From a virus, in IMG/VR virus record IMGVR_UViG_3300045972_000071, positions 23,618 through 87,617 of that record: a DNA stretch of 64,000 nt, one strand, 5' to 3'. Shown here one piece after another: positions 1 to 64,000 of the stretch (positions are counted from its first letter, which is position 1; each line of letters begins with the position of its first letter). A program made the translations under genes and the position numbers. The notes under the pieces were generated by a model. It was given only the letters and a program-made list of their open reading frames with translations. It was not told the origin of the DNA and did not search any database.

Positions 1-520
1 GGATCCTGCAAGCGGGCGTGTAATGTCAGTAAGTGAAGTTATGGAAGAGGTATCTAAGTATAACTGTCCGAACGTCACTATCACTGGCGGTGAACCTATG
101 GAGCAGTATGACGAACTTTGTAACCTGCTTCATGCTCTGGATGCAAATCAGTATAATGTGTCCGTAGAAACTAACGGACTGCATTCTTTCTGGCGCAGAA
201 ATGCACCGATGATACATGCAACCTTTGTTGTGGATATCAAGAATGAAGGATTTATGGCATTATCCCGTATTGTAAACATGGGGCTTACATCTTCTGACAT
301 ACTCAAAATGGTAGTGGGCAGTGAAGCTGACTTTGCTGTGGCGTGTACACGAAAGAGAGAATTGCAAGAACGTGGTGTTAAAGCCAGATTCGCATTTTCT
401 CCAGAGTTCGGGAAAGTAGATCCAGACAGGATTCTTTCTTGGATGAAGAAATACGATCAAAATGATGCTATCCTTAATTTTCAGGCCCACAAAGTGCTTA
501 ATTTGACAGAGAATAATTAA
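1..520 (+). CDS. queE: 7-carboxy-7-deazaguanine synthase QueE (radical SAM), 5'-truncated by the window edge
   Basis: VTITGGEPM, SVETNG, DILKMVV and C-terminal QxHK motifs. The frame is open back to position 2 (DPASGRVM...), so the CxxxCxxC motif lies upstream of the window. folE and queC are nearby. Confidence 0.88.
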   Translation, partial: DPASGRVMSVSEVMEEVSKYNCPNVTITGGEPMEQYDELCNLLHALDANQYNVSVETNGLHSFWRRNAPMIHATFVVDIKNEGFMALSRIVNMGLTSSDILKMVVGSEADFAVACTRKRELQERGVKARFAFSPEFGKVDPDRILSWMKKYDQNDAILNFQAHKVLNLTENN

Positions 521-579
521 ATCTTGCATAAACTTCCTAAGTTATAATACTGTAATAATTATAACTTAGGAGGTTACTT

Positions 580-1200
580 ATGGGATGCAGTGTATTGGGT
601 TGTACAAACCATGAATTTAGTACAGGGCATGGGGACAGAAAGAAAAGAACAGGTAAATGTAGAAAACATCACTATAATTTACCTAGTAGACACTTGACCA
701 GTGATCCAAATATATATGTGATAGATGGTCCTATATGCAGGATAACGTGCCATAAAAAAGATAACTCTATCGCAGGTTATGCCATAATAGATACAGAAGA
801 TATGGAAAAATGTATTCCTTATAAATGGGGAATAACTTCGGATGGGTATGTAGTAAACGGTAAAAATCAAATTCGCCTGCATCATCTAATTATGAATCAT
901 ATTCCAGATAAAAATCACCCTATAGATCATAAAAATAGAATAAAATTGGATTGCAGAAAAGAGAATATGGAATTATCCACATATTCTAAAAATAATGTGA
1001 ATAGGGATTTAAAAAACAATACTTCCGGTCATAAATGTGTTTATTGGAATAAACACGCTAAATCTTGGGATGTAAGAATAACTAGGAATAAGATATGCAC
1101 TCAATTAGGGTACTACAAAACTCTTGAGAAAGCCATAGAAGTTAGGGATACTTTTTATATCCAGCTTCATAAGGTATTGAACTTAACTGAGACTAACTAG
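580..1200 (+). mobile_element. Free-standing HNH-AP2 homing endonuclease 1
   Basis: N-terminal Cys-rich CSVLGC..CRKHH, AIIDTED, LHHLIM..IDHKNR..DCRKEN (HNH), NTSGHKCVYW..W..LGYYKT (AP2). RBS TAGGAGG; visibly AT-rich. Confidence 0.9.
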
Positions 1201-1247
1201 CTGAAATTGCAGGTCCATTTATTTATTTCACTACCGAAGAAAATAAG

Positions 1248-1277
1248 TTGAACAGGGAATTAAATATGTGCTATATT
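1248..1277 (+). promoter_or_regulatory. Sigma70-like promoter for the HU operon
   Basis: TTGAAC-18nt-TATATT with a TGTG extension before the -10. Confidence 0.5.
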
Positions 1278-1338
1278 TTAAACATCGAAGCACAAAACAC
1301 GAACCCTACAGATTCATATCTTATGAAAGGAGAATCCA

Positions 1339-1614
1339 ATGACAAGAAGAGAACTGATTAGCGCCGTAGCTGAACAGACCAAACTGACTAAATCTGATGT
1401 GGAGCGAGTATTGTACTCAACATTCGACAAGGTCATTTCGGGACAGCTTGCGGAAGGTAACACAGTGGCTATCAATGACTTCGGTAAGTTTGAGCCGAAA
1501 TTGAAAGCCGCTCGCACTGGTCGCAATCCCGCAACGGGAGACACACTTGAAATTTCAGAAAAAATGGCACTGAGCTTTAAACCAGCATCAGCACTCAAAA
1601 ACCTGATGAACTAG
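1339..1614 (+). CDS. hup: HU-family histone-like DNA-binding protein
   Basis: MTRRELISAVAE...FGKF...ARTGRNPATG...FKPASALK; RBS AAGGAG. Confidence 0.95.
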   Translation: MTRRELISAVAEQTKLTKSDVERVLYSTFDKVISGQLAEGNTVAINDFGKFEPKLKAARTGRNPATGDTLEISEKMALSFKPASALKNLMN

Positions 1615-1651
1615 GTTCATCACAACCCAATTTCCTAAGGGGGAAATAACA

Positions 1652-2227
1652 ATGATCGCATCCGCAAAGATTGACCTCACTGAACTGAAAGCCGCTGTCA
1701 AAGACCTGAACTCTTCTGGTCTGATTGAAGCAACCATCAAAACTGTCGGCGTAAGCAAAGAAACCCTGGCTCAGGCATTTGTTGAAGCCTGCGACTCTCT
1801 GACCGATGATAACTTCAATACCGTAACTGTTGTTGACGATGTACCTACTGCTATCGGTGCAATGTACCAGACTCTCACAGCAGAAGAAGTTGCCGAGGAA
1901 GAAACTGTGAAAGAAGCCGCAAAAGCAAAAGCCGGTAAAGAGCCCAAAGCACCGAAAGAGCCCAAAGCACCGAAAGAGCCCAAAGCACCGAAAGAGCCGA
2001 AAGAGCCCAAAGAAAAGAAAGAAATCCCGAAAGATGCATTCGGCTCCGTACTCGGATCGAAATCTGCCGCAATGAACGCTCTGATCGCCGCTGGTACTAC
2101 AATCGAAGATATCATGGCAAAAGCCGGGGTCACCCGTACTTCTGCTCTGAATCACATCAAGTTCATCGAAAAAGAACGTGGTGTCGTTATTACCCGTGAT
2201 GGTGATAACGTGTCCGGCAAGAAGTAA
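1652..2227 (+). CDS. Putative DNA-binding protein with a KEPKAP repeat linker and a C-terminal HTH-like domain
   Basis: Acidic N-terminal domain, Lys/Pro repeat, C-terminal TIEDIMAKAGVTRTSALNHI helix-turn-helix pattern. Confidence 0.6.
   Translation: MIASAKIDLTELKAAVKDLNSSGLIEATIKTVGVSKETLAQAFVEACDSLTDDNFNTVTVVDDVPTAIGAMYQTLTAEEVAEEETVKEAAKAKAGKEPKAPKEPKAPKEPKAPKEPKEPKEKKEIPKDAFGSVLGSKSAAMNALIAAGTTIEDIMAKAGVTRTSALNHIKFIEKERGVVITRDGDNVSGKK
1937..2008 (+). repeat. In-frame 18-bp tandem repeat (AAAGAGCCCAAAGCACCG x3, plus two 9-bp half units)
   Basis: Exact copies at 1937, 1955 and 1973 encode KEPKAP. Confidence 0.95.
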
Positions 2228-2250
2228 TCTGTTCACATATTAATCTAAAC

Positions 2251-2277
2251 GGAGTCGGCATGTAATGTGCCGACTCC
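2251..2277 (+). terminator. Intergenic hairpin (terminator or mRNA stabiliser)
   Basis: 10-bp stem GGAGTCGGCA / TGCCGACTCC; weak U-tract. Confidence 0.55.
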
Positions 2278-2292
2278 ATTCGTGGAGACTCT

Positions 2293-2871
2293 ATGAACCT
2301 GAAACTAGCTGAAAAACATCTGAGAAACTTGCTGATCGAAGGTTTAGGTCTTGACCTTACTGATCCTAACTTAATGGATACACCCTCCCGCATCGCTAAA
2401 ATGTACACCAAAGAACTGTTTCACAATGTCGGGGAAGAATACCCGGCAGAAGAACTGCGTAGTTTTCCCAATGATAATAATTATAATCAGATCGTAATGG
2501 TCGATAATATACACTTTGATTCCATGTGTTCACATCACTTTATGCCGTTCTCCGGTAAAGCATGGTTCTTATACATTCCCGACAAAACTCTTGCAGGGGT
2601 GTCTAAATTACCACGTCTTGTTGAGCATTATTCTGCTCGTCCTCAGCTTCAAGAAAACTTGTGTCACGAAATACTCAACAGATTTATTGATGTTGTTCAG
2701 CCGAAAGGTGCCATGCTTGTTATGCGGGCAATACACGGGTGCATGTCTTGTCGGGGTGTTCGTCAATACAATAACACTGGAATGATATCATCTGCTTTGT
2801 ATGGTTCTTTTGAACAACAATCTACCCGAGAAGAAGCAATGGGACTCATTGCACTATCCTCACATCAATAG
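2293..2871 (+). CDS. folE: GTP cyclohydrolase I
   Basis: DTPSRIAKMY, SMCSHHFMPF, GVSKLPR, RPQLQE, HGCMSCRGV. Confidence 0.97.
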   Translation: MNLKLAEKHLRNLLIEGLGLDLTDPNLMDTPSRIAKMYTKELFHNVGEEYPAEELRSFPNDNNYNQIVMVDNIHFDSMCSHHFMPFSGKAWFLYIPDKTLAGVSKLPRLVEHYSARPQLQENLCHEILNRFIDVVQPKGAMLVMRAIHGCMSCRGVRQYNNTGMISSALYGSFEQQSTREEAMGLIALSSHQ

Positions 2872-2879
2872 GAGATACA

Positions 2880-3491
2880 ATGGATTCCCCTTACATTCTC
2901 AAACCTGCTGAGAATCGCACCGAAGCCGAAGTAAAGTATGGTAATCACTTTGAAAGAAATGTATACTTGAAGGGTGAGAAACTTGATGCCCGTGCCGCAC
3001 TGCGTTATGCCATAGCTTCTGCTTACATAGAAGAAGGTATGAATGTTCTTGATATAGGATGTTCTAACGGATATGGTTCTGCTCTGTTGACCTCTAAAAT
3101 AAATTATACAGGTATTGATTATGATGCTAATATAATTACATTAGCGAATGAACTGTTTGCCGATGATAATCATTCCTTTGTATGTTGCAAAGCACAAGAG
3201 TTTCCAATGACAAAACGGTATGATGTAATCATAGCTTATGAGTTTTTGGAACATATTACAGATGGTGTTGCATTTGCCCAGGAGTTAAAGAAACACTGTA
3301 ATCATTTATTTTGCTCTGTACCGTATAATGAGAAACCTGGGTTCTGGGGGGAGCATCACGTAATACACCGACTGATTGAAAAAGATTTCCCTGGATTCAG
3401 TTACAATTACATTTCATTTGAAGGTACATTGCTAGACGCACCGGAATATATTGATGGTTCAAATCTCATGTTATTACATTGGAGTAGATGA
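2880..3491 (+). CDS. Class I SAM-dependent methyltransferase (small-molecule/sugar type)
   Basis: VLDIGCSNGYGS motif I, GIDYD, YDVIIAYEFLEHI. No DPPY/NPPY or PC DNA-methyltransferase motif. Confidence 0.88.
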   Translation: MDSPYILKPAENRTEAEVKYGNHFERNVYLKGEKLDARAALRYAIASAYIEEGMNVLDIGCSNGYGSALLTSKINYTGIDYDANIITLANELFADDNHSFVCCKAQEFPMTKRYDVIIAYEFLEHITDGVAFAQELKKHCNHLFCSVPYNEKPGFWGEHHVIHRLIEKDFPGFSYNYISFEGTLLDAPEYIDGSNLMLLHWSR

Positions 3492-3507
3492 TGATTTATA
3501 CCAATGT

Positions 3508-3588
3508 AAAGCGGCAAGAGAATTACATGGTGAATATGCTGTCCTAAACAAAATTCAGTTATTGAGGAGAAGTACATGCAAAAAATAA
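3508..3588 (+). pseudogene. C-terminal remnant of an HNH-AP2 endonuclease
   Basis: Reads KAARELHGEYAVLNKIQLLRRS, matching the HNH3 end AKELHGEFAVLNKIPLIRRR. Confidence 0.75.
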
Positions 3589-4709
3589 AAGTCGCATTGG
3601 TGGGGGTCGGCAACTGTGCATCCTCTCTTGTTCAAGGAGTCAGCTACTACTCAATGAAACAAGAATCCAATATACCTGGTATTATGTTCCCTGATATTGG
3701 CGGATACAAACCTTGGGACATTGAGTTTGTTGCCGCATGGGACGTTGACTGTAGAAAAGTAGGAGAACAACTAAGGGACGCCATCTTTGCTAGTCCTAAC
3801 TGCTGTCGCTTCTTTCATTGGGAAATTGATGATAACTGCATTGTCAGAAAAGGTCCTGTTCTTGACGGCGTTGCACCTCACATGCTTGACTACCATGAAA
3901 ACATTCACTTTGAACTAGATGATAGTCCTAATGATGATCTGGAAGAAGTTAAATGCATTCTGCGGGAACGTGAAGTGGACGTTGTTCTCAACTACTTGCC
4001 AGTAGGAAGTAAACTCGCTACTGACTTCTGGGTAAGAGCCTGTGTGCAGGCGAGAGTACCGCTTGTGAACTGTATACCAGAGTTTATTGCTTCTGATCCA
4101 GTCTATGAGCGTATGTTCGTTGAAGCTGGTATTCCTATCATTGGGGATGATATGCGTTCACAAGTTGGTGCAAGCGTTCTATCCCAAGTATTGCAGGAAC
4201 TTGCATTTGATCGCGGGTGTCATGTAAAGTTTCATCAGCAGATAAATGTTGGGGGTAATACCGACTTTGCAAATATGATGGATAATAAGCGTATCCGATC
4301 AAAGAAGATATCCAAAGAGAATGTTATACGTTCTCAGAACGATATCAGGGGAATTGAAGCACCGAAAGATTCTATCTATGCCGGCCCTTCTTCATTCATT
4401 CCCTACTTGAAAGATAATAAAGTTGCATACATTCGCATGGAACTGGAGGGATTCGGTGGAGCACCTATTGAAATCGACTGTAAATTATCTGTACAGGATT
4501 CTGAAAACTCTGCTGGTATTGTTATTGACGCCATTCGTTATCTTAAAGTGGCACATGAAATGGGAATATCCGGAGCGTTACGGGGACCTTCAGCATGGAC
4601 ACAAAAGACACCACCACAGCAGATGCAATATCGGGATGCTATGGAAGAATGCAAAGCCCTTGCGGAAAGGAGATATACCGAGTGTACGATAAATCAGGTA
4701 AAAAAGTAA
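3576..4709 (+). CDS. ino1: myo-inositol-1(3)-phosphate synthase
   Basis: KVALVGVGNCASSLVQG, NYLPVGS, VNCIPEFIASDP, IGDDMRSQVGAS, QINVGGNTDF, DNKVAYIR, DSENSAG. Confidence 0.95.
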   Translation: MQKIKVALVGVGNCASSLVQGVSYYSMKQESNIPGIMFPDIGGYKPWDIEFVAAWDVDCRKVGEQLRDAIFASPNCCRFFHWEIDDNCIVRKGPVLDGVAPHMLDYHENIHFELDDSPNDDLEEVKCILREREVDVVLNYLPVGSKLATDFWVRACVQARVPLVNCIPEFIASDPVYERMFVEAGIPIIGDDMRSQVGASVLSQVLQELAFDRGCHVKFHQQINVGGNTDFANMMDNKRIRSKKISKENVIRSQNDIRGIEAPKDSIYAGPSSFIPYLKDNKVAYIRMELEGFGGAPIEIDCKLSVQDSENSAGIVIDAIRYLKVAHEMGISGALRGPSAWTQKTPPQQMQYRDAMEECKALAERRYTECTINQVKK

Positions 4710-5104
4710 TTCAGTCCTTTGATCTTGACGGTGTGATCTTCATCAATGGAAATATACCCGGACTAAGACCTACTGTACATGATATTATTATCACTGGAAG
4801 ATCCTTCGAAGAAGCAGAAGGAACTTACTGGGCATTAAAAAATGTAGGTATAGATAATCGGGTATATTTCAATCGTCTGCTGTTCGATGAAAAGACTAGA
4901 ATCACATCGGGACAGCATAAGGGACGCACTCTCCGCACTCTCATAAGCGAAGGACATAACATCGTCTGTCACTATGATGATGATGAAATTCAGATAGCGG
5001 AGATCAGCAAATATGTGTCAATACCAATCATTCACATTAAACATGAACTCACTGAGAAGGAGAACATTCGTCATGACCAAGAAAAAGATAGCAATCCTGT
5101 ATAG
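4682..5104 (+). CDS. HAD-superfamily phosphatase (capless)
   Basis: FDLDGV motif I, ITGRS motif II, K, YDDD motif IV. Probable GTG start at 4682 after AAGGAG, overlapping the ino1 end. Confidence 0.8.
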   Translation: MYDKSGKKVIQSFDLDGVIFINGNIPGLRPTVHDIIITGRSFEEAEGTYWALKNVGIDNRVYFNRLLFDEKTRITSGQHKGRTLRTLISEGHNIVCHYDDDEIQIAEISKYVSIPIIHIKHELTEKENIRHDQEKDSNPV

Positions 5105-5909
5105 CGGGGGATTAGACAGCTTCATCATGTACAATATGGCAAAGTTTTATCATCCGGGCGATGAAATTATTGCTGTATACTTCGATCACGGCGCTTCCTA
5201 CTGTAAGCGGGAGATAGAAAAACTCCCCGACTTTGTGCAAGTACGCAAGCTCGACTGGCTCGATGAAACCCACACTACTGTTACACAACCAGGTAGACGT
5301 GAAGGTGCAATTATGATACCGGGACGTAATCTGGTGTTTGCTACCGCACTCGTTTGTCAAGAACTACCTGACGAACTTTGGATTGGTGCTCTACACGGTG
5401 AGACACATGAGAAGGGTACGGACAAGAACTACACGTTCCTTGCTAAGATGAATGAAACCCTTAATTATGTTGTCGGTCCTTTCCGAAACAAGGTTCCTAT
5501 GTACTGTAAGTTCCCCCTTGCTGATTTGAAGTTGGATAAACTCGATTCAGTTAAGTGGGCACTCACTCATGGAATTAGTCGTGAACAACTGATGCGTACT
5601 CGCTCCTGTCATGATGGTAGTACAGATAAGTGTGGTGCTTGTATTCAGTGTGTTAAACGATGGGCTGTGTTCGGGGCATGTGGATTCACCGAACTGTATG
5701 ATACACATCCACTTGATTCGGAATTCGGTAAGAAATTCGTATCTGACCTGGTCAAGTGTGAACTTGGGGAAGATGATTACTACGGAGAAGAGACAAGAGC
5801 GGAGATAATGCCACATCTACATTTCATGGCTAACACATTCCCTTCTCTCTTCGAGGAAGAAACACTTGCTGATATCCGTAGACTACAAAATCTGAGTAGG
5901 GATTACTAA
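5073..5909 (+). CDS. queC: QueC-like PP-loop ATPase (7-cyano-7-deazaguanine synthase family, divergent)
   Basis: YSGGLDS, IPGRNL and TRSC..CGACIQCVKR Zn site. ATG at 5073 after AAGGAG. Confidence 0.85.
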   Translation: MTKKKIAILYSGGLDSFIMYNMAKFYHPGDEIIAVYFDHGASYCKREIEKLPDFVQVRKLDWLDETHTTVTQPGRREGAIMIPGRNLVFATALVCQELPDELWIGALHGETHEKGTDKNYTFLAKMNETLNYVVGPFRNKVPMYCKFPLADLKLDKLDSVKWALTHGISREQLMRTRSCHDGSTDKCGACIQCVKRWAVFGACGFTELYDTHPLDSEFGKKFVSDLVKCELGEDDYYGEETRAEIMPHLHFMANTFPSLFEEETLADIRRLQNLSRDY

Positions 5910-5956
5910 TGGATAGTTCAATCTTTCTCGACTCTTTATTATTCTTGACTTTATAG
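5909..5956 (+). pseudogene. Orphaned original 5' end of the dpdA-like gene (MDSSIFLDS, then 6 unrelated codons and a stop)
   Basis: TAATG coupling to queC; the first 9 codons duplicate 6779-6805. Confidence 0.8.
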
Positions 5957-5973
5957 AATGCATGATATAATAT
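5945..5973 (+). promoter_or_regulatory. Promoter carried by the HNH2 cassette
   Basis: TTGACT, then TGa-TATAAT (extended -10). Confidence 0.55.
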
Positions 5974-6003
5974 CCTTCTAACATAAATAATTAGGAGGAT
6001 ATT

Positions 6004-6786
6004 ATGTCAGAATGTATTTGGGAAGGTTGCACAGAGGATGGTAATAATAAAGGATACTGTAAAAAACATTATGATAAATGGTATTACAAATTGTGTAGAG
6101 AGAAAGCCGGACTAGCCCAATATACAAATCAAAATCCCATAAGAAAACGGACAAAAATAACCGGTACATGCAATGTGGAGGGATGTGACTCACAAATTCA
6201 CTGTAAGGGTGTTTGCTACAGGCATTATCTACATCTACGAAATCATGGAGAAATTAGGGAGAGAACTAGAATAACTCCTAATGATTTTATCATTGACGGC
6301 GACACCTGTAAAATAGGTTGTTATAACATCTACTGTGATCTAGTAGGTTATGCTTTAATTGATGCCGAAGATGTAGATAGATGCAAACCACATAAATGGT
6401 ATTTTGAAGTAGATGGTTATGTGAGTAGTACAACAGCAGGAAGTTTGCACCATTTTATATTAGGCACTAAACCTAGAAGTGGTGTATTTCCAGATCATAA
6501 AAACAGAGTATGCCATGATAATAGGAAAGATAATTTAAGAATTGCAACCACATCACAAAATGCCTGTAATTCTAAAATAAACTCCCGTAATAAAACAGGA
6601 TATAAGGGTGTTTACTTTAACGGAAAAGAGTTTGTAGTTTATATATGTTCAAACGGTAAAAACAATCTTGTGGGTAAGTACAATACGAAGGAGGAAGCGG
6701 CTATGATTTACAACCAGAAAGCCAAAGAGCTTCACGGAGAGTTTGCATTTCAAAATACTCTCAAAGAGAGTGTGGTCATTGGATAG
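6004..6786 (+). mobile_element. Free-standing HNH-AP2 homing endonuclease 2
   Basis: Two CxxxGC..CxxHY repeats, ALIDAED, PDHKNR..DNRKDNLR, TGYKGV..AKELHGEFA. Confidence 0.92.
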
Positions 6787-7645
6787 TTCAATATTCCTCG
6801 ATAGTGGTGCTTTCTCCGCAATGACATCTGGACAGACCCTAGATGTGTATGCCTACATTGATTATGTCAATGAGCATAAGGAGTTCTTTGATCTGTATGC
6901 TAACCTTGACGTAATAGGTTCTGCTGAAGGTACATGGAAGAATCAAAGGATAATGGAGAAAGCGGGACTTAATCCATTACCTGTCTATCACATCAATGAA
7001 GATCCTAAGTTTCTTGCGATGGCAATGGAGTATGATTACTTTGCTGTTGGGGGAATGGCAAGATCGAGTTCCGCTTCATTGCAGTTCCAAGTAGATGAAA
7101 TATTCTCTATCATCTGCCCGAAGAGCAACGACTATTTTCCTACTCATAAAATACATGGGTTCGGAACTACTAAACCAAGTATCATGGTCAGCTACCCCTG
7201 GTACTCTGTTGACTCTTCTTCATGGGTTAAATATGGTCTGTACGGTATTGTGCTGATACCCCGATTCTTTCACGGTAAGCCTACATACAATAAGCCACCT
7301 ATGACTGTTGTTATGTCGAACAGATCAAAAGCAATCGGAGATCAACTCCACTTTGCAAACATTTCAGCAATGGAAAAGGAAGCTATCCTTAACTACTTTG
7401 CTGAGAAAGGTATCTCTATAGGAGAATCTTACATCGTCAATGTTGAAGCAGGGCACGAACTGCTGGACAATGAAGTCTGGATAAACAAAGAGAAGACGAA
7501 AGTGGAACAGATTTGTGAGTACGGTCTGATAAATAATCATGTAGCCCGTGACCATGCAAACTTGCTTTACTTTCTTGACCTTGAGAAGTTTCAGCAGAAG
7601 TGGCCATGGCAGTGGAAAAAGAAATCAGGGAGATTAGATATATGA
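6779..7645 (+). CDS. dpdA: TGT-fold DNA base transglycosylase, DpdA-like
   Basis: FLDSGAFS, NLDVIG, PVYH, AVGG, HGFG and YPWYSVDSSSW motifs; deazaguanine pathway context. TTG start at 6779 inferred from the duplicated N-terminus. Confidence 0.75.
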   Translation: MDSSIFLDSGAFSAMTSGQTLDVYAYIDYVNEHKEFFDLYANLDVIGSAEGTWKNQRIMEKAGLNPLPVYHINEDPKFLAMAMEYDYFAVGGMARSSSASLQFQVDEIFSIICPKSNDYFPTHKIHGFGTTKPSIMVSYPWYSVDSSSWVKYGLYGIVLIPRFFHGKPTYNKPPMTVVMSNRSKAIGDQLHFANISAMEKEAILNYFAEKGISIGESYIVNVEAGHELLDNEVWINKEKTKVEQICEYGLINNHVARDHANLLYFLDLEKFQQKWPWQWKKKSGRLDI

Positions 7646-7821
7646 GAATTTACTTAGCAGGGAACTTCCCGCAGTTATCGAAAAAAGAATCTGAAATGGT
7701 CATGGTGGAGAACATAAAGAAAGCGGACTCTGCTTATAACCGACTCATTACTTATTTCTTTCCTAAGTATTGCACCACTGTTATCTCAATCAAAAAGGAT
7801 ATGATTGAGGGTAAAATTTAA
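7642..7821 (+). CDS. 59-aa protein (MRIYLAG...RLITYF), possibly the detached N-terminal piece of the transglycosylase
   Basis: ATGA overlap with the dpdA-like stop; GGGAG RBS. Confidence 0.6.
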   Translation: MRIYLAGNFPQLSKKESEMVMVENIKKADSAYNRLITYFFPKYCTTVISIKKDMIEGKI

Positions 7822-7850
7822 TTAACAGGTACATGAATTTGTGATATAAT
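7822..7850 (+). promoter_or_regulatory. Sigma70-like promoter for the clamp/polymerase operon
   Basis: TTAACA-17nt-TATAAT with a TGTG extension. Confidence 0.7.
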
Positions 7851-7879
7851 CATTATGAATAAAATTAAAAGGAGATGTT

Positions 7880-8908
7880 ATGAAGATACAAAAGGATGTT
7901 CTGCTGTCTGCTCTTATGAAAGTTAAACCAGGTCTTGCAAAGAAGGAAATCATTGAGCAAGCCCAGCACTTCATCTTCTCTAACGGAGAAGTAACTACAT
8001 TCAATGACCAGGTATGTGTCATGCATCCTATCGAATGTGACTTTGACTTCTCTGTAAAAGGTGAAGAGTTTTACAAGATCATAAGCGGTATATCTGAAAA
8101 AGAAATTGACCTCACTATGAAAGAATCTACTCTCCATATCAAAGCGAAGGGCACAAACTGCAAGCTGTCCACACTGCTAGGAGATGCTGGATTTGTTGCT
8201 CCGCTTGTGCAAGTGTTGCGTGACGCAATATCATCTGACGGGTTCTGGAAGAAACTTCCTACAGAATTTCTTGATGGACTTTATCTGTGTGCGTTGTCTG
8301 CAAGTAAGGACTTGTCTACTGGTGTAAAGTCATGTGTTGCTATCAAAGGTGAGAACATTTACTCAACTGATGGATTACGTGCATCCTTGTATGTTATGGA
8401 TTCAAGTATCGAAGAGATAATGATTCCTGCCCGTGACGCTCTTGAACTTATCAAGTACAATGTCACGGAGTACGGTGCTTCTGAAAACTGGATGCACTTC
8501 CGCACTACTGATGGTACAGTGTTCAACTGCAAGTCAATGCGTGGTGATTATCCTTACGCTAAAGTTGACCGTCTGTTTGAAGATGCTGAACCTACTATCA
8601 TGTTTCCTGATACGATGAAAGAGTCAGTTTCTTCGGTTCTGATACTCGCTGAGGGAGATGTTGACATCAACAAGACTATAACCGTATCTGTGAAGAGCGG
8701 TAGCATCACGTGCCATGCGGAAAAAGAACGGGGCAGTATAGACAAAACTGTTGAATGTGATTACAGCGGAGACGCATTCTCCTTCGACATCAATCCGATA
8801 TTCTTTGCTCAGATATTGTCACATGCCCCTGGTCTTGCTCTCTTTGACAATCGTGCCATGTTCTTGTCAGATAATTTCTGGCACGTAATTGCATTACCGG
8901 CACAATAA
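7880..8908 (+). CDS. DNA sliding clamp, DNA polymerase III beta-like
   Basis: 342 aa; MKIQKDVLLSAL start, YSTDGLR, GDYP, FDINP motifs; next to the polymerase and loader. Confidence 0.8.
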   Translation: MKIQKDVLLSALMKVKPGLAKKEIIEQAQHFIFSNGEVTTFNDQVCVMHPIECDFDFSVKGEEFYKIISGISEKEIDLTMKESTLHIKAKGTNCKLSTLLGDAGFVAPLVQVLRDAISSDGFWKKLPTEFLDGLYLCALSASKDLSTGVKSCVAIKGENIYSTDGLRASLYVMDSSIEEIMIPARDALELIKYNVTEYGASENWMHFRTTDGTVFNCKSMRGDYPYAKVDRLFEDAEPTIMFPDTMKESVSSVLILAEGDVDINKTITVSVKSGSITCHAEKERGSIDKTVECDYSGDAFSFDINPIFFAQILSHAPGLALFDNRAMFLSDNFWHVIALPAQ

Positions 8909-9093
8909 TGCTTGATTCTAATCCAAGATTGAAACTGATGCTCACAAAATTAAAAGAACAGGTCGACCGTAACTTCATCGACAATGACTGGGCTTGTACT
9001 TTTGTGAATGATTGTCATTCCCGTGCTAGTAAAGGCGGGACTTTCACCGTTAAACAGATTGACAAACTTGAAGAATTATTTGAGAGGTACTAA
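8908..9093 (+). CDS. Hypothetical protein
   Basis: Coupled ORF; W..FV..T.KQ..KL pattern. Confidence 0.6.
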   Translation: MLDSNPRLKLMLTKLKEQVDRNFIDNDWACTFVNDCHSRASKGGTFTVKQIDKLEELFERY

Positions 9094-9297
9094 ATGGAGC
9101 AGCCAGAGAACACCATGATAGAGCGTCCGCAACTGTTTGTTCCCGATGGAATGAAGTTCATTCATGTCCTTCGTAAAGCAATGCAAGAAGCACGTAAGCA
9201 TGGTATTGATGAAGTAGCAATGGTAAGAGATATACAGAGTCATAATGACATCAAGGATAGAATGAATAAACTTCACATCTACTTTGAGGTGGTATAA
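9094..9297 (+). CDS. Hypothetical protein
   Basis: GAGG RBS; abuts both neighbours. Confidence 0.6.
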   Translation: MEQPENTMIERPQLFVPDGMKFIHVLRKAMQEARKHGIDEVAMVRDIQSHNDIKDRMNKLHIYFEVV

Positions 9298-11930
9298 TGG
9301 CAAAGGTGAGAGCATTCTTCGATGATGATGAACTTGACTCCGTAGGTATAAACGGGGCTGGAAGCGGTGCATGTGAGAAGTGTGGTTTAGTTTCAGGATG
9401 CAAGACACCTATGATGGGCTATACAGGTGAGGGGAAGAAGAGAATCCTCATCGTTGCAGAAGCCCCAAGCGAAGCAGAAGATAGAAGCGGTAAGCCGTTC
9501 ACAGGTGACACAGGTAAATGGTTTGCTGAAAAGTTACGCAATAAAGGTATTGACATTGATACTGATTGCTGGAAAACTAACTCTGTCGGCTGTCACCCCA
9601 CTAATCAGAAGGATTGCAAACCCACAAAAGCACAAGTCAAGCATTGTCGTCCACGTGTTATGCGTACTATCGCAGAACTTAAACCTAAGTATATATGGTT
9701 AATGGGTTCCGATGCCATCTATTCTTACTTCCATGAAAGAGAAAATAATACAAATGTTGATAGATGGAGAGGGCTGTGCATTCCTGATGTTGAAAAGAAA
9801 GCATGGATCATTCCATTGTATCATCCTGCTTATGCTTTAAAGTTAGAAAAAGACGACCATTTTCAATCTACATACGACAGGGATTTATCTCATGCCATCC
9901 GATGCTCTAAATTTGCAGACCTCCCAGAAGAAATGTCCCTCAAAGGGGCAAAGATCCTCAAGACTTATGAAGAGACCGTTGCCGCACTCGAAAGAGTATT
10001 GGATGAACGTCCGGATAGGTTCGCTTTCGATTATGAGACCACGGGTCTCAAACCCTATCGCTCAGGCCACAGAATAGCTACGGCATCCTTCTGCTCTGAT
10101 TATGATACCGCTTATGCATTCCCGTATCAGTATCGTAAGCATTGGGATAATAATCAGCTTACACGAATCGGTGATCTATGGTGTGATATCATGGAGCATC
10201 AAAAAATCAAGAAGATAATGCACAACCAGAAGTTTGAAGATATGTGGACACGTGAAATTATGGGTGTTGACATTGCAAACAAATGGTGGTGCTCAATGAA
10301 CACCGCACATATTCTTGATGGTAGAACAGAGTTCTCAGGTCTTAAATTCCAATCTTTAATTCGTTGGGGAATACCTGACTATGATTCTGAGATTGAAAAG
10401 TATCTGAAATCCCCTGATAAAAGCACACCATACAACAGGGTCATGGAAGCACCGCTGAATGACTTATTGCTGTATAATGCCATTGATAGTCTGCTTACAT
10501 TCAGATTACAAGAGGAGCAAGAAGATGAACTGGTAAAACTACCTAGTCAAGACAAAGCACGAAACTTCTTTCAGGGAGGGTTGAACACCTTATGTAACTT
10601 GCAAGAGAACGGTATCCCTCTCAATCGTCAATACTACTTGGATCAAGATATTGAGATAGGTAGCAGAATATTGAAGGCAAAAGAGTCTTTGCACAACTTT
10701 GATGAAGCAAAGCGTTTTCTCCGTGATAAAGGACGTGTCATAAACTTCGGCTCCTCTGATGATCTTGTCGAACTGTTCTTCAACGTCATGCAACTTCCGA
10801 AAGGGAAACTTACCCCGGGGGGTAAACCGTGTGTTGATGCAGGAGTGCTTGCTACGCTTAATACGCCCATTGCAAAAGAGATTACCAAGATTTCAAAATT
10901 AGAGAAGATCAAGGGAACGTACCTGGGTCAGTTTAATCGGGAGATAGAAGATGATGGAAAACTTCATCCGTTTTTTGATTTGCACACAACAAATACTTAC
11001 CGTGGTTCTTCTTCTTCACCCAACTTTCAGAACATACCAGTGCGAGATTTTGAGGCGATGTCGATCACTCGGGGTGGGATTATTCCTTCTTTGGGTAATC
11101 AATTGGTTGATTGGGATTACGGTTCTATGGAAGTTAGAATCATTGCCTGTGTTACGCAAGATCCTGTTTTAATGAGGTATATTGAAGATTCTACTTCTGA
11201 TATGCATAGAGACCAAGCAAAAGATTGGTTCTCTTTCACTGATGCAGAATGGGCGACTATCGACAAGAAACTGGCAAAAGCTGTCCGATTTGAATCAAAG
11301 AATGGATTCGTCTTTGCTGAGTTTTACGGATCATACTACGGCTCTATTGCCCGAACTATGTTCCCTAAGCTGAAAGAACTTTCTATCGGTGAAACTAATC
11401 TGTTTGAACATCTACGCAGTAAGGGTGTAATTCGATCACTCAGCACTGCCGCTGATGATTTTGAGAATCACACCAAGAGAGTTGAGCAAAGATTCTGGAA
11501 TAAGTTTAAAGCGGTAAAAAAGTGGCAAGAGAAAGCATTTGCATCCTATCTTGAAAAAGGATACATCGAACAGATGTTTGGATTCCGATGCGGGGGTTGG
11601 TTATCTAAGAATGATATATGCAACTACCCCATTCAGGGAACAGCATTCCACTGTCTAGTATGGTCACTAGGACAACTTGACAAGCGAATGAAAGACGAAC
11701 GTATGGACTCTTTGCTAATAGGGCAGATCCACGATTGCTGTCTTGGAGATATCACCGTAGATGAACACGATCATTGGTGCCACATGTCTCACAAGATAGC
11801 GACACAAGAGATTCGGGAAGCATTCAAGTGGATAATCGTACCTTTAGATATCGAATTTGAAGAGTCTGGAATCAATGAACCGTGGAGCGTGAAAAAAGAA
11901 TTTATGCCAAAGTTTTTAAATCATAGGTAG
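9297..11930 (+). CDS. Family A DNA polymerase with an N-terminal family-4 uracil-DNA-glycosylase-like domain and 3'-5' exonuclease
   Basis: UDG-like: CEKC, AEAPS, GKPFTG, GCHP, YHPAY. Exo: FDYETTG, HNQKFE, YNAID. Pol: TYRGSSSSPNFQN, DYGSMEVR, NYPIQGTA, QIHD. Confidence 0.95.
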   Translation: MAKVRAFFDDDELDSVGINGAGSGACEKCGLVSGCKTPMMGYTGEGKKRILIVAEAPSEAEDRSGKPFTGDTGKWFAEKLRNKGIDIDTDCWKTNSVGCHPTNQKDCKPTKAQVKHCRPRVMRTIAELKPKYIWLMGSDAIYSYFHERENNTNVDRWRGLCIPDVEKKAWIIPLYHPAYALKLEKDDHFQSTYDRDLSHAIRCSKFADLPEEMSLKGAKILKTYEETVAALERVLDERPDRFAFDYETTGLKPYRSGHRIATASFCSDYDTAYAFPYQYRKHWDNNQLTRIGDLWCDIMEHQKIKKIMHNQKFEDMWTREIMGVDIANKWWCSMNTAHILDGRTEFSGLKFQSLIRWGIPDYDSEIEKYLKSPDKSTPYNRVMEAPLNDLLLYNAIDSLLTFRLQEEQEDELVKLPSQDKARNFFQGGLNTLCNLQENGIPLNRQYYLDQDIEIGSRILKAKESLHNFDEAKRFLRDKGRVINFGSSDDLVELFFNVMQLPKGKLTPGGKPCVDAGVLATLNTPIAKEITKISKLEKIKGTYLGQFNREIEDDGKLHPFFDLHTTNTYRGSSSSPNFQNIPVRDFEAMSITRGGIIPSLGNQLVDWDYGSMEVRIIACVTQDPVLMRYIEDSTSDMHRDQAKDWFSFTDAEWATIDKKLAKAVRFESKNGFVFAEFYGSYYGSIARTMFPKLKELSIGETNLFEHLRSKGVIRSLSTAADDFENHTKRVEQRFWNKFKAVKKWQEKAFASYLEKGYIEQMFGFRCGGWLSKNDICNYPIQGTAFHCLVWSLGQLDKRMKDERMDSLLIGQIHDCCLGDITVDEHDHWCHMSHKIATQEIREAFKWIIVPLDIEFEESGINEPWSVKKEFMPKFLNHR

Positions 11931-11937
11931 TCAAAAC

Positions 11938-11948
11938 TGTGCTATTAT
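11938..11948 (+). promoter_or_regulatory. Extended -10 promoter motif
   Basis: TGTGcTATTAT, identical to the motif at 15277. Confidence 0.5.
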
Positions 11949-11988
11949 CAAAGTAACAGAAGTGCAAATAAGAAAGTAAGGAGTTATT

Positions 11989-12246
11989 ATGACATCAAAG
12001 AAGGCACAAGCATTTCAAGCTGATCTTGAAGAACTGGTCAAGAAACATGACGTTTTCTTGAACGGTACATTTCAGATGAAGGGCGAAGATGAGGACGACA
12101 TTGCCGTAGTGTCCATCGGACAAGCGTCTATTGGGGATGTTAAATCCAGTATGCATCATCTTCTGGAACAATCCTACAGTATCATTGCAGAAATTCTGAT
12201 CGAAAACATAACTTCGGGAGGGGACGCCAGTGCCACTACACATTGA
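11989..12246 (+). CDS. Hypothetical protein
   Basis: AAGGAG RBS; 85 aa. Confidence 0.65.
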   Translation: MTSKKAQAFQADLEELVKKHDVFLNGTFQMKGEDEDDIAVVSIGQASIGDVKSSMHHLLEQSYSIIAEILIENITSGGDASATTH

Positions 12247-13177
12247 CTGTCGCCCCTCGTCACTTGAAACAGTGATGGGGAATGAGGGAGTTAAAGATGC
12301 CCTCAGAAATAAATTCACGAAAAACCCCGGCACTGTGTTTGATCCACCCCATTCAGTTCTGTTCGTAGGACCATCAGGGTGCGGTAAAACTACTCTCGCA
12401 CGTATTACAGCTACAATGCTCGGATGTGCTCCAGAAGATGTTCAGGAATATAATTCCTCGAATAACAGGGGAATCGACACTATCCGGGAGATTGCACAAA
12501 ACTGTCTTTACTCTCCGACATTCGGCTCAGTGAAAGTTTACATTCTGGACGAAGTGCACCGCATGACAAAAGATGCCCAAAACGCTCTGTTGAAACTGCT
12601 GGAAGATACACCGAAGCATGTTTTCTTTCTGCTTGCAACAACTGACCCGGAAATGCTGATTAAAGCAATACTCACCCGGTGCATGAAATTTGAAGTGAAG
12701 TCATTGCCTAATCCACAAGTGATGAAACTTCTCTGTAATACCGTTCAAGATGCTGGCATTGCACTGACCGACTTCTCTGAAAAAGTGCTCCAACTCATTG
12801 TAAAGACAGCAGAAGGATGCCCTCGTCAAGCTCTCATTCTTCTTGACTCAGTAATTGATATAGAAGATGAAGAGAAAGCACTGGCAGCCGTATCAGAATC
12901 AACGGCAAGCAGTACGGAAAGTCTTGATCTTTGTCGCTTACTGCTTGAAACGAGAAAGAACAGATGGGATGATGCCCGATTCTTGTTGAAGGGATTGATG
13001 GATGATCCTGAGAAGATGCGTTATGGGATTCTCGGATACATGAATGCTGTTCTTATGTCGGACAACTGCAAAGACCCAGATCATGTATCCGGTGTGATTG
13101 ACATGTTCACAGAATCTTTCATGTACTCTGGCAAAGCAGGATTGTCCAATGCAGTATTTCAGGCTTGCAAACTGTGA
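12230..13177 (+). CDS. Clamp loader AAA+ ATPase, DnaX (gamma/tau)-like
   Basis: GPSGCGKTT, GIDTIRE, VYILDEVH, AQNALLKLLE, TRC. Confidence 0.92.
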   Translation: MPLHIDCRPSSLETVMGNEGVKDALRNKFTKNPGTVFDPPHSVLFVGPSGCGKTTLARITATMLGCAPEDVQEYNSSNNRGIDTIREIAQNCLYSPTFGSVKVYILDEVHRMTKDAQNALLKLLEDTPKHVFFLLATTDPEMLIKAILTRCMKFEVKSLPNPQVMKLLCNTVQDAGIALTDFSEKVLQLIVKTAEGCPRQALILLDSVIDIEDEEKALAAVSESTASSTESLDLCRLLLETRKNRWDDARFLLKGLMDDPEKMRYGILGYMNAVLMSDNCKDPDHVSGVIDMFTESFMYSGKAGLSNAVFQACKL

Positions 13178-13520
13178 TTGAGGGACTCTCAAGTACCGGT
13201 GGATTGGCGAATCTATCGACTGAGGACCTCCGTTGGTGAAGGAGTAGCGACCTCAGCAGTTTGCAATGATATAATACCCGGTGTCGGTAGAAGTCCGACT
13301 ATCTGCATCAAGCTGATGCGGAGAATACCCTTAACAGGTGAAAGATTGACGCTATGCCGGGACACAAGGACTTGGGAGTAGAACCCGCATCGGTAGCATG
13401 GCACCGACTCCCATATGATACCGTACTCTACATGCTGATTAGGCACGTGAATTTCGTGTCAGCTAAACAGAGTTCCTTAAACGGGTAAGGGGATATTGGT
13501 GACTCCCCACTAAATATTAT
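13178..13520 (+). ncRNA. Candidate structured ncRNA 1 (family unassigned)
   Basis: About 340-nt gap in a tightly packed operon, with at least 8 stems containing G-U pairs consistent with the + strand. Confidence 0.5.
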
Positions 13521-13530
13521 AGGAGATAAC

Positions 13531-13817
13531 ATGGGTGAATTAATTAAAACAGAAGTGTGATTATCCGAAATCGTAAAAACCTAAGCGAACAGATCCAGAT
13601 CATTATTGACTATGAAACACGCAAGATCGGTGTAGTTCATAATAGAGGAATGGAGATGATCGTGATTAGATCCGTTCTGTCTAATGATGTTGCTGTGTCC
13701 TATATTGAAACGGAAACTGAAAAGGGCCCTATTCCAACTAAAGACCCTTTTGATCCTGCTAGAATTAAAGTCGGCAATGGAATTCAAGATTGCACGTTCA
13801 CAACTGATAAGCCATGA
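13531..13817 (+). CDS. Hypothetical protein, apparently frameshifted (9-codon ORF, then an ORF from 13557)
   Basis: AGGAG RBS before ATG 13531. A GTGTG extra dinucleotide separates MGELIKTEV from IIRNRKN... Confidence 0.5.
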
Positions 13818-14059
13818 TACAACTACGTGTAAATACAGAGGTATTGGCTCCTTCCCTTGAAGAAGCTGAGTGGTTACGGGACTTGCTACAAAATCCTGTG
13901 TACGAAGACGAAACCCGCTCTGAAAAGAGAATGCGGGAAATATGGCACCCTGCTCTGGATGTGTACATAAAAACGCTGAAAGCACCTATGCACCCACAAT
14001 GTGGTACTTGTTTCAGAGATAAACCAGATCATGATTATGATGACGACATCCCCTTTTAA
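13814..14059 (+). CDS. Small protein ending in an SSB-type tail DYDDDIPF
   Basis: ATGA coupling; CGTC; C-terminal DDDIPF. Confidence 0.65.
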   Translation: MIQLRVNTEVLAPSLEEAEWLRDLLQNPVYEDETRSEKRMREIWHPALDVYIKTLKAPMHPQCGTCFRDKPDHDYDDDIPF

Positions 14060-14068
14060 GGAGAAGGT

Positions 14069-14770
14069 ATGAGTGAAAACAAAGATGAAGTTTTAAAGAT
14101 GCTTGGAATGATTAAACGCCCCGGGATGGATAAACTGATTGATTGGTTGTCAAATGAAACTGATTACTTCACGTCTCCGTCCTCTACGAAGTATCACGGC
14201 AACTACGAAGAGGGGTTAATTGACCACTGTCTGAACGTCTATGACTCACTCGCACTGCTCAATGCTGAATTTGGTGATAATGAGTATAGCGAGGAATCAT
14301 TGATGGTCGTAGCCTTGCTCCATGACATGTGCAAATGCAATACATACATTCCGAATGATGATCCTGCTTCCGATGCTCAGATCAAATATGCCCAGAGTTT
14401 GTTAGATCAGAATGGGAGAGAACCTCTTCCGAAAGTCAAACTCACAAAATGGTATGTCAGTAAGGTCATAGATCATCTGAAAAGCGGTGAAGGTGAGTTC
14501 CCTGAATTTGCAGCCGCATATAAAGTGAAAGATAAGTTTCCAATGGGACACGGAGAGAAGTCTCTATACCTCATTCAGAAGTTTATCCGTCTTTCTGATG
14601 AAGAAGCACTGGCAATACGTTGGCATCTCGGTGCGTTCGATCCTGGCTTTCACTTCGGATACCCCACAGGTTTCGCCACTCAGCAAGCAGTACGGGAATG
14701 TCCTCTTGTTACAATGACGATTTCAGCAGACTTTCTGGCCACTTGGATGGTCGATATTACAGTAAAATAG
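14069..14770 (+). CDS. HD-domain phosphohydrolase
   Basis: YHGNYEEGLIDHCLNV, ALLHDMCK, GHGEKS, AIRWHLG, AD. Confidence 0.9.
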   Translation: MSENKDEVLKMLGMIKRPGMDKLIDWLSNETDYFTSPSSTKYHGNYEEGLIDHCLNVYDSLALLNAEFGDNEYSEESLMVVALLHDMCKCNTYIPNDDPASDAQIKYAQSLLDQNGREPLPKVKLTKWYVSKVIDHLKSGEGEFPEFAAAYKVKDKFPMGHGEKSLYLIQKFIRLSDEEALAIRWHLGAFDPGFHFGYPTGFATQQAVRECPLVTMTISADFLATWMVDITVK

Positions 14771-14778
14771 GAGAACAC

Positions 14779-14964
14779 ATGTTTGAGCCGAAACTGAATG
14801 CACTGGTAGTTATCAAGAAGGGTAAATGTGATTGTGATGGATTATCTGCAGGGACTGTTGGATTTATAAAGTTCATTGAGCATCCAGATGCGTTCATGGT
14901 ACAAAAGCGTGATAGTGACAAGATACTGTGGCACTGTCGGGAATGTGTAACAGCATTCAAATAA
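14779..14964 (+). CDS. Hypothetical protein
   Basis: AGGAG RBS; MFEPKLN... Confidence 0.55.
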   Translation: MFEPKLNALVVIKKGKCDCDGLSAGTVGFIKFIEHPDAFMVQKRDSDKILWHCRECVTAFK

Positions 14965-14966
14965 TA

Positions 14967-15252
14967 TTAGCAGGGTTGGACAATGCTGAATGATTTCTCC
15001 ACTCATAAGCCCTGAAGGACACAACCGTTCATCGCTCCTGTTAGCTTCGCCGCTATAACGACAAGGTGACAAGTGTGTTGGTATAAGGAGAAATTGAGAA
15101 ATGTATGATACGTCATTCAGTCCCGGTGGGCGGGAAAACGTCAGGTGGGAGAGAAACCCATTGTAATGGTAGCCAATCCATTACTTAGTGGCAATGAGAC
15201 ACTGCCACATGAAGAACAATACTCTATAAGAAAATGCGAGCCCACTAGCTAA
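14967..15252 (+). ncRNA. Candidate structured ncRNA 2 (family unassigned)
   Basis: Ends pair (TTAGC/GCTAA), nested long-range stems, three hairpins and a possible pseudoknot; no credible ORF. Confidence 0.55.
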
Positions 15253-15276
15253 TTTTATTAAAAGGTAGAATAAAGA

Positions 15277-15287
15277 TGTGCTATTAT
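15277..15287 (+). promoter_or_regulatory. Extended -10 promoter motif
   Basis: TGTGcTATTAT upstream of the recombination operon. Confidence 0.55.
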
Positions 15288-15321
15288 CATTATGTAAGAG
15301 ATTGAATTGAAAGGAGAAATT

Positions 15322-15861
15322 ATGCCAGATGTAAGTTTTAAAGTTGAATTAGCCATTGATAAGAACAACCTCGATGTTTGTGCAATGCATCAACCTGAAT
15401 TGTATGCTCAGTGGGCTTGTAATTGGGCTGATGCTGTCAATGATCGGGACAGAAGCAAAGACAGATTATCTTTGGTAAGGAGTGAATGTGACACAGAAAT
15501 CAGATCAACTCCTAGTGAGTTCGGATGGACAAAAGTCGATAAGCCCCCTACGGAAGCATTTATTGCATCTGCTATTTGTGGACATCCAAACTTCGTTGAA
15601 GCAAATGAGGACTTCTTATCAGCCTGCCATGAGGTCAACATTCTGTCTGTCGCAAAGGAATCCTTCGAACAACGAAGAAAAATGATTGAAGTTTTGGTTC
15701 AACTGTATGTATCCTCATACTATTCAGGCAATAAGGATTTTGATCGTGCTTATGAACCTGCGGTAACAAAGTTGGCTGCCGAAGCACATTCAGAGCATCT
15801 GGAACAGAATCCACGTCTTGCCCGTAGAAAGTTGAAAACCGATGATTCTTCTAACAGTTAA
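15322..15861 (+). CDS. Putative recombination mediator, UvsY-like helical protein
   Basis: Helical sequence, just upstream of SSB and RecA; AAGGAG RBS before ATG 15322. Function inferred from context. Confidence 0.45.
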   Translation: MPDVSFKVELAIDKNNLDVCAMHQPELYAQWACNWADAVNDRDRSKDRLSLVRSECDTEIRSTPSEFGWTKVDKPPTEAFIASAICGHPNFVEANEDFLSACHEVNILSVAKESFEQRRKMIEVLVQLYVSSYYSGNKDFDRAYEPAVTKLAAEAHSEHLEQNPRLARRKLKTDDSSNS

Positions 15862-16009
15862 GGTATTACTTGCTATTTTCTTGGCGCTCATTCTGGCATA
15901 CTGCATAGGGCGTATGTTTGGCATGGGCTTTGGTAAGTCAATCACAACGATGTCGGCTAGCCTAAGAGGCACTACGACAAAAGGAGAGAAGAAACATGAA
16001 GCCCAGTGA
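15842..16009 (+). CDS. Small single-pass membrane protein (55 aa)
   Basis: MILLTVKVLLAIFLALILAYCIG...; fills the gap and overlaps both neighbours. Confidence 0.5.
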   Translation: MILLTVKVLLAIFLALILAYCIGRMFGMGFGKSITTMSASLRGTTTKGEKKHEAQ

Positions 16010-17108
16010 ACGCAGGAAACAGATGAAGAATGACATGGCGGACCGTCTGCAAGAATCGTACAACAGCAAAGATTCTTCCGGTAAGTTCAAAAGTATATTC
16101 CTGAAAGACAAGATCGGTAACGTCCAGAAATGGAAAGCGTCCGAAGATGAACACTTCCTGAACATCATCCCATTCATTGCCGGTAACAACATGCCTATCG
16201 TTGACGGTAAGAAACTCGCCGCTGGTAAAGTTGCTCACTGTCTTGATGTGTGGGTACACGGTAAAGTCGGCATCAACGAGGACAGCTACATCTGTCTTGC
16301 TCGCTCTTACGGTGGTAAGTGTCCTATCTGCGAGGAGCAAGCCGAACTCCGCAAACAGGATGATTATGATGATAAGTATGTCAAGTCATTGAATCCTTCT
16401 CGCCGTGTTGTCTACAACATCGAGTGCCTTGATTCTGACAAAGAAGCAAAGAAAGGTTTGCAGTATTTTGAAGTATCACACTACCTCTTTGAAAAAGAAC
16501 TGACTGAAATCGCTAAGAAACCCCGCGGTGGTGGATTCATTACTTATCAGGATCCAGATGATGGCAAGATCGTTTTCTTCCGCAAGAGTGGCAGTGGGCC
16601 AACAAACACAAAATACTCAGCGTTCAAGTTCGAGGACAGAACTGAAATTGTCTCCGATGATATTCTTGATGCCGCTCTTGTTCTTGACGAATGCATTCAC
16701 ATTCCTTCTTATGAAGAAGTGAAAAACGCATTCTACGGTACAGAATCAGAAGTTGACCCTGAGGCTCTGGAAGAGCGCAAGACCGAATCTGAAAGTACAC
16801 GTAGACAATCAGCACCGCCTAAGTTCAAATGCCCTGGCGATCGTCCTACTGACTTCGGTGATCTGGAAGCATGTGATGATTGTCCAGATGTTGACGCTTG
16901 TGAGAAAGAATTGGAAGCTAAGGAAGAAGCCGACCTGGCTGCTAAAACTGCTCAAGAAGAGAAAGCAGAAGTGAAAGAAACCCCCTCGGCTACACGGCGT
17001 GTACGTTCTTCTGCATCTGAGGAAGCGTCTGTTGAGAAAGAGACCGTAGCTGAATCGACTACCGATCAGACTGAAGGTCGCAGACTTCGCCGTAGACCAG
17101 GCGCTTAG
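15996..17108 (+). CDS. Single-stranded DNA-binding protein, T4 gp32-like
   Basis: H..YICL...KCPICE Zn site, DPDDGK..F.K.G.G..TKY, long acidic tail; upstream of RecA. Confidence 0.75.
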   Translation: MKPSERRKQMKNDMADRLQESYNSKDSSGKFKSIFLKDKIGNVQKWKASEDEHFLNIIPFIAGNNMPIVDGKKLAAGKVAHCLDVWVHGKVGINEDSYICLARSYGGKCPICEEQAELRKQDDYDDKYVKSLNPSRRVVYNIECLDSDKEAKKGLQYFEVSHYLFEKELTEIAKKPRGGGFITYQDPDDGKIVFFRKSGSGPTNTKYSAFKFEDRTEIVSDDILDAALVLDECIHIPSYEEVKNAFYGTESEVDPEALEERKTESESTRRQSAPPKFKCPGDRPTDFGDLEACDDCPDVDACEKELEAKEEADLAAKTAQEEKAEVKETPSATRRVRSSASEEASVEKETVAESTTDQTEGRRLRRRPGA

Positions 17109-17110
17109 TC

Positions 17111-18178
17111 ATGGCGGGCATAGTTCGCAGAAGTGTAGGCAACTCCGTAGCATCGGATATCAAAGAAAATAAATCCGATGAATCAACAACACCCAGTGGG
17201 GCTAACGTCCCGACAAACTTTGCAACAACTGTATCCACTGGTTCTACACTTCTCGATCTTGCTATATCAGGAGGCCGTCTCGAAAGGGGCGGCATTCCTG
17301 GTGGCATTATCGTAGAGATATTTGGACCATCCGGTGCAGGAAAATCAGCATTACTCTCAGAACTATCAGCATCTACTCAGTCCCGTGGTGGCAAAGTCAA
17401 ATTCTTGGATCCAGAGGCACGTCTTGACAAAGCGTACACTGAAATTTATGGTGTAAATATCAAAGAGGACTTTGAATATGCACGTCCCGATACTGTATCC
17501 GGTATGTTTGTTGACGAAATATGGAACTGGGATACACCGAATAAAGATGTAATTAACATGATTGCCGCTGACTCACTCGCCGCATTATCTACAAATATGG
17601 AGATGGACAATGACGACGGAGATAAAATGGGAATGCGGAGAGCGAAAGAGTTTTCTGAAGGACTGCGTAAAACTTGCCGTCTTATCGCTCAAAACAACTG
17701 GCTTATTGCCATGTCTAACCAAATCAGAATGGGAGAAGGTGGGAAAGTCACGACACCCGGAGGACATGGCGTTCCATTTTATGCATCGTTGCGAATGCAG
17801 ATTAAGCCCGGATACCCTACATCAAAGATTGTCAAGAAGAAGAAGATGGGCAAAACGGAGGTTTCTAAGGTACTGGGAATCTTATCTGAGGTTACTATCG
17901 TTAAATCATCAGTCGATGATCCTTGGAGAACAGCACCTCTATCTATCATCTTTGGATATGGCATCGACACCATCCGTGACGAGTTGCAGTATTATAAGGA
18001 TCTCACAGGGGAGACCACTTATAATTGCTTTGATAAAACGTATGCCGCAATGGACCCAGCTATCGCTTTCATCGAAGATAATGGATTCAAACGGAAACTC
18101 CAAGATCGAACAATCGGTCTTTGGAACGAAGTGCAAGACAAATTCAAAACTAACCGCAGAGTAAAGGACAGGAGATAA
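17111..18178 (+). CDS. recA: RecA/UvsX-like recombinase
   Basis: STGSTLLDLAI, GGIPGGIIVEIFGPSGAGKS, DSLAAL, NQIR, TTPGG, FYASLR. Confidence 0.93.
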   Translation: MAGIVRRSVGNSVASDIKENKSDESTTPSGANVPTNFATTVSTGSTLLDLAISGGRLERGGIPGGIIVEIFGPSGAGKSALLSELSASTQSRGGKVKFLDPEARLDKAYTEIYGVNIKEDFEYARPDTVSGMFVDEIWNWDTPNKDVINMIAADSLAALSTNMEMDNDDGDKMGMRRAKEFSEGLRKTCRLIAQNNWLIAMSNQIRMGEGGKVTTPGGHGVPFYASLRMQIKPGYPTSKIVKKKKMGKTEVSKVLGILSEVTIVKSSVDDPWRTAPLSIIFGYGIDTIRDELQYYKDLTGETTYNCFDKTYAAMDPAIAFIEDNGFKRKLQDRTIGLWNEVQDKFKTNRRVKDRR

Positions 18179-18179
18179 C

Positions 18180-18467
18180 ATGCAAGTTACGCTTATCAAA
18201 GTAGAAGGTATTTTGTTCGTTGGACAGACCGAAGAGGGTAGACCCTCACTCATTAAAAACCCCAGAATGGTATTTGCAAATCATGAAACCGGAGAAGTCA
18301 GTGTGGCGAAGTGTATTGCTAATCCCAAAGAAATGATGGTACCTACTGCACCGACTTTCGTTTATACCAGCAATGATGCAGAATTTGATAAGTTCTACCT
18401 TGATGCTATAGTAGAAGAAGGTGTAATTATAACCCCTCCTGTGAAGAACATCAAAATAGTTAAGTAA
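18180..18467 (+). CDS. Hypothetical protein
   Basis: AGGAG RBS; 95 aa. Confidence 0.65.
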   Translation: MQVTLIKVEGILFVGQTEEGRPSLIKNPRMVFANHETGEVSVAKCIANPKEMMVPTAPTFVYTSNDAEFDKFYLDAIVEEGVIITPPVKNIKIVK

Positions 18468-18488
18468 AACATATGCATCATTGACATT

Positions 18489-18520
18489 AAAGCACGGAGA
18501 ACTCACTCTCCGTGCTTTTA
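18489..18520 (+). terminator. Rho-independent terminator
   Basis: AAAGCACGGAGA / TCTCCGTGCTTT stem with a T tail. Confidence 0.75.
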
Positions 18521-18535
18521 AAGTGAGGTTTTATA

Positions 18536-19420
18536 ATGCTGAATGACGCAACAATCAACAAAGTGATTATCCTTGATTCAAATGCCGTATGTCACAAAGC
18601 GAAACACTCAATGGAGAGTTTATCCTATGAGGAAAAGAAAGTAGGTATTATCTTCGGGTACTTTGTTCAGATGTTGAAGTTGGCAAAGGATCACAAATCG
18701 AATCAGTTTGCACATACTTGGGACAGTAAAAGTTCCAATCGACTAAAATTGTTTCCTGCTTATAAAGAGAAGCGCAGGATGGGAGTAGATAAGACCGAAG
18801 AAGAAATAGAGTACGATGGATTAGCCTATGAGCAGTTTGATATGATACGTGATGAAATCATTCCAGCCATGGGATTTAAAAATAACTTTCACTATCCTGG
18901 TTTTGAGGGTGATGATCTGATTGCAAGCATCATCGACAACAGCGGGGAAGAGCAAGAACTTGTTATGGTGACCGGTGATGAAGATATGTTTCAGTGTCTT
19001 TGTGATGGTGTTGTAATGCAAAGGAAGAAGGGTGTTTATACTCATAAAGACTTTATGAAAGAGTATGGAATACCTGCTTACAAGTGGGCAGAAGTCAAAG
19101 CAATAGCTGGTTGTTCTACTGATGAAGTGCCAGGTATTCGTGGTGTCGGTGAAAAGACAGCCATTAAGTACTTGCTGAACATGTTGAAACCTACTACCAA
19201 AGCGTTTACTGATATAACTTCACAAGCAGGAAAAGAAATCATTGCCCGTAATCGCAAGTTGGTCACTTTGCCATTTAAAAACACGCCTGATTTAATCTTG
19301 CAGAAAGACACCAAACTATCACTGGATGCTTTCTGTGATGTCTGCAACAAATACTCATTCCAGCACCTTCTTAAAAAGGAGAATCTTTCACAATGGAAAC
19401 GATACCTAAACTTAAAGTAG
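18536..19420 (+). CDS. 5'-3' exonuclease / flap endonuclease (PolI N-terminal, T4 RNase H-like)
   Basis: ILDSN, YKEKR, FEGDDLIA, TGDED, AGCSTDEVPGIRGVGEKTA. Confidence 0.93.
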   Translation: MLNDATINKVIILDSNAVCHKAKHSMESLSYEEKKVGIIFGYFVQMLKLAKDHKSNQFAHTWDSKSSNRLKLFPAYKEKRRMGVDKTEEEIEYDGLAYEQFDMIRDEIIPAMGFKNNFHYPGFEGDDLIASIIDNSGEEQELVMVTGDEDMFQCLCDGVVMQRKKGVYTHKDFMKEYGIPAYKWAEVKAIAGCSTDEVPGIRGVGEKTAIKYLLNMLKPTTKAFTDITSQAGKEIIARNRKLVTLPFKNTPDLILQKDTKLSLDAFCDVCNKYSFQHLLKKENLSQWKRYLNLK

Positions 19421-19845
19421 CCGCAGTGCCTAGTTTTAGAGATATATGTGGATGCGGACATCCTTCATCAGATCACATGACGAAAACATCCTCTGATTAT
19501 GTGAACACAGGTAAATGCACTACTGGCACATGCGATTGTGATGGATTTCACCGTCTTGTAGAACAGCCCGCAGTTGTGTCCACGATCACTGTTAATCCTA
19601 AATCCGCAAAGATTATTAAATTGATGTTTGATGAACTGGAGAAGGCTGACAAGAAGTATCCTCACGATAAAATGTCACGTAAGGAACTGAAATGCTCCCT
19701 CGCCACCGTTAAATGTGAATTTGAAGAATTGAAGCGGGAAACAAAGCGCAAAAAGAGGGATATGAATCTTATGCAGAAAGAGGCTATCCAACTACTTGCA
19801 ATGGCATTCAAATTCAATCGTGATGTTATCTTTGAGAGGGACTAA
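19393..19845 (+). CDS. Hypothetical protein with a Cys/His-rich N-terminus and a helical C-terminus
   Basis: CGCGH..H..C...CDC; start codon uncertain. Confidence 0.55.
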   Translation: METIPKLKVAAVPSFRDICGCGHPSSDHMTKTSSDYVNTGKCTTGTCDCDGFHRLVEQPAVVSTITVNPKSAKIIKLMFDELEKADKKYPHDKMSRKELKCSLATVKCEFEELKRETKRKKRDMNLMQKEAIQLLAMAFKFNRDVIFERD

Positions 19846-20060
19846 TGGCGTTTCCACTGGGAAATAAAATGGGTGGCGGTGGTTATCATGCATACATCAC
19901 CATACCTTTACTGAAAGAAAGAATGCAGGCCTTGAGAATATCCAGAGAAACAATGGAAGCTAGATCAGGTGTGTGCATGACTACTATCCGCAGAGCAAGA
20001 GCAGGGTTTCGTATCAGAAAGCATTTAGCCGATTGTATTGTGGAGGTTCTCCGTGGATGA
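19845..20060 (+). CDS. Small HTH (XRE-like) protein
   Basis: ISRETMEARSGVCMTTIRRA. Confidence 0.6.
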   Translation: MAFPLGNKMGGGGYHAYITIPLLKERMQALRISRETMEARSGVCMTTIRRARAGFRIRKHLADCIVEVLRG

Positions 20061-20087
20061 AACACTGGTATACACAATGATGTCTGC

Positions 20088-20116
20088 TTGACAGTGTATG
20101 ATTTATGATCTATCAT
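20088..20116 (+). promoter_or_regulatory. Sigma70 promoter of the HNH3 cassette
   Basis: TTGACA-17nt-TATCAT. Confidence 0.75.
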
Positions 20117-20143
20117 GTACTTACTAAATAACTAGGAGGTACT

Positions 20144-20779
20144 ATGAGAGGTAAGAAAGTATGTAAAATTGAAGGATGTGGTGCTTACTGTTTTGGTAAT
20201 GGTCTGTGTGGCAAGCATTATAGACAAATGCGGGATTACGGTAAAATATTTGCACGAACTATAAAAGACCCAAATGATTTTATAATAGATGGTTCTATAT
20301 GCAGAATAGGATGTTATGATTTGAAACATAATTTAAAAGGATATATAATAATAGATGCAGAGGACAGTGAAAAATGTAAACCGTTCAAATGGAATATGGG
20401 AACCGGTGGTCCTGTAGCTAAAGGAATAGTTTTGACTAATTTGATAATGAATAATGACCCAACTACAAAATTGGTAGTGGATCACAAAGATAGGAATACT
20501 TGGGATAATAGGAAAGACAACCTCAGAATATGTACAGTTAAGGAAAACGCCAGAAATAGGGTTCATCCTAAAAATAAATCAGGTTACCGTGGAGTATCTT
20601 GGAGTAATAAAGAAAATAAATGGATTGCCACGATTCAACACGATAGTAAGCAAATGAGATTAGGATGTTTTACCGATATAATCGAAGCGGCAAAAATGTA
20701 TAATATGATGGCAAAGGAGCTACACGGTGAGTTTGCGGTTCTGAATAAAATTCCACTTATTAGGAGAAGAAATGGTTGA
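20144..20779 (+). mobile_element. Free-standing HNH-AP2 homing endonuclease 3
   Basis: CKIEGC..CGKHY, IIDAED, VDHKDRNTWDNRKDNLR, SGYRGVSW..AKELHGEFA. Confidence 0.92.
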
Positions 20780-21041
20780 CACCTATATGTTAATGACGCC
20801 GGAAGATACTTATGATATTACCCTTATATCCACTATAGAAGTCCTCTTGCAAAAGCTACGTGCAAGACAGAAAGACAAGAAACGTCTGTACCGTCTTGAG
20901 CAGGTAAACAGCGCACTTGTGACATTTGAAAATATGTATGAGGGGTGCATTCCAGAAGAATATTCTCATAAGGCACAAGCATTCGATGATATAGTAAATT
21001 CAGCATTGAGAGACTTGCAAATCATTCGAGGTGATAAGTGA
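20772..21041 (+). CDS. Hypothetical protein
   Basis: AGGAG RBS inside the HNH3 tail. Confidence 0.6.
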   Translation: MVDTYMLMTPEDTYDITLISTIEVLLQKLRARQKDKKRLYRLEQVNSALVTFENMYEGCIPEEYSHKAQAFDDIVNSALRDLQIIRGDK

Positions 21042-21697
21042 TAGTCATAGGAATTGACCAATCAAAACGATCTACTGCGGTGACAGCCCTGGATGAATAT
21101 GGTGATCTGTTTGGATTCTGTTTGATAAACCCCCCTCTGTACTATGACGGGGAAAAGCTGATAAATTATCAGTGGGAAAAACTGAGTTCATTCTTAGATA
21201 GTATGCCCAATGATGAAATAGTCATAGCCCTAGAGGGTGCGGCATTTGCCGCTGGTGGTGCTTCAAGTGATCTTCTGTGGGGTATTCAGTGGTACATCAG
21301 AACACGCATACATGTTGAGTTTCCAGGGGTACCGATAGGTATTATAACTCCAGCTACTTGGCGTTCAAAGATTCTCCCTGCATCTGAACAAAGAGAATGG
21401 AAAGCGAAGTGCGGGGGCAAGATTGGGCTGAAACACGGAGTAGTTGCAGTTACTCCGGAGTATATCAGATTACGATTTGAAGCATATCTGGAAGGTATCA
21501 AAGCAATCATCCTGGTGGCAAAAGGGAAAGAACCCGACAGCAGAAGTAAAGTGTATAAGGAATGCCTGTTCGATCTTTGTGATTCCTGGGGCATTGCTCA
21601 ACACCGATTGTCACTTACGAAAAAGACAGCAAAGTTTGTTCCTGCACCGGCACCTAAAATGAGTAATATCAAAAGGAGATTCCCTAATGCTCAATGA
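21038..21697 (+). CDS. RuvC-like Holliday junction resolvase
   Basis: VIGIDQS..TAV, ALEG, TPATWRS, DLCDSWGIA. Confidence 0.8.
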   Translation: MIVIGIDQSKRSTAVTALDEYGDLFGFCLINPPLYYDGEKLINYQWEKLSSFLDSMPNDEIVIALEGAAFAAGGASSDLLWGIQWYIRTRIHVEFPGVPIGIITPATWRSKILPASEQREWKAKCGGKIGLKHGVVAVTPEYIRLRFEAYLEGIKAIILVAKGKEPDSRSKVYKECLFDLCDSWGIAQHRLSLTKKTAKFVPAPAPKMSNIKRRFPNAQ

Positions 21698-22781
21698 ATT
21701 AGAGATAAGGAATTACCAATCTCATAAGCATACTTCTCTTTCATTTCATCCTGGAATGAATGTCATTACCGGAACATCTGATTCCGGTAAATCTGCCATT
21801 ATGCGCTCCATGCTTTGGGCATTGAAGAACAGACCTGCAGGAGAATCTTTCAAGAACTGGGGTGCGAGCGCAACAGATGTCGTTGATGTGTCCATGGAAT
21901 TTGATAATGACTATTTTACTAAGTCTCGTATAAAAGGGAAAAATAGTTATGAAACAGAAACGGACACTTATGAAGCACTACGGTCTGATGTACCTGACGC
22001 CATAAATGCCATTGCAAACATAACCGACTATAACATTCAGACACAATTTCAACCTTACTTCATGTTGCAAGATTCTGCCGGTGATCGTGCTAAACAGTTA
22101 AACACACTTGTTGGTCTGGACATCATTGATTCTCTTTTTAAGAAACTGAATGGTAAGATTCAAGTCACAAAGACTTCGGTCAAAAGTTGTGAGGGATCCA
22201 TTGTTAAAATCCAGGAACAGATTGACAGTGTTCAAGACCTGACTTCTATCGTGCAAACGACTGACAGAATGACTCTGACTATAGACAGCTATGAGAAAAT
22301 GAAGGAGAGTGTGCGCTCCTTAAGCGAGAGCATCGGTAAATTAGTTGAGATTGACAGACAAATCACTGAAAAGTCCGAAATCCTAAAATCTGAACGCCCT
22401 CACCATCTGTTACAGAACAAAGTAGAATCACACCAGATTGATAAACTTCTTTGTGAAACATTAGCCGGGGATATTAAGAATCTGGTTAATACCAATGATA
22501 ATTTAGATGATGATGTTGAGTGGTTGCAGATTGAGAAACCATATACCTCTCTTATAAATAAATGTAAAGAACGATCAGATTGGCAGTTTGACCTTAAGGA
22601 CTTAAATGCAGATGTAAATGTTTTGTTGGATTTAACTAACAAAATTAGAAATGTAGGTACTGATTTAAGTGATATTATAAAGCTGTATACTGACAAACTT
22701 GCAGAAGAGAAGGTATGCCCTACATGCATGAGTAAGATAGGTTCTTTAACCTTAGAAAACATAAAAAGGAGTTTGGCATGA
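21687..22781 (+). CDS. SbcC/Rad50-like ATPase, N-terminal half
   Basis: IRNYQSH, Walker A GTSDSGKS, Q-loop and coiled coil, ending just after the CPTC zinc hook. Confidence 0.88.
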   Translation: MLNELEIRNYQSHKHTSLSFHPGMNVITGTSDSGKSAIMRSMLWALKNRPAGESFKNWGASATDVVDVSMEFDNDYFTKSRIKGKNSYETETDTYEALRSDVPDAINAIANITDYNIQTQFQPYFMLQDSAGDRAKQLNTLVGLDIIDSLFKKLNGKIQVTKTSVKSCEGSIVKIQEQIDSVQDLTSIVQTTDRMTLTIDSYEKMKESVRSLSESIGKLVEIDRQITEKSEILKSERPHHLLQNKVESHQIDKLLCETLAGDIKNLVNTNDNLDDDVEWLQIEKPYTSLINKCKERSDWQFDLKDLNADVNVLLDLTNKIRNVGTDLSDIIKLYTDKLAEEKVCPTCMSKIGSLTLENIKRSLA

Positions 22782-22987
22782 CAAAGGTAAAAGTAATCAG
22801 GAATTTAGATTTACCAACTAAAGCCCCACTATCATTGACTATATCTATTTGGTTGCTTCTGGATAGATTACAAGTAAGTCCTGTATGGATGGGTGTGTAC
22901 TACACAATATTTACCGTTATATGGATTAGTATAATCACCTCCTTTGTTATGCAGGAATCTGTACCCGTCAAATTTGAGGAGAAATAA
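22778..22987 (+). CDS. Small membrane protein
   Basis: Two hydrophobic segments; coupled to both neighbours. Confidence 0.6.
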   Translation: MTKVKVIRNLDLPTKAPLSLTISIWLLLDRLQVSPVWMGVYYTIFTVIWISIITSFVMQESVPVKFEEK

Positions 22988-23502
22988 TGAGCCGACATCT
23001 TATCATAGTTAATGGTTATCCTAAGTCCGGCAAAGATGCCTTCGTTGACTACTGTTGCAGTGCGTTGGAAGATACACCGTACTGGACACGCAATGTATCA
23101 AGCGTTGATAACGTGAAGAAAGCGGCCTTGTTGTTAGGTTGGGACGGGGCTAAGGATGAATCTGGACGTAACTTCCTTTCAGAACTGAAAGATTTAAGTA
23201 CCCACACGTATGACGGTCCCATGCAATACATGCGGAGCGTGATTGAGTCTGTTCCAGAAACACACAATTTTGCTCTGTTCTTTCACATCCGAGAACCAGA
23301 AGAAATAGCAAAGTTTGTCACTTTGTATCCAAATACTATCACGGTGTGTGTTCACCGAATAGAATCAGAGAAAACATACATGAACACTGGTGACCGGAAT
23401 GTACTTGCTTATCCATATGATAAGCACATTGAAAACTATACCACTTTACGTGATCTGAAAGAGAAGGCTAACAAATTTGTGGAGGAATTAATATGCGAGT
23501 AG
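22987..23502 (+). CDS. P-loop kinase (dNMP-kinase-like)
   Basis: NGYPKSGKD, R.FL..LK, HIREPEE. Confidence 0.7.
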   Translation: MSRHLIIVNGYPKSGKDAFVDYCCSALEDTPYWTRNVSSVDNVKKAALLLGWDGAKDESGRNFLSELKDLSTHTYDGPMQYMRSVIESVPETHNFALFFHIREPEEIAKFVTLYPNTITVCVHRIESEKTYMNTGDRNVLAYPYDKHIENYTTLRDLKEKANKFVEELICE

Positions 23503-24179
23503 TATTGATGGAACACACCCCTAATCCTGAGAAAGTAGTGGCACGTGCTGCCAAACAATGTTACTCTGCAGGATTCGTTGGTGATGATTTTGTTGAAAAT
23601 GCCGTTCATGATTGTACCGGTGCTGATATTAAACGCATTCGTGACGTATTTGCCAACGGTCACCTGTCCTGCTTTGAACACGCATCATTCACTTTTGCTA
23701 TTGAAGGTATTTCCAGAGCATGTTCCCACCAGCTTGTTCGTTTCCGTGTCGCTTCATTCAGTCAACAATCACAGCGGTACTGTCAGCTAGGTGAGAACTT
23801 TGCTTATGTTATCCCGCCATCCATTCAGAATAACCCAGAAGCGAAAAAACTGTTTGTTCGCACCATGCTTGAATTGAGCAAGACCTATGAAATTCTTATC
23901 GCTAATGGAATACCTGCTGAGGATGCAAGGTTTGTCGCACCCAATGCCACAGAAACGAATATCGTAATGACCATGAATGCTAGGGAGTTACTCCACGCAT
24001 TCAGTCTGCGGTGCTGTACACACGCTCAATGGGAAATTCGTGATATGTTCAATACGATGCTCCCAATGTGTAAAGAAGCGGCACCACTTCTGTTTGAGAA
24101 TGCGGGTGCGCCTTGTGATGTAAAGGGAACATGTCCTGAAGGTACTCGTTCATGTGGTAAAATTAACAATGCAGTTTAG
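23493..24179 (+). CDS. thyX: Flavin-dependent thymidylate synthase
   Basis: GHLSCFEH, SRACSHQLVR.R.ASFSQQSQRY, EDARF, MNAREL, AQWEIR. Confidence 0.95.
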   Translation: MRVVLMEHTPNPEKVVARAAKQCYSAGFVGDDFVENAVHDCTGADIKRIRDVFANGHLSCFEHASFTFAIEGISRACSHQLVRFRVASFSQQSQRYCQLGENFAYVIPPSIQNNPEAKKLFVRTMLELSKTYEILIANGIPAEDARFVAPNATETNIVMTMNARELLHAFSLRCCTHAQWEIRDMFNTMLPMCKEAAPLLFENAGAPCDVKGTCPEGTRSCGKINNAV

Positions 24180-24369
24180 TATAAGGCATAAGTATCACAA
24201 AACTGGATCTGTATTTTCGGAAGAAGATGCCCCTGACTGGTTGACTGGAGTTAATACAGTCAGGGGTTCAACTATGGATTGCAGGTGGTTCTGGACAGAC
24301 CATGTACTTACTCTTGAAGTAGGAAAGAGTGTTGACACTGATTTTCATACAATAACCAGACTAGTATAA
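24169..24369 (+). CDS. Hypothetical protein
   Basis: Overlaps the thyX end and fills the gap. Confidence 0.5.
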   Translation: MQFSIRHKYHKTGSVFSEEDAPDWLTGVNTVRGSTMDCRWFWTDHVLTLEVGKSVDTDFHTITRLV

Positions 24370-24379
24370 GAGGTGCAAC

Positions 24380-24595
24380 ATGGCAGATGATAAAGTGGTC
24401 CAATTACCTGGTACACAACAGAAGATTCCATTTGTTCAGTTAGTTAAACAGATGGTTGAAGAACTTCCGGCACAAATTGAGTATTACCGTTGTGTTGCTA
24501 AGATCAAGAAGTCATATCAGAAAGACTTGATTGCTGAGGGGTTTACCAAAGATGAAGCATTCACTCTAGTCAGAGATATTTTCACAGGTAAATGA
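24380..24595 (+). CDS. Hypothetical protein
   Basis: GAGG RBS; L..EGFT.DEA motif. Confidence 0.65.
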   Translation: MADDKVVQLPGTQQKIPFVQLVKQMVEELPAQIEYYRCVAKIKKSYQKDLIAEGFTKDEAFTLVRDIFTGK

Positions 24596-24641
24596 AATAC
24601 ATGTTATTATCATAATAGATATTGAATTTAGTGAGGGTGTT

Positions 24642-25556
24642 ATGAAAATATTATGTGCGGGTGATCAGCACTGGACAACAACTAAACCCAAGAACAGAAC
24701 TGATGATTACTACAAAACTGTTCTGGATAAACTCCAGCAAGAATGTGAGATTGCTGAGGAGTATTTCTGCAAAGCAATCATCTTCCCTGGTGATCTATTT
24801 GATTCGTTCAAAGAGAACCACGCAATAACACAGGACATTATCAATCTGTTCAAAGATGCCCATATACAGATATTCTGCGTTGCAGGCCAACACGACCAGA
24901 AGTTTCATAACAATGATCTTCGTGGTACTGCGTTAGGAACACTTATTGCCGCAGGGGTTGTCACACTTCTCAGTAGAAGTCCTTACTTTATAGACAGTGT
25001 GGCATTGTACGGTGCTTCTTGGAAAGAAGAGATACCTGAAATTACTGTACCTAATCAAGTAAACATCCTCGTTACCCACAGAATGATTGTAGATGAAAAA
25101 CTGTGGGCCCAACAAGAAGGACATGCTTGGGCAAACCATTTGCTTATCAAGAATAAGTTTGACCTGATTGTATCTGGTGATAATCACAAAAGATTCTCTG
25201 CATCCAAAGGATCACAGCACTTGATTAACTGTGGTGCTATGCTCCGATCATCCATTGCCCAAGTAGAACACAAACCCGCTGTTGCTGTTTATGATACATG
25301 TAAAAACTCGTTTGAATGGGTTGAGTTGGTTATCAAACCCATAGATGAAGTAATGTGTATCGAAAAGGCAGAGAAGGAGAAGGAGAAGAATAAACAGCTT
25401 GAATCGTTTGTATTGTCTCTGAAAGATGCCGAGTTCGGACCGCACGGAGAAGTGCGTATAAAGCTGGATTTTGTTGATGCTCTGACAAAGTATATCGAAG
25501 CAAACGAAGTACCCGATGATGTGGCAGATATAATCTACGAATTACTGGAGAAATAA
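24642..25556 (+). CDS. SbcD/Mre11-like metallophosphoesterase nuclease
   Basis: GDQH, GDLFD, GQHD, VTH, SGDNH, NCG. Confidence 0.9.
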   Translation: MKILCAGDQHWTTTKPKNRTDDYYKTVLDKLQQECEIAEEYFCKAIIFPGDLFDSFKENHAITQDIINLFKDAHIQIFCVAGQHDQKFHNNDLRGTALGTLIAAGVVTLLSRSPYFIDSVALYGASWKEEIPEITVPNQVNILVTHRMIVDEKLWAQQEGHAWANHLLIKNKFDLIVSGDNHKRFSASKGSQHLINCGAMLRSSIAQVEHKPAVAVYDTCKNSFEWVELVIKPIDEVMCIEKAEKEKEKNKQLESFVLSLKDAEFGPHGEVRIKLDFVDALTKYIEANEVPDDVADIIYELLEK

Positions 25557-25557
25557 G

Positions 25558-25797
25558 ATGGCAACTATCCAAGAAGAATTGAATAAACTTGGCAAGGAAA
25601 TTGAAGCTGCCAAGCGTAGTGTCGCTCAACTTGAGGGACGTAAGTCCGAGATTATGGACGGACTCAAAAAGAACTTCAATGTAGATACCATAAGCGGAGC
25701 GGAGTCTCTTCTCAAGACAATGCAGGATAAAGTAACAGCTATGGATGAAGAAATTATGAATGAATTTGAAGCCCTGAAAAGAGACTTCTCATGGTAA
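25558..25797 (+). CDS. Coiled-coil protein between SbcD and the SbcC C-terminal half
   Basis: Heptad pattern; 79 aa. Confidence 0.65.
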   Translation: MATIQEELNKLGKEIEAAKRSVAQLEGRKSEIMDGLKKNFNVDTISGAESLLKTMQDKVTAMDEEIMNEFEALKRDFSW

Positions 25798-26414
25798 CTG
25801 GAAACTACGGATATGAACTGAATAAGGTCAAGACCAAGATTGACGAACTCCAACTGTATAAGAAGATGAAAACAGAGCAGTTGGAAGAAACAAAACTGGA
25901 ACTATCCCAGCTAAATAAGACGCTCCTCTCTGCTGAAAAAGCCAGAGCAGTTGTGCAGGCGGTGGCTAATGACGTACAAAAGAGCCTTGAATACCGTATT
26001 ACCAACATTGTTACTATGGCTCTTGCTTCTGTTTTTCCTGACCCATACGAGTTTAAAGTGGAGTTTGTCACCCGACGGAACCAAACTGAATGTGATATGT
26101 ACTTTGTCCGTGATGGGAATGAGTGCGACCCAATGGACTCAACTGGGGGCGGGGCCATCGACATTGCATCTTTAGCATTACGTATGGCTATCTGGTCAAT
26201 AAAGAAAACCAGGGCAATTCAACTTCTTGATGAACCTGCAAAGTTTTTATCAAGAGACTTGCAAGAAAAGTGTTCGGAGATGCTCAAGGAACTGTCGGAG
26301 AAGCTCGGCATTCAGATGATAATAATATCTCATATCCCCGAAATGATAAGTGCGGCAGATCGTGTTTTTAACATAGAATTAATCAATGGAGAATCCCATG
26401 TTAGAGTCATTTAG
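25791..26414 (+). CDS. SbcC/Rad50-like ATPase, C-terminal half
   Basis: Coiled coil, signature-like STGGG, Walker B LLDEP, IISH, ADRVF. Confidence 0.88.
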   Translation: MVTGNYGYELNKVKTKIDELQLYKKMKTEQLEETKLELSQLNKTLLSAEKARAVVQAVANDVQKSLEYRITNIVTMALASVFPDPYEFKVEFVTRRNQTECDMYFVRDGNECDPMDSTGGGAIDIASLALRMAIWSIKKTRAIQLLDEPAKFLSRDLQEKCSEMLKELSEKLGIQMIIISHIPEMISAADRVFNIELINGESHVRVI

Positions 26415-26616
26415 CGAGTTGCGACAGAAGAAAGTTGAACTGGAAATGGAACTATCCAATGTTATAACTCGGTCACTGAGGGAGTTCCATAGGGAAACGG
26501 GATTTATTCCTACTATCAGTGTGAGCGTAAGAGTGGATGTGTTGCACAACTTTTGCAGTGAACAGTCGGAATACCATCTACGGTGTGTAGAAGTAGAAGC
26601 TGACATACGATTATGA
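26398..26616 (+). CDS. Hypothetical protein
   Basis: GGAG RBS before ATG 26398. Confidence 0.55.
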   Translation: MLESFSELRQKKVELEMELSNVITRSLREFHRETGFIPTISVSVRVDVLHNFCSEQSEYHLRCVEVEADIRL

Positions 26617-26873
26617 GTTGGTACATAGTGACGGCAAATCTGGATAAACCTCACTATACAGCATATAAGGATATAAACTGTAAACACCTATTACGTCTTG
26701 GGGATAATAGGTGCAAACTACCCAGACATATAACATTCCGTAAGGAATTAGGAGTTCATTCTCCGTGTTCGTATTGTGCCACAGAAGAGAAACTAGAGTG
26801 GTGGAAGAAAGATTCTGTATACTTCACAAATAACCCACATAAACTGTCTGGTTATCATAAGGTGAACAAATGA
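26613..26873 (+). CDS. Hypothetical protein
   Basis: ATGA-coupled chain. Confidence 0.55.
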   Translation: MSWYIVTANLDKPHYTAYKDINCKHLLRLGDNRCKLPRHITFRKELGVHSPCSYCATEEKLEWWKKDSVYFTNNPHKLSGYHKVNK

Positions 26874-27190
26874 AATTAATACAGAAAATAGACTTAGTTA
26901 GAGGGCAGATGATTCCTGATGCGTTCATTTCTTTCGGTAACCATCATATAGGTGGAAAGTATCTCTGCATTAATTTTCCTCTGTACGTGCTTGATTGGAT
27001 GTATGACGGTTCAAGTGACTCTTACATATTTGGATGGTACACACCATCTATACGTATTGTTACTGGGCTTCATCAATTTGTTGTTTCCTGGTATTACATG
27101 TTCCGAAGTAATTTTATGGGGGAAGAAAAGATTAGGAGAAATTCCCTATACGGGCTGCCCATTTATTGTAAACCTAGGAAAGAAAAATAA
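26870..27190 (+). CDS. Hypothetical protein
   Basis: ATGA-coupled chain. Confidence 0.5.
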   Translation: MKLIQKIDLVRGQMIPDAFISFGNHHIGGKYLCINFPLYVLDWMYDGSSDSYIFGWYTPSIRIVTGLHQFVVSWYYMFRSNFMGEEKIRRNSLYGLPIYCKPRKEK

Positions 27191-27616
27191 ATGTTAGACT
27201 TCACTCCGGTAATGGATCGTGTATATACGATTCTAAAAGAATTTCCTGACGCCAGAAATGATGATAAGGTACTCAACTGCGAGTTCCTTTTATATTGGCA
27301 TGGAATACACACATTCAGAGAATGTATCGGAAATCATGCTGTACCACAATGCAAGACCATTGAGCGTTGTCGCAGGGAAGTGCAAAGATACTGTAAGGAT
27401 GTAGCGGCTGATCCTAAGATAACAGCGTTCCGCAGAAAGAACGAGCGTGACTTTTTTAAGGAATTAAAACGTCAAGGAATCGCTTGGGCCGTGAAAAGAA
27501 ATCTACAGGTGTTCAAAAAATCTGATAAGATCATATCTAGAAAAGAAAGAACGCTAATTGAAAAAGATTGGAGGAGAGAATATTATGGTCAAGCGCCCAA
27601 TGAAGTTCCCAAGTGA
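27191..27616 (+). CDS. Hypothetical protein
   Basis: P.ARNDD..L...TIERCRR.VQ pattern; 141 aa. Confidence 0.6.
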   Translation: MLDFTPVMDRVYTILKEFPDARNDDKVLNCEFLLYWHGIHTFRECIGNHAVPQCKTIERCRREVQRYCKDVAADPKITAFRRKNERDFFKELKRQGIAWAVKRNLQVFKKSDKIISRKERTLIEKDWRREYYGQAPNEVPK

Positions 27617-28526
27617 AAGTATCCCTGATGCAAGACTGGAAGAGATAGAATACCCAGTTGTTGTGTCACCCAAACTGGATGGGTATCGTTGTCTATGTGA
27701 CGGTGATACTGCATTCTCTTCCTCCCTTAAACCAATCACTAACAGATACATCCAGAAGTGTCTGACAGGTGAGGATTACGAAGGACTTGACGGAGAGCTT
27801 ATTGTTGGTTCTCCGTTTGCTTTGGATGAAGATGATGATGTTTTCAATCGCACTACTGGTCCTGTCCGCAGAGCAGACGGTGAGCCCGACTTCAAGTATT
27901 ATGTTTTCGATGATTGGAGATTCCCTCTTGAAAACTATGGTAAGCGTTGGATTAAGCAAGTAGAGGAATGTGACGAAATCCATACTATTCCTTTTGTTGT
28001 AGTTATCGAACAACGCCTTTGCCGTAATGCAAAAGAGGTTCTTGCGGCGTTCAAAGAGTTTGAGGATATGGGATATGAAGGTGCAATCATCCGCAGACTT
28101 ACTGCACCGTACAAAGAAGGACGCTGTACCTATCGTGAAGAGTTTGGTTTCAAGAAAGCGTCATGGGCTTATGATGAAGGTATCATCACAGGATGCTATG
28201 AGCAGAATGAGAACCTCAACGAGAAAGTAACCAATGAACTTGGTCTATCTAAACGATCTTCTCACAAAGAGAACAAGAGTGGTAAAGGTACTCTTGGTGG
28301 ATTTAACCTTAAATCAAAACTGTTTGAGGAAGATTTCTGCTGTGGTACGATCAAAGGTGCTACAATAGCTTGGCGTCAAGACATCTGGGATAAGTGGATT
28401 GCAAATCCTGATTCTATTCGTGGATTACCATTTAAGTATAAATATAAAGTTGTAGGTACACTTGAGAAACCACGCCAACCTATCGGTATTGGTTTCAGAG
28501 ACCCAAATGATATGACAGATTACTGA
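27585..28526 (+). CDS. ATP-dependent DNA ligase
   Basis: SPKLDGYRC, LDGEL, YYVFD, YEGAIIR; GGAGGAG RBS. Confidence 0.93.
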   Translation: MVKRPMKFPSESIPDARLEEIEYPVVVSPKLDGYRCLCDGDTAFSSSLKPITNRYIQKCLTGEDYEGLDGELIVGSPFALDEDDDVFNRTTGPVRRADGEPDFKYYVFDDWRFPLENYGKRWIKQVEECDEIHTIPFVVVIEQRLCRNAKEVLAAFKEFEDMGYEGAIIRRLTAPYKEGRCTYREEFGFKKASWAYDEGIITGCYEQNENLNEKVTNELGLSKRSSHKENKSGKGTLGGFNLKSKLFEEDFCCGTIKGATIAWRQDIWDKWIANPDSIRGLPFKYKYKVVGTLEKPRQPIGIGFRDPNDMTDY

Positions 28527-28529
28527 CTC

Positions 28530-28564
28530 TTTGAGCGTTTGAAACCGTATCACAGACGCTCAAA
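28530..28564. terminator. Hairpin after the ligase
   Basis: TTTGAGCGTTTG / CAGACGCTCAAA inverted repeat. Confidence 0.5.
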
Positions 28565-28641
28565 TCCTGCTCTGTAAGCTGTTGCAATGTGTCAGTGCTT
28601 GTGCTTGTATGCTTTAAAATTTTAAACTTGGGGGAATCAAC

Positions 28642-28995
28642 GTGATAATTCAAAGGAGATCAGTGAGATATTGTAAAAACCCCAACTGTAACTGCTTACT
28701 TCGCCAACGTGAAGGTGAATCAATGGCTAAGTTCATCCTTCGTAAATATTGTACCCCTGAGTGTAGTAAAGGAATGAAAGGGGATAATCGCAATGTTTGT
28801 TTCTGTGGTACACCCAGGGACTTGCAACACATACCGTTCTGTAGCTGGGATTGTCGATTGATAGCCATCAAGTGCAAGCGTTGGGGAATTGAACCAGATA
28901 TGAAAGAGTATGCTAAGAAGGCGCAAGAGTTGTATAATAAGCAGAGGGAAATTGATATAAGGTGCAGACCAGATCAGAATGTTTATTTAGCGTAA
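28642..28995 (+). CDS. Cys-rich (zinc-binding) hypothetical protein
   Basis: CKNPNC..YCTPEC, CFCG..FCSWDC. Confidence 0.6.
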   Translation: MIIQRRSVRYCKNPNCNCLLRQREGESMAKFILRKYCTPECSKGMKGDNRNVCFCGTPRDLQHIPFCSWDCRLIAIKCKRWGIEPDMKEYAKKAQELYNKQREIDIRCRPDQNVYLA

Positions 28996-28999
28996 AGGT

Positions 29000-29030
29000 A
29001 AAGCCCGATGATTAGATCGGGCTTTCTTTT
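29000..29030. terminator. Bidirectional terminator where the two arms converge
   Basis: AAAGCCCGAT-gattag-ATCGGGCTTT-CTTTT. Confidence 0.85.
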
Positions 29031-29041
29031 GGCTTTAATGT

Positions 29042-29116
29042 TTAGCAGGGTTTCTTTCCGCCTTTTCCGGGCATTGGCTTCCCTTTAGGGGCAGCTGGTT
29101 TCTTTGTTGATGCCAT
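29042..29116 (-). CDS. 24-aa basic micropeptide MASTKKPAAPKGKPMPGKGGKKPC
   Basis: AAGGAG RBS 7 nt upstream; fills the space between the o-spanin and the terminator. Confidence 0.6.
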   Translation of the reverse strand: MASTKKPAAPKGKPMPGKGGKKPC

Positions 29117-29120
29117 GTGA

Positions 29121-29408
29121 TTACTCCTTTCCGACTCCCGTAGAAGTCAAGTTGTTGTACTCAAAAATAGACTGGTTACATTTATCTAAAGCACCTTGGT
29201 ACAACTGTAAATTTATCAGCATGACCTTTGTGTTCTGTTCGTCCAGCCCGCCCTCTTCATTACTTGATACTTCATACATAGGTGGGTTAGCGACAAGGAA
29301 CATTGTTGGCTTAACGCACGGTGGGCAAGGGCACCCCGCCACGAATAATGACAGTACGCTTAGGAATAGTAGAAGCCTTAATCGTGCTGATATTAGTGAA
29401 GGTCGCAT
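29121..29408 (-). CDS. Outer-membrane spanin (Rz1-like lipoprotein)
   Basis: Signal peptide with lipobox VAGC, then a Pro-rich stretch; overlaps the i-spanin. Confidence 0.75.
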   Translation of the reverse strand: MRPSLISARLRLLLFLSVLSLFVAGCPCPPCVKPTMFLVANPPMYEVSSNEEGGLDEQNTKVMLINLQLYQGALDKCNQSIFEYNNLTSTGVGKE

Positions 29409-29628
29409 TGTCTATCCTTTTGTTGTTTTTATTTATCTTATCTTGAAATGCTTGGAGTTCTTTGTATTGTGTAACCTGACGGGACAATTCTGCTTTATCT
29501 TCCTCTAACCCGTCGATTACTTTAGGGTTATGAATGAAGAACCACCACAACAATAGTATTACAATTAAGATCAGAATGCAATCCCCAACCAGTTTCTTAT
29601 TCGTCCACAGCAGATTTAACCACACCAT
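29311..29628 (-). CDS. Inner-membrane spanin (Rz-like)
   Basis: AGGAGG RBS, N-terminal TM segment, then coiled coil. Confidence 0.75.
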   Translation of the reverse strand: MVWLNLLWTNKKLVGDCILILIVILLLWWFFIHNPKVIDGLEEDKAELSRQVTQYKELQAFQDKINKNNKRIDNATFTNISTIKASTIPKRTVIIRGGVPLPTVR

Positions 29629-29872
29629 TTTTAGCCTCCTGTACAGCTTGGGTTGTTGATGATATTTTGTTGATGCCATAAAATGTAAGCATTGCTAGTA
29701 ACCAATTTGGTTGCAAGTCTGGTTGTATTCCATTAGTTGAGTGCGCCATGGCATGACCTGAGCAAAATACATTCCAGAGAAAGCAGAGAAAGCAGAGTAT
29801 CCGTCCTTCTGACCAATCTTTTGTAATATCATCTTTGAACATATTTAGGATTGATAGATTTAATTTCCTCAT
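29597..29872 (-). CDS. Putative holin
   Basis: Two TM segments, S.GR and YG.NK motifs; between endolysin and spanins. Confidence 0.65.
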   Translation of the reverse strand: MRKLNLSILNMFKDDITKDWSEGRILCFLCFLWNVFCSGHAMAHSTNGIQPDLQPNWLLAMLTFYGINKISSTTQAVQEAKNGVVKSAVDE

Positions 29873-29964
29873 TTTTCATACTCCTCATTATGTCAACACC
29901 ATATACGTTCCAATACATGACATTATACCTATGGAGAATATAACGTATATCATCGCTATTAAGA

Positions 29965-30426
29965 TTAGGCGATTTCAAGCCTTCCAGCTTTATATTCGAC
30001 ACGTAAATCCCTCCAACGAGGATCCTCTATATGAGGTGCATCGTACAGTTTCTTGAAGTTACCACCCCAAGTCAATCCTCTCGATTCAGCGATCTTACCA
30101 TAAATCGCCCAAATTTCTTTAGGAGCAGTCCACCATATCTCACCATCTTCCAAGAGAGGGGCGCAATCGCATGCCAGTTTAAAGTTATGAGGAGAATCCC
30201 CACTATCAGCATTAGTGACATGTTCATCAGACTCGTCAATATAACCATCCCCATCGTTGTCCACACCGTCGGATTGCTGGATAAAGAGACCATGTTGCTC
30301 CTTCATTGTTCTAGTTGCGGACACTACTGCCCATTCATAACCTGTTGCTTGCATAGCCGCTAAACGTACATCATCTACAACAACGTGGAACATCGGATCA
30401 AGTGTGTCAATCTTTTTCGTGGACAT
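29965..30426 (-). CDS. Endolysin, M15-family (L-Ala-D-Glu-type) peptidase
   Basis: R...EQ..L, VTNA..G.SPHNF..ACD, GLTWGGNF..YDAPHIE. Confidence 0.92.
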   Translation of the reverse strand: MSTKKIDTLDPMFHVVVDDVRLAAMQATGYEWAVVSATRTMKEQHGLFIQQSDGVDNDGDGYIDESDEHVTNADSGDSPHNFKLACDCAPLLEDGEIWWTAPKEIWAIYGKIAESRGLTWGGNFKKLYDAPHIEDPRWRDLRVEYKAGRLEIA

Positions 30427-30434
30427 AGTACCTC

Positions 30435-30929
30435 CTATTTAATTTCAACACCATGATTAGTTAGGTGATGATCTTTAATGCGGATTAGTGCTTCGTGATC
30501 TTTGAGGCGATCCTCATTGTCCTTCATTCTTTTAAGTTCAAATACATCCAATTCATCTTCGAGGATCTTAATCCATACACGCAATGATTCGATGTCTTTC
30601 TGGATTGCTTCTTTAGTCGTTGCAACAAGAGCGTTGCGTTCAAAAACTAGATGCCCTAACTCTTTATTCACGTTCTCCGTGATTTGTTTTATATCATGCT
30701 TCATCTCTCCTATGCTTTGTTTGTTCGATGCTATGTCAATGGCATTCTTGCTGAATGCCTCGGCTCCGTCGTCCAGCTGATCTTGTTGCCGCGAATCCGT
30801 CAACCGTAGCAGGGTGTATAGGGTCGTTATCATCGCAAGGATTATCCCAGCGGTATATTTTACAAGATTCGTCAGACCCGTTATTATCTCTGGATGATAA
30901 TCGTTTAGCGGCGGCGGTGGCACGGGCAT
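30435..30929 (-). CDS. Membrane protein with a coiled coil
   Basis: One TM segment then heptads; AAGGAG RBS. Confidence 0.65.
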   Translation of the reverse strand: MPVPPPPLNDYHPEIITGLTNLVKYTAGIILAMITTLYTLLRLTDSRQQDQLDDGAEAFSKNAIDIASNKQSIGEMKHDIKQITENVNKELGHLVFERNALVATTKEAIQKDIESLRVWIKILEDELDVFELKRMKDNEDRLKDHEALIRIKDHHLTNHGVEIK

Positions 30930-31092
30930 CTCGGAGCTCCTTTTTATACTTTGCTTTCTTCTTATCTTTTTCGCAATCCCAGTATGCTTTTAAACATAGC
31001 ATTGTTGCAATAATAAACATTAGAGCTACGATGGTTCTAATAGACCAGATCAATTCTACATAGTCTATAGGAAAATCCTGTGTGCTGTTCAT
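30736..31092 (-). CDS. Membrane protein
   Basis: TM segment plus a basic tail; overlaps the next ORF by 194 nt. Confidence 0.5.
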   Translation of the reverse strand: MNSTQDFPIDYVELIWSIRTIVALMFIIATMLCLKAYWDCEKDKKKAKYKKELRDARATAAAKRLSSRDNNGSDESCKIYRWDNPCDDNDPIHPATVDGFAATRSAGRRSRGIQQECH

Positions 31093-31134
31093 ATCAGCCC
31101 CTTATGTGGTAATACATCCTAGGAATGGATTATG

Positions 31135-31416
31135 CTACTTCTCTAAATGGCTATCACAATGATTGGTCTCACCAGTTAAAATCTTGAATAAGAAGTTAAT
31201 AGGTTTCTCTAACCAAGAGTTTCTTCGCCCAGCCCATGAGCTTACTGTTTCATTTCCCTGCCCCATAGCTACATTACCAAGACGATCATAAGCCAGAACG
31301 ATTGCTAGTGCCCTCTCAGTATTGAACAGAAGGGACACCACAAACCAGAAATGAACAGCAAGCTCAATTACCAGTATGAGCATGTAGGCTATGAATAAAG
31401 CTACTCGGTATATCAT
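31135..31416 (-). CDS. Small membrane-associated phage protein
   Basis: Hydrophobic N-terminus; D.LGN...G.ETVSS...NHC pattern. Confidence 0.6.
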   Translation of the reverse strand: MIYRVALFIAYMLILVIELAVHFWFVVSLLFNTERALAIVLAYDRLGNVAMGQGNETVSSWAGRRNSWLEKPINFLFKILTGETNHCDSHLEK

Positions 31417-31748
31417 GGCACTATTGCATCAGCAATAATTTTAGCATCCCGCTGATCTGCAAAGTAGCGGTATGCAGAGTAAATAGCCACATGAGCCTCA
31501 GCAATAATCATCGTTCCGATCACTGAACCATCAACAGGATTGAGTTTGGGTATCTCAAGCATGAAGTCATTAAGTTCAGCAAAGAGGGGAATAGGAAGTT
31601 CCTGTCTTATTTGAACTGAACCCGATTCATTCAGAACAACAATCTCTTCACCAAACTCAACGTAGGGTGTAAGAGTTGCGGGGTTGCCAATGTGAATATC
31701 GTATGCCCTTTGTTTCGTGATGAATTTGTCCTGCTTGTAGTCTGACAT
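31413..31748 (-). CDS. Hypothetical protein (possible fibre chaperone)
   Basis: AAGGAG RBS; follows the Gly-rich fibre gene. Confidence 0.6.
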   Translation of the reverse strand: MSDYKQDKFITKQRAYDIHIGNPATLTPYVEFGEEIVVLNESGSVQIRQELPIPLFAELNDFMLEIPKLNPVDGSVIGTMIIAEAHVAIYSAYRYFADQRDAKIIADAIVP

Positions 31749-31758
31749 TGTTATCTCC

Positions 31759-32736
31759 TTACCACCAAGTTATTATAATAGCAGATGGACCACCATCCCC
31801 ACCAACAGACCTTCTCGTTGACCCCGTAAAAGCACCACCGCCACCGCCACCACCTGAACCAATCCCACCTTTTCCACCGTCTCCAGGAGTCCAAGCGCCT
31901 GTGAAAGTTGAAGTGGAACCTCCACCGCCTCCTCCTAAAGAACATAGCATTCCATTAGGTAAACTTATTCCATCCTCTCCATTAGTGCCACTACCTGCCC
32001 CCGCTGTACCACCCGCTGATGCAGTTGTAGCACTGGCATTAGACCCCACAACTGGACCTAACGCAGACACAGAACCTCCTGCATTACCTGCTGTATTGGC
32101 TGCTACAGCACAACCGCCACCAGATGCACCTGCACAGCCAAAATTGTTAGTAGCCACTTGTGTTATGGATGCCGCACCCCCTGCGGCTGAACCAACAGCA
32201 CCAACTTGACTCACAAAAACGGTAATAGCACCACCCCTATATGTATAAGGTACAGCGGCGTTACTTATTGCTGTTGCAATTACTCCACCTGTGGCTGATG
32301 CACCATTACCTGCTCCCGTTGCACCCCCGCCACCGTTGTAACCGAATCCCAAGCATGAAGCCGCTGAAAGGGTAATAGCTCCATATATAGCGGCACCAGT
32401 GGTGTTACCTAATCCAGGTAGTCCGTTAGCCGCTACACCCCCAGCACCACCACCATTCACGTAGAAAAATAACTGGTCTGGTAAAAATGCGGCTGGTATT
32501 AGCATCATAGTACCGCTACCAGAAGCTCCACCACCGCCACCACCAGAGTTTGTAACCAGACCAACAGAACTACCTGCACCCCCTCCGCCGCCACCACCTA
32601 GAGTTAGAATGTGAACCATGGTTGCATTTCTAGGTTTAGTCCATACTTGCAAAGCGGCGGCACCTGCAGAACCACTCCCTAGAGCAACGAACTGATCCCA
32701 AGGTTTTACAATGGCTGTATTTAACGCATGACGCAT
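31759..32736 (-). CDS. Glycine-rich virion fibre protein
   Basis: WTKP..ATMV...GGGGGGG...GG.GG...IITW glycine-rich domain; TAATG coupling. Confidence 0.75.
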   Translation of the reverse strand: MRHALNTAIVKPWDQFVALGSGSAGAAALQVWTKPRNATMVHILTLGGGGGGGAGSSVGLVTNSGGGGGGASGSGTMMLIPAAFLPDQLFFYVNGGGAGGVAANGLPGLGNTTGAAIYGAITLSAASCLGFGYNGGGGATGAGNGASATGGVIATAISNAAVPYTYRGGAITVFVSQVGAVGSAAGGAASITQVATNNFGCAGASGGGCAVAANTAGNAGGSVSALGPVVGSNASATTASAGGTAGAGSGTNGEDGISLPNGMLCSLGGGGGGSTSTFTGAWTPGDGGKGGIGSGGGGGGGAFTGSTRRSVGGDGGPSAIIITWW

Positions 32737-33485
32737 TAGTATATACCTCCAATGGCGCATACGTTCCAACCTGCGGCGGCTATAGCACCTAGCCCAACAT
32801 ATACTTCATATCCAGGAGGTAGTGCAATGTTCATCATGTAATCAATATCCGGTGTTGCCGCCGTTGCAATGATAGTTGTACCTGGTAACGTAACCTCACC
32901 ATATAACTGCATATTTCCAATAGCAGGATCTTTGTACTTGCCTAATTGCCAGTTAGTCGTAAGCTGAAAAGATGTTGCGGGTGCATTGATTTCAAAGAAT
33001 CGTAATTGAGCACCAGTAGCATCAGCAACATAAAGCTCATAGGATACAGCACCAACTACCGCTGTCCAGTTGAAGGTGACGGTGTTTGTTGCAAGACCGT
33101 TAGCAGGGACAACCTGTGAAACCTCTGTACTTATCAACGAACGGGAACCACCTGGACCAATGGCAACAAGTTTTGCATAGTAAGTTCCTGGGGTTAAAGC
33201 TCCGGTTGTCGTAGTAGTTGATGAAGCACCCATAGTAGGTGCAGATGCTCCGAACTGTGTATTGATTCCGCCAGAGTTAATGTAAATCCTTGCTACTGTT
33301 TGGGAATTAGTACCAATAGCCTTGAAGCGCAATCGCTCAATAAACGCACCATTAGTATCCCCACCCGCAAAGACTTCTTTGGTGTTGACTGTGGTGCCTG
33401 TGTAATCATTGGCAGCGGTTTTAAGCTGAACGCCCTCACCTATTAATCCGTAAGCTGTAAAAATTGGTGCTGTATTAGCTGGCAT
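32736..33485 (-). CDS. Virion structural protein (beta-rich)
   Basis: MPANTAPIF start, FN3-like W.AV.GAVSY segment. Confidence 0.65.
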   Translation of the reverse strand: MPANTAPIFTAYGLIGEGVQLKTAANDYTGTTVNTKEVFAGGDTNGAFIERLRFKAIGTNSQTVARIYINSGGINTQFGASAPTMGASSTTTTTGALTPGTYYAKLVAIGPGGSRSLISTEVSQVVPANGLATNTVTFNWTAVVGAVSYELYVADATGAQLRFFEINAPATSFQLTTNWQLGKYKDPAIGNMQLYGEVTLPGTTIIATAATPDIDYMMNIALPPGYEVYVGLGAIAAAGWNVCAIGGIY

Positions 33486-33494
33486 GTTATCTCC

Positions 33495-35609
33495 TTAAAA
33501 TCGTACTAATCCCATATTCATTGCAACAGATAATCCTAACGAACTGCCACCCCCTCCCCCTAAAGAAGCTAAGGCCCCATCATATTTGAATCCTACACTG
33601 CTCCCAGCAAAACATACGGGAGTAGATGTCTTAGGATCTGTTGAAAACTCTACCCAGCTATAGGCTTCACCATTCTGTCCTAGTGCGAATGCGTCAAATA
33701 TAGTGTATGTATCAGGGGATGGTGTTTTCCACCCTGTCCCCTTATCTCCTATATTTGTACCATATATATAAAGTGTTCCCCCGACTACCCCTTGTATTGC
33801 TTCTATACGCAAACGTCTGTTTATCATACTCCAGGGGGATACGTCAATGTATGCATCGGATTCCATATTAAATTTGATAACATCATAATCATCACTATAT
33901 GATACTCGGTACTGTTCAGGAACATATTCTTGGGATGGCCCAAGTAATGCACCGTTATTTGCAGATATTATTCCTTGTATATTCCCATTAGTTTCATCAC
34001 TACCTATCATTATAATATAAAAACCATCTGGGGGCAATACAGTGGCTAAAGTAACAGCATCAGCGTGAGTAGCGGCATAATGGGTCACTTGTGCATTATA
34101 AACAATCGCTGGTATGGCTCTTGAGTATGCTCGGGAATCCAAAGTTATTTGCATACCTATTTTGTCAGTAGTTATACCTTTTACTTTAAAGAAGTTTCCT
34201 AACTCAAAGGTCGTATTTGTCCCTACTGGAAGGACGGCAACATAATTACCTCTATAGTAACACGTACTATCCGAAGCTCCTAGAGGACCAGTGTTTATTC
34301 CTATAAAGGCTCTATCGTCTATCGTATCACGCAACTCATATTTAGAGTTAGGTTGTATCCTTTGTTTCTGCGGGGAACCTAATCGTAGTCCTATACAATC
34401 TTCTGTTACTAATTCTCCGCCAGCATAAGTTCCTGGAACATAACCAAGTCCTATTTGTAAACCATTGACTGGCTGTGCCGTCATAAATATGATACTTCCA
34501 TCTAGTACCACATTCGTGCAATTATCAACAGTGTTCAGTGAGTAAAAAGTACCCCCAAGGTTTGAAGTAAAATTAGTAAAAGTTGTAAGTACCACAGTAT
34601 TAGAACACTCACCTATAACTAACTGTTCCGTATTACCTAGAATAATCAAAGCATCACAAGCGGCACCTGTCCACACTTTCTGAACAGTACCACCAAACAC
34701 CAATGGGAGTGTATTATTATTTTGATTAGCAATGGTTATGTTCTTAATGGAGATTGTTCCTAATAGTTCATGCAAGAACATCGGAACCATTTTAGAATCT
34801 GTATATGTGCAAGAGTACCCTGGGGGCATATTTACATTAGGTGCCACCCAGTACATTTGGGTTGTCTCTTCTTTAAACACCCTTGTGTAATAGTTACGGA
34901 AATCATCATAGGCAATAATGTTAAACATAGGATCTTGCCTATATGTGATCTTACCTTTAGTGTATGCAGACACACCGTTATATCGCTCAACTGATTCAAT
35001 CCTATAATTTATCACATCATTTGGGTGAAGTTCAGACTCTGCCTCTTCTCCAATATAATCTGTAGTCATAGCAGTGACAATTAAAGGTTCATTTCTTCCT
35101 GTCCAGTTAATTGTGTGAGCACCACCTGCATCACCGACATAAGTAGTTGCAAAGTCTGTTATTCTATATCGTTGACCTATCTCAAGAGTTCCAGAAACAA
35201 AATTGCTTATTACACCTTGAGCGCCACTTGATACCCATCCACTCACACTTGAAAAGTGCAAACCTACGAAGCCTGTGAAGCCTGTTATGTTTTCACCAAT
35301 GATGTCAGTGATAGTGAATGTACCATTATTGTTAGTGCCGGTGAAAGTAACAGAATCCCCAATATTATAAGGGTTCGGATTATCAATGAAAACGCTGTCA
35401 AATATAGTACCATAACGCTTTGCAAATCCAAGTATGCTTCGTTTAGCTCCTGTGGAGTGCATGGCTTTGAGTTCGGAATAAGTCACATCCGTTATAGTTG
35501 TTGGTCCACTGCCCCCACCGCCGGCTACTGAATCTACATACTGCTTTGTAGCGGCATGTAGATTTGCAGTAGGATTTGACGGTAATATTATAGGAGTTAA
35601 ACTCTTCAT
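33495..35609 (-). CDS. Putative fibre/spike protein
   Basis: AATKQYVD fibre motif, G..YRITDF.T, beta-helix-like centre; 704 aa. Confidence 0.65.
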   Translation of the reverse strand: MKSLTPIILPSNPTANLHAATKQYVDSVAGGGGSGPTTITDVTYSELKAMHSTGAKRSILGFAKRYGTIFDSVFIDNPNPYNIGDSVTFTGTNNNGTFTITDIIGENITGFTGFVGLHFSSVSGWVSSGAQGVISNFVSGTLEIGQRYRITDFATTYVGDAGGAHTINWTGRNEPLIVTAMTTDYIGEEAESELHPNDVINYRIESVERYNGVSAYTKGKITYRQDPMFNIIAYDDFRNYYTRVFKEETTQMYWVAPNVNMPPGYSCTYTDSKMVPMFLHELLGTISIKNITIANQNNNTLPLVFGGTVQKVWTGAACDALIILGNTEQLVIGECSNTVVLTTFTNFTSNLGGTFYSLNTVDNCTNVVLDGSIIFMTAQPVNGLQIGLGYVPGTYAGGELVTEDCIGLRLGSPQKQRIQPNSKYELRDTIDDRAFIGINTGPLGASDSTCYYRGNYVAVLPVGTNTTFELGNFFKVKGITTDKIGMQITLDSRAYSRAIPAIVYNAQVTHYAATHADAVTLATVLPPDGFYIIMIGSDETNGNIQGIISANNGALLGPSQEYVPEQYRVSYSDDYDVIKFNMESDAYIDVSPWSMINRRLRIEAIQGVVGGTLYIYGTNIGDKGTGWKTPSPDTYTIFDAFALGQNGEAYSWVEFSTDPKTSTPVCFAGSSVGFKYDGALASLGGGGGSSLGLSVAMNMGLVRF

Positions 35610-35618
35610 AATTTATCC

Positions 35619-37037
35619 TTATGCCATCACAACTACACGATACTGACCTGCTGTTGGGGCGACCGAGAAGTTCAGAGTTAATTGATTGACTGTATTAAGA
35701 ACACAGTCAACGGCTACTTCTGCCCACGGAGTTGCGGTCTCATAAATCTTATATGTCAAATCTCTGGTATTCAAACTATGAGTTACCGGAATTGATGTAG
35801 TAGCACCATCTCCGATTGTAGCAGAGTATTTGACAACTGTACCAGTGTTTGTAGTTGCATTCGGGGTAATAGATAATGCTGTTTGCATCTCAGCAACGGT
35901 TAGTGCTTTTGCATCCGCTAACGCACCTGTATTATTACCTACAAATGTGTTCGCCGCTAACTGCTGAAATTTTGCAAAAGTTACCGCATGTGATGCGATA
36001 GTTAATGCCGATGAACCTGTAACATCACCAGTATGGTTAGCGTTCTGATTCTGCAATGAGGCAATCGTCACACCACCATCTTTCAGCAGTTTACCTGTGG
36101 TACCGTTGTACACTGCAATGTAGTCCGTAGCACCAACAGAAGTCGGTCCAAGAACTACACCAGATAGATTACGCTCAATACTGTTCCATTGTGCGCCTAC
36201 TGTGGCTTGATTACCAGATGCCGTACTATCCGTCTTACACATCAACATGTCGCCGGCGTCAACAGCTAGACCACCTGCACCACCTATAAGACCAGCTACT
36301 GATACGACATACATATCACCAGCGCTGGCTGCGGGGTAGTTGGGGTTTGCAGAGCAGTCCAGTACCCCCTTATAAACCAATGCGTTGGCTGCGGCAATTA
36401 ATGTATCTGCATACACCTTAACTGCGTTCTGTGTTGGGACAAGAACGTCACTTGTCCCTAATGCGGTGTTAGTTGAAAGATAGGAAGCTGGCATTGCTCC
36501 GATATCGGAAAGAACAGTAGCATGAGGTACACTGGTGATACCTGTTGATGTCCATTTTGCATATAGACCAGATGTTGCTGTTCCGTTGACTTGGACAGCA
36601 TTCGTAGTGAGTATACCAAACGTCAAAGCAGACTGTTTCGTATCAGCATAAGTCTTAGTCGCTTTCGCAGATGGTACCGTATCGTCCGATGCACTGACCG
36701 ATGTTAAATCATTATCAATCAGCAGTGTTGTGACATCTCCCGCAACACGACCGACAATGCTATTCACTGGGATCGTCAAGGCATTAGGAACACCAGTAGT
36801 TGCCGCGGCAAACAAAATGGACTGGGGCGTGTACAAAGCCTTCATTACTGCGGTGGATAAATCAGGAGCACCGCCCGACCCAGCCCATAGTGTACCGTTC
36901 CAACAATAAAATGTTTTGTCAGAAGTGTTGAAATATATCTGGCCCTCACCAGGTGTGCCTGGTGCTGATGCACTTCCGTGAACAACTGCATTCTTTAACT
37001 GATTTTTATTGAGGTCTATCTCTGTTAAAAATTTCAT
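35619..37037 (-). CDS. Putative fibre protein
   Basis: GQIYFNT, VPSAKA/VPTQNAVK.Y.D repeats, YKG..D, HTGDVTG, VTHSLNT. Confidence 0.7.
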   Translation of the reverse strand: MKFLTEIDLNKNQLKNAVVHGSASAPGTPGEGQIYFNTSDKTFYCWNGTLWAGSGGAPDLSTAVMKALYTPQSILFAAATTGVPNALTIPVNSIVGRVAGDVTTLLIDNDLTSVSASDDTVPSAKATKTYADTKQSALTFGILTTNAVQVNGTATSGLYAKWTSTGITSVPHATVLSDIGAMPASYLSTNTALGTSDVLVPTQNAVKVYADTLIAAANALVYKGVLDCSANPNYPAASAGDMYVVSVAGLIGGAGGLAVDAGDMLMCKTDSTASGNQATVGAQWNSIERNLSGVVLGPTSVGATDYIAVYNGTTGKLLKDGGVTIASLQNQNANHTGDVTGSSALTIASHAVTFAKFQQLAANTFVGNNTGALADAKALTVAEMQTALSITPNATTNTGTVVKYSATIGDGATTSIPVTHSLNTRDLTYKIYETATPWAEVAVDCVLNTVNQLTLNFSVAPTAGQYRVVVMA

Positions 37038-37047
37038 TGGTTACTCC

Positions 37048-37482
37048 TTATGATAAATATGCCATACCTGTAATAGATGCAGAGAACACAATAGTTAATT
37101 GGTTAGCTGAATTATATGTGATGTCCCCTATTGTTTGTTGCTGAACTGAATCAATCACAATGACATTAGGATACTTGTTCATGTTATGGGTGATAACCCA
37201 CGTATTTGTCAGCACCACTTGAGTGTGATCGTATCTATCTAAAGAAGTCCAATTTGTATCAAGGATACCGCCAACAAGCTGGTAGTTCTTAGCATCTGCA
37301 TTGCAATACACAGTCATACCTTCTCTGCGTCTTGCCGCTGGTATAGCATTTCGTGCTGTAGTGTCTGCAACTTCCCTATGACCGCCTTTTCCATAAATAG
37401 AATCATGGGTAGCATAAGTATCAGCAGTATCAGTAGGAGCAACAAATCCTGTTATAGTAACGCTTCCTGGAATAGAAGCCAT
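37048..37482 (-). CDS. Virion structural protein
   Basis: RNAIP..RRREGM.VY and WVITHNMNKYPNV motifs. Confidence 0.65.
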   Translation of the reverse strand: MASIPGSVTITGFVAPTDTADTYATHDSIYGKGGHREVADTTARNAIPAARRREGMTVYCNADAKNYQLVGGILDTNWTSLDRYDHTQVVLTNTWVITHNMNKYPNVIVIDSVQQQTIGDITYNSANQLTIVFSASITGMAYLS

Positions 37483-37490
37483 AAAATCTC

Positions 37491-38345
37491 CTAGCTAGCC
37501 GTTATAGTAACAGCACCAGCTAAAGTGTTCGTTGTTCTATGAACATTATAGTTTGTGGTTACGCCGTTAACATTGGTAACACTCACAGTATACGGAGCTT
37601 CCATCGCAACATTTTGATTACCACCATCTTTGAAAGTAGTTGCTGTTCCAAGAGTAGATGGATAACAGATGTATTTATATCCACCCCCGAGCATCGTATA
37701 AACAGCACCAAATCCGGTTTGTAAATTACCCACTCGCAATGCTTCTATATCTACTTCTGTCAGTGCTGTCAGTGCGGATTCACCAGAGTATACTTTCCAT
37801 CTCCATGTGACTGTTAAAGTGGAAGAGAAAGTCACGGCATTTGTATTGGTTCCTGTGACACTCCATTGATGCGTAGTTGCCGTATTCTTTACAACAGATC
37901 CTATATTTTGAACGGATGAACCAGTGTTACCTAAACCTGTTGCAAGATTGACTGCATTAGTTACATCACGAATCTGTATTGTGTTTGCGGTTATATTTCC
38001 ACTATTTGTAGTGCCCCACGTGAAAGTTTTACTACCTGATAGTGTAGTACCTACTTCAACGGTAGCAACATATCCTGTGTATGTGAAAGAGGAGAATGCT
38101 GGATTTTGATACGGATAAAGTAATGCATCGAACATCTGGGCAATGGTTTTAGCGACAAATGTAGAACCTGCGGCTATACCACCAAAGACACCTGCTGTTG
38201 GTGTGGCGTTTGAATATGTGGGAGCTGGGGTAACAATGGATGATACAGGTAACTGAACAGACACACCATTTTGAACGGCATACACTACCTCTGTACCTGT
38301 CAATGTACCAGCTAATGGTTTTTGAGATAGTTTTTGATCGCCCAT
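37491..38345 (-). CDS. Virion structural protein (Thr-rich, Ig-like)
   Basis: LLYPY..P.F, beta-rich composition. Confidence 0.65.
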   Translation of the reverse strand: MGDQKLSQKPLAGTLTGTEVVYAVQNGVSVQLPVSSIVTPAPTYSNATPTAGVFGGIAAGSTFVAKTIAQMFDALLYPYQNPAFSSFTYTGYVATVEVGTTLSGSKTFTWGTTNSGNITANTIQIRDVTNAVNLATGLGNTGSSVQNIGSVVKNTATTHQWSVTGTNTNAVTFSSTLTVTWRWKVYSGESALTALTEVDIEALRVGNLQTGFGAVYTMLGGGYKYICYPSTLGTATTFKDGGNQNVAMEAPYTVSVTNVNGVTTNYNVHRTTNTLAGAVTITAS

Positions 38346-38348
38346 TTT

Positions 38349-38615
38349 CTACTCCAACACTAGGTATGTACCATCTTCACAAAGCAGAAACGAATTATCT
38401 TCACAAAGAAGGATGAACCAATTCCTTATATCACTGATGAACTGTGTTACTATTTCAGAGTAGACAGCCCCAAATTGCGCTATCACAGAGTAAAGGGAAC
38501 CCGCAAATGACGCTGTTGAAAGAGAAATGCTACTACTGATATGCTCAGAATTTTTTGAAGCAGGCACCGAGCTTTCTGCTTGCTCACTTATTCTGATCTG
38601 TCCTTCATTTATCAC
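38349..38615 (-). CDS. Hypothetical protein
   Basis: C-terminal LLCED repeats; coupled. Confidence 0.55.
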   Translation of the reverse strand: MINEGQIRISEQAESSVPASKNSEHISSSISLSTASFAGSLYSVIAQFGAVYSEIVTQFISDIRNWFILLCEDNSFLLCEDGTYLVLE

Positions 38616-39040
38616 CTTGTCACCTGCATAACCATTGTAACAGCACCGCTGAACGGCATAAATACGAATCCAGTAGTATCTTCAATCTCTACATCGTAGA
38701 CATATGGACCTTTACCGATTGTATCGGTAGTTGCTGCCTCAAGAATAAGTAAAGCGTAGCACTTACCTACAGCATCAGTCTGCAATGCGGCTATTTGTGC
38801 TGTAGTTAAATGGCATCTTCCTGCCGTCATTGCGGCTAGAACACCAGTATTATTTAGAATGGAAACTGTGAATGATGTAATGACATCAGCAGAGGATGTT
38901 TTCTTACGAATCTTGCCACGTACACCGGCTGTTCCACCAGTGTATGTAGTCATATTCAAAGGTAGTCCGTTGACATCCTTTACTAGGATTAACCACTCAA
39001 ACGTGGAACCTTGAATAATTTCTATATCTTGAATCGTCAC
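38612..39040 (-). CDS. BppU-like/baseplate-type adaptor domain protein
   Basis: I.QGSTF...KD..G.P.N.T....R....YVYDVEI...G.V...VTR; GGAGG RBS, GTG start. Confidence 0.6.
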   Translation of the reverse strand: MTIQDIEIIQGSTFEWLILVKDVNGLPLNMTTYTGGTAGVRGKIRKKTSSADVITSFTVSILNNTGVLAAMTAGRCHLTTAQIAALQTDAVGKCYALLILEAATTDTIGKGPYVYDVEIEDTTGFVFMPFSGAVTMVMQVTR

Positions 39041-39060
39041 GGCGTCCTCCCAGATGTGTC

Positions 39061-39089
39061 ACATTACGATAATTTTCATTTTAGTGCAA
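39061..39089 (-). promoter_or_regulatory. Sigma70-like promoter for the accessory fibre and lysis operon
   Basis: Minus strand TTGCAC-17nt-TAATGT. Confidence 0.6.
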
Positions 39090-39123
39090 GAGTGAATATT
39101 GGTTTACATAGTAGGCCATTCCA

Positions 39124-39474
39124 TTAGAATAACCCACCTACATGTTTTGGCGTACCTAGAATGAATGAGAATGTAGTGGGCGGCGCCGGAAGTAGATTTA
39201 CATTTATCCACTCATACTGATCTGTTCTGACTGTGACCATACCATCGTCAGTGGGCTTTGAATTAAGAACTCCTAGAAAACCCTCAATGTTGGGGCTTGC
39301 TGGGTTAGTCTCTATAGGTCTAGGAAATGAAGTACCTGGACTTGCAAGAGTGTTCAGAGCAACTACTTCTTGGGCCGCCATCTGTAATGCGGGTTTCCAA
39401 TCATAGTAGTCCACACCGTTAGTAGTTGTTTTTACTGCATTCGCTTTATTCAATTCTATTACAAGGGTGGCCAT
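39124..39474 (-). CDS. Hypothetical tail-associated protein
   Basis: AGGAG RBS; 116 aa. Confidence 0.6.
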   Translation of the reverse strand: MATLVIELNKANAVKTTTNGVDYYDWKPALQMAAQEVVALNTLASPGTSFPRPIETNPASPNIEGFLGVLNSKPTDDGMVTVRTDQYEWINVNLLPAPPTTFSFILGTPKHVGGLF

Positions 39475-39482
39475 ACTGTCTC

Positions 39483-42131
39483 CTATTTGGTTTTAAGTTT
39501 GAGTTGGATGTCACTTAATCCTTCACCATATATTGATACATTTTTTAAGAACCCAGACATATTATCACTACTAGGTGCGTTATACCAAGTGCTACCAAAT
39601 TGAAAGAACTGAGCTTGGGCGCCTATAGTGTAGGATCTATCAGTTGTTCCTAATGTACCTTTAGACACCATATTACAATTATTGGTGAAACATCTAATAC
39701 CCACTTTGACTTTTTCTATAAATGTTGTTGATGGGGCGGTGGGGGTTATCTCTGTTAGGTTTTCCCCGTACTGAGAAGCAACCGTATAATAGGCACCATT
39801 CTTATTGTAAATATTTATGGAATATTCATCCGCAGTGTTATTCGTAGTTGAATCAGATATATTAACCGCTATTTGTTGTATGTAGTTTGACTTTATTTGG
39901 CTGACTTCCATAAGAATTGAAAACCTATCCGCAATAATCACGTTATTATCATACAGAGACAAGCGGGAAGCCCCCCTCGTCATAGTAGTTGCCTTTGTGG
40001 GTATATAAGATGTGGCTATGGGGGATTCCTCAACTTGAATACCCCACACACTATATTCCCCGCCATAACTATATCCTGTAAATACAACCGTTGATGCAAC
40101 TGGTTCACTTGTTCCTATTATACTTTGACTTGCCAAAAACACTCTGTACCAACCGTTACCTACAGGTAACATCTCTCCATAATGTAGACCTACGCCCCCA
40201 GCACCCACTGCTGTTATTACGGTACCCGCTAATGGATTCATCTGGATGTACATGTAGTCAGAGAAATCACTATTCCATTTGAAATATGCAGTTATATTTG
40301 TAGCCGACAATGATTTAATATAAAAGGATAATGCTACCGTAGAATTATGAGCGGTATTCATTGTCTGTGTAAGGTCTGACCCTGCACTAATTACACAGGC
40401 ATTCTGTGTACCATCTGGAGATGTAATGAGAGAATGGGTAGTCACGCCTCTGGATATAATCCATGGGGTGTTGTACATATTCTCACTATATTTACAAATG
40501 TTAGTGGATGCTGGTTCTAATTGTATACCTAGACCATCATATATTCTATCTCTTCGTATATCACCCAAAGCGTAATCCCTGAAACTACTAATAGGAGCGC
40601 CATATGTAGGAACATACTCGCTTGTTACAGTACCATACTCTATTTGAGGACAACATAGAAACATAATGGAGTGGGTCGTATTTAGTACCTCTACACTAAC
40701 TTGAGTAAGAGTATTTGCCAGATCAGTATTTTGTCCTGAGAATGATATTCTCCACCATCCATTATCGCATAGAACAGCAACGAGGGAGGTAGCCGCTGAA
40801 AAAGAACCATTGGTTAAGTGAGAGGAAGCTATGGCACCAGATAGGCAGTTAAACTTTACCCCACTCTTTTGATACACACCACCGGTATGCCACGTAATGT
40901 AGAATGATAATTCAGTTACTTCTGTGGATTGAACGTAAACAGATGCATTATGACGGACATCCATTCTAAATCCAGAGTATGCCGCACTATACAAATAGTT
41001 CGATGTAGTAGATGATTGCATCTTATAGGACACTTGATTTATAGGAGATGGAATACTAACAGAAGTTACGGTACCCCCAAATATTGTCCACGAAGCAATG
41101 TCCTCTGCATTAGGAATTAAGTTCATTGCAAGTCTAGTACCTTCAAAACCAGGGACATTATCCGGTATGGTTATTATTTTACCACTATAGTCACGAATAG
41201 TCTGACTTCCAGTTCTGGAGAATGACAAAGGGTTGCCACCATATGAAGTATACATATCCGAGTTTAAATCAAAGTGGTACATTAATCCATCATACTCGTA
41301 TCTATTTATGATAGGATTGGGTATTTCAACTAACTCCATAGGCATTGAAGTTACATCAATATATGGATAAGATAGCGGTGATATTGACTTCATCTTTGCA
41401 TGATATGATTCTAAGCACATATCCTCAGGTGATGCCTTTGTGTCAAATACAAACATCAAATCACCATGAGTGGATAGTTCCTTCTGCATCAGCATCATTT
41501 GCCGTTTTTCTAATACATTCAAATTACCATAAGATATAGCCGTTGATCGTTTTGCTGTCTTTTCTGTACTCCACTCTACCCCACCGAAAGACTCGACTAC
41601 AATATCCCTGGGAACAAACTGAAAACTAGGATCCCAAGCAATGTTGATGTTTGTCTCTAATCCACCACCAATCCATATTTTATAAATTTCAACATACCCA
41701 TTTGGATTACCTGGATCTTCAATGAACACGTCCCAACACCTTGCATAAACATCATATGGAGTTACATGTATCCATGTGTTAGGGCATATACTTGCCTGCT
41801 TCATATTAAATTCTTGAGGTACTGCTTGTATCTGACCTGAATCGTATATAGAATAATTCTGATTTGTACTGGGATAAGCAATGACTCTGATAGTGGCAAA
41901 TAGGGATAGGTTATGACCTATAATAGAAATGCATCTAACTGGTGCTGCCTTTAGTAAACTATTCACATTATTTGCTATATCACCAACGCGGAACTGAGTG
42001 CTGGTAACGAGGGCGTCTGTTGATCTTGCTGGAGGATTGTTATTCTCTTGCATCCAATCAATGTTATTCCAAGACCCACCAGATAATGCTGTATTTGCCG
42101 CTAAATTAGGATATGATAAAAGAACTCCCAT
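39483..42131 (-). CDS. Tail protein with carbohydrate-binding/spike-like domains
   Basis: N-terminal tail domain; two NL..E..W...GWWR/GWYR...Q.E.G..TSYIPT modules. Confidence 0.75.
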   Translation of the reverse strand: MGVLLSYPNLAANTALSGGSWNNIDWMQENNNPPARSTDALVTSTQFRVGDIANNVNSLLKAAPVRCISIIGHNLSLFATIRVIAYPSTNQNYSIYDSGQIQAVPQEFNMKQASICPNTWIHVTPYDVYARCWDVFIEDPGNPNGYVEIYKIWIGGGLETNINIAWDPSFQFVPRDIVVESFGGVEWSTEKTAKRSTAISYGNLNVLEKRQMMLMQKELSTHGDLMFVFDTKASPEDMCLESYHAKMKSISPLSYPYIDVTSMPMELVEIPNPIINRYEYDGLMYHFDLNSDMYTSYGGNPLSFSRTGSQTIRDYSGKIITIPDNVPGFEGTRLAMNLIPNAEDIASWTIFGGTVTSVSIPSPINQVSYKMQSSTTSNYLYSAAYSGFRMDVRHNASVYVQSTEVTELSFYITWHTGGVYQKSGVKFNCLSGAIASSHLTNGSFSAATSLVAVLCDNGWWRISFSGQNTDLANTLTQVSVEVLNTTHSIMFLCCPQIEYGTVTSEYVPTYGAPISSFRDYALGDIRRDRIYDGLGIQLEPASTNICKYSENMYNTPWIISRGVTTHSLITSPDGTQNACVISAGSDLTQTMNTAHNSTVALSFYIKSLSATNITAYFKWNSDFSDYMYIQMNPLAGTVITAVGAGGVGLHYGEMLPVGNGWYRVFLASQSIIGTSEPVASTVVFTGYSYGGEYSVWGIQVEESPIATSYIPTKATTMTRGASRLSLYDNNVIIADRFSILMEVSQIKSNYIQQIAVNISDSTTNNTADEYSINIYNKNGAYYTVASQYGENLTEITPTAPSTTFIEKVKVGIRCFTNNCNMVSKGTLGTTDRSYTIGAQAQFFQFGSTWYNAPSSDNMSGFLKNVSIYGEGLSDIQLKLKTK

Positions 42132-42132
42132 A

Positions 42133-44478
42133 CTACCCCCATACCGTAAATGTTACTTCATCACTACTAAAATCAAAACTTATTCCAATTAAGGTGTAGT
42201 TCTTGGTCATGTAAAATCTATTGAAGTTAATGTAAATTACATCTTTTCCCATAGTAGGAAATAATGAACCTAATGCACTTCTATGTGCCCTTACTGTGTA
42301 TGTATTTGAATTGCTTCTTAAGGTTAATTGCCGTGTTGCCTCTAATTCAGCAGAAGTTCCATCTACAAAACAAGAGTCAAAAGTTAATGCTGGTGCCATT
42401 GGATGCATTATCTGAACAGTAGGAGATGTCTTTACGGCTGTTTGATACTCCATGCCCAATAAAGCTATGATAGCTAAATCCGGAGTTGTTCGGAACGACC
42501 TACTTCCATAAGGACCGTAACTGGACATGATTAGACCGAATGGTCCACCACTAAACATGTAATTTGAATTATAATTAGTTAGGGTTATAAACTCCCATGA
42601 TACACCGTCGGATGAAATTGCATATGTCTTACTTGGATTAGTTGTAGCCATGGCATAAAAAGTGCCATCATAAAAATACATTCTTGTGTAAGTATTTAAT
42701 GAACTAACGGTAGTAGAAGTCCATGTTAATCCATTGTCTTTTGATATGGCAATAGTACCACTAGATTCATGGGCAATGAACATTCCATTACCGTAGCAAA
42801 CCGATACCCATGAAGTTCCTGTTGGCAATGTTCTAATAGACCACGTTGCTCCATAGTTACTGGAATATGCATATCTATTAGTACCTGTTTCAAGAATGAT
42901 AGCGTATGTGCCTTCATTATGTGCAATCTTAGACCAGTTACCACTTGATGTGGTTGTATTCCATGAAGTGTATGTTCCTGTACCAGAAAAATACAAATTA
43001 GATGTGCCTGGGGCAGAGGCAATGAAATACATACCATTAAATACTAAATTATCCCACACAAACGAACCTGGTAATGCAGTAACTACCCAAGACACTCCGT
43101 TGTTGATTGAATATGCCACACTATTTGTGTTTATAATGACAAATCTATCTCCGCCATAAGCGATAGCTCTAGGAGTAAAAGGAGCCGCGGTAGATAGTAA
43201 TGTAAGGCCACCATCAACTACAGAAGAGTAAACGGTCGTGCCTGTAATGAGCATAAACATACCATTACCATACACCCCTATGTAAGTACCATATGCATCA
43301 AAGTTTTTTTCCTCCATACCCACGGCACCTAAAGTAGAAGGATCTTGTTTTGTATAGTTACGGGAATGATTTATAGTGACACTCCAGCAAGGAAGTCCCC
43401 TGCCCTCATCATTATTTACTACTTTTTGAACATCCAGGATACTGTTAGCGTTTAAAGAAATGTACGGAGTATCGGCACTGACATCCTTCAATATGCCCAG
43501 TCTATAATTACCCACTAGAGGATTGACGCCCCACCAACCACCGATACTGCTCATTAATTTATCTACCGCAGTTTTAATCGTCATATCCTCAGTTACATAT
43601 AAACCAACAGTAGCTCCGTTATCTGTACCTAACTGAGTTAAATCAGTTCCACTTATGGACGCTCCTACAATGTTCGACAAAATTTCGTATACACAGTCTG
43701 CGGTTCCTGTGTATGTGCCAGTACCATTGCTAGTTACATCCATAGTGACTACACCAATAGGTGTGTTAGATAGACGAACATAGTTTGCTGTGTAATTATA
43801 ATATCCAGGTACTGGCTCTTTTGACATGAGTTCCGTCATATTTACAGACTCACCTTGTAATATAGGCACCCCTTTATCTTTCACACTATTAATCACGGCA
43901 CCTGCATTTATACCAATCCCAGTATTTTGGGCAAACTCATAAATGAGTTTAGACTTATTTACAAGAATGGGCGTGATATTTTTACATGTACCGTATATTA
44001 ATGGTTTATTCTTCCCTTTTAACTCTATAGAACCTTCTAATCCATCTGGTTCTGCATTATTACCCAGATACTTCTGAGTTTGTAAAGGAACATCTGTTTT
44101 AAATTGAGGATCTTTAATCCTTATTTCTACCTCAGTATTTGAAAATACAGGTAATTCCATAACGAACTGTAGTGTCCATTTAGTCCCGGTAACAACATCC
44201 CATTCCTGTATAGTAACAGTCTGCCCATCTATACCATATCCAAGAAGATAATCCAGTTGTCCATCTGGATTAGTGAGTGTGATACTTCCATATCCTATTT
44301 TTGATTGTCCTGAGGTTCTACCACCGTCAAACAATGCGTTTGTCATTATACCAGGGTGTTTGAGTCTGGCTTGAAACCATTCACCACCCCAATACACCCC
44401 AGAACCGGAGAAGTGTCTATATGACACTTCCCCTATGTAATTCAATAATGTCATTGTTACAAGAAAGTCATTTATCAT
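42133..44478 (-). CDS. Tail tip/hub protein with an inserted beta-propeller
   Basis: LKGKNKPLIYG..KN.TP; repeated YGNG.F.A...S.DG.TW (Asp-box-like); follows the tape measure. Confidence 0.75.
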   Translation of the reverse strand: MINDFLVTMTLLNYIGEVSYRHFSGSGVYWGGEWFQARLKHPGIMTNALFDGGRTSGQSKIGYGSITLTNPDGQLDYLLGYGIDGQTVTIQEWDVVTGTKWTLQFVMELPVFSNTEVEIRIKDPQFKTDVPLQTQKYLGNNAEPDGLEGSIELKGKNKPLIYGTCKNITPILVNKSKLIYEFAQNTGIGINAGAVINSVKDKGVPILQGESVNMTELMSKEPVPGYYNYTANYVRLSNTPIGVVTMDVTSNGTGTYTGTADCVYEILSNIVGASISGTDLTQLGTDNGATVGLYVTEDMTIKTAVDKLMSSIGGWWGVNPLVGNYRLGILKDVSADTPYISLNANSILDVQKVVNNDEGRGLPCWSVTINHSRNYTKQDPSTLGAVGMEEKNFDAYGTYIGVYGNGMFMLITGTTVYSSVVDGGLTLLSTAAPFTPRAIAYGGDRFVIINTNSVAYSINNGVSWVVTALPGSFVWDNLVFNGMYFIASAPGTSNLYFSGTGTYTSWNTTTSSGNWSKIAHNEGTYAIILETGTNRYAYSSNYGATWSIRTLPTGTSWVSVCYGNGMFIAHESSGTIAISKDNGLTWTSTTVSSLNTYTRMYFYDGTFYAMATTNPSKTYAISSDGVSWEFITLTNYNSNYMFSGGPFGLIMSSYGPYGSRSFRTTPDLAIIALLGMEYQTAVKTSPTVQIMHPMAPALTFDSCFVDGTSAELEATRQLTLRSNSNTYTVRAHRSALGSLFPTMGKDVIYINFNRFYMTKNYTLIGISFDFSSDEVTFTVWG

Positions 44479-47400
44479 TGGTTAGCTACCTGTCTCGCTT
44501 TTTGTTCCATAGTAGCAAGTCTGGATTCTTGTTTTTCGTTTATCTCAATCAACCTGTTGAAGCCTGCTTGCAATACTCTCACATTAGCAGCCAACTGTCG
44601 ATTAGTTTCCTTTTGCTCTGCAAGGGATTCTTTATTATCTGCTGAACCTGTAGTTGGAATACCATATTTTCTGAGAACATCCGAAGAGGCTCTATCCATG
44701 ATAATCTCGCCTTGATGAATCTGAGCAGTCATATCGTAAGGTACAGATGCTGTTCCTGTTGCGAAAGCCGGTAAAGGAAGCCCATCTTTTCCTTTAAAGC
44801 TAGAGTATTTGTAACTCCCTTGAGATATACCCCACCAATTCATAAAATCTGTAAAATCTATTTTACCATCACTATTTAAATCGTACCTTAAATCAGCAGG
44901 AATAAATCCTTGTTGCATTAAGCTGACTTTATCAAGTATACCACTCAATAAGGAAGAAACCATTGTAGTACCAAAAGTATATGAATGCTGTGGATTATTA
45001 CCTGTCCCCGCTAATACTTGCATTCGTGAATCTGTATCTGAGGTAGAAGGTGCTGTAGTAACTCCAGATAGTCCGGTTAATCCATTGGTTTGTCCTTTAG
45101 CTATTGTGCTATTTAGAGTTGCAACAGCGGCATCTGATTTTGTTTTGTAATCAGCTACAGAAAGTGTACCGGTTTTATACTGATCCAATAAAGAAGATAC
45201 AGTGGTTTGTGCTATAGTTTTTTGTGAGGTATAATCACTCACAATAGCTAAAGCATTTACAAAATTTAAAAGTCCGTCTTTGGTAGCTTTTGCTGATGCC
45301 GTTAATGCCTCATTAAACTTTATAAGGTTAGCTGATACAGAATCAGTAGGGTTATTCAAACCGTTACTTAATGCAGTAGTTACTAAACCTAATTGAGTTT
45401 CAATGGCTTTCTTACCATCTGCACCAGATATTGTTCCATTTACTACATCCTGAATTGTTTTCTGTTCCTTAGTAATAGCTATCTTTGCATCTGCGGCACT
45501 GATAGTTCCATCAATAACACCCTGGATAAGTTTCTTCTCTATATCAATGGCACTCTTTGCGGTAGCAGAATCTATGGATCCGTTTACTGCCGCCTGGACA
45601 ATCTTCTTCTCACCATCTATGTAATATTTAGCTGTTTCCGCATCAATCGAATTATCCAAAGCTAACTGAATAATATTTCTCTCTGTTGCTATGGCACTTA
45701 CCGCTGTAGAAGAATCAATGATACGGTTCAAGTTTGCACTGATAATACTCTTCTCATTGGCTATGGCGCTTGTTGCAGTAGCGGAGTCAATGGAACCATT
45801 TAAAGCGTTCTGAATAATATTTGCATTCTGGGCTATGTACGTGGATGCAAGAGTGCCGTTTATTGTACCATCTAAAGCCCCCTGAACCACTGTGTATGTA
45901 GTCTTTATAGAATCATTGGCAGAAGCTGAACTTATGGTGTTATCAAAGGCTAACTGCAATGCACCTATACTTGATTTCACTGCCTCTGCGGCGACACCAG
46001 TTAATTTAGGATCTTTCAAAGCATCCTGTAAATTAGTTATCTGTAGCTTGATTGCATCAGGAGTTGTACTAGGTGTGATGGGTGTATTTGTTACATCTAT
46101 CAATGCTTTTATGGATAATCCCAATGCCGAAGCGGCTGAACCTGTATCTATCTGCATTGCTTCCCATGTAACAGACAGTTGTTTCAACATAGCCTGATCA
46201 CCAGAAGTAATAGCCTTAGATATTTCATCCAACAAAACAAGCTGTTTATCTACAGCAGATAAATCACCAGTGGTGTTACTGAACTGATCTAACTTGGCTA
46301 TACCTGCGGCATAGTCCTTCTGATATGTTAGACTACTGGCATTATATGTCTTTGATGCCGTTATCAAGGCGTTGACACGTTCTACAACATTGGTCTTATC
46401 CGCAGTATCCATATTTGCTTTTGCGGTCTTGTACGCTGATTCGGTACTTGCTCCTGTTGCGGCTCCTGTCAATAATGTTTTCTTTGCATTCAATATGCTC
46501 TGAGTGAAACTTATTGAGTCGGTGAGTGCCGTTTTGCTCGCATCCAGTATCTTCTGCATTGCTTCTGAGACAGTAGAAGATGCCGTTTTCATTGCATCCG
46601 CCATTTCAAGCTCTTGAGCGATCTTCAAAGAAGTAATATCAAGACCAGCGGCGATTGCATCCTTCATTTCCGTTTGTTGTGTGATCTGCAAATCAATCAC
46701 ACTAGATAGATTCTTATATGCAGGATTAAGTTTTAAAATCCGCACTTGATAATCCATAGTCGATTGAGAAACCGCTTTCATCTGCTTTGTTACTTCTGCA
46801 AATGCTGGTCCTAATTCAATCAGTGTGGCAACAAGTTCTGGATTCGTCACTGTGTTGACAAGATTCCTGAACTCCTCATTAGTAGTTGGCATAATAAGGT
46901 TTGCATCTTCATACGTGTTATTTATCATCATCCATGTAACACGGACTTTATCCATTGATACTTTTGCTTTCAGAACCTGCTTCTCTGGGTCTGTAAACAT
47001 TGCAGTAGAATAAGCATCCATTGCTTTATTGAATTTATCAGTACCGCCGAATAACTGTTCCATCTTATATGCGGCATTAGCACCTTCTATACCAGTAAGT
47101 GTCATTGCTTTACCAATAAGATCATACTGACTCGTTACGTTGGCAATGGAGTCACTTAATCGGTTATACACTGCTGTTGCTGTCTCCGAAGAGTTTATTG
47201 CATAAGCGGCTATATTTGGAATAGCATCTGTGATGATTCTATTGGACATATCATTGAATGCATTTTCAATGTCCTTTGTGATATCTTCTATGGAACGCCC
47301 GGCTGTGTTTATCTTACCTGATGTATATGTGGAGTTCTTTGTCGCATTGTCAATTTGACTACCCACACCTAACATAGTACCACGCTGATTTAATCCAGCG

Positions 47401-50400
47401 GACATATTTCCATAATAACTATTTAAACTGTTTGTGAATGGATCAGAGGATTTAGACCAATCAGTTCTACTTTTATCAGAACTAAACCAACCGCCTTTCT
47501 TTTTCATGTCTACAAAATCTTGACTGGATATCTTACCATCTTTTAAGCCCATCTGAATACCTGAGTTCTCTCTAGTCCAACTACCAGAACCAAACATTGA
47601 TTGACCTAAACTATAAATAGCACCAACTACCGTACCAACTATTGCACCACCTATTGCGCCAGCTATTCCCCCACCAGCTCCCCAAGCGGCACCTATGGCA
47701 GCACCTTTTAACATGTTACCACCGTAGTTTACATCATTAACGGCAGTATTTTTTTGTGCAAACCTATTAGGGGCATCAATGGCTAGATTAGATCCAGCAC
47801 CCCCTGATTTGAATGAATCTGCTATCGTGAACAATGAATCAGATACGGACAGCATGGCGTGTGCGGCATTACCCATTGCGTCAGCTATCCGATTTAACTG
47901 AGAAGATGTTTGCTGATTGGCAATGCTTGTGTACGCAGATCCTGTGGATGTTCCTATATTATCTACTGGATTACTTCCAGAACTTGAACCAGCGCCTCCT
48001 GCTTGAAAAGAACCTGACGGTGCTTTAACTCCACTTCCACTATCCCCGAAAGAAGTGGATGCAATGAGTGCTATTTGAACAGCACCAAGTGCGGCTGCGG
48101 CTGCGGCCATAGCCCATCCAGCTGGACCAGGTATGGTTAATTGTGCCATAACCGCAGATGCCGTACTCATAATCGTGGCACCTATTTGCAGTGCCTTTGC
48201 AGTCTCAAATCCACTTCTACTGGTTTTATCTTGCATATTTGCTACATCCATAAGGGAGTTACCTATGAATGCGGCAGAATCACCAGCGAGTTTCATCTTA
48301 CCTTGTTCCATACCAGTATACTGATTCTTTGTCTTGTCGGTGTAATCCGCTTGTGCCATAGCGGATAATTTGGCAAAACTTGTGATCTTCGGGAATACCT
48401 GACCTGCTTGTGTCACTAAACGATCATACCCTGCTTTCTCTTGATCTTTCTGCAACTTGTTTATAGCCATTTCTTTATCTTTACCAGCTACCATTGTTTT
48501 CAATCGTAATTCCGATAGCTGTATTTCATACTCTGACCACTTACTTAAATTAGCCGCGGATGCTTGTTGCTTCTCAAGGATAGCGGCCTTCTCAAGTTCA
48601 ATCATCCTTAGCTTTTCTTCGTGGGCTTCTTTTATGATGGCCATTTCATTTGCAACAGGGTTAATGACTTCACCTGTAACAGCAGATGTACCTACCTTCT
48701 TTGCTTCATCAGTTAACCTTGTATTCTGCATTGTTGCTGTGGCAGTCTGCAAAGCAATGACTTCTTCCCTCTCTTTGCGTAAGGCTTTAACCTTTTCCCT
48801 ACTCAGAGTATCTTGGCGTCTACCTTCGTCGGCTCTGAATTTAGCAAGGATGGTTTCTGCCGCTAATAGTTCGGCAGAGGACTCCAGAATAGCCCCTTGG
48901 GATCCTTTCCCCTGAGCAAACTTGTCTACTTCTGTTTTAGCCGCTTCTTTCTTTTTATTTATTATTTGTTCCAGTATTACTATCTCTTTATCTGCTTCCT
49001 GTTTAGAATAAGATAGGAGAGAATCATACATACTCGCAGTGGTTATTTTTTGATCTTCATGGGCAATCTGTAATTGGGCTTTTTTCTCCGCCATTTGTGC
49101 TTTGAATATAGTAAGTTCCGAAGAACCTTTCTCTTTATCGAATATGCCTTGGCCTCTCTTTGTATCTGCTTCGGTCTTGTTCTTTATGACCTCTTCTGCT
49201 TGACGCTTATAACGAGCCCGCATCATTTCAGCGTCAGCACCTGTGGCTCCTGCACCGTCACGTAACTGGGCTTCTAATTCACGATTGACTTCTCCTATAG
49301 ATGCCTGCAATGCGTTCTGATACTTTTCCGACTGTATTACTTTAGCATTCCATCTGTCCCAACCATCAACAAGATGGTTAAATGCTTTATCTACATCCGA
49401 TAAACCCGTTGCAGTATCATCAAGTGGAGGCATCTTTGCAGAACCTGGAGCACCTGGTTCCATTAAACTTCTATTCAATGCACCCTTCTTGATTCTCTCT
49501 GCGGAAGATAAACTCTCTTTAGCCGCCGTGTTAGTAGAATCAATCTTCTTCTTTAAAGAGTCATAAGCATCACCAGTCATACCAACTGCGGTAGTCAATC
49601 CAGCACCTACAGCGTGATTTAGTTGATCTTGAAACCCTCTGGATTGTGCTAATAACTCTCCACCTCTTTTGACTTCTCGCAGATAAACAGCATAGTCATT
49701 GCCCATAGCAACAATGGCTTTGTCGTCTGTTGATACCGGAGATGCATTCCCAGTGCTTTTTTCTTCCCTTAATCGCCACTCTAATTCAAGTTTCTTTCTT
49801 GTAGCTTCATTTGTTGCTTCAATGGAATCAGCTAATTTCTTAGCATCTGCCACTTCTATTCCAGCTTGTTTCTTTGCTTTCTCTGCGGCATTACCGTATT
49901 TTTCCCACCACCAATAGCCAACCATTAATGCTAAAGTTATGGCTCCTAATGGTCCACCTACAAGATTTAGCGCACTGCTTAGAGCCACTTTCGCTGTAGT
50001 TAATGCACGGGTACTGAGTGATGTGGCATCAAGTGCCCTCTGATTCATCAGCAATGCTTCGGTATGTGCTACATTGCGTAAGTATGCCTGTTTAAGATGA
50101 TCGGCCTCGTTGAACAGTATTTGATTCCTGGCTAATTGTGCCCCAGAAACAAATCCAGTGTTTATTCCTTGTTTTACTAATGCGGCATTATATGCACCAG
50201 CGGCTGCGGCAGCCGAACCATCTGCCATCATAGATCCTAATTTTGCCGCATTCAATCTACGGACAGCCTCGGTCTGTAAATTTAAAGATGCGGTTTCTGC
50301 CTGACTCAATTCAATCTGATATGCATATTTTGAGGCGAAGTTTGCTTCCGCCGCGGCTAAACTTAACTTTGCTTGTTCAAGTTCTACTATGGCTATTCTC

Positions 50401-52115
50401 TCAATGGCTATTGACTCTGCATTGAACTGCCTACTTGCATTCATTGCATAGTTACGCTCATATTCAGCAGTTGCCCCCGCTAGGCGGGAAGCAGCCAATT
50501 CCTTCTCTTCCATAGCCATCATCACGTTAGCTCTTGCCCCCGCCATAAGCCCGTTGACACGTTCTTGTTCAGCAAGTCTGAATGCGTTGGAAGATTCAAT
50601 AGCCAACATGTCTGCTTCGGCTACTCTTAATGTAGATGCCGCTTTTTCCACATTAGCCGTTATTTGTTCTCTTGTTGTTACAACTCCAGCACCATACATG
50701 GCTGCTTTTTCTGCTTCTGCCATAGCAAGGAGTTGTGATTTTGTCAGAACATCGGCTTGTGTCTTTCCTAAGATTGCGAGAGCCTCTGCTTCTACAACGA
50801 TAGCTTTAGAGGCTCCCGATATAGATCCGTTAAATATAGAATGCGCCGCAGATGATAGTTTTACTGATGTGTACCACATGGTGAGCAGTAACACCATATT
50901 GATTAGTGCCTCAGAATGCTTTACCATTCCAGCAGTACCATCAAGAATTACACTACCTATATTTTTCAATCCAGCACTTATACTATCAATCATCTTTGCT
51001 ACTTCTGGTTTGATGGATAGTTTTTGTGTAGCAGAATCAACGTCAAATACAGCATTCCTGACTTTTATCCAAGCGCCATGCACTGCATTAGCAAGAACGT
51101 CGGCATTACCACGTAAATACTCATTCAGATTACTCACTATGCCAGATAGTTCAGCCACCACAGGAGTAAACGATTTTCTTTGTACAAGATTTATGGATGT
51201 TTCCAGTGATGTCTTAATTGCTGTCCACGTCTTATTAATATCACCAGAAGCCATGTTAATACCAGCTAAATACGGAGCCAGACGTTCAAGCAAATCACCA
51301 TGTTGTTTACCTAATGCAACAACATCCTTTAATCCTCCTTTATATAATCCTTGCGCCTTTATCTGCTCATTCAAAACTTTTGCTAAGGTAGAACCTTGAT
51401 TGATAGTTCCAGACATTAACGCCCGCATCTCTTGAAACATCTGTTTGTTCTGATCTTGTCCTGCGGTATATAAAGCAATAGCGTTGGATATTGCTGTAAA
51501 TGACTCTACCTGCTTCTTGTTATTAACGTCAAGAACTACGCCCTGAGCGGTCATAACTTGCAACATAGCCATCAAACCAGCATAGTTTGCAAGGGAGTTT
51601 TTATCTATCTCCATGAGTTTACGTGCGAGAACGTCTGCATACCTAGCACTTTCACTATATGCGGCTTGCATCTTTCCAGAATCGTTTGAATCAATCCTAT
51701 CACGGATAATAGCTATCTGTGTTAATCCTGCCGCTATTTGAATTACCGATATTTGAAATTCATCCACAGCAGTTATACCAGATTTTATGAAGGAAATAAA
51801 TCCACCTACGGCATCTCCTAAAGCGCGGAATACAAGAACGGTAGCCCCAATACGCAATATCCTATCACGGAGATTGTCGAATTGGCTACCTGTGGAAGCT
51901 AATGGAGAGCGTAAATCATTGAGTGCTTGCTTGACAGAACTCAATCCACTCATAGATGTATTGTTGAAGGATGTACTTCCAGATAACGCTTTCATAGCCG
52001 CAGAGGTCTTTGAAGCCTCTTGCTGTATGCGTAGCATGTTAGCAGTGATGGTTTGAGTTGCTGGTCCTGACCCATCATTAATGACTACATTTAACCCTGC
52101 GGCTGTATCTGCCAT
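44475..52115 (-). CDS. Tape measure protein (2546 aa)
   Basis: Very long, Ala-rich and helical, with hydrophobic segments and a C-terminal FATGT..VP.DM.AQIH.GE motif; directly after the tail chaperones. Confidence 0.93.
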   Translation of the reverse strand: MADTAAGLNVVINDGSGPATQTITANMLRIQQEASKTSAAMKALSGSTSFNNTSMSGLSSVKQALNDLRSPLASTGSQFDNLRDRILRIGATVLVFRALGDAVGGFISFIKSGITAVDEFQISVIQIAAGLTQIAIIRDRIDSNDSGKMQAAYSESARYADVLARKLMEIDKNSLANYAGLMAMLQVMTAQGVVLDVNNKKQVESFTAISNAIALYTAGQDQNKQMFQEMRALMSGTINQGSTLAKVLNEQIKAQGLYKGGLKDVVALGKQHGDLLERLAPYLAGINMASGDINKTWTAIKTSLETSINLVQRKSFTPVVAELSGIVSNLNEYLRGNADVLANAVHGAWIKVRNAVFDVDSATQKLSIKPEVAKMIDSISAGLKNIGSVILDGTAGMVKHSEALINMVLLLTMWYTSVKLSSAAHSIFNGSISGASKAIVVEAEALAILGKTQADVLTKSQLLAMAEAEKAAMYGAGVVTTREQITANVEKAASTLRVAEADMLAIESSNAFRLAEQERVNGLMAGARANVMMAMEEKELAASRLAGATAEYERNYAMNASRQFNAESIAIERIAIVELEQAKLSLAAAEANFASKYAYQIELSQAETASLNLQTEAVRRLNAAKLGSMMADGSAAAAAGAYNAALVKQGINTGFVSGAQLARNQILFNEADHLKQAYLRNVAHTEALLMNQRALDATSLSTRALTTAKVALSSALNLVGGPLGAITLALMVGYWWWEKYGNAAEKAKKQAGIEVADAKKLADSIEATNEATRKKLELEWRLREEKSTGNASPVSTDDKAIVAMGNDYAVYLREVKRGGELLAQSRGFQDQLNHAVGAGLTTAVGMTGDAYDSLKKKIDSTNTAAKESLSSAERIKKGALNRSLMEPGAPGSAKMPPLDDTATGLSDVDKAFNHLVDGWDRWNAKVIQSEKYQNALQASIGEVNRELEAQLRDGAGATGADAEMMRARYKRQAEEVIKNKTEADTKRGQGIFDKEKGSSELTIFKAQMAEKKAQLQIAHEDQKITTASMYDSLLSYSKQEADKEIVILEQIINKKKEAAKTEVDKFAQGKGSQGAILESSAELLAAETILAKFRADEGRRQDTLSREKVKALRKEREEVIALQTATATMQNTRLTDEAKKVGTSAVTGEVINPVANEMAIIKEAHEEKLRMIELEKAAILEKQQASAANLSKWSEYEIQLSELRLKTMVAGKDKEMAINKLQKDQEKAGYDRLVTQAGQVFPKITSFAKLSAMAQADYTDKTKNQYTGMEQGKMKLAGDSAAFIGNSLMDVANMQDKTSRSGFETAKALQIGATIMSTASAVMAQLTIPGPAGWAMAAAAAALGAVQIALIASTSFGDSGSGVKAPSGSFQAGGAGSSSGSNPVDNIGTSTGSAYTSIANQQTSSQLNRIADAMGNAAHAMLSVSDSLFTIADSFKSGGAGSNLAIDAPNRFAQKNTAVNDVNYGGNMLKGAAIGAAWGAGGGIAGAIGGAIVGTVVGAIYSLGQSMFGSGSWTRENSGIQMGLKDGKISSQDFVDMKKKGGWFSSDKSRTDWSKSSDPFTNSLNSYYGNMSAGLNQRGTMLGVGSQIDNATKNSTYTSGKINTAGRSIEDITKDIENAFNDMSNRIITDAIPNIAAYAINSSETATAVYNRLSDSIANVTSQYDLIGKAMTLTGIEGANAAYKMEQLFGGTDKFNKAMDAYSTAMFTDPEKQVLKAKVSMDKVRVTWMMINNTYEDANLIMPTTNEEFRNLVNTVTNPELVATLIELGPAFAEVTKQMKAVSQSTMDYQVRILKLNPAYKNLSSVIDLQITQQTEMKDAIAAGLDITSLKIAQELEMADAMKTASSTVSEAMQKILDASKTALTDSISFTQSILNAKKTLLTGAATGASTESAYKTAKANMDTADKTNVVERVNALITASKTYNASSLTYQKDYAAGIAKLDQFSNTTGDLSAVDKQLVLLDEISKAITSGDQAMLKQLSVTWEAMQIDTGSAASALGLSIKALIDVTNTPITPSTTPDAIKLQITNLQDALKDPKLTGVAAEAVKSSIGALQLAFDNTISSASANDSIKTTYTVVQGALDGTINGTLASTYIAQNANIIQNALNGSIDSATATSAIANEKSIISANLNRIIDSSTAVSAIATERNIIQLALDNSIDAETAKYYIDGEKKIVQAAVNGSIDSATAKSAIDIEKKLIQGVIDGTISAADAKIAITKEQKTIQDVVNGTISGADGKKAIETQLGLVTTALSNGLNNPTDSVSANLIKFNEALTASAKATKDGLLNFVNALAIVSDYTSQKTIAQTTVSSLLDQYKTGTLSVADYKTKSDAAVATLNSTIAKGQTNGLTGLSGVTTAPSTSDTDSRMQVLAGTGNNPQHSYTFGTTMVSSLLSGILDKVSLMQQGFIPADLRYDLNSDGKIDFTDFMNWWGISQGSYKYSSFKGKDGLPLPAFATGTASVPYDMTAQIHQGEIIMDRASSDVLRKYGIPTTGSADNKESLAEQKETNRQLAANVRVLQAGFNRLIEINEKQESRLATMEQKARQVANQ
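45400..45970 (-). repeat. About 8 degenerate 24-aa (72-nt) repeats in the tape measure
   Basis: IIQNALNGSIDSATATSAIA / IVQAAVNGSIDSATAKSAID / LIQGVIDGTISAADAKIAIT. Confidence 0.8.
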
Positions 52116-52459
52116 TATTTCACCTTTGATTTTTCATAGAAGTGTTCGGTATAGATACTATCCAATAGCCCTATCATCTGTAAGCAATCTCTCCTATCAT
52201 CAGGATCATCTACTTCATTCTCATTGAGCCATGTAAGTTTTGTGGGATATGGTATATCAGCAACACCTGATGCTGTGAACTGCCTGCTTCCAGATATCTC
52301 TTGAAAAGAGTTCCAATAATAAAGCTGAAATTGGTTTAGGACGGGGCGACTACGAAGGGCATGTGGTATATCCTCTTCTGTAGTCGCCCCCTCTGCTATC
52401 TCTTTCAAGAATTTTATTTGACTACCCCATTGCAGGTTCCATTTGAGATAGTCCGTTAA
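52115..52459 (-). CDS. Tail assembly chaperone, -1 frameshift extension (GT-like)
   Basis: Frame open from the slippery site (LTDYLKWNLQWG...) into the 52115-52408 ORF, which has no good start of its own. Confidence 0.8.
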   Translation of the reverse strand, partial: LTDYLKWNLQWGSQIKFLKEIAEGATTEEDIPHALRSRPVLNQFQLYYWNSFQEISGSRQFTASGVADIPYPTKLTWLNENEVDDPDDRRDCLQMIGLLDSIYTEHFYEKSKVK

Positions 52460-52926
52460 TTTTTTGCGTCAACTTCCTTCTGATCTTGACGGAACAGATT
52501 GAAATTCGTTGCCACTTTGATAACATCGGAGAACAAACGCTGTCCGAGGTTAAGACCAAGAGTGACGTTCTTCTCACCAAACATGAGAATATCACCGTTT
52601 TCATCATAGATACCAGGAACAAAGTTGTCATTTTCATCCTTAACTTCCCACTCAAGAATGACAGTAGCGGCATACACTTCTGCAAGGACCTTGTGGAACG
52701 CTTTGTCCGAGAAGCTGTCATTCCGAATCTGAGTTTCAAAAGGTTTCAGTTTCAGTTTCAGCATTTTCTCGTAGCGGGTGTTTTCTGTACCGGCGTAAGT
52801 TACCTTGATACGAACATCTTCATCTTCGTACCAGATACCAGCTTTGAGCAAAGAATCATCTGTGTGATACTTTGCATACGGGTTACGTTTTGCTTTTGGT
52901 TCGGTTACTGTGTTTGTCTCTTCCAT
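52456..52926 (-). CDS. Tail assembly chaperone (G-like)
   Basis: Between tail tube and tape measure; ends GCA AAA AAT TAA. Confidence 0.85.
   Translation of the reverse strand: MEETNTVTEPKAKRNPYAKYHTDDSLLKAGIWYEDEDVRIKVTYAGTENTRYEKMLKLKLKPFETQIRNDSFSDKAFHKVLAEVYAATVILEWEVKDENDNFVPGIYDENGDILMFGEKNVTLGLNLGQRLFSDVIKVATNFNLFRQDQKEVDAKN
52459..52465 (-). promoter_or_regulatory. Programmed -1 frameshift heptamer A AAA AAT
   Basis: X XXY YYZ pattern immediately before the stop; the -1 frame is open. Confidence 0.8.
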
Positions 52927-53022
52927 TTGGATTGTCTCCCTTTTAGTGTGATATCAGCAATGCTGATTGTTAAAACCGCTTTCTTAAACGAACAAAACCT
53001 ACTCTTAAAACGATTTGTTTTA

Positions 53023-53055
53023 GTGAGTGCATAGAACGACATACTATGCACTCAC
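53023..53055 (-). terminator. Hairpin after the major tail gene
   Basis: 12-bp stem GTGAGTGCATAG / CTATGCACTCAC; no U-tract on the minus strand. Confidence 0.55.
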
Positions 53056-53063
53056 CATTCAGG

Positions 53064-54620
53064 TTAACCGAAGTAATCAATCTGGATTGTCTTACCACCG
53101 TGCATACCAGTTACGTCAGGGTTTCCTTCAATTTCAAAGTCTGCCATAACGTCCTGCCCAGGTCCACCAGCAACGACTTTCGGGTTCATAATCGTAGCAT
53201 TGCAGAAGGTGATAACATAACCTTTTGTAGCTGATACGTTAGGAAGACCGTCAAGAGCATAGAAACTGATAGGACCAGCCTGCTCGTTGATATACTGATT
53301 GTACAGAGCGAAATCTTTGAAGTATGTGGACAGTGTACCAGTGATAAGCTGTTTTCCTGAACGCATACCAAGAGCAGAAGAAGAACCGATACCGTACTGT
53401 GCCGCGGCACCTTCTTTGTTCCACTTGACGCCGATCTTCTGTACGACACCGTTGATAGCAGAAGGAACACCGGCAGTTGCACCGTCAATTCCACGCCATA
53501 CAGTACCAATACCTTTGATCGAGTCAACAATCGTACCATTTGGTGCGGCAGTTGAAGCAGTGAGACCTGCGATAGCGGCTGTATCTGTTGTCTCCCGTTT
53601 GTTCAGGAATGCAAGGGTTCCTTTCAGATAGTCACCCACACCAACGTCAAGTGAACCACCAGTTGGGAAAGAACCAGCATAACGAAGATACAGTGCCGCG
53701 GCCATTTTCTTTTCAAACGTGAAGCTGTTGAAAACAATGTCATTGCGGAGATACTGACCTTCAATGCTTGTAGCACCACATGCGGCACCAGTCTCAACAG
53801 CAACAAGTGGTACCCATGAGAGCATATCCAACTGCAGGGTAGTGGCGTTTGTGATCGTTTTTACACGGGCAATACCACGATTTGTTGTACCAGTAGCAGT
53901 GTAAATCTTCACGAACTGACCAACAACGACAGCGTGGGTTGTGGTAAACAATGCGTCAGTCATAGCAAACTGAATCGTATTTGCAGATGCAATGGTTGTT
54001 ATAGCCATAGTCGCGGCAGCCGTTATTGCTGGAATCCATGTGCAATCTGCGAGTTTTATCTGGGTAGTAGAATCAACAGAGACAACACGGGCAACACCAC
54101 TTTGTGTCGGAGCACCTGCAGAACTGATTCTGATCTTCATACCAGCTACTACAGGAGCATGTGTAGACAAGAACAGAGCATCCGATGCTACCAACGTACA
54201 TGTACTACCACTGGCTGCTGAAATTTGCAGAGTTGCGGCACCAGATACAAAGGTTATTGGTGTGAATGTAGCAGTTGCGGCACCACCAGTAAAACCAGCG
54301 GCTCCGAATGAGCCAAGACCAGTTATGCTGAACGCACTACCCAACGAAGAGGCAATTAGATCGTTGTGTGTACCAGCGGATACAGAGAAGTTCAACGAAC
54401 CAGTTGATTCCTCTTTTGTTGTGATTGCGGCAGACGACTGACCAGTAGGGTCAATTTCTGCGGGACGTGTACGTGACTTAGAACCACTGAATCCTTCTGA
54501 ATCCAGTCGAAGCAGTTTAAGGGCACCTGTATTAGGTGTAACCCCCCACTGAGCCTCAGAGATGTATCCCATAACGAGATCATCTGTTCCAATAGCGGCT
54601 GCGTAGTCTGTTGTTGGCAT
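53064..54620 (-). CDS. Major tail (tube) protein with duplicated inserted domains
   Basis: E..WGVTP...LR, SFTFEK, ITGTLSTYF, GQDV; position before the chaperones. Confidence 0.88.
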   Translation of the reverse strand: MPTTDYAAAIGTDDLVMGYISEAQWGVTPNTGALKLLRLDSEGFSGSKSRTRPAEIDPTGQSSAAITTKEESTGSLNFSVSAGTHNDLIASSLGSAFSITGLGSFGAAGFTGGAATATFTPITFVSGAATLQISAASGSTCTLVASDALFLSTHAPVVAGMKIRISSAGAPTQSGVARVVSVDSTTQIKLADCTWIPAITAAATMAITTIASANTIQFAMTDALFTTTHAVVVGQFVKIYTATGTTNRGIARVKTITNATTLQLDMLSWVPLVAVETGAACGATSIEGQYLRNDIVFNSFTFEKKMAAALYLRYAGSFPTGGSLDVGVGDYLKGTLAFLNKRETTDTAAIAGLTASTAAPNGTIVDSIKGIGTVWRGIDGATAGVPSAINGVVQKIGVKWNKEGAAAQYGIGSSSALGMRSGKQLITGTLSTYFKDFALYNQYINEQAGPISFYALDGLPNVSATKGYVITFCNATIMNPKVVAGGPGQDVMADFEIEGNPDVTGMHGGKTIQIDYFG

Positions 54621-54635
54621 AACTTATTTCTCCTT

Positions 54636-54764
54636 TTATTTAGTTTCTTCTGCATCCGTGTAGTAAAAATTTCCATCTTTAAAATAGACAGACGGTTTGA
54701 CTTCCTCAGTAAGAACTTCCACTTCTGTTGGAACTTCTACCTCTGCAACTTCGGGCTTTGCCAT
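54636..54764 (-). CDS. 42-aa acidic protein MAKPEVAEVE...
   Basis: AAGGAGG RBS; fills the gap exactly. Confidence 0.6.
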   Translation of the reverse strand: MAKPEVAEVEVPTEVEVLTEEVKPSVYFKDGNFYYTDAEETK

Positions 54765-54774
54765 GATATCCTCC

Positions 54775-55173
54775 TTAGTGTCGTGTATCTATTTGAAAAG
54801 GGATAATTACATTTATTTGGTACCAACCAAAACCATCATTGCCTATATTCTTGACCGTAGCACTTTTGCATGTAACAGAAGTACCCGACCAAAAGCGAAA
54901 AGCATCAGCAACAATGTCTGCTTTCTTCATCAAAGTGATTCCACCTTGGCCCATTGGTGCAAACATCTGAATAACAAGATCACCAACAATACGGAATGTT
55001 TTAGTAGTTGAACCTATATCCATCGCATCTTCTCTATAAGCAATAGGATTAAATCGACACCAGTAATCCTTGGGTTTCGCAAATACTTCGTTTGGAAACT
55101 CAGTAGGAGGAGGAGTCCACGCTGTTTCATAACGCTTTCTCAACTCCGTATATAATGTTTGGTTTACGCCCAC
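54775..55173 (-). CDS. Tail terminator-like protein
   Basis: FPN..F..P...W.R...G...IQMFAP.G.G...WYQINV.IPF. Confidence 0.75.
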   Translation of the reverse strand: MGVNQTLYTELRKRYETAWTPPPTEFPNEVFAKPKDYWCRFNPIAYREDAMDIGSTTKTFRIVGDLVIQMFAPMGQGGITLMKKADIVADAFRFWSGTSVTCKSATVKNIGNDGFGWYQINVIIPFQIDTRH

Positions 55174-55613
55174 TTTTTACCTGCCATGTATGCATTGATA
55201 TATGTGATCGTATCAGCTAATGCTGGACCTGTTATGCCCTGTGGAGCTTTCTGACTACTACCGTCCTCTAAGTAAACAATGTACCTCAGATTATTGTAGA
55301 TAGTGAACGTCTTATTTGCCTTTGCACTTCCAGATGGTCCTAAACCACCTAATCTAGCACGTATGGCTTGTTCAGCTAAGGGCCTAGGAACAGCATCATT
55401 CCCTTCTCCTATACCTTCATCACTCTTCGGGGCATTGACAGCTACACGCCAATTACCTTTAGCAAGTCCCGTTAACTTCGGAGTATAGTGTACCAAGCTA
55501 CGATACATGATAACGGCTATGTCGATCTGGCGTCTAACAAACGCTGTGGGGACATCTTTTTCTACAAAATCCCTGAGTATTTTATTAAATTCCTCAACAT
55601 TGTCCACCAGCAT
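55164..55613 (-). CDS. Neck/tail completion protein (HK97 gp10-like)
   Basis: TP.LTG.AKGNW...NNL.YI..LEDG.SQKAP.G. Confidence 0.8.
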   Translation of the reverse strand: MLVDNVEEFNKILRDFVEKDVPTAFVRRQIDIAVIMYRSLVHYTPKLTGLAKGNWRVAVNAPKSDEGIGEGNDAVPRPLAEQAIRARLGGLGPSGSAKANKTFTIYNNLRYIVYLEDGSSQKAPQGITGPALADTITYINAYMAGKKWA

Positions 55614-55617
55614 ACTA

Positions 55618-55830
55618 CTACCCCTCGGGGAACTTTGTCAATTCATTCCAGTGGTGACAAGACTTGCGTGAACATTTTATCTTGATACTACCATAAATAT
55701 ATATTTCCACTGGGGCATAAGTTTCACCGACTGATTTACCGAAACTGTAGTACCACATACCATCGGGTTTCTGTTCTATCAATCGCTTTTTACACTTCTC
55801 ACAGTTTATAAATGTACTTGGTTGTGTCAT
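55618..55830 (-). CDS. Mu Com-like zinc-ribbon protein
   Basis: INCEKCKKRL...IKIKC...C..WN. Confidence 0.65.
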   Translation of the reverse strand: MTQPSTFINCEKCKKRLIEQKPDGMWYYSFGKSVGETYAPVEIYIYGSIKIKCSRKSCHHWNELTKFPEG

Positions 55831-56456
55831 AGCAAATACGCTGGACGTTCATCATCCACAAGATTAAGAACACTCAATCCTGGGTATGTGTATCGGTCAA
55901 TGCTTTGTACACGATAGAACTCAGTAGCGGTTAGATGGATTCTATCCTCTTCCACTACATTATATGATAACGGGACACAGCAATCCAGTTTGTATGCAAG
56001 ATCACGTCCTGTTGTCTCACCAGTATTTGATAAAGCCGTGCTTGAACTCTGAAATACCATTCCATAGGGGGCGGCTACTTTAACTGTCCATCCCTGTGTA
56101 ATTTCGTATGTAACTGGATCCTGTACTTGCGAGTATGATAATATATGTGAGGTTAAAGGAAAGTTGCACTTCAAAACCATTGCAGCAAACTCTACAACCT
56201 CTCCCTCAAATATATCTGGAGTCTTATTTGCTACTATGTAATAGTTACCTTCAAAGAATATTATATCACCGGATATTACCTGAGTGTTATATACCAATGA
56301 TGCTTTTAACTGATGTTCCCGTGTAAATGGTCGTGAAGAGGACTCATTCAATTCGTAGGTCATGTACTCAAATAGGTTACCAGTAGGTCGCAAGATCGTG
56401 ATCTTTGTACCTACTTCCTGTGTAACCTGAGCTATGTCATAACCTATACCGGACAT
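55827..56456 (-). CDS. Putative head closure protein
   Basis: Position in the neck module; beta-rich. Confidence 0.55.
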   Translation of the reverse strand: MSGIGYDIAQVTQEVGTKITILRPTGNLFEYMTYELNESSSRPFTREHQLKASLVYNTQVISGDIIFFEGNYYIVANKTPDIFEGEVVEFAAMVLKCNFPLTSHILSYSQVQDPVTYEITQGWTVKVAAPYGMVFQSSSTALSNTGETTGRDLAYKLDCCVPLSYNVVEEDRIHLTATEFYRVQSIDRYTYPGLSVLNLVDDERPAYLL

Positions 56457-56905
56457 TAAGCACCTGTGTTTATATATTTAATTAAGTCAGAATATGTAAG
56501 GTCTCTACCTAATCCATCATACACGAAACCTGCGTTTATAGCTGTTCCAAACATCTTGTATGACTCAGTAGATGAAAAGATATTTGTATTAGAGGACAGA
56601 GCTTTCTCGTACTCGGAGTCCATGTTTTTGAGTAGCTTTTCGTAGTGTTCAAATCGCTGTTGAAGATTTACCTGCTTATATTTAAACTTTTGTGCGGAAG
56701 CTGTCCAAAGGATAAAGCAAGCGTGTCGGATAGCTCGCTTAACAATCCAAAGACACTTAGTAGGATCAGCAACGGGATATACCCATCCTAATTCTGCCAT
56801 AGCATTACCACAGGCGGCTTCTAACCCATCTACTGTGAGGGCAGAAGCCGCTGAGGACATCTGAATTGTAACTAAATCAACAACATCGTCAACGGAGGTC
56901 AACAT
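56456..56905 (-). CDS. Putative head-tail adaptor
   Basis: Helical; position after the capsid. Confidence 0.55.
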   Translation of the reverse strand: MLTSVDDVVDLVTIQMSSAASALTVDGLEAACGNAMAELGWVYPVADPTKCLWIVKRAIRHACFILWTASAQKFKYKQVNLQQRFEHYEKLLKNMDSEYEKALSSNTNIFSSTESYKMFGTAINAGFVYDGLGRDLTYSDLIKYINTGA

Positions 56906-56906
56906 G

Positions 56907-57146
56907 TCAGTTCCTTATTTTACGGGGTACCCTAGCTGATGTGTTTGCTTTCGATGCCGCTGGGGCTTGTATTTTTTTCGGTGTTTCATCAGCAGGTGTG
57001 ACATCCAATACATCGAAATATCTTGGATCAGCCAATGATTCTTCATTGACATAAGATGGAAATGGTTCGATTGAATCATCCAAAATAGTACCAACGTCAA
57101 CATGGCTTCCACGTAACTGCAATGTTACCTTTAATCTCAATTTCAT
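56907..57146 (-). CDS. Hypothetical protein downstream of the capsid
   Basis: AAGGAG RBS before MKLRLKV. Confidence 0.6.
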   Translation of the reverse strand: MKLRLKVTLQLRGSHVDVGTILDDSIEPFPSYVNEESLADPRYFDVLDVTPADETPKKIQAPAASKANTSARVPRKIRN

Positions 57147-57168
57147 ATAATGCTCCTTTCGGATTGAT

Positions 57169-57195
57169 AGTGCAGGGGCGTTACACCCCTGCACT
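57169..57195 (-). terminator. Hairpin after the major capsid gene
   Basis: AGTGCAGGGG / CCCCTGCACT stem. Confidence 0.6.
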
Positions 57196-57206
57196 GTTAC
57201 TGCCTG

Positions 57207-58433
57207 TTACCAAGCGTTGATAAGATACGTTGTGTCAGGACGATAAATGACTGGAAGTCCTTTGTCCTGAACGCGGAGCCACATACCTTCTGGATCCCAC
57301 TCAAGCTCAGTGTCAGCATAGAAGCCCCAACGACGGCCCAGACCATACGGTGCTTCCATGAACTCAGCAATCTTACTGCCGTCCGCTGTATCGGAGAACA
57401 TGAAGAACTGATTGTCCATGATGAATTTCTTACGGGCAACAACTTTGTCACGCCCTGCAACATACGTGTTTGACAGTGCAACGGTTACAGTTACTACGCC
57501 GGTATCAGTGTTGACAGTCGCTACGGTGCGATCTTCCCAAGTATTGAACTTGGTCATGTTGAACACACGCAGAACGGAACCGACTTCAATGTCAGTTGCA
57601 TCATCAACAGTCAGAGTTGTGGAGTTACCCCAGTTAGTGATGTATGCCTGTACTTCATACAGATCATCGTAAATGGTCACGTTGCCGAGACCCAAAAGAT
57701 TTGCAAGAACTGCTTTAGGGTTGGAATACAGATCACCATTACCGAATGCCGACTTAGCCATCAGAGTCTGGATGTCTTTGGAGAGCATCATGACCTGGAG
57801 CATCTGGCTGTTAATGATAATGTGATTTGCTGTAACACCAGCATCAACAGAAAGAACTGTTTTAGCTGTGAAGATGTCGCCAACAATATCAGCAGTGCTG
57901 GTTGCTTTTGGTGTGTTCCAACGTGTAGTATCTGCAGGCAGAGTACGAACATGGGAAGTAGGAACACCATAGCTGATGGCGATTTTAGCTCCACCAGGCA
58001 TGTTGTAGTTAAGAACACCGTTGATGATTGCCTGAGCCATCATCCATTCACGACGGCGCTCGCAACGATAGCGAAGTTTCTTGACACCTTTAGCGAGTTG
58101 ACGCTCGGCAGTCTGGTAAGTAGCAGTCGTACCTGGCTCACGAAGATTGTTAAGAAACTCCTCGTCAAAGTACATTTTCTCTTTCCAGTAAGCGGCCTTT
58201 GCAGAACCTTTGCTTACGCCATCAATGCCGATTGTGGGTGCTACCGAACCAGGTGCTACGAACGGTGTCATGCCACCAGAAGCATATTCGATTTCCCAAC
58301 TGATAGCATCGCTTGGATACTGATTGGAAGCGAACATGGACGAAAAATAGTTTGACGGTGTTTTGTCAATGTTGGAGATCAATTTATTCAAAGTCTCCAA
58401 CTGTAGTGCGGGAATTCCAGCTGTACCTTTCAT
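57207..58433 (-). CDS. Major capsid protein (lambda gpE-like) with an insertion domain
   Basis: MTPFVAPG, RREWMMAQAI..G, YD..Y, DPEG.W....GLPV...PD. Confidence 0.9.
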   Translation of the reverse strand: MKGTAGIPALQLETLNKLISNIDKTPSNYFSSMFASNQYPSDAISWEIEYASGGMTPFVAPGSVAPTIGIDGVSKGSAKAAYWKEKMYFDEEFLNNLREPGTTATYQTAERQLAKGVKKLRYRCERRREWMMAQAIINGVLNYNMPGGAKIAISYGVPTSHVRTLPADTTRWNTPKATSTADIVGDIFTAKTVLSVDAGVTANHIIINSQMLQVMMLSKDIQTLMAKSAFGNGDLYSNPKAVLANLLGLGNVTIYDDLYEVQAYITNWGNSTTLTVDDATDIEVGSVLRVFNMTKFNTWEDRTVATVNTDTGVVTVTVALSNTYVAGRDKVVARKKFIMDNQFFMFSDTADGSKIAEFMEAPYGLGRRWGFYADTELEWDPEGMWLRVQDKGLPVIYRPDTTYLINAW

Positions 58434-58458
58434 GTACTAATACCTCCTATAGGTTATT

Positions 58459-59160
58459 TTACTTGAGAATTGTGTGCTGACCATCTTGAACTGCACCAAG
58501 GGAAGTAAGAGCTTCCGAAGTAGCATTAACAAGACTGCCGGTATAAACGATTGCATTGGAGATCACTATAGAAGTGAGTGCACCGGCTGCTGATTCACCA
58601 TAACCAGTATCAATGTCTTTGTCAATGATGCTGAAAGCAGTGGTGAATGGCGTTGCCGCGGCAGCCTTAACATAACAATAGGCTGTATTAGCTACAGTAA
58701 GGTTAGTTACTGTTGCGAGGATTGCAGTGATTGTAGCCCAACGAGGATCTGTGGTACGGTCGATAACCGTAATAGCTCCAGTTGCCTGCTCACCACCGGT
58801 TGTGATTGCATTGACAATGAGTTCATCGCCAACAACAAAGCGGTAAGAATCACTGATGGATACTTTCAGTGTGTTGGTTGCGGCATCCTGAACAAGCAGA
58901 GTAACGCCGATAGCAGATGCAGTGTTTGCAGTGATCTTTGTACGAAGTGGGGCATAAGGAACAAGCTGTCCCTTATTACCTGCGGCAGAGGAGTTCACAG
59001 CCATAACTGTTCCAGCGGCCAAAACTCCAAACCCTGGGGCTACTGTTTTGTCCTTAATCAGAGCGATTTCTCTCTGGGAAAAGAACAATCTTTTGATACC
59101 TACGCCCTCAGGATTGCGAACAATCTGAGGAGTGCTTCCACCTAAACCTTTAACTGGCAT
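58459..59160 (-). CDS. Head decoration protein
   Basis: GVLAAGTVMA...G.LVPY; between protease and capsid. Confidence 0.75.
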   Translation of the reverse strand: MPVKGLGGSTPQIVRNPEGVGIKRLFFSQREIALIKDKTVAPGFGVLAAGTVMAVNSSAAGNKGQLVPYAPLRTKITANTASAIGVTLLVQDAATNTLKVSISDSYRFVVGDELIVNAITTGGEQATGAITVIDRTTDPRWATITAILATVTNLTVANTAYCYVKAAAATPFTTAFSIIDKDIDTGYGESAAGALTSIVISNAIVYTGSLVNATSEALTSLGAVQDGQHTILK

Positions 59161-59188
59161 AACTTTTCTCCTTTATCTTTATTTTTAA

Positions 59189-60319
59189 TTACTTGACGTA
59201 AGCAAGCATACGTTCAGCGGCGGCATCACTTTCTTTGGAGAGTTTTTCTTTGCTACCGGTACCTAGGTCTTTCTTTGAAGTGCTGAATCCCATTACAGAA
59301 CCCTCTTCGTCAGACCAATCTTTCAGTTCGGCATCAACAGAAGCGGCAAATGCCTCTTCATCGAGTATACCATCTGCAATAAACGCCTCATGGCCAACCA
59401 TCTTTCGTACCTTAGCAGAAAGACGCTCCGGGAGACCAGCATCAGTGAACTTCTGTGCAAAGATGTTATCTGCGGTGTGCTTCATGGATTGCTCCTGACG
59501 CAGTGCCTCAGATTTTTCCAATGCCAACAGACGCTTCTCCGACAGTTTGCTTTCCTCGGAAAGTTGTGCATTCTGCTCAGTTACATTAGCGAGTTTGCTT
59601 TCCAGGTCAGCTTTCTCTCCTGCGAACTTCGCTTCAACGCCATCAGCTACTTCTTTGGCGAGTTTCGCAAACTCCTCAGGGTGTTCTGTTTTGAACTTCA
59701 AATAATCCATTTTCACTTCCTCCTGTTCTTGAAATTTTGCTACGGATGAGATTTCTATGCATACATCTTCTGACTCGGACATTGCCGCTGATTTGGTGTT
59801 TGAATCATACCCGAATGTACATACAGATGATTCCTTGAATGTGCATTCTCTCCAAATAGTACCTGGTCCTTTCATTTCATAACCATTTACCATTGCAGTT
59901 TCTTTTTCCTGCAGGGTCTGAATCTTCGTGGGACGTGCGTAGATTGAAGCCTCGTACGGAAAGCCCTGTGCTGAGTTTTCTCTGAACTTGATACTCTCTT
60001 CTGTATCAATGAACTCGGCACCGACTACGGTGAGTTGATTTCCTTCTGTGGACAGCTTCGTTATGAATCCAATTTTCTTACCTGTTTCGTGATCTTCAAG
60101 GAGCGGGTACTTCTTTTTAGGAAATTTCATTCCCTCAAGGTCGATAGCAAGATCACCCCACCACCAATGCCCTTTTATGATACCACCAGAGTAAGCCAGC
60201 ATTTCCAGAGTAGGAGTTTGTTTTTCGATATCCCCCTCAGCGAATGTGACCTTTGCAAAACACTTTTCGTCCAATAGTTGCATTGAACCTTTGGTGAGTT
60301 GTACTGTTTCTTTTTTCAT
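59189..60319 (-). CDS. Prohead protease with a C-terminal scaffold
   Basis: AYSGG, PLLEDH...IG, YEASI, KESSVC.FG.D..T, then a charged helical tail. Confidence 0.85.
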   Translation of the reverse strand: MKKETVQLTKGSMQLLDEKCFAKVTFAEGDIEKQTPTLEMLAYSGGIIKGHWWWGDLAIDLEGMKFPKKKYPLLEDHETGKKIGFITKLSTEGNQLTVVGAEFIDTEESIKFRENSAQGFPYEASIYARPTKIQTLQEKETAMVNGYEMKGPGTIWRECTFKESSVCTFGYDSNTKSAAMSESEDVCIEISSVAKFQEQEEVKMDYLKFKTEHPEEFAKLAKEVADGVEAKFAGEKADLESKLANVTEQNAQLSEESKLSEKRLLALEKSEALRQEQSMKHTADNIFAQKFTDAGLPERLSAKVRKMVGHEAFIADGILDEEAFAASVDAELKDWSDEEGSVMGFSTSKKDLGTGSKEKLSKESDAAAERMLAYVK

Positions 60320-60335
60320 GTTATCTCCTGTCCAT

Positions 60336-60371
60336 GTTATACCAAATAACAGTATTGGGATTTTTTGTCAA
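60336..60371 (-). promoter_or_regulatory. Promoter for the protease/capsid operon
   Basis: TGg-TATAAC extended -10, with a TTGACA 24 nt upstream (non-canonical spacing). Confidence 0.45.
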
Positions 60372-60392
60372 ACAAAATTTGGTTGTGGAATA

Positions 60393-62057
60393 TTATTTTG
60401 TAGGAGTAACCTTTCTCTTGATTACTGTCTTAGCAACTGGTTTCTCCACGGGCTTTGCATCTGCTTTCTTTACTCCCGCATCCTTCTTAGCAGGTGCATT
60501 ATCTCCAGGGGCATTACCTGGTATAGCCGCTTGATCTACAGACAGTGAAAGTTCTGGGTATCTTTCCATTTCAGTTGCATGAGCCAATCGCAATCTGCGG
60601 TAGTTACCAAAACCTAACTTCTTTGCAATCTCCTGGTTAGGTATTCCTAAAGTCTCATACGTGCTTCCGTGCTTAACACCCAAGAAAGCCCTTGCTTTAG
60701 CTTCTGCATCATTAACTTCTGATGTAGGGAATGAAATGTCGATCAGTGACTCTGGTTTTCTCTTTACATTCTTGAACACTGGCTCTTGATCTTTAAACTC
60801 AACAGCTACCCGTTGGTCAAACTTTTCAGGAAAACCATATACACTACTTTTGAGAAAAAAGATATTGCCCCAGAAGTCGTGACGCAAGAACCGCTCAAAG
60901 TAAGTTGATTCGTCCATCATACGATCGGACATCGGTCCACGAGTAGCCTTTACAGAAGAGAACGTGCCTTTACTCTGTCCTGATGTGACATCCTCTGGTT
61001 CATTCAAACCCGATGTTATCATATGGAATATGTCAGTGTCGCTTTCTGAGATATTGGGAAGTGCTGGGTTCTTACACTCCATCTTCATTCCTGGGGGAAG
61101 TACAAGAGTGCCACCTGGTGTCTTTTTAGCCATAACACCTGTTTGCTTTCTCTCTTCATCCGTCAGTGCTAACCACATACGGAAAGTCTTGGGGTCTTCC
61201 ATGGTGATTACCCACAGATAGGATCCCGCAGACTTCTTGTGATCTATTTCATATTTCTTAAGGTTCTCATAATGATTTAACCACTCAAGGATGGTGCGTA
61301 GGTGAGAAACATTCCGTTTGGTCATAAACGATTTGTCCCATGATATGATAAATCGGCGATAACCACCTACTGATCTATATTTAGGTTTACCACTCTTGCT
61401 GTTTACTGTCTGGGATTCGACAAACGCTGGATTCTTCTTTGCGAGTTTAGCAAGTTCAGGGAAGCGGGCGACAAATATGGATGGTACCAGCTCCGCAGTA
61501 CCTTTATTAGCAGGATCATTCGGGTTGTTCTGATTAACAAAGTAGAATAGAGGCATTGTCGCTTTAGTGGGGTGATATATGATACCATCTTCCCCACCCC
61601 CAGCAATATCAGAAGGATCAATGAAATCTATCTCAATAAAGCCATCATCATGCAGTGTTAAGCACTGAAAAAGCTCTCCTTCTATTACGGAACGCCCTAC
61701 AAACTTAGGCCAAAACAGGTATAATCTGTTCCTTTGGTCAAACTCAATCTCTTCAATTACGTCTTGAATCTTCGCAATTTCAGAACTGGTTTCAAAACCA
61801 TTTCCACATAATCTACCTACTTGACCCTTTACCGCAGTGCTAATTTGTGGGTTTTTATTGAATTTATCCCAGCAAGCCTGCTGTAATTCTTCCCGATTGT
61901 AGTTATCTCCGCTCTTATCTGCAAATCCATCAGCGTCAGCCACCACAGCATCTACTTCGTCTGTCTGCCACGGCATAGCAAAACGGAGCGTTCCTAGTTC
62001 TTCATCTGACAGTTTGGCTAGAGCAGAAGCGGCTAATCCGAGCGTATTATCGTCCAT
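60393..62057 (-). CDS. Portal protein
   Basis: Between terminase and protease; GELF..L...IDP, PGGTLVLPPG. ATG 62057 follows GAGG and lies downstream of the promoter. Confidence 0.85.
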   Translation of the reverse strand: MDDNTLGLAASALAKLSDEELGTLRFAMPWQTDEVDAVVADADGFADKSGDNYNREELQQACWDKFNKNPQISTAVKGQVGRLCGNGFETSSEIAKIQDVIEEIEFDQRNRLYLFWPKFVGRSVIEGELFQCLTLHDDGFIEIDFIDPSDIAGGGEDGIIYHPTKATMPLFYFVNQNNPNDPANKGTAELVPSIFVARFPELAKLAKKNPAFVESQTVNSKSGKPKYRSVGGYRRFIISWDKSFMTKRNVSHLRTILEWLNHYENLKKYEIDHKKSAGSYLWVITMEDPKTFRMWLALTDEERKQTGVMAKKTPGGTLVLPPGMKMECKNPALPNISESDTDIFHMITSGLNEPEDVTSGQSKGTFSSVKATRGPMSDRMMDESTYFERFLRHDFWGNIFFLKSSVYGFPEKFDQRVAVEFKDQEPVFKNVKRKPESLIDISFPTSEVNDAEAKARAFLGVKHGSTYETLGIPNQEIAKKLGFGNYRRLRLAHATEMERYPELSLSVDQAAIPGNAPGDNAPAKKDAGVKKADAKPVEKPVAKTVIKRKVTPTK

Positions 62058-62086
62058 AAGGGCCTCATTTATAGGTATTTCAGAGT

Positions 62087-62115
62087 AGTGTATGGGTAAA
62101 TCACACACTTTGCAA
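62087..62115 (-). promoter_or_regulatory. Sigma70-like promoter for the portal
   Basis: TTGCAA-17nt-TACACT. Confidence 0.65.
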
Positions 62116-62123
62116 TGACAAAA

Positions 62124-62300
62124 TTACAGGAAGAACTTGTTCCTATCCATATGATGCTCTGCCATCCGTTTAATTCTAAATACTAACTCTTTACCGTTCT
62201 GATTAAGGGTTGTCCAATCTTCACCTATAAATCCTTGAACAGCATAATACTTTTCACCGTTAATATCGACATCTTCAACACGGGTTTCACACTCTGACAT
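62124..62300 (-). CDS. 58-aa hypothetical protein MSECETRVEDV...
   Basis: Open frame between terminase and portal; weak RBS. Confidence 0.45.
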   Translation of the reverse strand: MSECETRVEDVDINGEKYYAVQGFIGEDWTTLNQNGKELVFRIKRMAEHHMDRNKFFL

Positions 62301-62395
62301 GATATTTGCTCGATTCTGTGATTTATTTAGTCGGTATCCGCAAACACACGTCAGCGGTGCCTGTTTATATCGCTATCATGCTTAAACTGACTTGC

Positions 62396-64000
62396 TCAGT
62401 GCTTTATAAGAGTGGACTTGTTCATTACCATCGTACCGAAGAACGGGGTATGATTACGTTCCTTGAAATCATCAACCTTTAAGTCACGCCCGCCGTATAT
62501 ACCCCATGCTATGGAGAAGATACAGTCGTCCTGTGTACCGTACTTTTCCATTTTCTCTGGAGAACCGAACCAACGCTTATCTTCATCGTGAAAGAACACT
62601 GCGGCTTCTTCCTTGAAGATATCTTCTCCTTTACTTCCCCAAACAACAAGAGGCGGTTGCTTATATCTGCCTGTTGTAATCGCTCCGTGAAGTTCAGAGA
62701 ACGCCGCTTTCTGCTTATCGTATGAAGGATGTATAGGTTCAAACTTAATACCGTTATCTTCACACCATTGAGCCATATCCCATATACCCCAACGCTCGCC
62801 GCATATAACATCAACACCGTCAAATGTCTCATGCCCCTCAAGAATCACGTCTTTAATTGCTTCCAAGAGACTATCAGGTATATGAGCAACTTGCAAGGTG
62901 ACGTACATATATTGTGGGTTACCATTGTCGGCAAACGCAGGATTCGATCTACTTCCCGGTAGTCCCTTAGCAGTGATAGTGACAATGGTTCGTGCAGCGG
63001 TTCTATCTTTCTTCAATGGATCCGCTCTATCTAGCCCGACAAGGATTGCCCAGTTAGTGTCATATAAATCACTCAGGATATCTAAATCAGCCATTGTGGC
63101 CATCTTTGTCATACCGAAAGAATCACGTAATTTATAATATCTTTCAAGCGGAACTAACTTTGCATCTAAGTCCCGTATAGCACCTAACTCATAATCGAAA
63201 GAAGACGGTATACCCTTACTTGTCGCTTCCTCAATCTGTTCCTTAATCTTCACCTTCTGCTGTATCACTTCAAGCAGAGAACTGAATGGTGAAACTCCTC
63301 TACCTACACCAACATAGCTGATTGCCTCTATTACGTCAGAGCCAAATACTTGCTGGGCATTACTTCCCCACACGTTCATAAAGTATTTTTCAAAATCACC
63401 TAGTGGGAACTTCTCTTTGTAGTCGTCAAGCTGTTGCTGGTCCATCTGCGGATTCCAGTAATCTTCTATGACGGCATCTTTACTACAACGATAGGAATAA
63501 AAGAGAGTTTTGATTTTGCGAGTGATAAAGGATTGATACATCTTGTAGAGGACGTGTGTCTTAGGAGATACCGTTGAGTCAATAACACCTAACGCATTCG
63601 GTACGTTACGCATTGATCCGTCAAGCTGTGTAAAGAACTTAGGATTCTTCATGTCGAACATCTCCGAGAATGTATACCCAGTGATGTTCGACACGATACC
63701 AGAAAACGAAGACAACGGTTTTAATACCGATGTTATGTTTCCCTTATCGTCACGTAAGCGAATCTCTTTTTCTTGGATGTTACGCTCACCGATAATGTTA
63801 AACAAAGGTGGGGAGTTCTTGATGATATCCTTCATAACATCGAAGTGAACAAACTTGATCTGGTCTTTACTGTTAGCGCCGAGAACGATCTGTTGTTTCG
63901 GCCAGTTAAAGAATTTCCATAGTTGTATCAGACAAGCGACAAGTGACTTACCTTCTCCACGCATCCATGACAAGATAATTAGTTTGTATACGAATCGCCC
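62396..64000 (-). CDS. terL: Terminase large subunit, 5'-truncated by the window edge
   Basis: Walker A-like WMRGEGKS, GANSKDQ, nuclease VGLD...DD.IFS.AW. Frame open to the window end; upstream of the portal. Confidence 0.9.
   Translation of the reverse strand, partial: GRFVYKLIILSWMRGEGKSLVACLIQLWKFFNWPKQQIVLGANSKDQIKFVHFDVMKDIIKNSPPLFNIIGERNIQEKEIRLRDDKGNITSVLKPLSSFSGIVSNITGYTFSEMFDMKNPKFFTQLDGSMRNVPNALGVIDSTVSPKTHVLYKMYQSFITRKIKTLFYSYRCSKDAVIEDYWNPQMDQQQLDDYKEKFPLGDFEKYFMNVWGSNAQQVFGSDVIEAISYVGVGRGVSPFSSLLEVIQQKVKIKEQIEEATSKGIPSSFDYELGAIRDLDAKLVPLERYYKLRDSFGMTKMATMADLDILSDLYDTNWAILVGLDRADPLKKDRTAARTIVTITAKGLPGSRSNPAFADNGNPQYMYVTLQVAHIPDSLLEAIKDVILEGHETFDGVDVICGERWGIWDMAQWCEDNGIKFEPIHPSYDKQKAAFSELHGAITTGRYKQPPLVVWGSKGEDIFKEEAAVFFHDEDKRWFGSPEKMEKYGTQDDCIFSIAWGIYGGRDLKVDDFKERNHTPFFGTMVMNKSTLIKH

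What the first reader, a model, noticed from the sequence alone, without database searches (positions are those of the whole stretch)
2293..7821. 7-deazaguanine DNA-modification cluster with an embedded inositol module: candidate inositol-linked hypermodified base
Seen: folE, SAM methyltransferase, myo-inositol-phosphate synthase, HAD phosphatase, queC-like and dpdA-like lie in one run. ino1, HAD and queC overlap each other, and the original dpdA start is TAATG-coupled to queC, so these four form a translationally coupled unit. queE lies just upstream. Established: FolE/QueD/QueE make CDG, QueC makes preQ0, and DpdA exchanges guanine in DNA. Ino1 plus a phosphatase converts glucose-6-P to myo-inositol. 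No QueF, ArcS/GAT or glycosyltransferase is recognisable in the window. Inference: the phage makes free inositol, possibly O-methylated, to decorate a 7-deazaguanine, for example by QueC-type adenylation of the CDG carboxylate and transfer to inositol. I know of no described inositol-bearing DNA base, but cannot check the literature.
Basis: partly seen in the sequence, partly recalled or inferred. Interest (0 to 1): 0.92.

Follow-up and report, generated by a model that had tools for sequence, protein, structure and literature searches.

The report
Inositol kit in deazaguanine DNA-modification cluster
An uncultured 88-kb phage has the full gene set for replacing guanine in its DNA with a 7-deazaguanine, and wired into it is a two-gene kit for making inositol that in many other phages also sits inside DNA-modification gene sets, which points to an inositol-bearing DNA base that nobody has yet shown chemically.

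Summary
On the + strand lie queE, folE, a SAM methyltransferase, an inositol-3-phosphate-synthase homologue (Ino1), a small HAD-like protein, a divergent QueC-like protein and a DpdA1-like transglycosylase. queD lies just before the window. Ino1, HAD and QueC-like overlap. An HNH homing-endonuclease gene, flanked by a 22-nt repeat, has split the old queC-dpdA junction.

The Ino1-HAD pair is a mobile module. It occurs in the same 19 of 50,697 cultured-phage records, and 505 viral contigs encode an Ino1 relative. Of the 80 contigs nearest to this one, 76 place it inside a DNA base-modification cluster: 46 TET/ADDT, 23 hmdU-kinase/BGT-like, 7 deazaguanine.

Those other settings are also DNA hypermodification clusters, which strengthens the general idea and weakens the specific QueC mechanism.

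This genome has no other modification system. Its QueC-like protein lacks two tyrosines essential in canonical QueC. Rare HAD-methyltransferase fusions fit a methylated product.

The chemistry is not shown, and my searches found nothing in print. This scan noted the same pairing on eight other genomes. Cultured Stenotrophomonas phages allow a direct test.

The parts
1..520 (+). 3' part of queE (7-carboxy-7-deazaguanine synthase). The whole gene has 240 codons and starts 203 nt before the window. queD (130 codons) lies directly before it, outside the window, and overlaps the queE start.
   Evidence: phrog_2076, QueE-like, 9.1e-10. Radical_SAM and Fer4_12 hits are weak. queD: PF01242, 3.8e-34, in the own genome. 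ORFs of L004.
580..1200 (+). HNH homing-endonuclease gene, copy 1
   Evidence: PF13392, 2.3e-06. phrog_99, 3e-27. Same blastp family as the gene at 6004-6786.
1339..1614 (+). Small HU-like DNA-binding protein, not part of the pathway
   Evidence: phrog_379, 3.7e-27
1652..2227 (+). ORF of unknown function (191 codons), with no relative in any fetched locus
   Evidence: No family over threshold. No blastp family.
2293..2871 (+). folE, GTP cyclohydrolase I
   Evidence: PF01227, 1.1e-48. phrog_2197, 2.4e-50.
2880..3491 (+). Class I SAM methyltransferase of the small-molecule type, private to this phage lineage
   Evidence: Methyltransf_23/25/31/11/12, about 1e-11. Best NCBIfam hit is UbiG, 2.1e-11, far below its cut-off. 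No relative among the ORFs of 169 loci. It is not DpdM, which belongs to DUF3109 (PMC10516641).
3576..4709 (+). Ino1-like myo-inositol-3-phosphate synthase homologue
   Evidence: PF01658, 1.8e-25. phrog_33138, 3.7e-154. 1GR0, 7.3e-90, against Ari2 6K96, 8.4e-53. TIGR03450 scores 327.5 bits, below its cut-off of 638.
4682..5104 (+). Small (140 aa) HAD-like protein without a cap domain, a putative phosphatase and the constant partner of Ino1
   Evidence: Invariant DxDGV, (T/S)G(R/K), K and DD in 19 sequences. phrog_415, 2.4e-07. All Pfam HAD hits are below cut-off. It occurs in the same 19 phage records as Ino1.
5073..5909 (+). Divergent QueC-family ATP pyrophosphatase (QueC-like)
   Evidence: PF06508, 3.9e-12. 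TIGR00364 scores 44.6 bits, below its cut-off of 150.3. The subfamily profile hits the QueC structures 2PG3 and 3BL5 only at 5e-08 and 8e-07. Motif analysis.
5909..5956 (+). Remnant of the former dpdA start. Its ATG overlaps the queC-like stop (TAATG) and opens 15 codons. Bases 5910-5931 are copy 1 of the 22-nt direct repeat.
   Evidence: Sequence. Repeat D1, 91% identity, spacing 870.
6004..6786 (+). HNH homing-endonuclease gene, copy 2, inserted between queC-like and dpdA. Its stop overlaps the dpdA start.
   Evidence: PF13392, 9e-06. phrog_99, 7.9e-31. Sequence.
6779..7645 (+). dpdA, a DpdA1-like DNA-guanine transglycosylase. The start is taken as TTG 6779; the frame is open from TTG 6743.
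   Evidence: phrog_887, 2.3e-42. 34% identity to the DpdA of phage CAjan, 8e-30. The family profile's only PDB hit is DpdA 7UI4, 5.6e-06, with D95, F99, D130, H181 and D256 aligned to D8, F12, D44, H71 and D145.
7600..7821 (+). Small ORF that overlaps the end of dpdA; function unknown
   Evidence: No family

Best explanation
The region is a complete phage 7-deazaguanine DNA-modification cluster. FolE, QueD and QueE make 7-carboxy-7-deazaguanine (CDG). A QueC-family enzyme processes the carboxylate. A DpdA1-like transglycosylase swaps the base for guanine in DNA. Into this cluster a mobile two-gene module has been inserted: an Ino1-type inositol-3-phosphate synthase and a small HAD-like phosphatase, here with a methyltransferase beside them. 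The module is translationally coupled to the QueC-like gene. Inferred: the module turns glucose-6-phosphate into a free cyclitol, possibly methylated, and the cyclitol ends up covalently on the modified base. In this genome the only enzyme able to activate a group for such coupling is the divergent QueC-like ATP pyrophosphatase. It would adenylate the CDG carboxylate and pass it to a cyclitol oxygen instead of ammonia, before or after DpdA inserts the base. Shown here: the gene identities, the overlaps, and the module's recurrent placement in three kinds of DNA-modification cluster. Inferred: the Ino1 substrate and product, phosphatase activity, any coupling step, and the final base.
For: The pathway is complete in the genome: queD, queE, folE, QueC-like and DpdA. 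The DpdA keeps the three catalytic aspartates of 7UI4 (PMC10164549, passages). Ino1 and HAD occur in the same 19 of 50,697 phage records, and HAD was found beside Ino1 in 71 of 80 viral loci. 505 viral contigs encode an Ino1 relative. Of the best 80, 39 hold TET and ADDT, 7 ADDT alone, 7 QueC-like, 23 an hmdU-kinase-like and/or BGT-like protein, and 4 (short or cut just after Ino1) none of these. On the Ino1 tree the three settings are interleaved; starred branches force at least 7, 11 and 8 changes. The window's Ino1 is 65% identical to one in a TET/ADDT locus. Within the QueC family, Ino1 linkage is confined to one clade: 22 of its 40 rows, against 0 of 30 rows outside it. This clade has H or I in place of the essential Y35, and xTDK in place of YPDC (PMC13329287 section 6). 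The own genome has no other modification system. QueC-family enzymes that pass CDG to a nucleophile other than ammonia are known (Cap9, QatC; PMC13329287 passages; abstracts in the listing). 2 of 5 long HAD forms are fused to methyltransferases.
Against: There is no chemical evidence of any kind. No enzyme known to transfer inositol is recognisable in this genome. The altered QueC pocket is not specific to inositol: 16 of the 40 rows of the same QueC-like clade have no Ino1 within 10 kb (15 of them in one subclade) and share the xTDK motif. Most Ino1-HAD pairs lie in clusters without QueC, so QueC is not needed for the product to be used. The DpdA is nearest to enzymes of phages such as CAjan, which carry the small base preQ0. 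The same cassette is combined with three different TGT-like families, which suggests that a generic small base is inserted. An ester on DNA would be labile. Ino1 scores below NCBI's equivalog cut-off, and the four lysines it keeps are also kept by Ari2, which uses fructose-6-phosphate. So the substrate is not settled. HAD membership rests on motifs only. The window's methyltransferase has no relative in other loci. The 80 loci are those nearest to the window's Ino1, include near-duplicates, and were judged only within 10 kb.
Confidence: 0.5

Rival explanations
1. The two systems are independent neighbours. The deazaguanine genes make an ordinary base (dPreQ0, dADG or dCDG). Ino1-HAD is an auxiliary metabolic module, for example one that diverts glucose-6-phosphate or makes inositol for another purpose. 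It merely accumulates in the same variable nucleotide-metabolism region of phage genomes.
For: Ino1-HAD occurs in complete or nearly complete genomes without QueC or DpdA. No inositol transferase is recognisable. 16 of the 40 rows of the QueC-like clade lack Ino1. The Ps15 authors treated ino1 as an unrelated bacterial-like gene (PMC9025141, passages). These regions also collect homing endonucleases.
Against: 76 of 80 loci place the pair directly beside base-modifying enzymes of three unrelated chemistries. The order Ino1-HAD-QueC-like is fixed, with overlapping genes, in many loci. The pair has switched setting repeatedly yet always lands in a modification cluster. Phages of Stenotrophomonas, Caulobacter and Ralstonia have no evident other use for inositol; this last point is recalled, not tested.
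Confidence: 0.25
2. The Ino1-like enzyme is not a myo-inositol-phosphate synthase. It is a family member with another sugar-phosphate substrate, like Ari2, which makes a five-membered cyclitol phosphate. The appended group, if there is one, would then be a different carbocycle, for instance a queuine-like cyclopentane polyol.
For: TIGR03450 scores 327.5 bits against a cut-off of 638. Ari2 (6K96) is the second-best structure match (8.4e-53; 2.1e-68 with the profile). The catalytic lysines are shared by Ino1 and Ari2 and so do not tell them apart. Ari2's chemistry is taken from PMC9092360 (passages).
Against: The phage profile scores 426 bits on M. tuberculosis Ino1 against 234 on Ari2. The match to Ino1 is nearly full length, at about 50% identity.
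Confidence: 0.12
3. The module's product is not attached to DNA. It protects modified DNA indirectly, for example as a small-molecule inhibitor of host enzymes that recognise hypermodified bases, such as type IV restriction enzymes or defence glycosylases. That would explain why it accompanies any kind of base modification.
For: The association is with modification clusters in general, not with one chemistry. Defence glycosylases that exploit modified bases are reported (bioRxiv 10.1101/2025.10.29.685425; only the start of the abstract seen, in the listing).
Against: No precedent is known to me. The tight translational coupling to QueC-like and the HAD-methyltransferase fusions look like steps of one biosynthetic line.
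Confidence: 0.08

Closest known systems
Phage 7-deazaguanine DNA modification with DpdA1 (Escherichia phages CAjan and 9g; Hutinet 2019, PMC6884629; Cui 2023, PMC10516641)
   Same: The gene set is FolE, QueD, QueE, a QueC-family enzyme and a roughly 290-aa DpdA. The window's DpdA is 34% identical to that of CAjan and keeps the catalytic aspartates.
   Different: The QueC here belongs to a divergent clade that lacks Y35 and the YPDC motif. An Ino1-HAD pair and a class I methyltransferase are embedded and overlap it. None of the eight described deazaguanine bases carries a cyclitol (Cui 2023, abstract and passages).
Stenotrophomonas Menderavirus phages (Moby, IME-SM1, YB07, Ps15, Mendera and others)
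   Same: They hold the cassette folE - ino1 - small HAD - QueC-like - TGT - queE. Identities to the window are 57% for Ino1, 40% for HAD and 43% for QueC-like.
   Different: They are T4-like, about 160 kb, use another TGT family (f17, phrog_10773), and have no methyltransferase or HNH gene in the cassette. The window phage is 87.6 kb, and its family A polymerase is about 24% identical to those of cultured phages.
QueC-family ligases Cap9 (type IV CBASS) and QatC (QatABCD)
   Same: These PF06508 enzymes use ATP to join the CDG carboxylate to a nucleophile other than ammonia, with a remodelled or minimal pocket (PMC13329287, passages). This is the precedent for the step proposed here.
   Different: Their acceptor is a protein N-terminus and their role is host defence. 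The window subfamily profile matches Cap9 at 5.4e-05 and QatC at 0.006 only. It is not a member of either group.
TET/JBP plus amino acid:DNA transferase (ADDT) and hmdU-DNA-kinase pyrimidine hypermodification clusters
   Same: They host the same Ino1-HAD module: 46 and 23 of the 80 nearest loci. The cultured phages Cr30 and RP13 are among them. In both settings an enzyme creates an activated carbon on a substituent of the base that a nucleophile can attack. This last point is recalled from Lee et al. 2018, a paper I did not see.
   Different: None of these genes is in the window's genome. The target base and the activating chemistry differ.
Mycobacterial Ino1 (1GR0) in the mycothiol and phosphatidylinositol pathways
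   Same: It is the best structural relative. The N-terminal GVGNCAS motif and the lysines of SKKISK, DxK and QKTPP are conserved.
   Different: The phage enzyme scores below the equivalog cut-off. Its partner is a 120-140 aa HAD-like protein of an unannotated family with more than 1000 metagenome members and no Pfam domain, not a classical inositol monophosphatase; that comparison is recalled.

Membership tests
Phage 7-deazaguanine DNA-modification system | CDG pathway genes folE, queD and queE present | tested here: met
   PF01227, 1.1e-48. PF01242, 3.8e-34, just 5' of the window. phrog_2076, 9.1e-10, and my own QueE profile, 9.4e-49.
Phage 7-deazaguanine DNA-modification system | A DpdA-type DNA transglycosylase | tested here: met
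   phrog_887, 2.3e-42. CAjan DpdA, 34% identity, 8e-30. 7UI4 is the only PDB hit of the family profile.
Phage 7-deazaguanine DNA-modification system | A 7-deazaguanine base present in virion DNA | not testable with these tools
   The phage is uncultured, and no chemical data were found for the related Menderavirus phages.
DpdA / TGT | Invariant active-site residues D95 (acid/base), D130, D256 (nucleophile), F99 and H181 (PMC10164549, passages) | tested here: met
   They align to window D8, D44, D145, F12 and H71. D8, D44 and D145 are invariant in 27 sequences. I derived the numbering offset of 20 for the tagged chain from the F99 and D95 pattern.
DpdA / TGT | TIM-barrel TGT fold | not testable with these tools
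Canonical QueC (preQ0 synthase) | SGGxDS P-loop and VPxRN motif with the essential R99 | tested here: met
   SGGLDS and IPGRN are invariant in 34 sequences.
Canonical QueC (preQ0 synthase) | The essential Y35 of YxQxHxxE, and the YPDC motif with the essential Y131 (PMC13329287 section 6) | tested here: not met
   Y35 aligns to H39, which is His in 89% of Ino1-linked members and Ile in 92% of the unlinked subclade. YPDC aligns to xTDK.
Canonical QueC (preQ0 synthase) | C(x)8CxxCxxC zinc motif | tested here: inconclusive
   The four cysteines are invariant, but the spacing is C(x)7CxxCxxC.
Canonical QueC (preQ0 synthase) | Score over the curated equivalog cut-off | tested here: not met
   TIGR00364 scores 44.6 bits against a cut-off of 150.3.
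Myo-inositol-3-phosphate synthase (MIPS/Ino1) | Catalytic domain PF01658 and near full-length similarity to a solved Ino1 | tested here: met
   89.7 bits against a cut-off of 27. 1GR0, 7.3e-90, over residues 3-351.
Myo-inositol-3-phosphate synthase (MIPS/Ino1) | The network of catalytic lysines (PMC11348189, passages) | tested here: met
   K243, K247, K282 and K344 are invariant in 22 phage sequences and align with lysines of 1GR0 and of other solved synthases. The same lysines occur in Ari2, so they do not fix the substrate.
Myo-inositol-3-phosphate synthase (MIPS/Ino1) | Score over NCBI's equivalog cut-off; conversion of glucose-6-phosphate shown | tested here: not met
   TIGR03450 scores 327.5 bits against a cut-off of 638. 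Enzyme activity cannot be tested here.
HAD-superfamily phosphatase | Motifs I-IV: DxD nucleophile and acid, S/T, K, DD | tested here: met
   D14, D16, G17, V18, K80, D100 and D101 are invariant. T or S stands at position 38 in all 19 sequences.
HAD-superfamily phosphatase | Significant match to a curated HAD model or to a solved HAD structure | tested here: not met
   Pfam hits are all below cut-off (best 0.0016; 7 weak HAD-family hits among the 19 members). There is no PDB hit. hhalign to a HAD_PNKP-positive family gives probability 20%. phrog_415 gives 2.4e-07. The fold could not be tested.
TET/ADDT or hmdU-kinase pyrimidine hypermodification | A TET/JBP oxygenase, ADDT transferase or hmdU DNA kinase in the genome | tested here: not met
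   My own profiles, which detect these proteins in 69 of the 80 loci, find none in the 87.6-kb genome. The Pfam searches had no positive control.

The most novel reading that the evidence does not exclude
Phages make a cyclitol on site and attach it covalently to an already modified DNA base. In this phage a repurposed QueC-family ATP-dependent ligase would join inositol, perhaps O-methylated, to the 7-carboxyl of 7-deazaguanine. The same two-gene kit plugs into three unrelated base-modification chemistries, which would define a class of inositol-bearing DNA bases.
Probability: 0.35. Interest if true: 0.92.

Novelty: new variant of a known kind. Interest (0 to 1): 0.8.

Why it matters
All described phage 7-deazaguanine bases carry small 7-substituents. 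All described bulky DNA decorations are sugars, amino acids or polyamines on pyrimidines. A cyclitol on a purine analogue would be a new kind of DNA chemistry and a new reaction for the QueC fold. It could affect how such phages evade restriction, CRISPR and glycosylase defences, and how well their DNA can be sequenced and cloned. The question can be tested directly, because the cassette is present in cultured Stenotrophomonas phages, and the same kit in its pyrimidine setting is present in Caulobacter phage Cr30 and Ralstonia phage RP13. Even if nothing is attached, a two-gene module found in 505 viral contigs and almost always inside DNA-modification clusters needs an explanation.

Tried and rejected
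Megablast of the region against cultured phages found nothing.

Single-protein scans of viral contigs with QueC-like and with HAD found nothing. Alignments were needed.

The idea that the window's methyltransferase is DpdM was rejected: DpdM belongs to DUF3109. The idea that it belongs to the MTase families seen beside Ino1 elsewhere was also rejected. It gave only weak class-level scores against my four MTase profiles, had no relative in 169 loci, and showed no similarity to the MTase half of the fusion P0241.

A weak QueF hit at window 2560-2712 lies inside folE and is below cut-off. It is T-fold cross-similarity, not a QueF gene.

The promoter and terminator scans were not informative: 33 promoter-like sites against 26.5 expected, and 6 terminator-like sites against 5.2 expected. 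No + strand terminator-like site lies between 2293 and 7821. The best promoter-like site (7822-7850) precedes the clamp gene.

Residues that might distinguish Ino1 from Ari2 could not be found in the papers I could read.

The HAD could not be tied to a solved structure by sequence.

Supplementary tables of Hutinet 2019 and Cui 2023 list the phages that carry deazaguanine genes and may include the Menderavirus phages. Supplements were closed, so I could not see them. The main texts mention neither Stenotrophomonas nor inositol.

Lee et al. 2018, on thymidine hypermodification, is recalled and was not seen.

Full report
WHAT IS THERE. The window is bases 23618-87617 of an 87,617-base IMG/VR virus record that CheckV rates as complete. 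All genes at its left end run on the + strand. queE has its 3' part at 1-520; the whole gene and queD lie just before the window. Then come an HNH endonuclease gene (580-1200), an HU-like gene (1339-1614) and an unknown ORF (1652-2227). The core follows: folE (2293-2871), a class I SAM methyltransferase (2880-3491), an Ino1-like gene (3576-4709), a small HAD-like gene (to 5104), a QueC-like gene (to 5909), a second HNH gene (6004-6786), a DpdA-like gene (6779-7645) and a small ORF (7600-7821). After these come the sliding clamp and a family A DNA polymerase. The polymerase is only about 24% identical to those of cultured phages, so this is not a T4-like phage.

The overlaps are real (sequence). 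The HAD-like frame opens at ATG 4595. Its most likely start, GTG 4682, follows AAGGAG and gives the same N-terminus as the homologues; it lies 28 nt inside ino1. The QueC-like start, ATG 5073, also follows AAGGAG and comes just before the SGGLDS loop; it lies 32 nt inside the HAD gene. At 5909 an ATG overlaps the QueC-like stop (TAATG) and opens only 15 codons. Bases 5910-5931 recur at 6780-6801 at 91% identity, 870 nt apart, exactly at the present TTG start of dpdA. The HNH gene lies between the two copies. Two corrections apply. queE is 1.8 kb away, not adjacent. queD is not missing from the phage.

IDENTITY OF THE PARTS: DpdA AND QueC-LIKE. The DpdA-like protein is 34% identical (8e-30) to the DpdA of phage CAjan and similar to many relatives of phages 9g and CAjan. 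A profile of 27 family members has one PDB match, the Salmonella DNA-guanine transglycosylase DpdA 7UI4 (5.6e-06). In that alignment the published active-site residues D95, F99, D130, H181 and D256 match window D8, F12, D44, H71 and D145.

The QueC-like protein keeps the P-loop SGGLDS, the IPGRN motif and four cysteines. It scores far below the QueC equivalog cut-off. Its subfamily profile reaches the QueC structures only at 5e-08. Libby et al. 2026 (PMC13329287; section 6 read) showed four residues to be essential in E. coli QueC. R99 is kept. Y35 aligns to His in Ino1-linked members and to Ile in an unlinked subclade. Y131 of YPDC aligns to a variable residue, followed by an invariant TDK.

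IDENTITY OF THE PARTS: Ino1 AND HAD. Ino1-like is closest to M. tuberculosis Ino1 (7.3e-90) and next to the five-membered cyclitol phosphate synthase Ari2 (8.4e-53). With a profile of 22 phage sequences the scores are 426 and 234 bits. The NAD-site motif and four lysines are invariant. Ari2 keeps the same lysines, and the protein is below NCBI's Ino1 cut-off. Glucose-6-phosphate is therefore the likely substrate, not a proven one.

The HAD-like protein has all four HAD motifs invariant in 19 sequences. It matches no curated model above threshold and no solved structure. Its family has more than 1000 metagenome members, none with a Pfam domain.

THE COMPARATIVE EVIDENCE: CULTURED PHAGES. Among 50,697 cultured-phage records, Ino1-like proteins covering at least 80% of the query occur in 19: 16 Stenotrophomonas Menderavirus records, 2 records of Caulobacter phage Cr30, and Ralstonia phage RP13. 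The HAD-like protein occurs in exactly the same 19. The QueC-like subfamily occurs only in the 16 Stenotrophomonas records. There the order is folE - ino1 - HAD - QueC-like - TGT - queE. Cr30, RP13 and a 389-kb record rated 98% complete have the pair but no QueC-family gene and no relative of the window's DpdA.

THE COMPARATIVE EVIDENCE: QueC-BASED SAMPLE. An alignment of the QueC-like subfamily retrieved 80 viral loci. Ino1 lies directly upstream in 24 of the 42 loci whose QueC is at least 37% identical to the window's, and in 0 of the 37 loci with other QueC types. On a QueC tree of 70 rows the subfamily is one clade of 40 rows (SH-aLRT 96). Of these, 22 are Ino1-linked, 16 are not (15 of them in one subclade) and 2 are undecidable. 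None of the 30 rows outside the clade is linked. The unlinked subclade has other accessory genes beside QueC-like: an NT5C nucleotidase, methyltransferases, an APS-kinase-like protein and a HAD_PNKP phosphatase.

THE COMPARATIVE EVIDENCE: Ino1-BASED SAMPLE. A scan that starts from Ino1 itself is less biased. It found 505 viral contigs that encode a relative, and the best 80 were kept. I profiled these with HMMs built from the earlier loci. HAD is present in 71 of 80; 3 of the 9 misses are cut within 600 bases after Ino1. The contexts were as follows.
- TET/JBP oxygenase plus amino acid:DNA transferase (PF12851 and PF18724): 39 loci.
- ADDT alone: 7 loci.
- QueC-like: 7 loci.
- A protein with the 5-hmdU DNA kinase helical domain and/or a T4 beta-glucosyltransferase-like protein, usually with a C5 DNA methylase: 23 loci.
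- None of these: 4 loci, all short or cut just after Ino1.

On an Ino1 tree (FastTree; 112 rows, 94 different) the three contexts are interleaved. Well-supported branches force at least 7, 11 and 8 changes of context. The pair is therefore a mobile module that has repeatedly moved between DNA-modification clusters of different chemistry. The deazaguanine setting is the minority one.

What those pairs are linked to instead is more DNA hypermodification. This makes it likely that the module supplies something used in base modification. It makes it unlikely that QueC chemistry is the general route.

In this genome my profiles find no TET, ADDT, kinase-like or BGT-like protein, and the Pfam searches find no GT1 and no QueF over cut-off. 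If the product is attached here, the deazaguanine enzymes must do it. The only activating enzyme is the QueC-like protein, whose substrate-side residues are changed.

QueC-family enzymes that pass CDG to a nucleophile other than ammonia exist: Cap9 and QatC (abstracts in the listing). A shared logic can be stated, though it is inference. In each setting an enzyme creates an activated carbon on the substituent of the base: an acyl-adenylate here, and a phosphorylated hydroxymethyl group in the pyrimidine systems (recalled from Lee et al. 2018). A cyclitol oxygen could attack that carbon.

THE METHYLTRANSFERASE. The window's enzyme has no relative in any fetched locus, and it is not DpdM. Even so, unrelated SAM methyltransferases sit beside the pair in other loci (Methyltransf_11/25, Methyltransf_24, FkbM and phrog_4752). 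Of the 5 long proteins that contain the HAD domain, 2 are HAD-methyltransferase fusions, and one of these resembles sugar O-methyltransferases of the CmcI type just below cut-off. The other 3 are run-ons into homing endonucleases.

WEAK POINTS.
- No chemistry is known, and I found no data on Menderavirus DNA.
- 16 of the 40 rows of the QueC-like clade lack Ino1 yet share the altered motifs.
- The cassette is combined with three different TGT-like families. The window's DpdA resembles those of phages that carry preQ0. A small base may therefore be what is inserted, with any decoration added on DNA afterwards, or not at all.
- The HAD assignment rests on motifs.
- The 80 loci are the nearest relatives, include near-duplicates, and were read only within 10 kb.

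LITERATURE AND EARLIER NOTES. Full-text searches were run for deazaguanine + inositol + phage, DpdA + myo-inositol, hypermodification + inositol + bacteriophage, and inositol-1-phosphate synthase + phage + TET. None found a paper that links inositol to a DNA base. The mentions of inositol that I read in the two DNA-hypermodification papers among those hits concern structural similarity of glycosyltransferases. The Ps15 paper lists ino1 as an unrelated bacterial-like gene. After I had reached this reading, a look-up showed that this scan had noted the same pairing on eight other genomes. Those notes agree with mine but are not independent evidence.

VERDICT. This is a new variant of the known phage deazaguanine system. 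It carries a widespread and so far undescribed inositol module, whose product most likely (about one chance in two) ends up on the modified base. The specific QueC-mediated ester is one plausible route, at roughly one chance in four.

Noticed in passing
window 580-1200 and 6004-6786: Two HNH homing-endonuclease genes of one family sit inside the deazaguanine cluster. The second is flanked by a 22-nt direct repeat of the dpdA start. The downstream, functional copy differs from the upstream one by silent changes and has TTG in place of ATG. In metagenomes the HAD gene is also found run on into HNH/NUMOD3 and GIY-YIG endonuclease genes (P0242, P0244, P0245), so this cassette is a frequent homing target.
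   Followed up: partly
L012-L018, L022, L026, L027, L034, L040, L041, L044 (viral contigs): A sister subclade of the same QueC-like clade never has Ino1. Beside QueC-like it carries other accessory genes instead: an NT5C-type nucleotidase, methyltransferases, an APS-kinase-like P-loop protein, a HAD_PNKP phosphatase and a weak PRTase-like protein. This may be a second undescribed elaboration of the deazaguanine pathway.
   Followed up: partly
L093, L094, L106, L134 and 19 more loci: A third setting of the Ino1-HAD pair has the order dCMP deaminase - thymidylate-synthase-like - Ino1 - HAD - hmdU-DNA-kinase-like - T4 BGT-like - C5 DNA methylase. The order is conserved in up to 22 of the 23 loci examined.
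   Followed up: partly
L003 (Caulobacter phage Cr30, KF301602, record 59353-60681): The gene annotated 'putative SNF2 DNA repair protein' falls in my blastp family whose member in L005 matches the Tet_JBP oxygenase domain (PF12851, 8.5e-15). The neighbouring hypothetical 409-aa protein falls in the ADDT family. Cr30 therefore probably hypermodifies a pyrimidine.
   Followed up: partly
L008/L082, L021, L046 (viral contigs): A GT1-family glycosyltransferase of about 465 aa lies beside Ino1, HAD and QueC-like in three deazaguanine-type contigs. This hints at a sugar as well as, or on, the cyclitol.
   Followed up: no
window 7600-7821: A small ORF overlaps the end of dpdA. From its internal ATG it begins MRIYLAGNF and would be 59 aa long. 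It matches no family.
   Followed up: no
window 44475-52115, minus strand: A single ORF of 2546 codons lies in the structural half of the genome. I did not examine it.
   Followed up: no
window 9297-11930: The family A DNA polymerase is only about 24% identical to any in 50,697 cultured-phage records. The phage lineage has no close cultured relative.
   Followed up: partly

Follow-up and report, generated by a model that had tools for sequence, protein, structure and literature searches.

The window studied here is a 64,000-nucleotide stretch of viral DNA that corresponds to bases 23618-87617 of an 87.6-kb IMG/VR virus record. All genes in the neighbourhood of interest lie on the + strand. A clamp loader gene (12230-13177) and an HD phosphohydrolase gene (14069-14770) are followed by a 61-aa ORF (14779-14964). 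Beyond a gene-free gap come a 179-aa gene of unknown function (15322-15861), a gp32-like SSB gene (15996-17108) and a UvsX/RecA-like recombinase gene (17111-18178). The 61-aa ORF is 32% identical to a small ORF in the related IMG/VR record L002, and the 179-aa gene is 65% identical to its orthologue there; a protein search returned 22 relatives of the latter at 56-76% identity. Elsewhere in the window, the structural region carries a 2546-aa ORF on the - strand (44475-52115) that has no PHROG match at E values up to 1e-5.

The gap (14965-15321) is 358 nt long. Its 3' part holds a promoter-like site for the 179-aa gene at 15258-15287, with TTAAAA and an extended -10 element, TG-TATTAT, separated by 18 nt. 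A sequence-only reading had placed a structured RNA at 14967-15252 and had described it as filling the space from a stop codon to the next promoter. These boundaries are confirmed. The 61-aa ORF ends at 14964, its stop codon (14962-14964) abuts the element, and the fold starts 1-2 nt past this codon and closes 5 nt ahead of the promoter-like site, which thus remains outside the folded element. The cassette as a whole, defined by the sequence comparison below, extends over 14955-15267 on the + strand. Among sequencing runs, the only matches to this stretch come from two pond metagenomes, and no RNA run contains it.

The -10 core of the promoter-like site, TGCTATTATCA, also occurs in L002, and the -10 region is retained in relatives that do not carry the element. 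The 13-mer around this extended -10 (15277-15289) recurs at 11938-11950, ahead of the gene that begins at 11989, as well as in the L002 spacer. It is probably a promoter motif of the group to which the window phage belongs.

Every string used in drawing the earlier model (10 long-range, 6 from hairpins) is found where that model had placed it. Folding energies are a poor guide to whether the structure is real. On the + strand, the folding energy of positions 14967-15252 (286 nt) is -78.1 kcal/mol (z -1.30), and 19 of 200 shuffled sequences do as well or better. The - strand gives nearly the same picture, with -77.8 kcal/mol, a z score of -1.42 and 18/200 shuffles as good or better. For the entire 358-nt gap the z scores are -2.28 on the + strand and -1.07 on the - strand. 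The fold of the window sequence alone is no better than chance, and thermodynamics would not justify a claim of structure.

Support for the structure comes from a homologue. An 18-mer from the conserved 5' block, searched against IMG/VR, led to record L011, in which positions 2156-2401 constitute the only full-length homologue found. The likeness falls into two blocks: L011 2156-2209 is 87% identical to window positions 14955-15008, and L011 2236-2401 is 81% identical to 15096-15267, for a core identity of 84%. When 20 kb of the window were compared with the whole 71.8-kb L011 record, these two blocks were the only matches. L011 is an N4-like phage unrelated to the window phage. Its copy of the element resides within an 890-nt gene-free stretch (1767-2656), between a 239-aa gene and the SSB gene region. 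The 239-aa gene encodes a Sak4-like gp44 with representatives in 469 phage records, several of which carry the annotation N4 gp44; a primase gene lies upstream and the SSB gene downstream.

Six helices of the sequence-only reading, all defined on the window alone, were tested on L011 with a structural alignment built by coordinates. This comparison rests on two sequences plus fragments read in part. The covariation that the reading had called for is present: 37 of the 38 alignable pairs are kept in L011, eight of them by double changes and two by one-sided changes between G-C and G-U. The single broken pair is the outermost one of GTAATGG/CCATTAC. In a permutation null that scattered the 32 observed substitutions over 195 core columns 20,000 times, 0.48 double changes were expected and no permutation reached eight. 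Broken pairs were expected to number 7.4, and one or fewer was obtained with P of about 0.001.

The compensatory changes are spread over much of the structure. The P1 helix, TTAGC/GCTAA in the window, is ATGGC/GCCAT in L011, with two double changes. The stem that closes domain 2 shows two more (GGTGGGC/GCCCACT versus GATAGGC/GCCTATC), together with one change of G-U to G-C. Hairpin 1 has one double change (TGGG/CCCA versus TGAG/CTCA), and hairpin 2 has three along with the loss of its outermost pair (GTAATGG/CCATTAC versus GTACGG/CCGTAC). Hairpin 3 differs by one G-C to G-U change (GTGGCA/TGCCAC versus GTGGCA/TGCTAC), and the domain 1 stem, GCTGAATGA/TCATTCAGT, is unchanged. Thus, a fold with closed ends and two domains is supported, much as originally drawn.

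Other treatments of the alignment give similar results. RNAalifold, applied to the structural alignment, predicts 58 pairs, none of which is broken, with 12 double changes, three of them in the poorly alignable tip of domain 1. A separate pair count on domain 2 omitted hairpin 2, because MAFFT misaligns it, and found 44 of 44 cells paired with four double changes. Slid controls for the same domain had 32-43% of their cells paired and zero or one double change. A shuffle control for domain 2, which is weak with only two sequences, reached the observed value in 32 of 500 cases. On the + strand, five of the 44 cells read as G-U, with no A-C anywhere, identifying the + strand as the one that folds. 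Together these comparisons firmly indicate that base-pairing in the element is under selection and that its fold is formed by the + strand.

The element has no coding potential. Stop-free frames differ between the window and L011 copies, which are separated by indels of 1 and 2 nt, and four translations have no Pfam or PHROG match at E values below 0.1. A 21-codon peptide beginning at 15101, with a Shine-Dalgarno-like site before it, was considered and rejected. The L011 copy has a stop at codon 16, two of the three other changes alter the encoded residue, and all of them fit the RNA pairing.

Two other origins might be envisaged, a spacer that folds by chance and a gene that has decayed, given that single-sequence folding stays inside the shuffle range and that a 112-codon stop-free frame is present on the - strand. 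Against both stand the eight double compensatory changes, where fewer than one is expected. Moreover, no reading frame is conserved, no protein family is matched, and the ORF on the minus strand of L011 has no similar protein in a set of 5.8 billion. An origin of this kind is very improbable.

Selection on pairing could in principle act on DNA instead of RNA. The element would then be a folded single-stranded signal for priming, origin function or recombination, formed when the + strand is exposed in replication. Folded single-stranded DNA would give compensatory changes too, the - strand of the 286-nt stretch folds as well as the + strand, and both copies reside in replication or recombination modules beside SSB and annealing or recombinase genes. 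However, the G-U(T) wobbles occur on the + strand only (the 5/44 cells mentioned above, with no A-C), a pattern more typical of RNA and incompatible with a double-stranded cruciform. A branched architecture whose junctions are long and conserved, as found here, is likewise typical of RNA. In addition, no iterons or direct repeats are seen, the G+C content of 0.41 is close to the 0.42 of the window, and BLAST finds no second copy of the element in the phage genome. A DNA-level signal is therefore improbable.

The conserved 5' block (14955-15008) carries the first strands of the outer helices. P1 closes the whole element by pairing 14966-14971 with 15248-15253, and its double changes in L011 replace T-A by A-T and A-T by G-C. 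A second helix, P2, is predicted between GGG (14973-14975) and CCC (15122-15124); it is invariant in both sequences and therefore falls outside the covariation test. The 5' strand of the domain 1 stem occupies 14985-14999. Its GCTGAATGA portion pairs with 15113-15121, and its TTTCTC portion can pair in both copies with GAGAAA at 15096-15101. The 3' strand of this stem (15096-15121) consists of GAGAAA, a conserved internal loop of 10-11 nt and TCATTCAGT.

In domain 2 (15125-15246), a closing stem encloses three hairpins together with two long junctions that are single-stranded and conserved. The 5' strand of the closing stem, GGTGGGC (15125-15131), pairs with 15240-15246. It is followed by the single-stranded junction GGGAAAACGTCA (15132-15143), which is identical in L011. 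Hairpin 1 (15144-15162) has 6 bp and the loop AGAGAAA, with one compensatory and one one-sided change. The loop of hairpin 2 (15163-15184) is TAGCCAAT in the window and TAGAAT in L011, and that of hairpin 3 (15188-15208) comprises 9 nt that are identical in the two copies. The long 3' junction (15209-15239) includes the conserved stretch AAATGCGA and a possible 3-bp hairpin (15213-15215 with 15223-15225) that shows one compensatory change. The final strands of the closing stem (15240-15246) and of P1 (15248-15253) complete the element on its 3' side (15240-15253).

The tip of domain 1 behaves differently from this core. In the window it is 91 nt long (15005-15095), and L011 has a 30-nt hairpin in its place. 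In a second pond study, one contig agrees with 14965-15004 and with 15096-15160 but has 39 other letters separating the two blocks. Another contig from that study matches 15015-15090 alone, with nine differences and unlike flanks. These differences mark the tip as a replaceable sub-module. Two features of the sequence-only reading depend on this tip and for that reason are not conserved. For the proposed pseudoknot (CAGGGTT/AGCCCTG), as for the inner stem (ATTTCTCC/GGAGAAAT, 15087), the 3' partner is inside 15005-15095, which is without a counterpart in L011. It is only in the window that the 5' strand of domain 1 can alternatively pair with GGAGAAAT at 15087-15094.

Outside the element, ATTTCTCC (14993-15000) has a further partner. 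It is exactly complementary to GGAGAAAT not only at 15087-15094 but also at 15313-15320, where the same letters form the RBS of the 179-aa gene, and the minimum free energy fold of the 358-nt gap pairs the two. In read-through transcripts, ATTTCTCC could mask this RBS. The complementarity is not matched in L011, where the RBS is AAGGAGTATAA.

The region directly upstream of the L011 element (1767-2165) looks like a separate structured RNA module. Its folding z score is -4.15, with none of 100 shuffles as good, and a 68% identical homologue is found in record L040 (4485-4657), which does not carry the element. This module has two short stretches in common with the window. The first, GTTGGTATAAGG, is shared by the tip insert (15076-15094) and the 3' hairpin of the module (2052-2072), in both cases directly before the 3' strands of closing stems. 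It could be a structural motif that both have in common, or could have been left behind by an exchange of modules. The likeness between insert and module amounts to one shared 12-mer, and the insert by itself folds with a z score of -0.70.

The second is the exact 12-mer AGCGACCTCAGC, which is common to the L011 module (2095-2160) and to another structured RNA candidate of the window (candidate 1, 13178-13520; shared region 13220-13262). It provides the 3' strand of a TGAGG/CCTCA hairpin in each case, and the flanks are 70% identical over 37 nt (E of 5). Candidate 1 and the module may be homologous, to judge from this similarity. Between candidate 1 and the element itself, a relationship had been suggested as worth examining, and none emerged. 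Neither BLAST nor a covariance model of domain 2 detects any likeness, and 46 of 60 mononucleotide shuffles equal or exceed the duplex energy predicted for pairing of the two.

Comparison with close relatives suggests how the element reached its present location. The IMG/VR relatives L001 and L002, whose HD proteins are 59% and 69% identical to that of the window, have the same order of HD gene, small ORF and 179-aa gene. In both, the distance from the small ORF to the next gene is about 65 nt, and this spacer holds the -10 core seen downstream of the element in the window. Nucleotide likeness to L002 ends at 14861 and resumes at 15279, and that to L001 ends at 14766 and resumes at 15282. These breakpoints identify the stretch as an insertion in the window phage. 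Likeness to L011 already covers the final codons of the 61-aa ORF and its stop (14955-14964), and the C-terminus of this ORF is unlike those of L001 and L002. The present 3' end of the gene may have been supplied by the inserted cassette.

The element is also sporadic in the lineage of L011. Among 14 gp44-anchored loci searched with nhmmer, it is found in one, the L011 record itself, and is absent from the 13 relatives. A DNA search of nine other whole records from the N4-like lineage, five of which are at least 90% complete, also returned none. In L039, whose gp44 is 78% identical, the next long ORF begins 95 nt past gp44.

Wider searches recovered no additional copies. A blastn search of GenBank phages with 801 nt gave no match, and the 301-nt element at E values up to 10 retrieved only two 31-nt matches to Staphylococcus phages, which are attributed to chance. 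Two exact patterns had no match in IMG/VR, and a further pattern matched L011 alone. Besides L011, the IMG/VR 18-mer search hit L008-L010 and L012, all chance occurrences inside coding DNA. The 25 metagenome loci (L013-L037) that match an 18-mer of the conserved junction are also due to chance, many of them sharing one recurring coding context. Two 20-mers yielded no matches in GTDB genomes. When the domain 2 covariance model was run over 200 kb of loci that included the window, only the two known copies appeared at E values up to 10. Weak nhmmer matches (E 1.5-9) in L039, L045, L046, L050 and L051 were treated as noise; the one in L046 (6394-6480) lies inside a long minus-strand ORF.

The element thus combines a self-contained covarying fold with a patchy occurrence in closely related phages and with reappearance in other genomic settings, as expected of a shuffled cassette. 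The cassette, which is common to two unrelated freshwater phages and missing from close relatives of both, was acquired horizontally. It is exchanged between phages and includes a sub-module that can be swapped, as opposed to being an RNA that is specific to one lineage.

Patchiness of this sort, combined with the sharing of a core at 84% identity by unrelated phages, is also what a selfish or catalytic RNA might produce, either as a self-processing ribozyme or as a promoter of its own spread between phage genomes. The multi-helix architecture, the conserved junctions and the sub-module nested in the tip would all suit such an RNA. On the other hand, Rfam ribozyme and intron models give no match at E values up to 10, and the element is positioned between genes and not within one. 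Neither copy has an endonuclease, transposase or reverse transcriptase gene beside it, and no terminal direct repeats are seen. This possibility is decidedly improbable. A group I or group II intron can be dismissed on similar grounds, since no intron model is matched, the element is placed between a stop codon and a promoter, and the L011 copy is situated among non-coding modules. The original description of an uncharacterised phage ncRNA with ribozyme-like complexity consequently holds in part. The element is non-coding, matches no Rfam family and is in a phage record, yet no test points to a ribozyme.

Representatives of catalogued families were sought throughout the window. Rfam 15 (4227 models) gave no match at gathering score over its entire length, and no family is matched by the element or by its L011 counterpart. 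At E values up to 10 there are only unrelated weak matches of 8-21 bits (a snoRNA, a preQ1-II riboswitch over the RBS and a picornavirus IRES), none of which is common to the window and L011. ARAGORN finds no tRNA or tmRNA in either sequence. Full-text literature searches returned no description of the element RNA. By these comparisons, the element represents an uncatalogued family of structured non-coding RNAs.

A riboswitch or other 5' leader of the 179-aa gene was considered as well and set aside, for the promoter-like site at 15258-15287 is located between the element and this gene. Since the + strand has no promoter-like site in 14600-15257, transcription of the element, which would lack a promoter of its own, presumably proceeds by read-through of the upstream replication operon.

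Placement at the end of this operon raises the possibility of a cis-acting 3'-end element, a compact closed fold that blocks 3' exonucleases or that insulates or terminates transcription ahead of the next promoter, with no function in trans. Such a role would suit the position 1-2 nt after the stop codon and 5 nt ahead of the promoter-like site, as well as the U-rich run that follows P1 in the window (AUUUUAUU); candidate 1 is likewise found at the end of a gene run. However, there is no terminator-like site anywhere in 14600-15600, and an intrinsic terminator is accordingly not indicated. The U-rich run is absent in L011, so that no 3'-end signal is conserved, and the element there is among other modules and not at a gene end. 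L001 and L002 manage the same junction without any such element, and a block to exonucleases would not need long conserved unpaired junctions. For these reasons a purely cis-acting role is unlikely.

The explanation that we favour, with moderate confidence, is that the element is a structured ncRNA cassette, exchanged horizontally and representing a new family, whose RNA is probably excised from read-through transcripts of the replication operon and persists as a stable RNA acting in trans. To judge from its anatomy and by analogy with tRNA-region RNAs of phages, excision would take place at the closed P1 end. Action in trans might be exerted through the conserved unpaired junctions (GGGAAAACGUCA, AAAUGCGA and UUGGACAAU) and the loops. 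The most likely target would be a host or phage protein that is bound or decoyed.

Several phage RNAs provide points of comparison. The stable RNAs C and D of phage T4 (species 1 and 2) are structured RNAs of unknown function encoded in the tRNA region, where they are co-transcribed and cut from a precursor. This region is dispensable and varies among relatives. The element described here is about twice as long as RNAs C and D and has two domains, and no tRNA genes accompany it in the window or in L011. GOLLD and ROOL are larger, at about 580 and 800 nt. The present element resembles them in being complex-folded and, as they often are, phage-borne, and differs in its lack of an Rfam match, the absence of a tRNA neighbourhood and its size of 230-290 nt. 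GOLLD and ROOL are described as large ornate RNAs of phages and prophages with complex folds and unknown function (10.1101/2024.12.08.627333).

The nearest published analogue is the sRNA1-3 cluster of Pseudomonas phage LUZ7, also N4-like, where it occupies a gap devoid of genes in the corresponding gene block. The gap, between orf69 and orf70, is reported to give rise to small non-coding transcripts, most of which are shorter than 250 nt and some apparently processed (PMC9163698). In the LUZ7 record this gap measures 398 nt and is about 1.8 kb after the SSB gene, and gp44 and gp45 are adjacent. The L011 element, in contrast, lies between gp44 and the SSB gene region. No sequence likeness to LUZ7 is detected by nhmmer (39-45 kb) or by the domain 2 covariance model (30-55 kb). 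The evidence differs in kind too, because the LUZ7 RNAs were found by transcriptomics, with no reported covariation, whereas the window element is supported by covariation and is known from sequence alone (PMC9163698). The two copies of the element also differ in their settings. In L011 it belongs to a gene-free stretch of modules, whereas the window cassette is solitary, flanked on both sides by protein genes of a phage outside the N4-like group (clamp loader, gp32-like SSB, UvsX), and carries an additional sub-module within the tip of its own stem.

Structured RNAs of phages have been charted far less thoroughly than their proteins. The two-domain fold, the compensatory evidence and the lack of a catalogued relative mean that the element could be registered as a new RNA family. 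Its presence in two unrelated phages, one an N4-like podovirus and the other an 87-kb phage carrying replication genes of the T4 type, and its absence from their close relatives show that non-coding RNA genes move as cassettes between phage lineages. The exchange of a stem tip further shows that such RNAs are built of exchangeable sub-modules. We offer as a tentative, and on balance doubtful, generalization that freshwater phages trade self-contained folded RNA genes in the manner of protein morons, and that these genes cross unrelated lineages, nest in one another's stem tips and decoy host factors or defences. If so, the element would be a founding covariation-supported member of such a system, with binding taking place on its conserved junctions. 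Should the reading as a trans-acting decoy prove true, cassettes of this type would be an RNA counterpart of the protein genes that phages use for anti-defence or host takeover.
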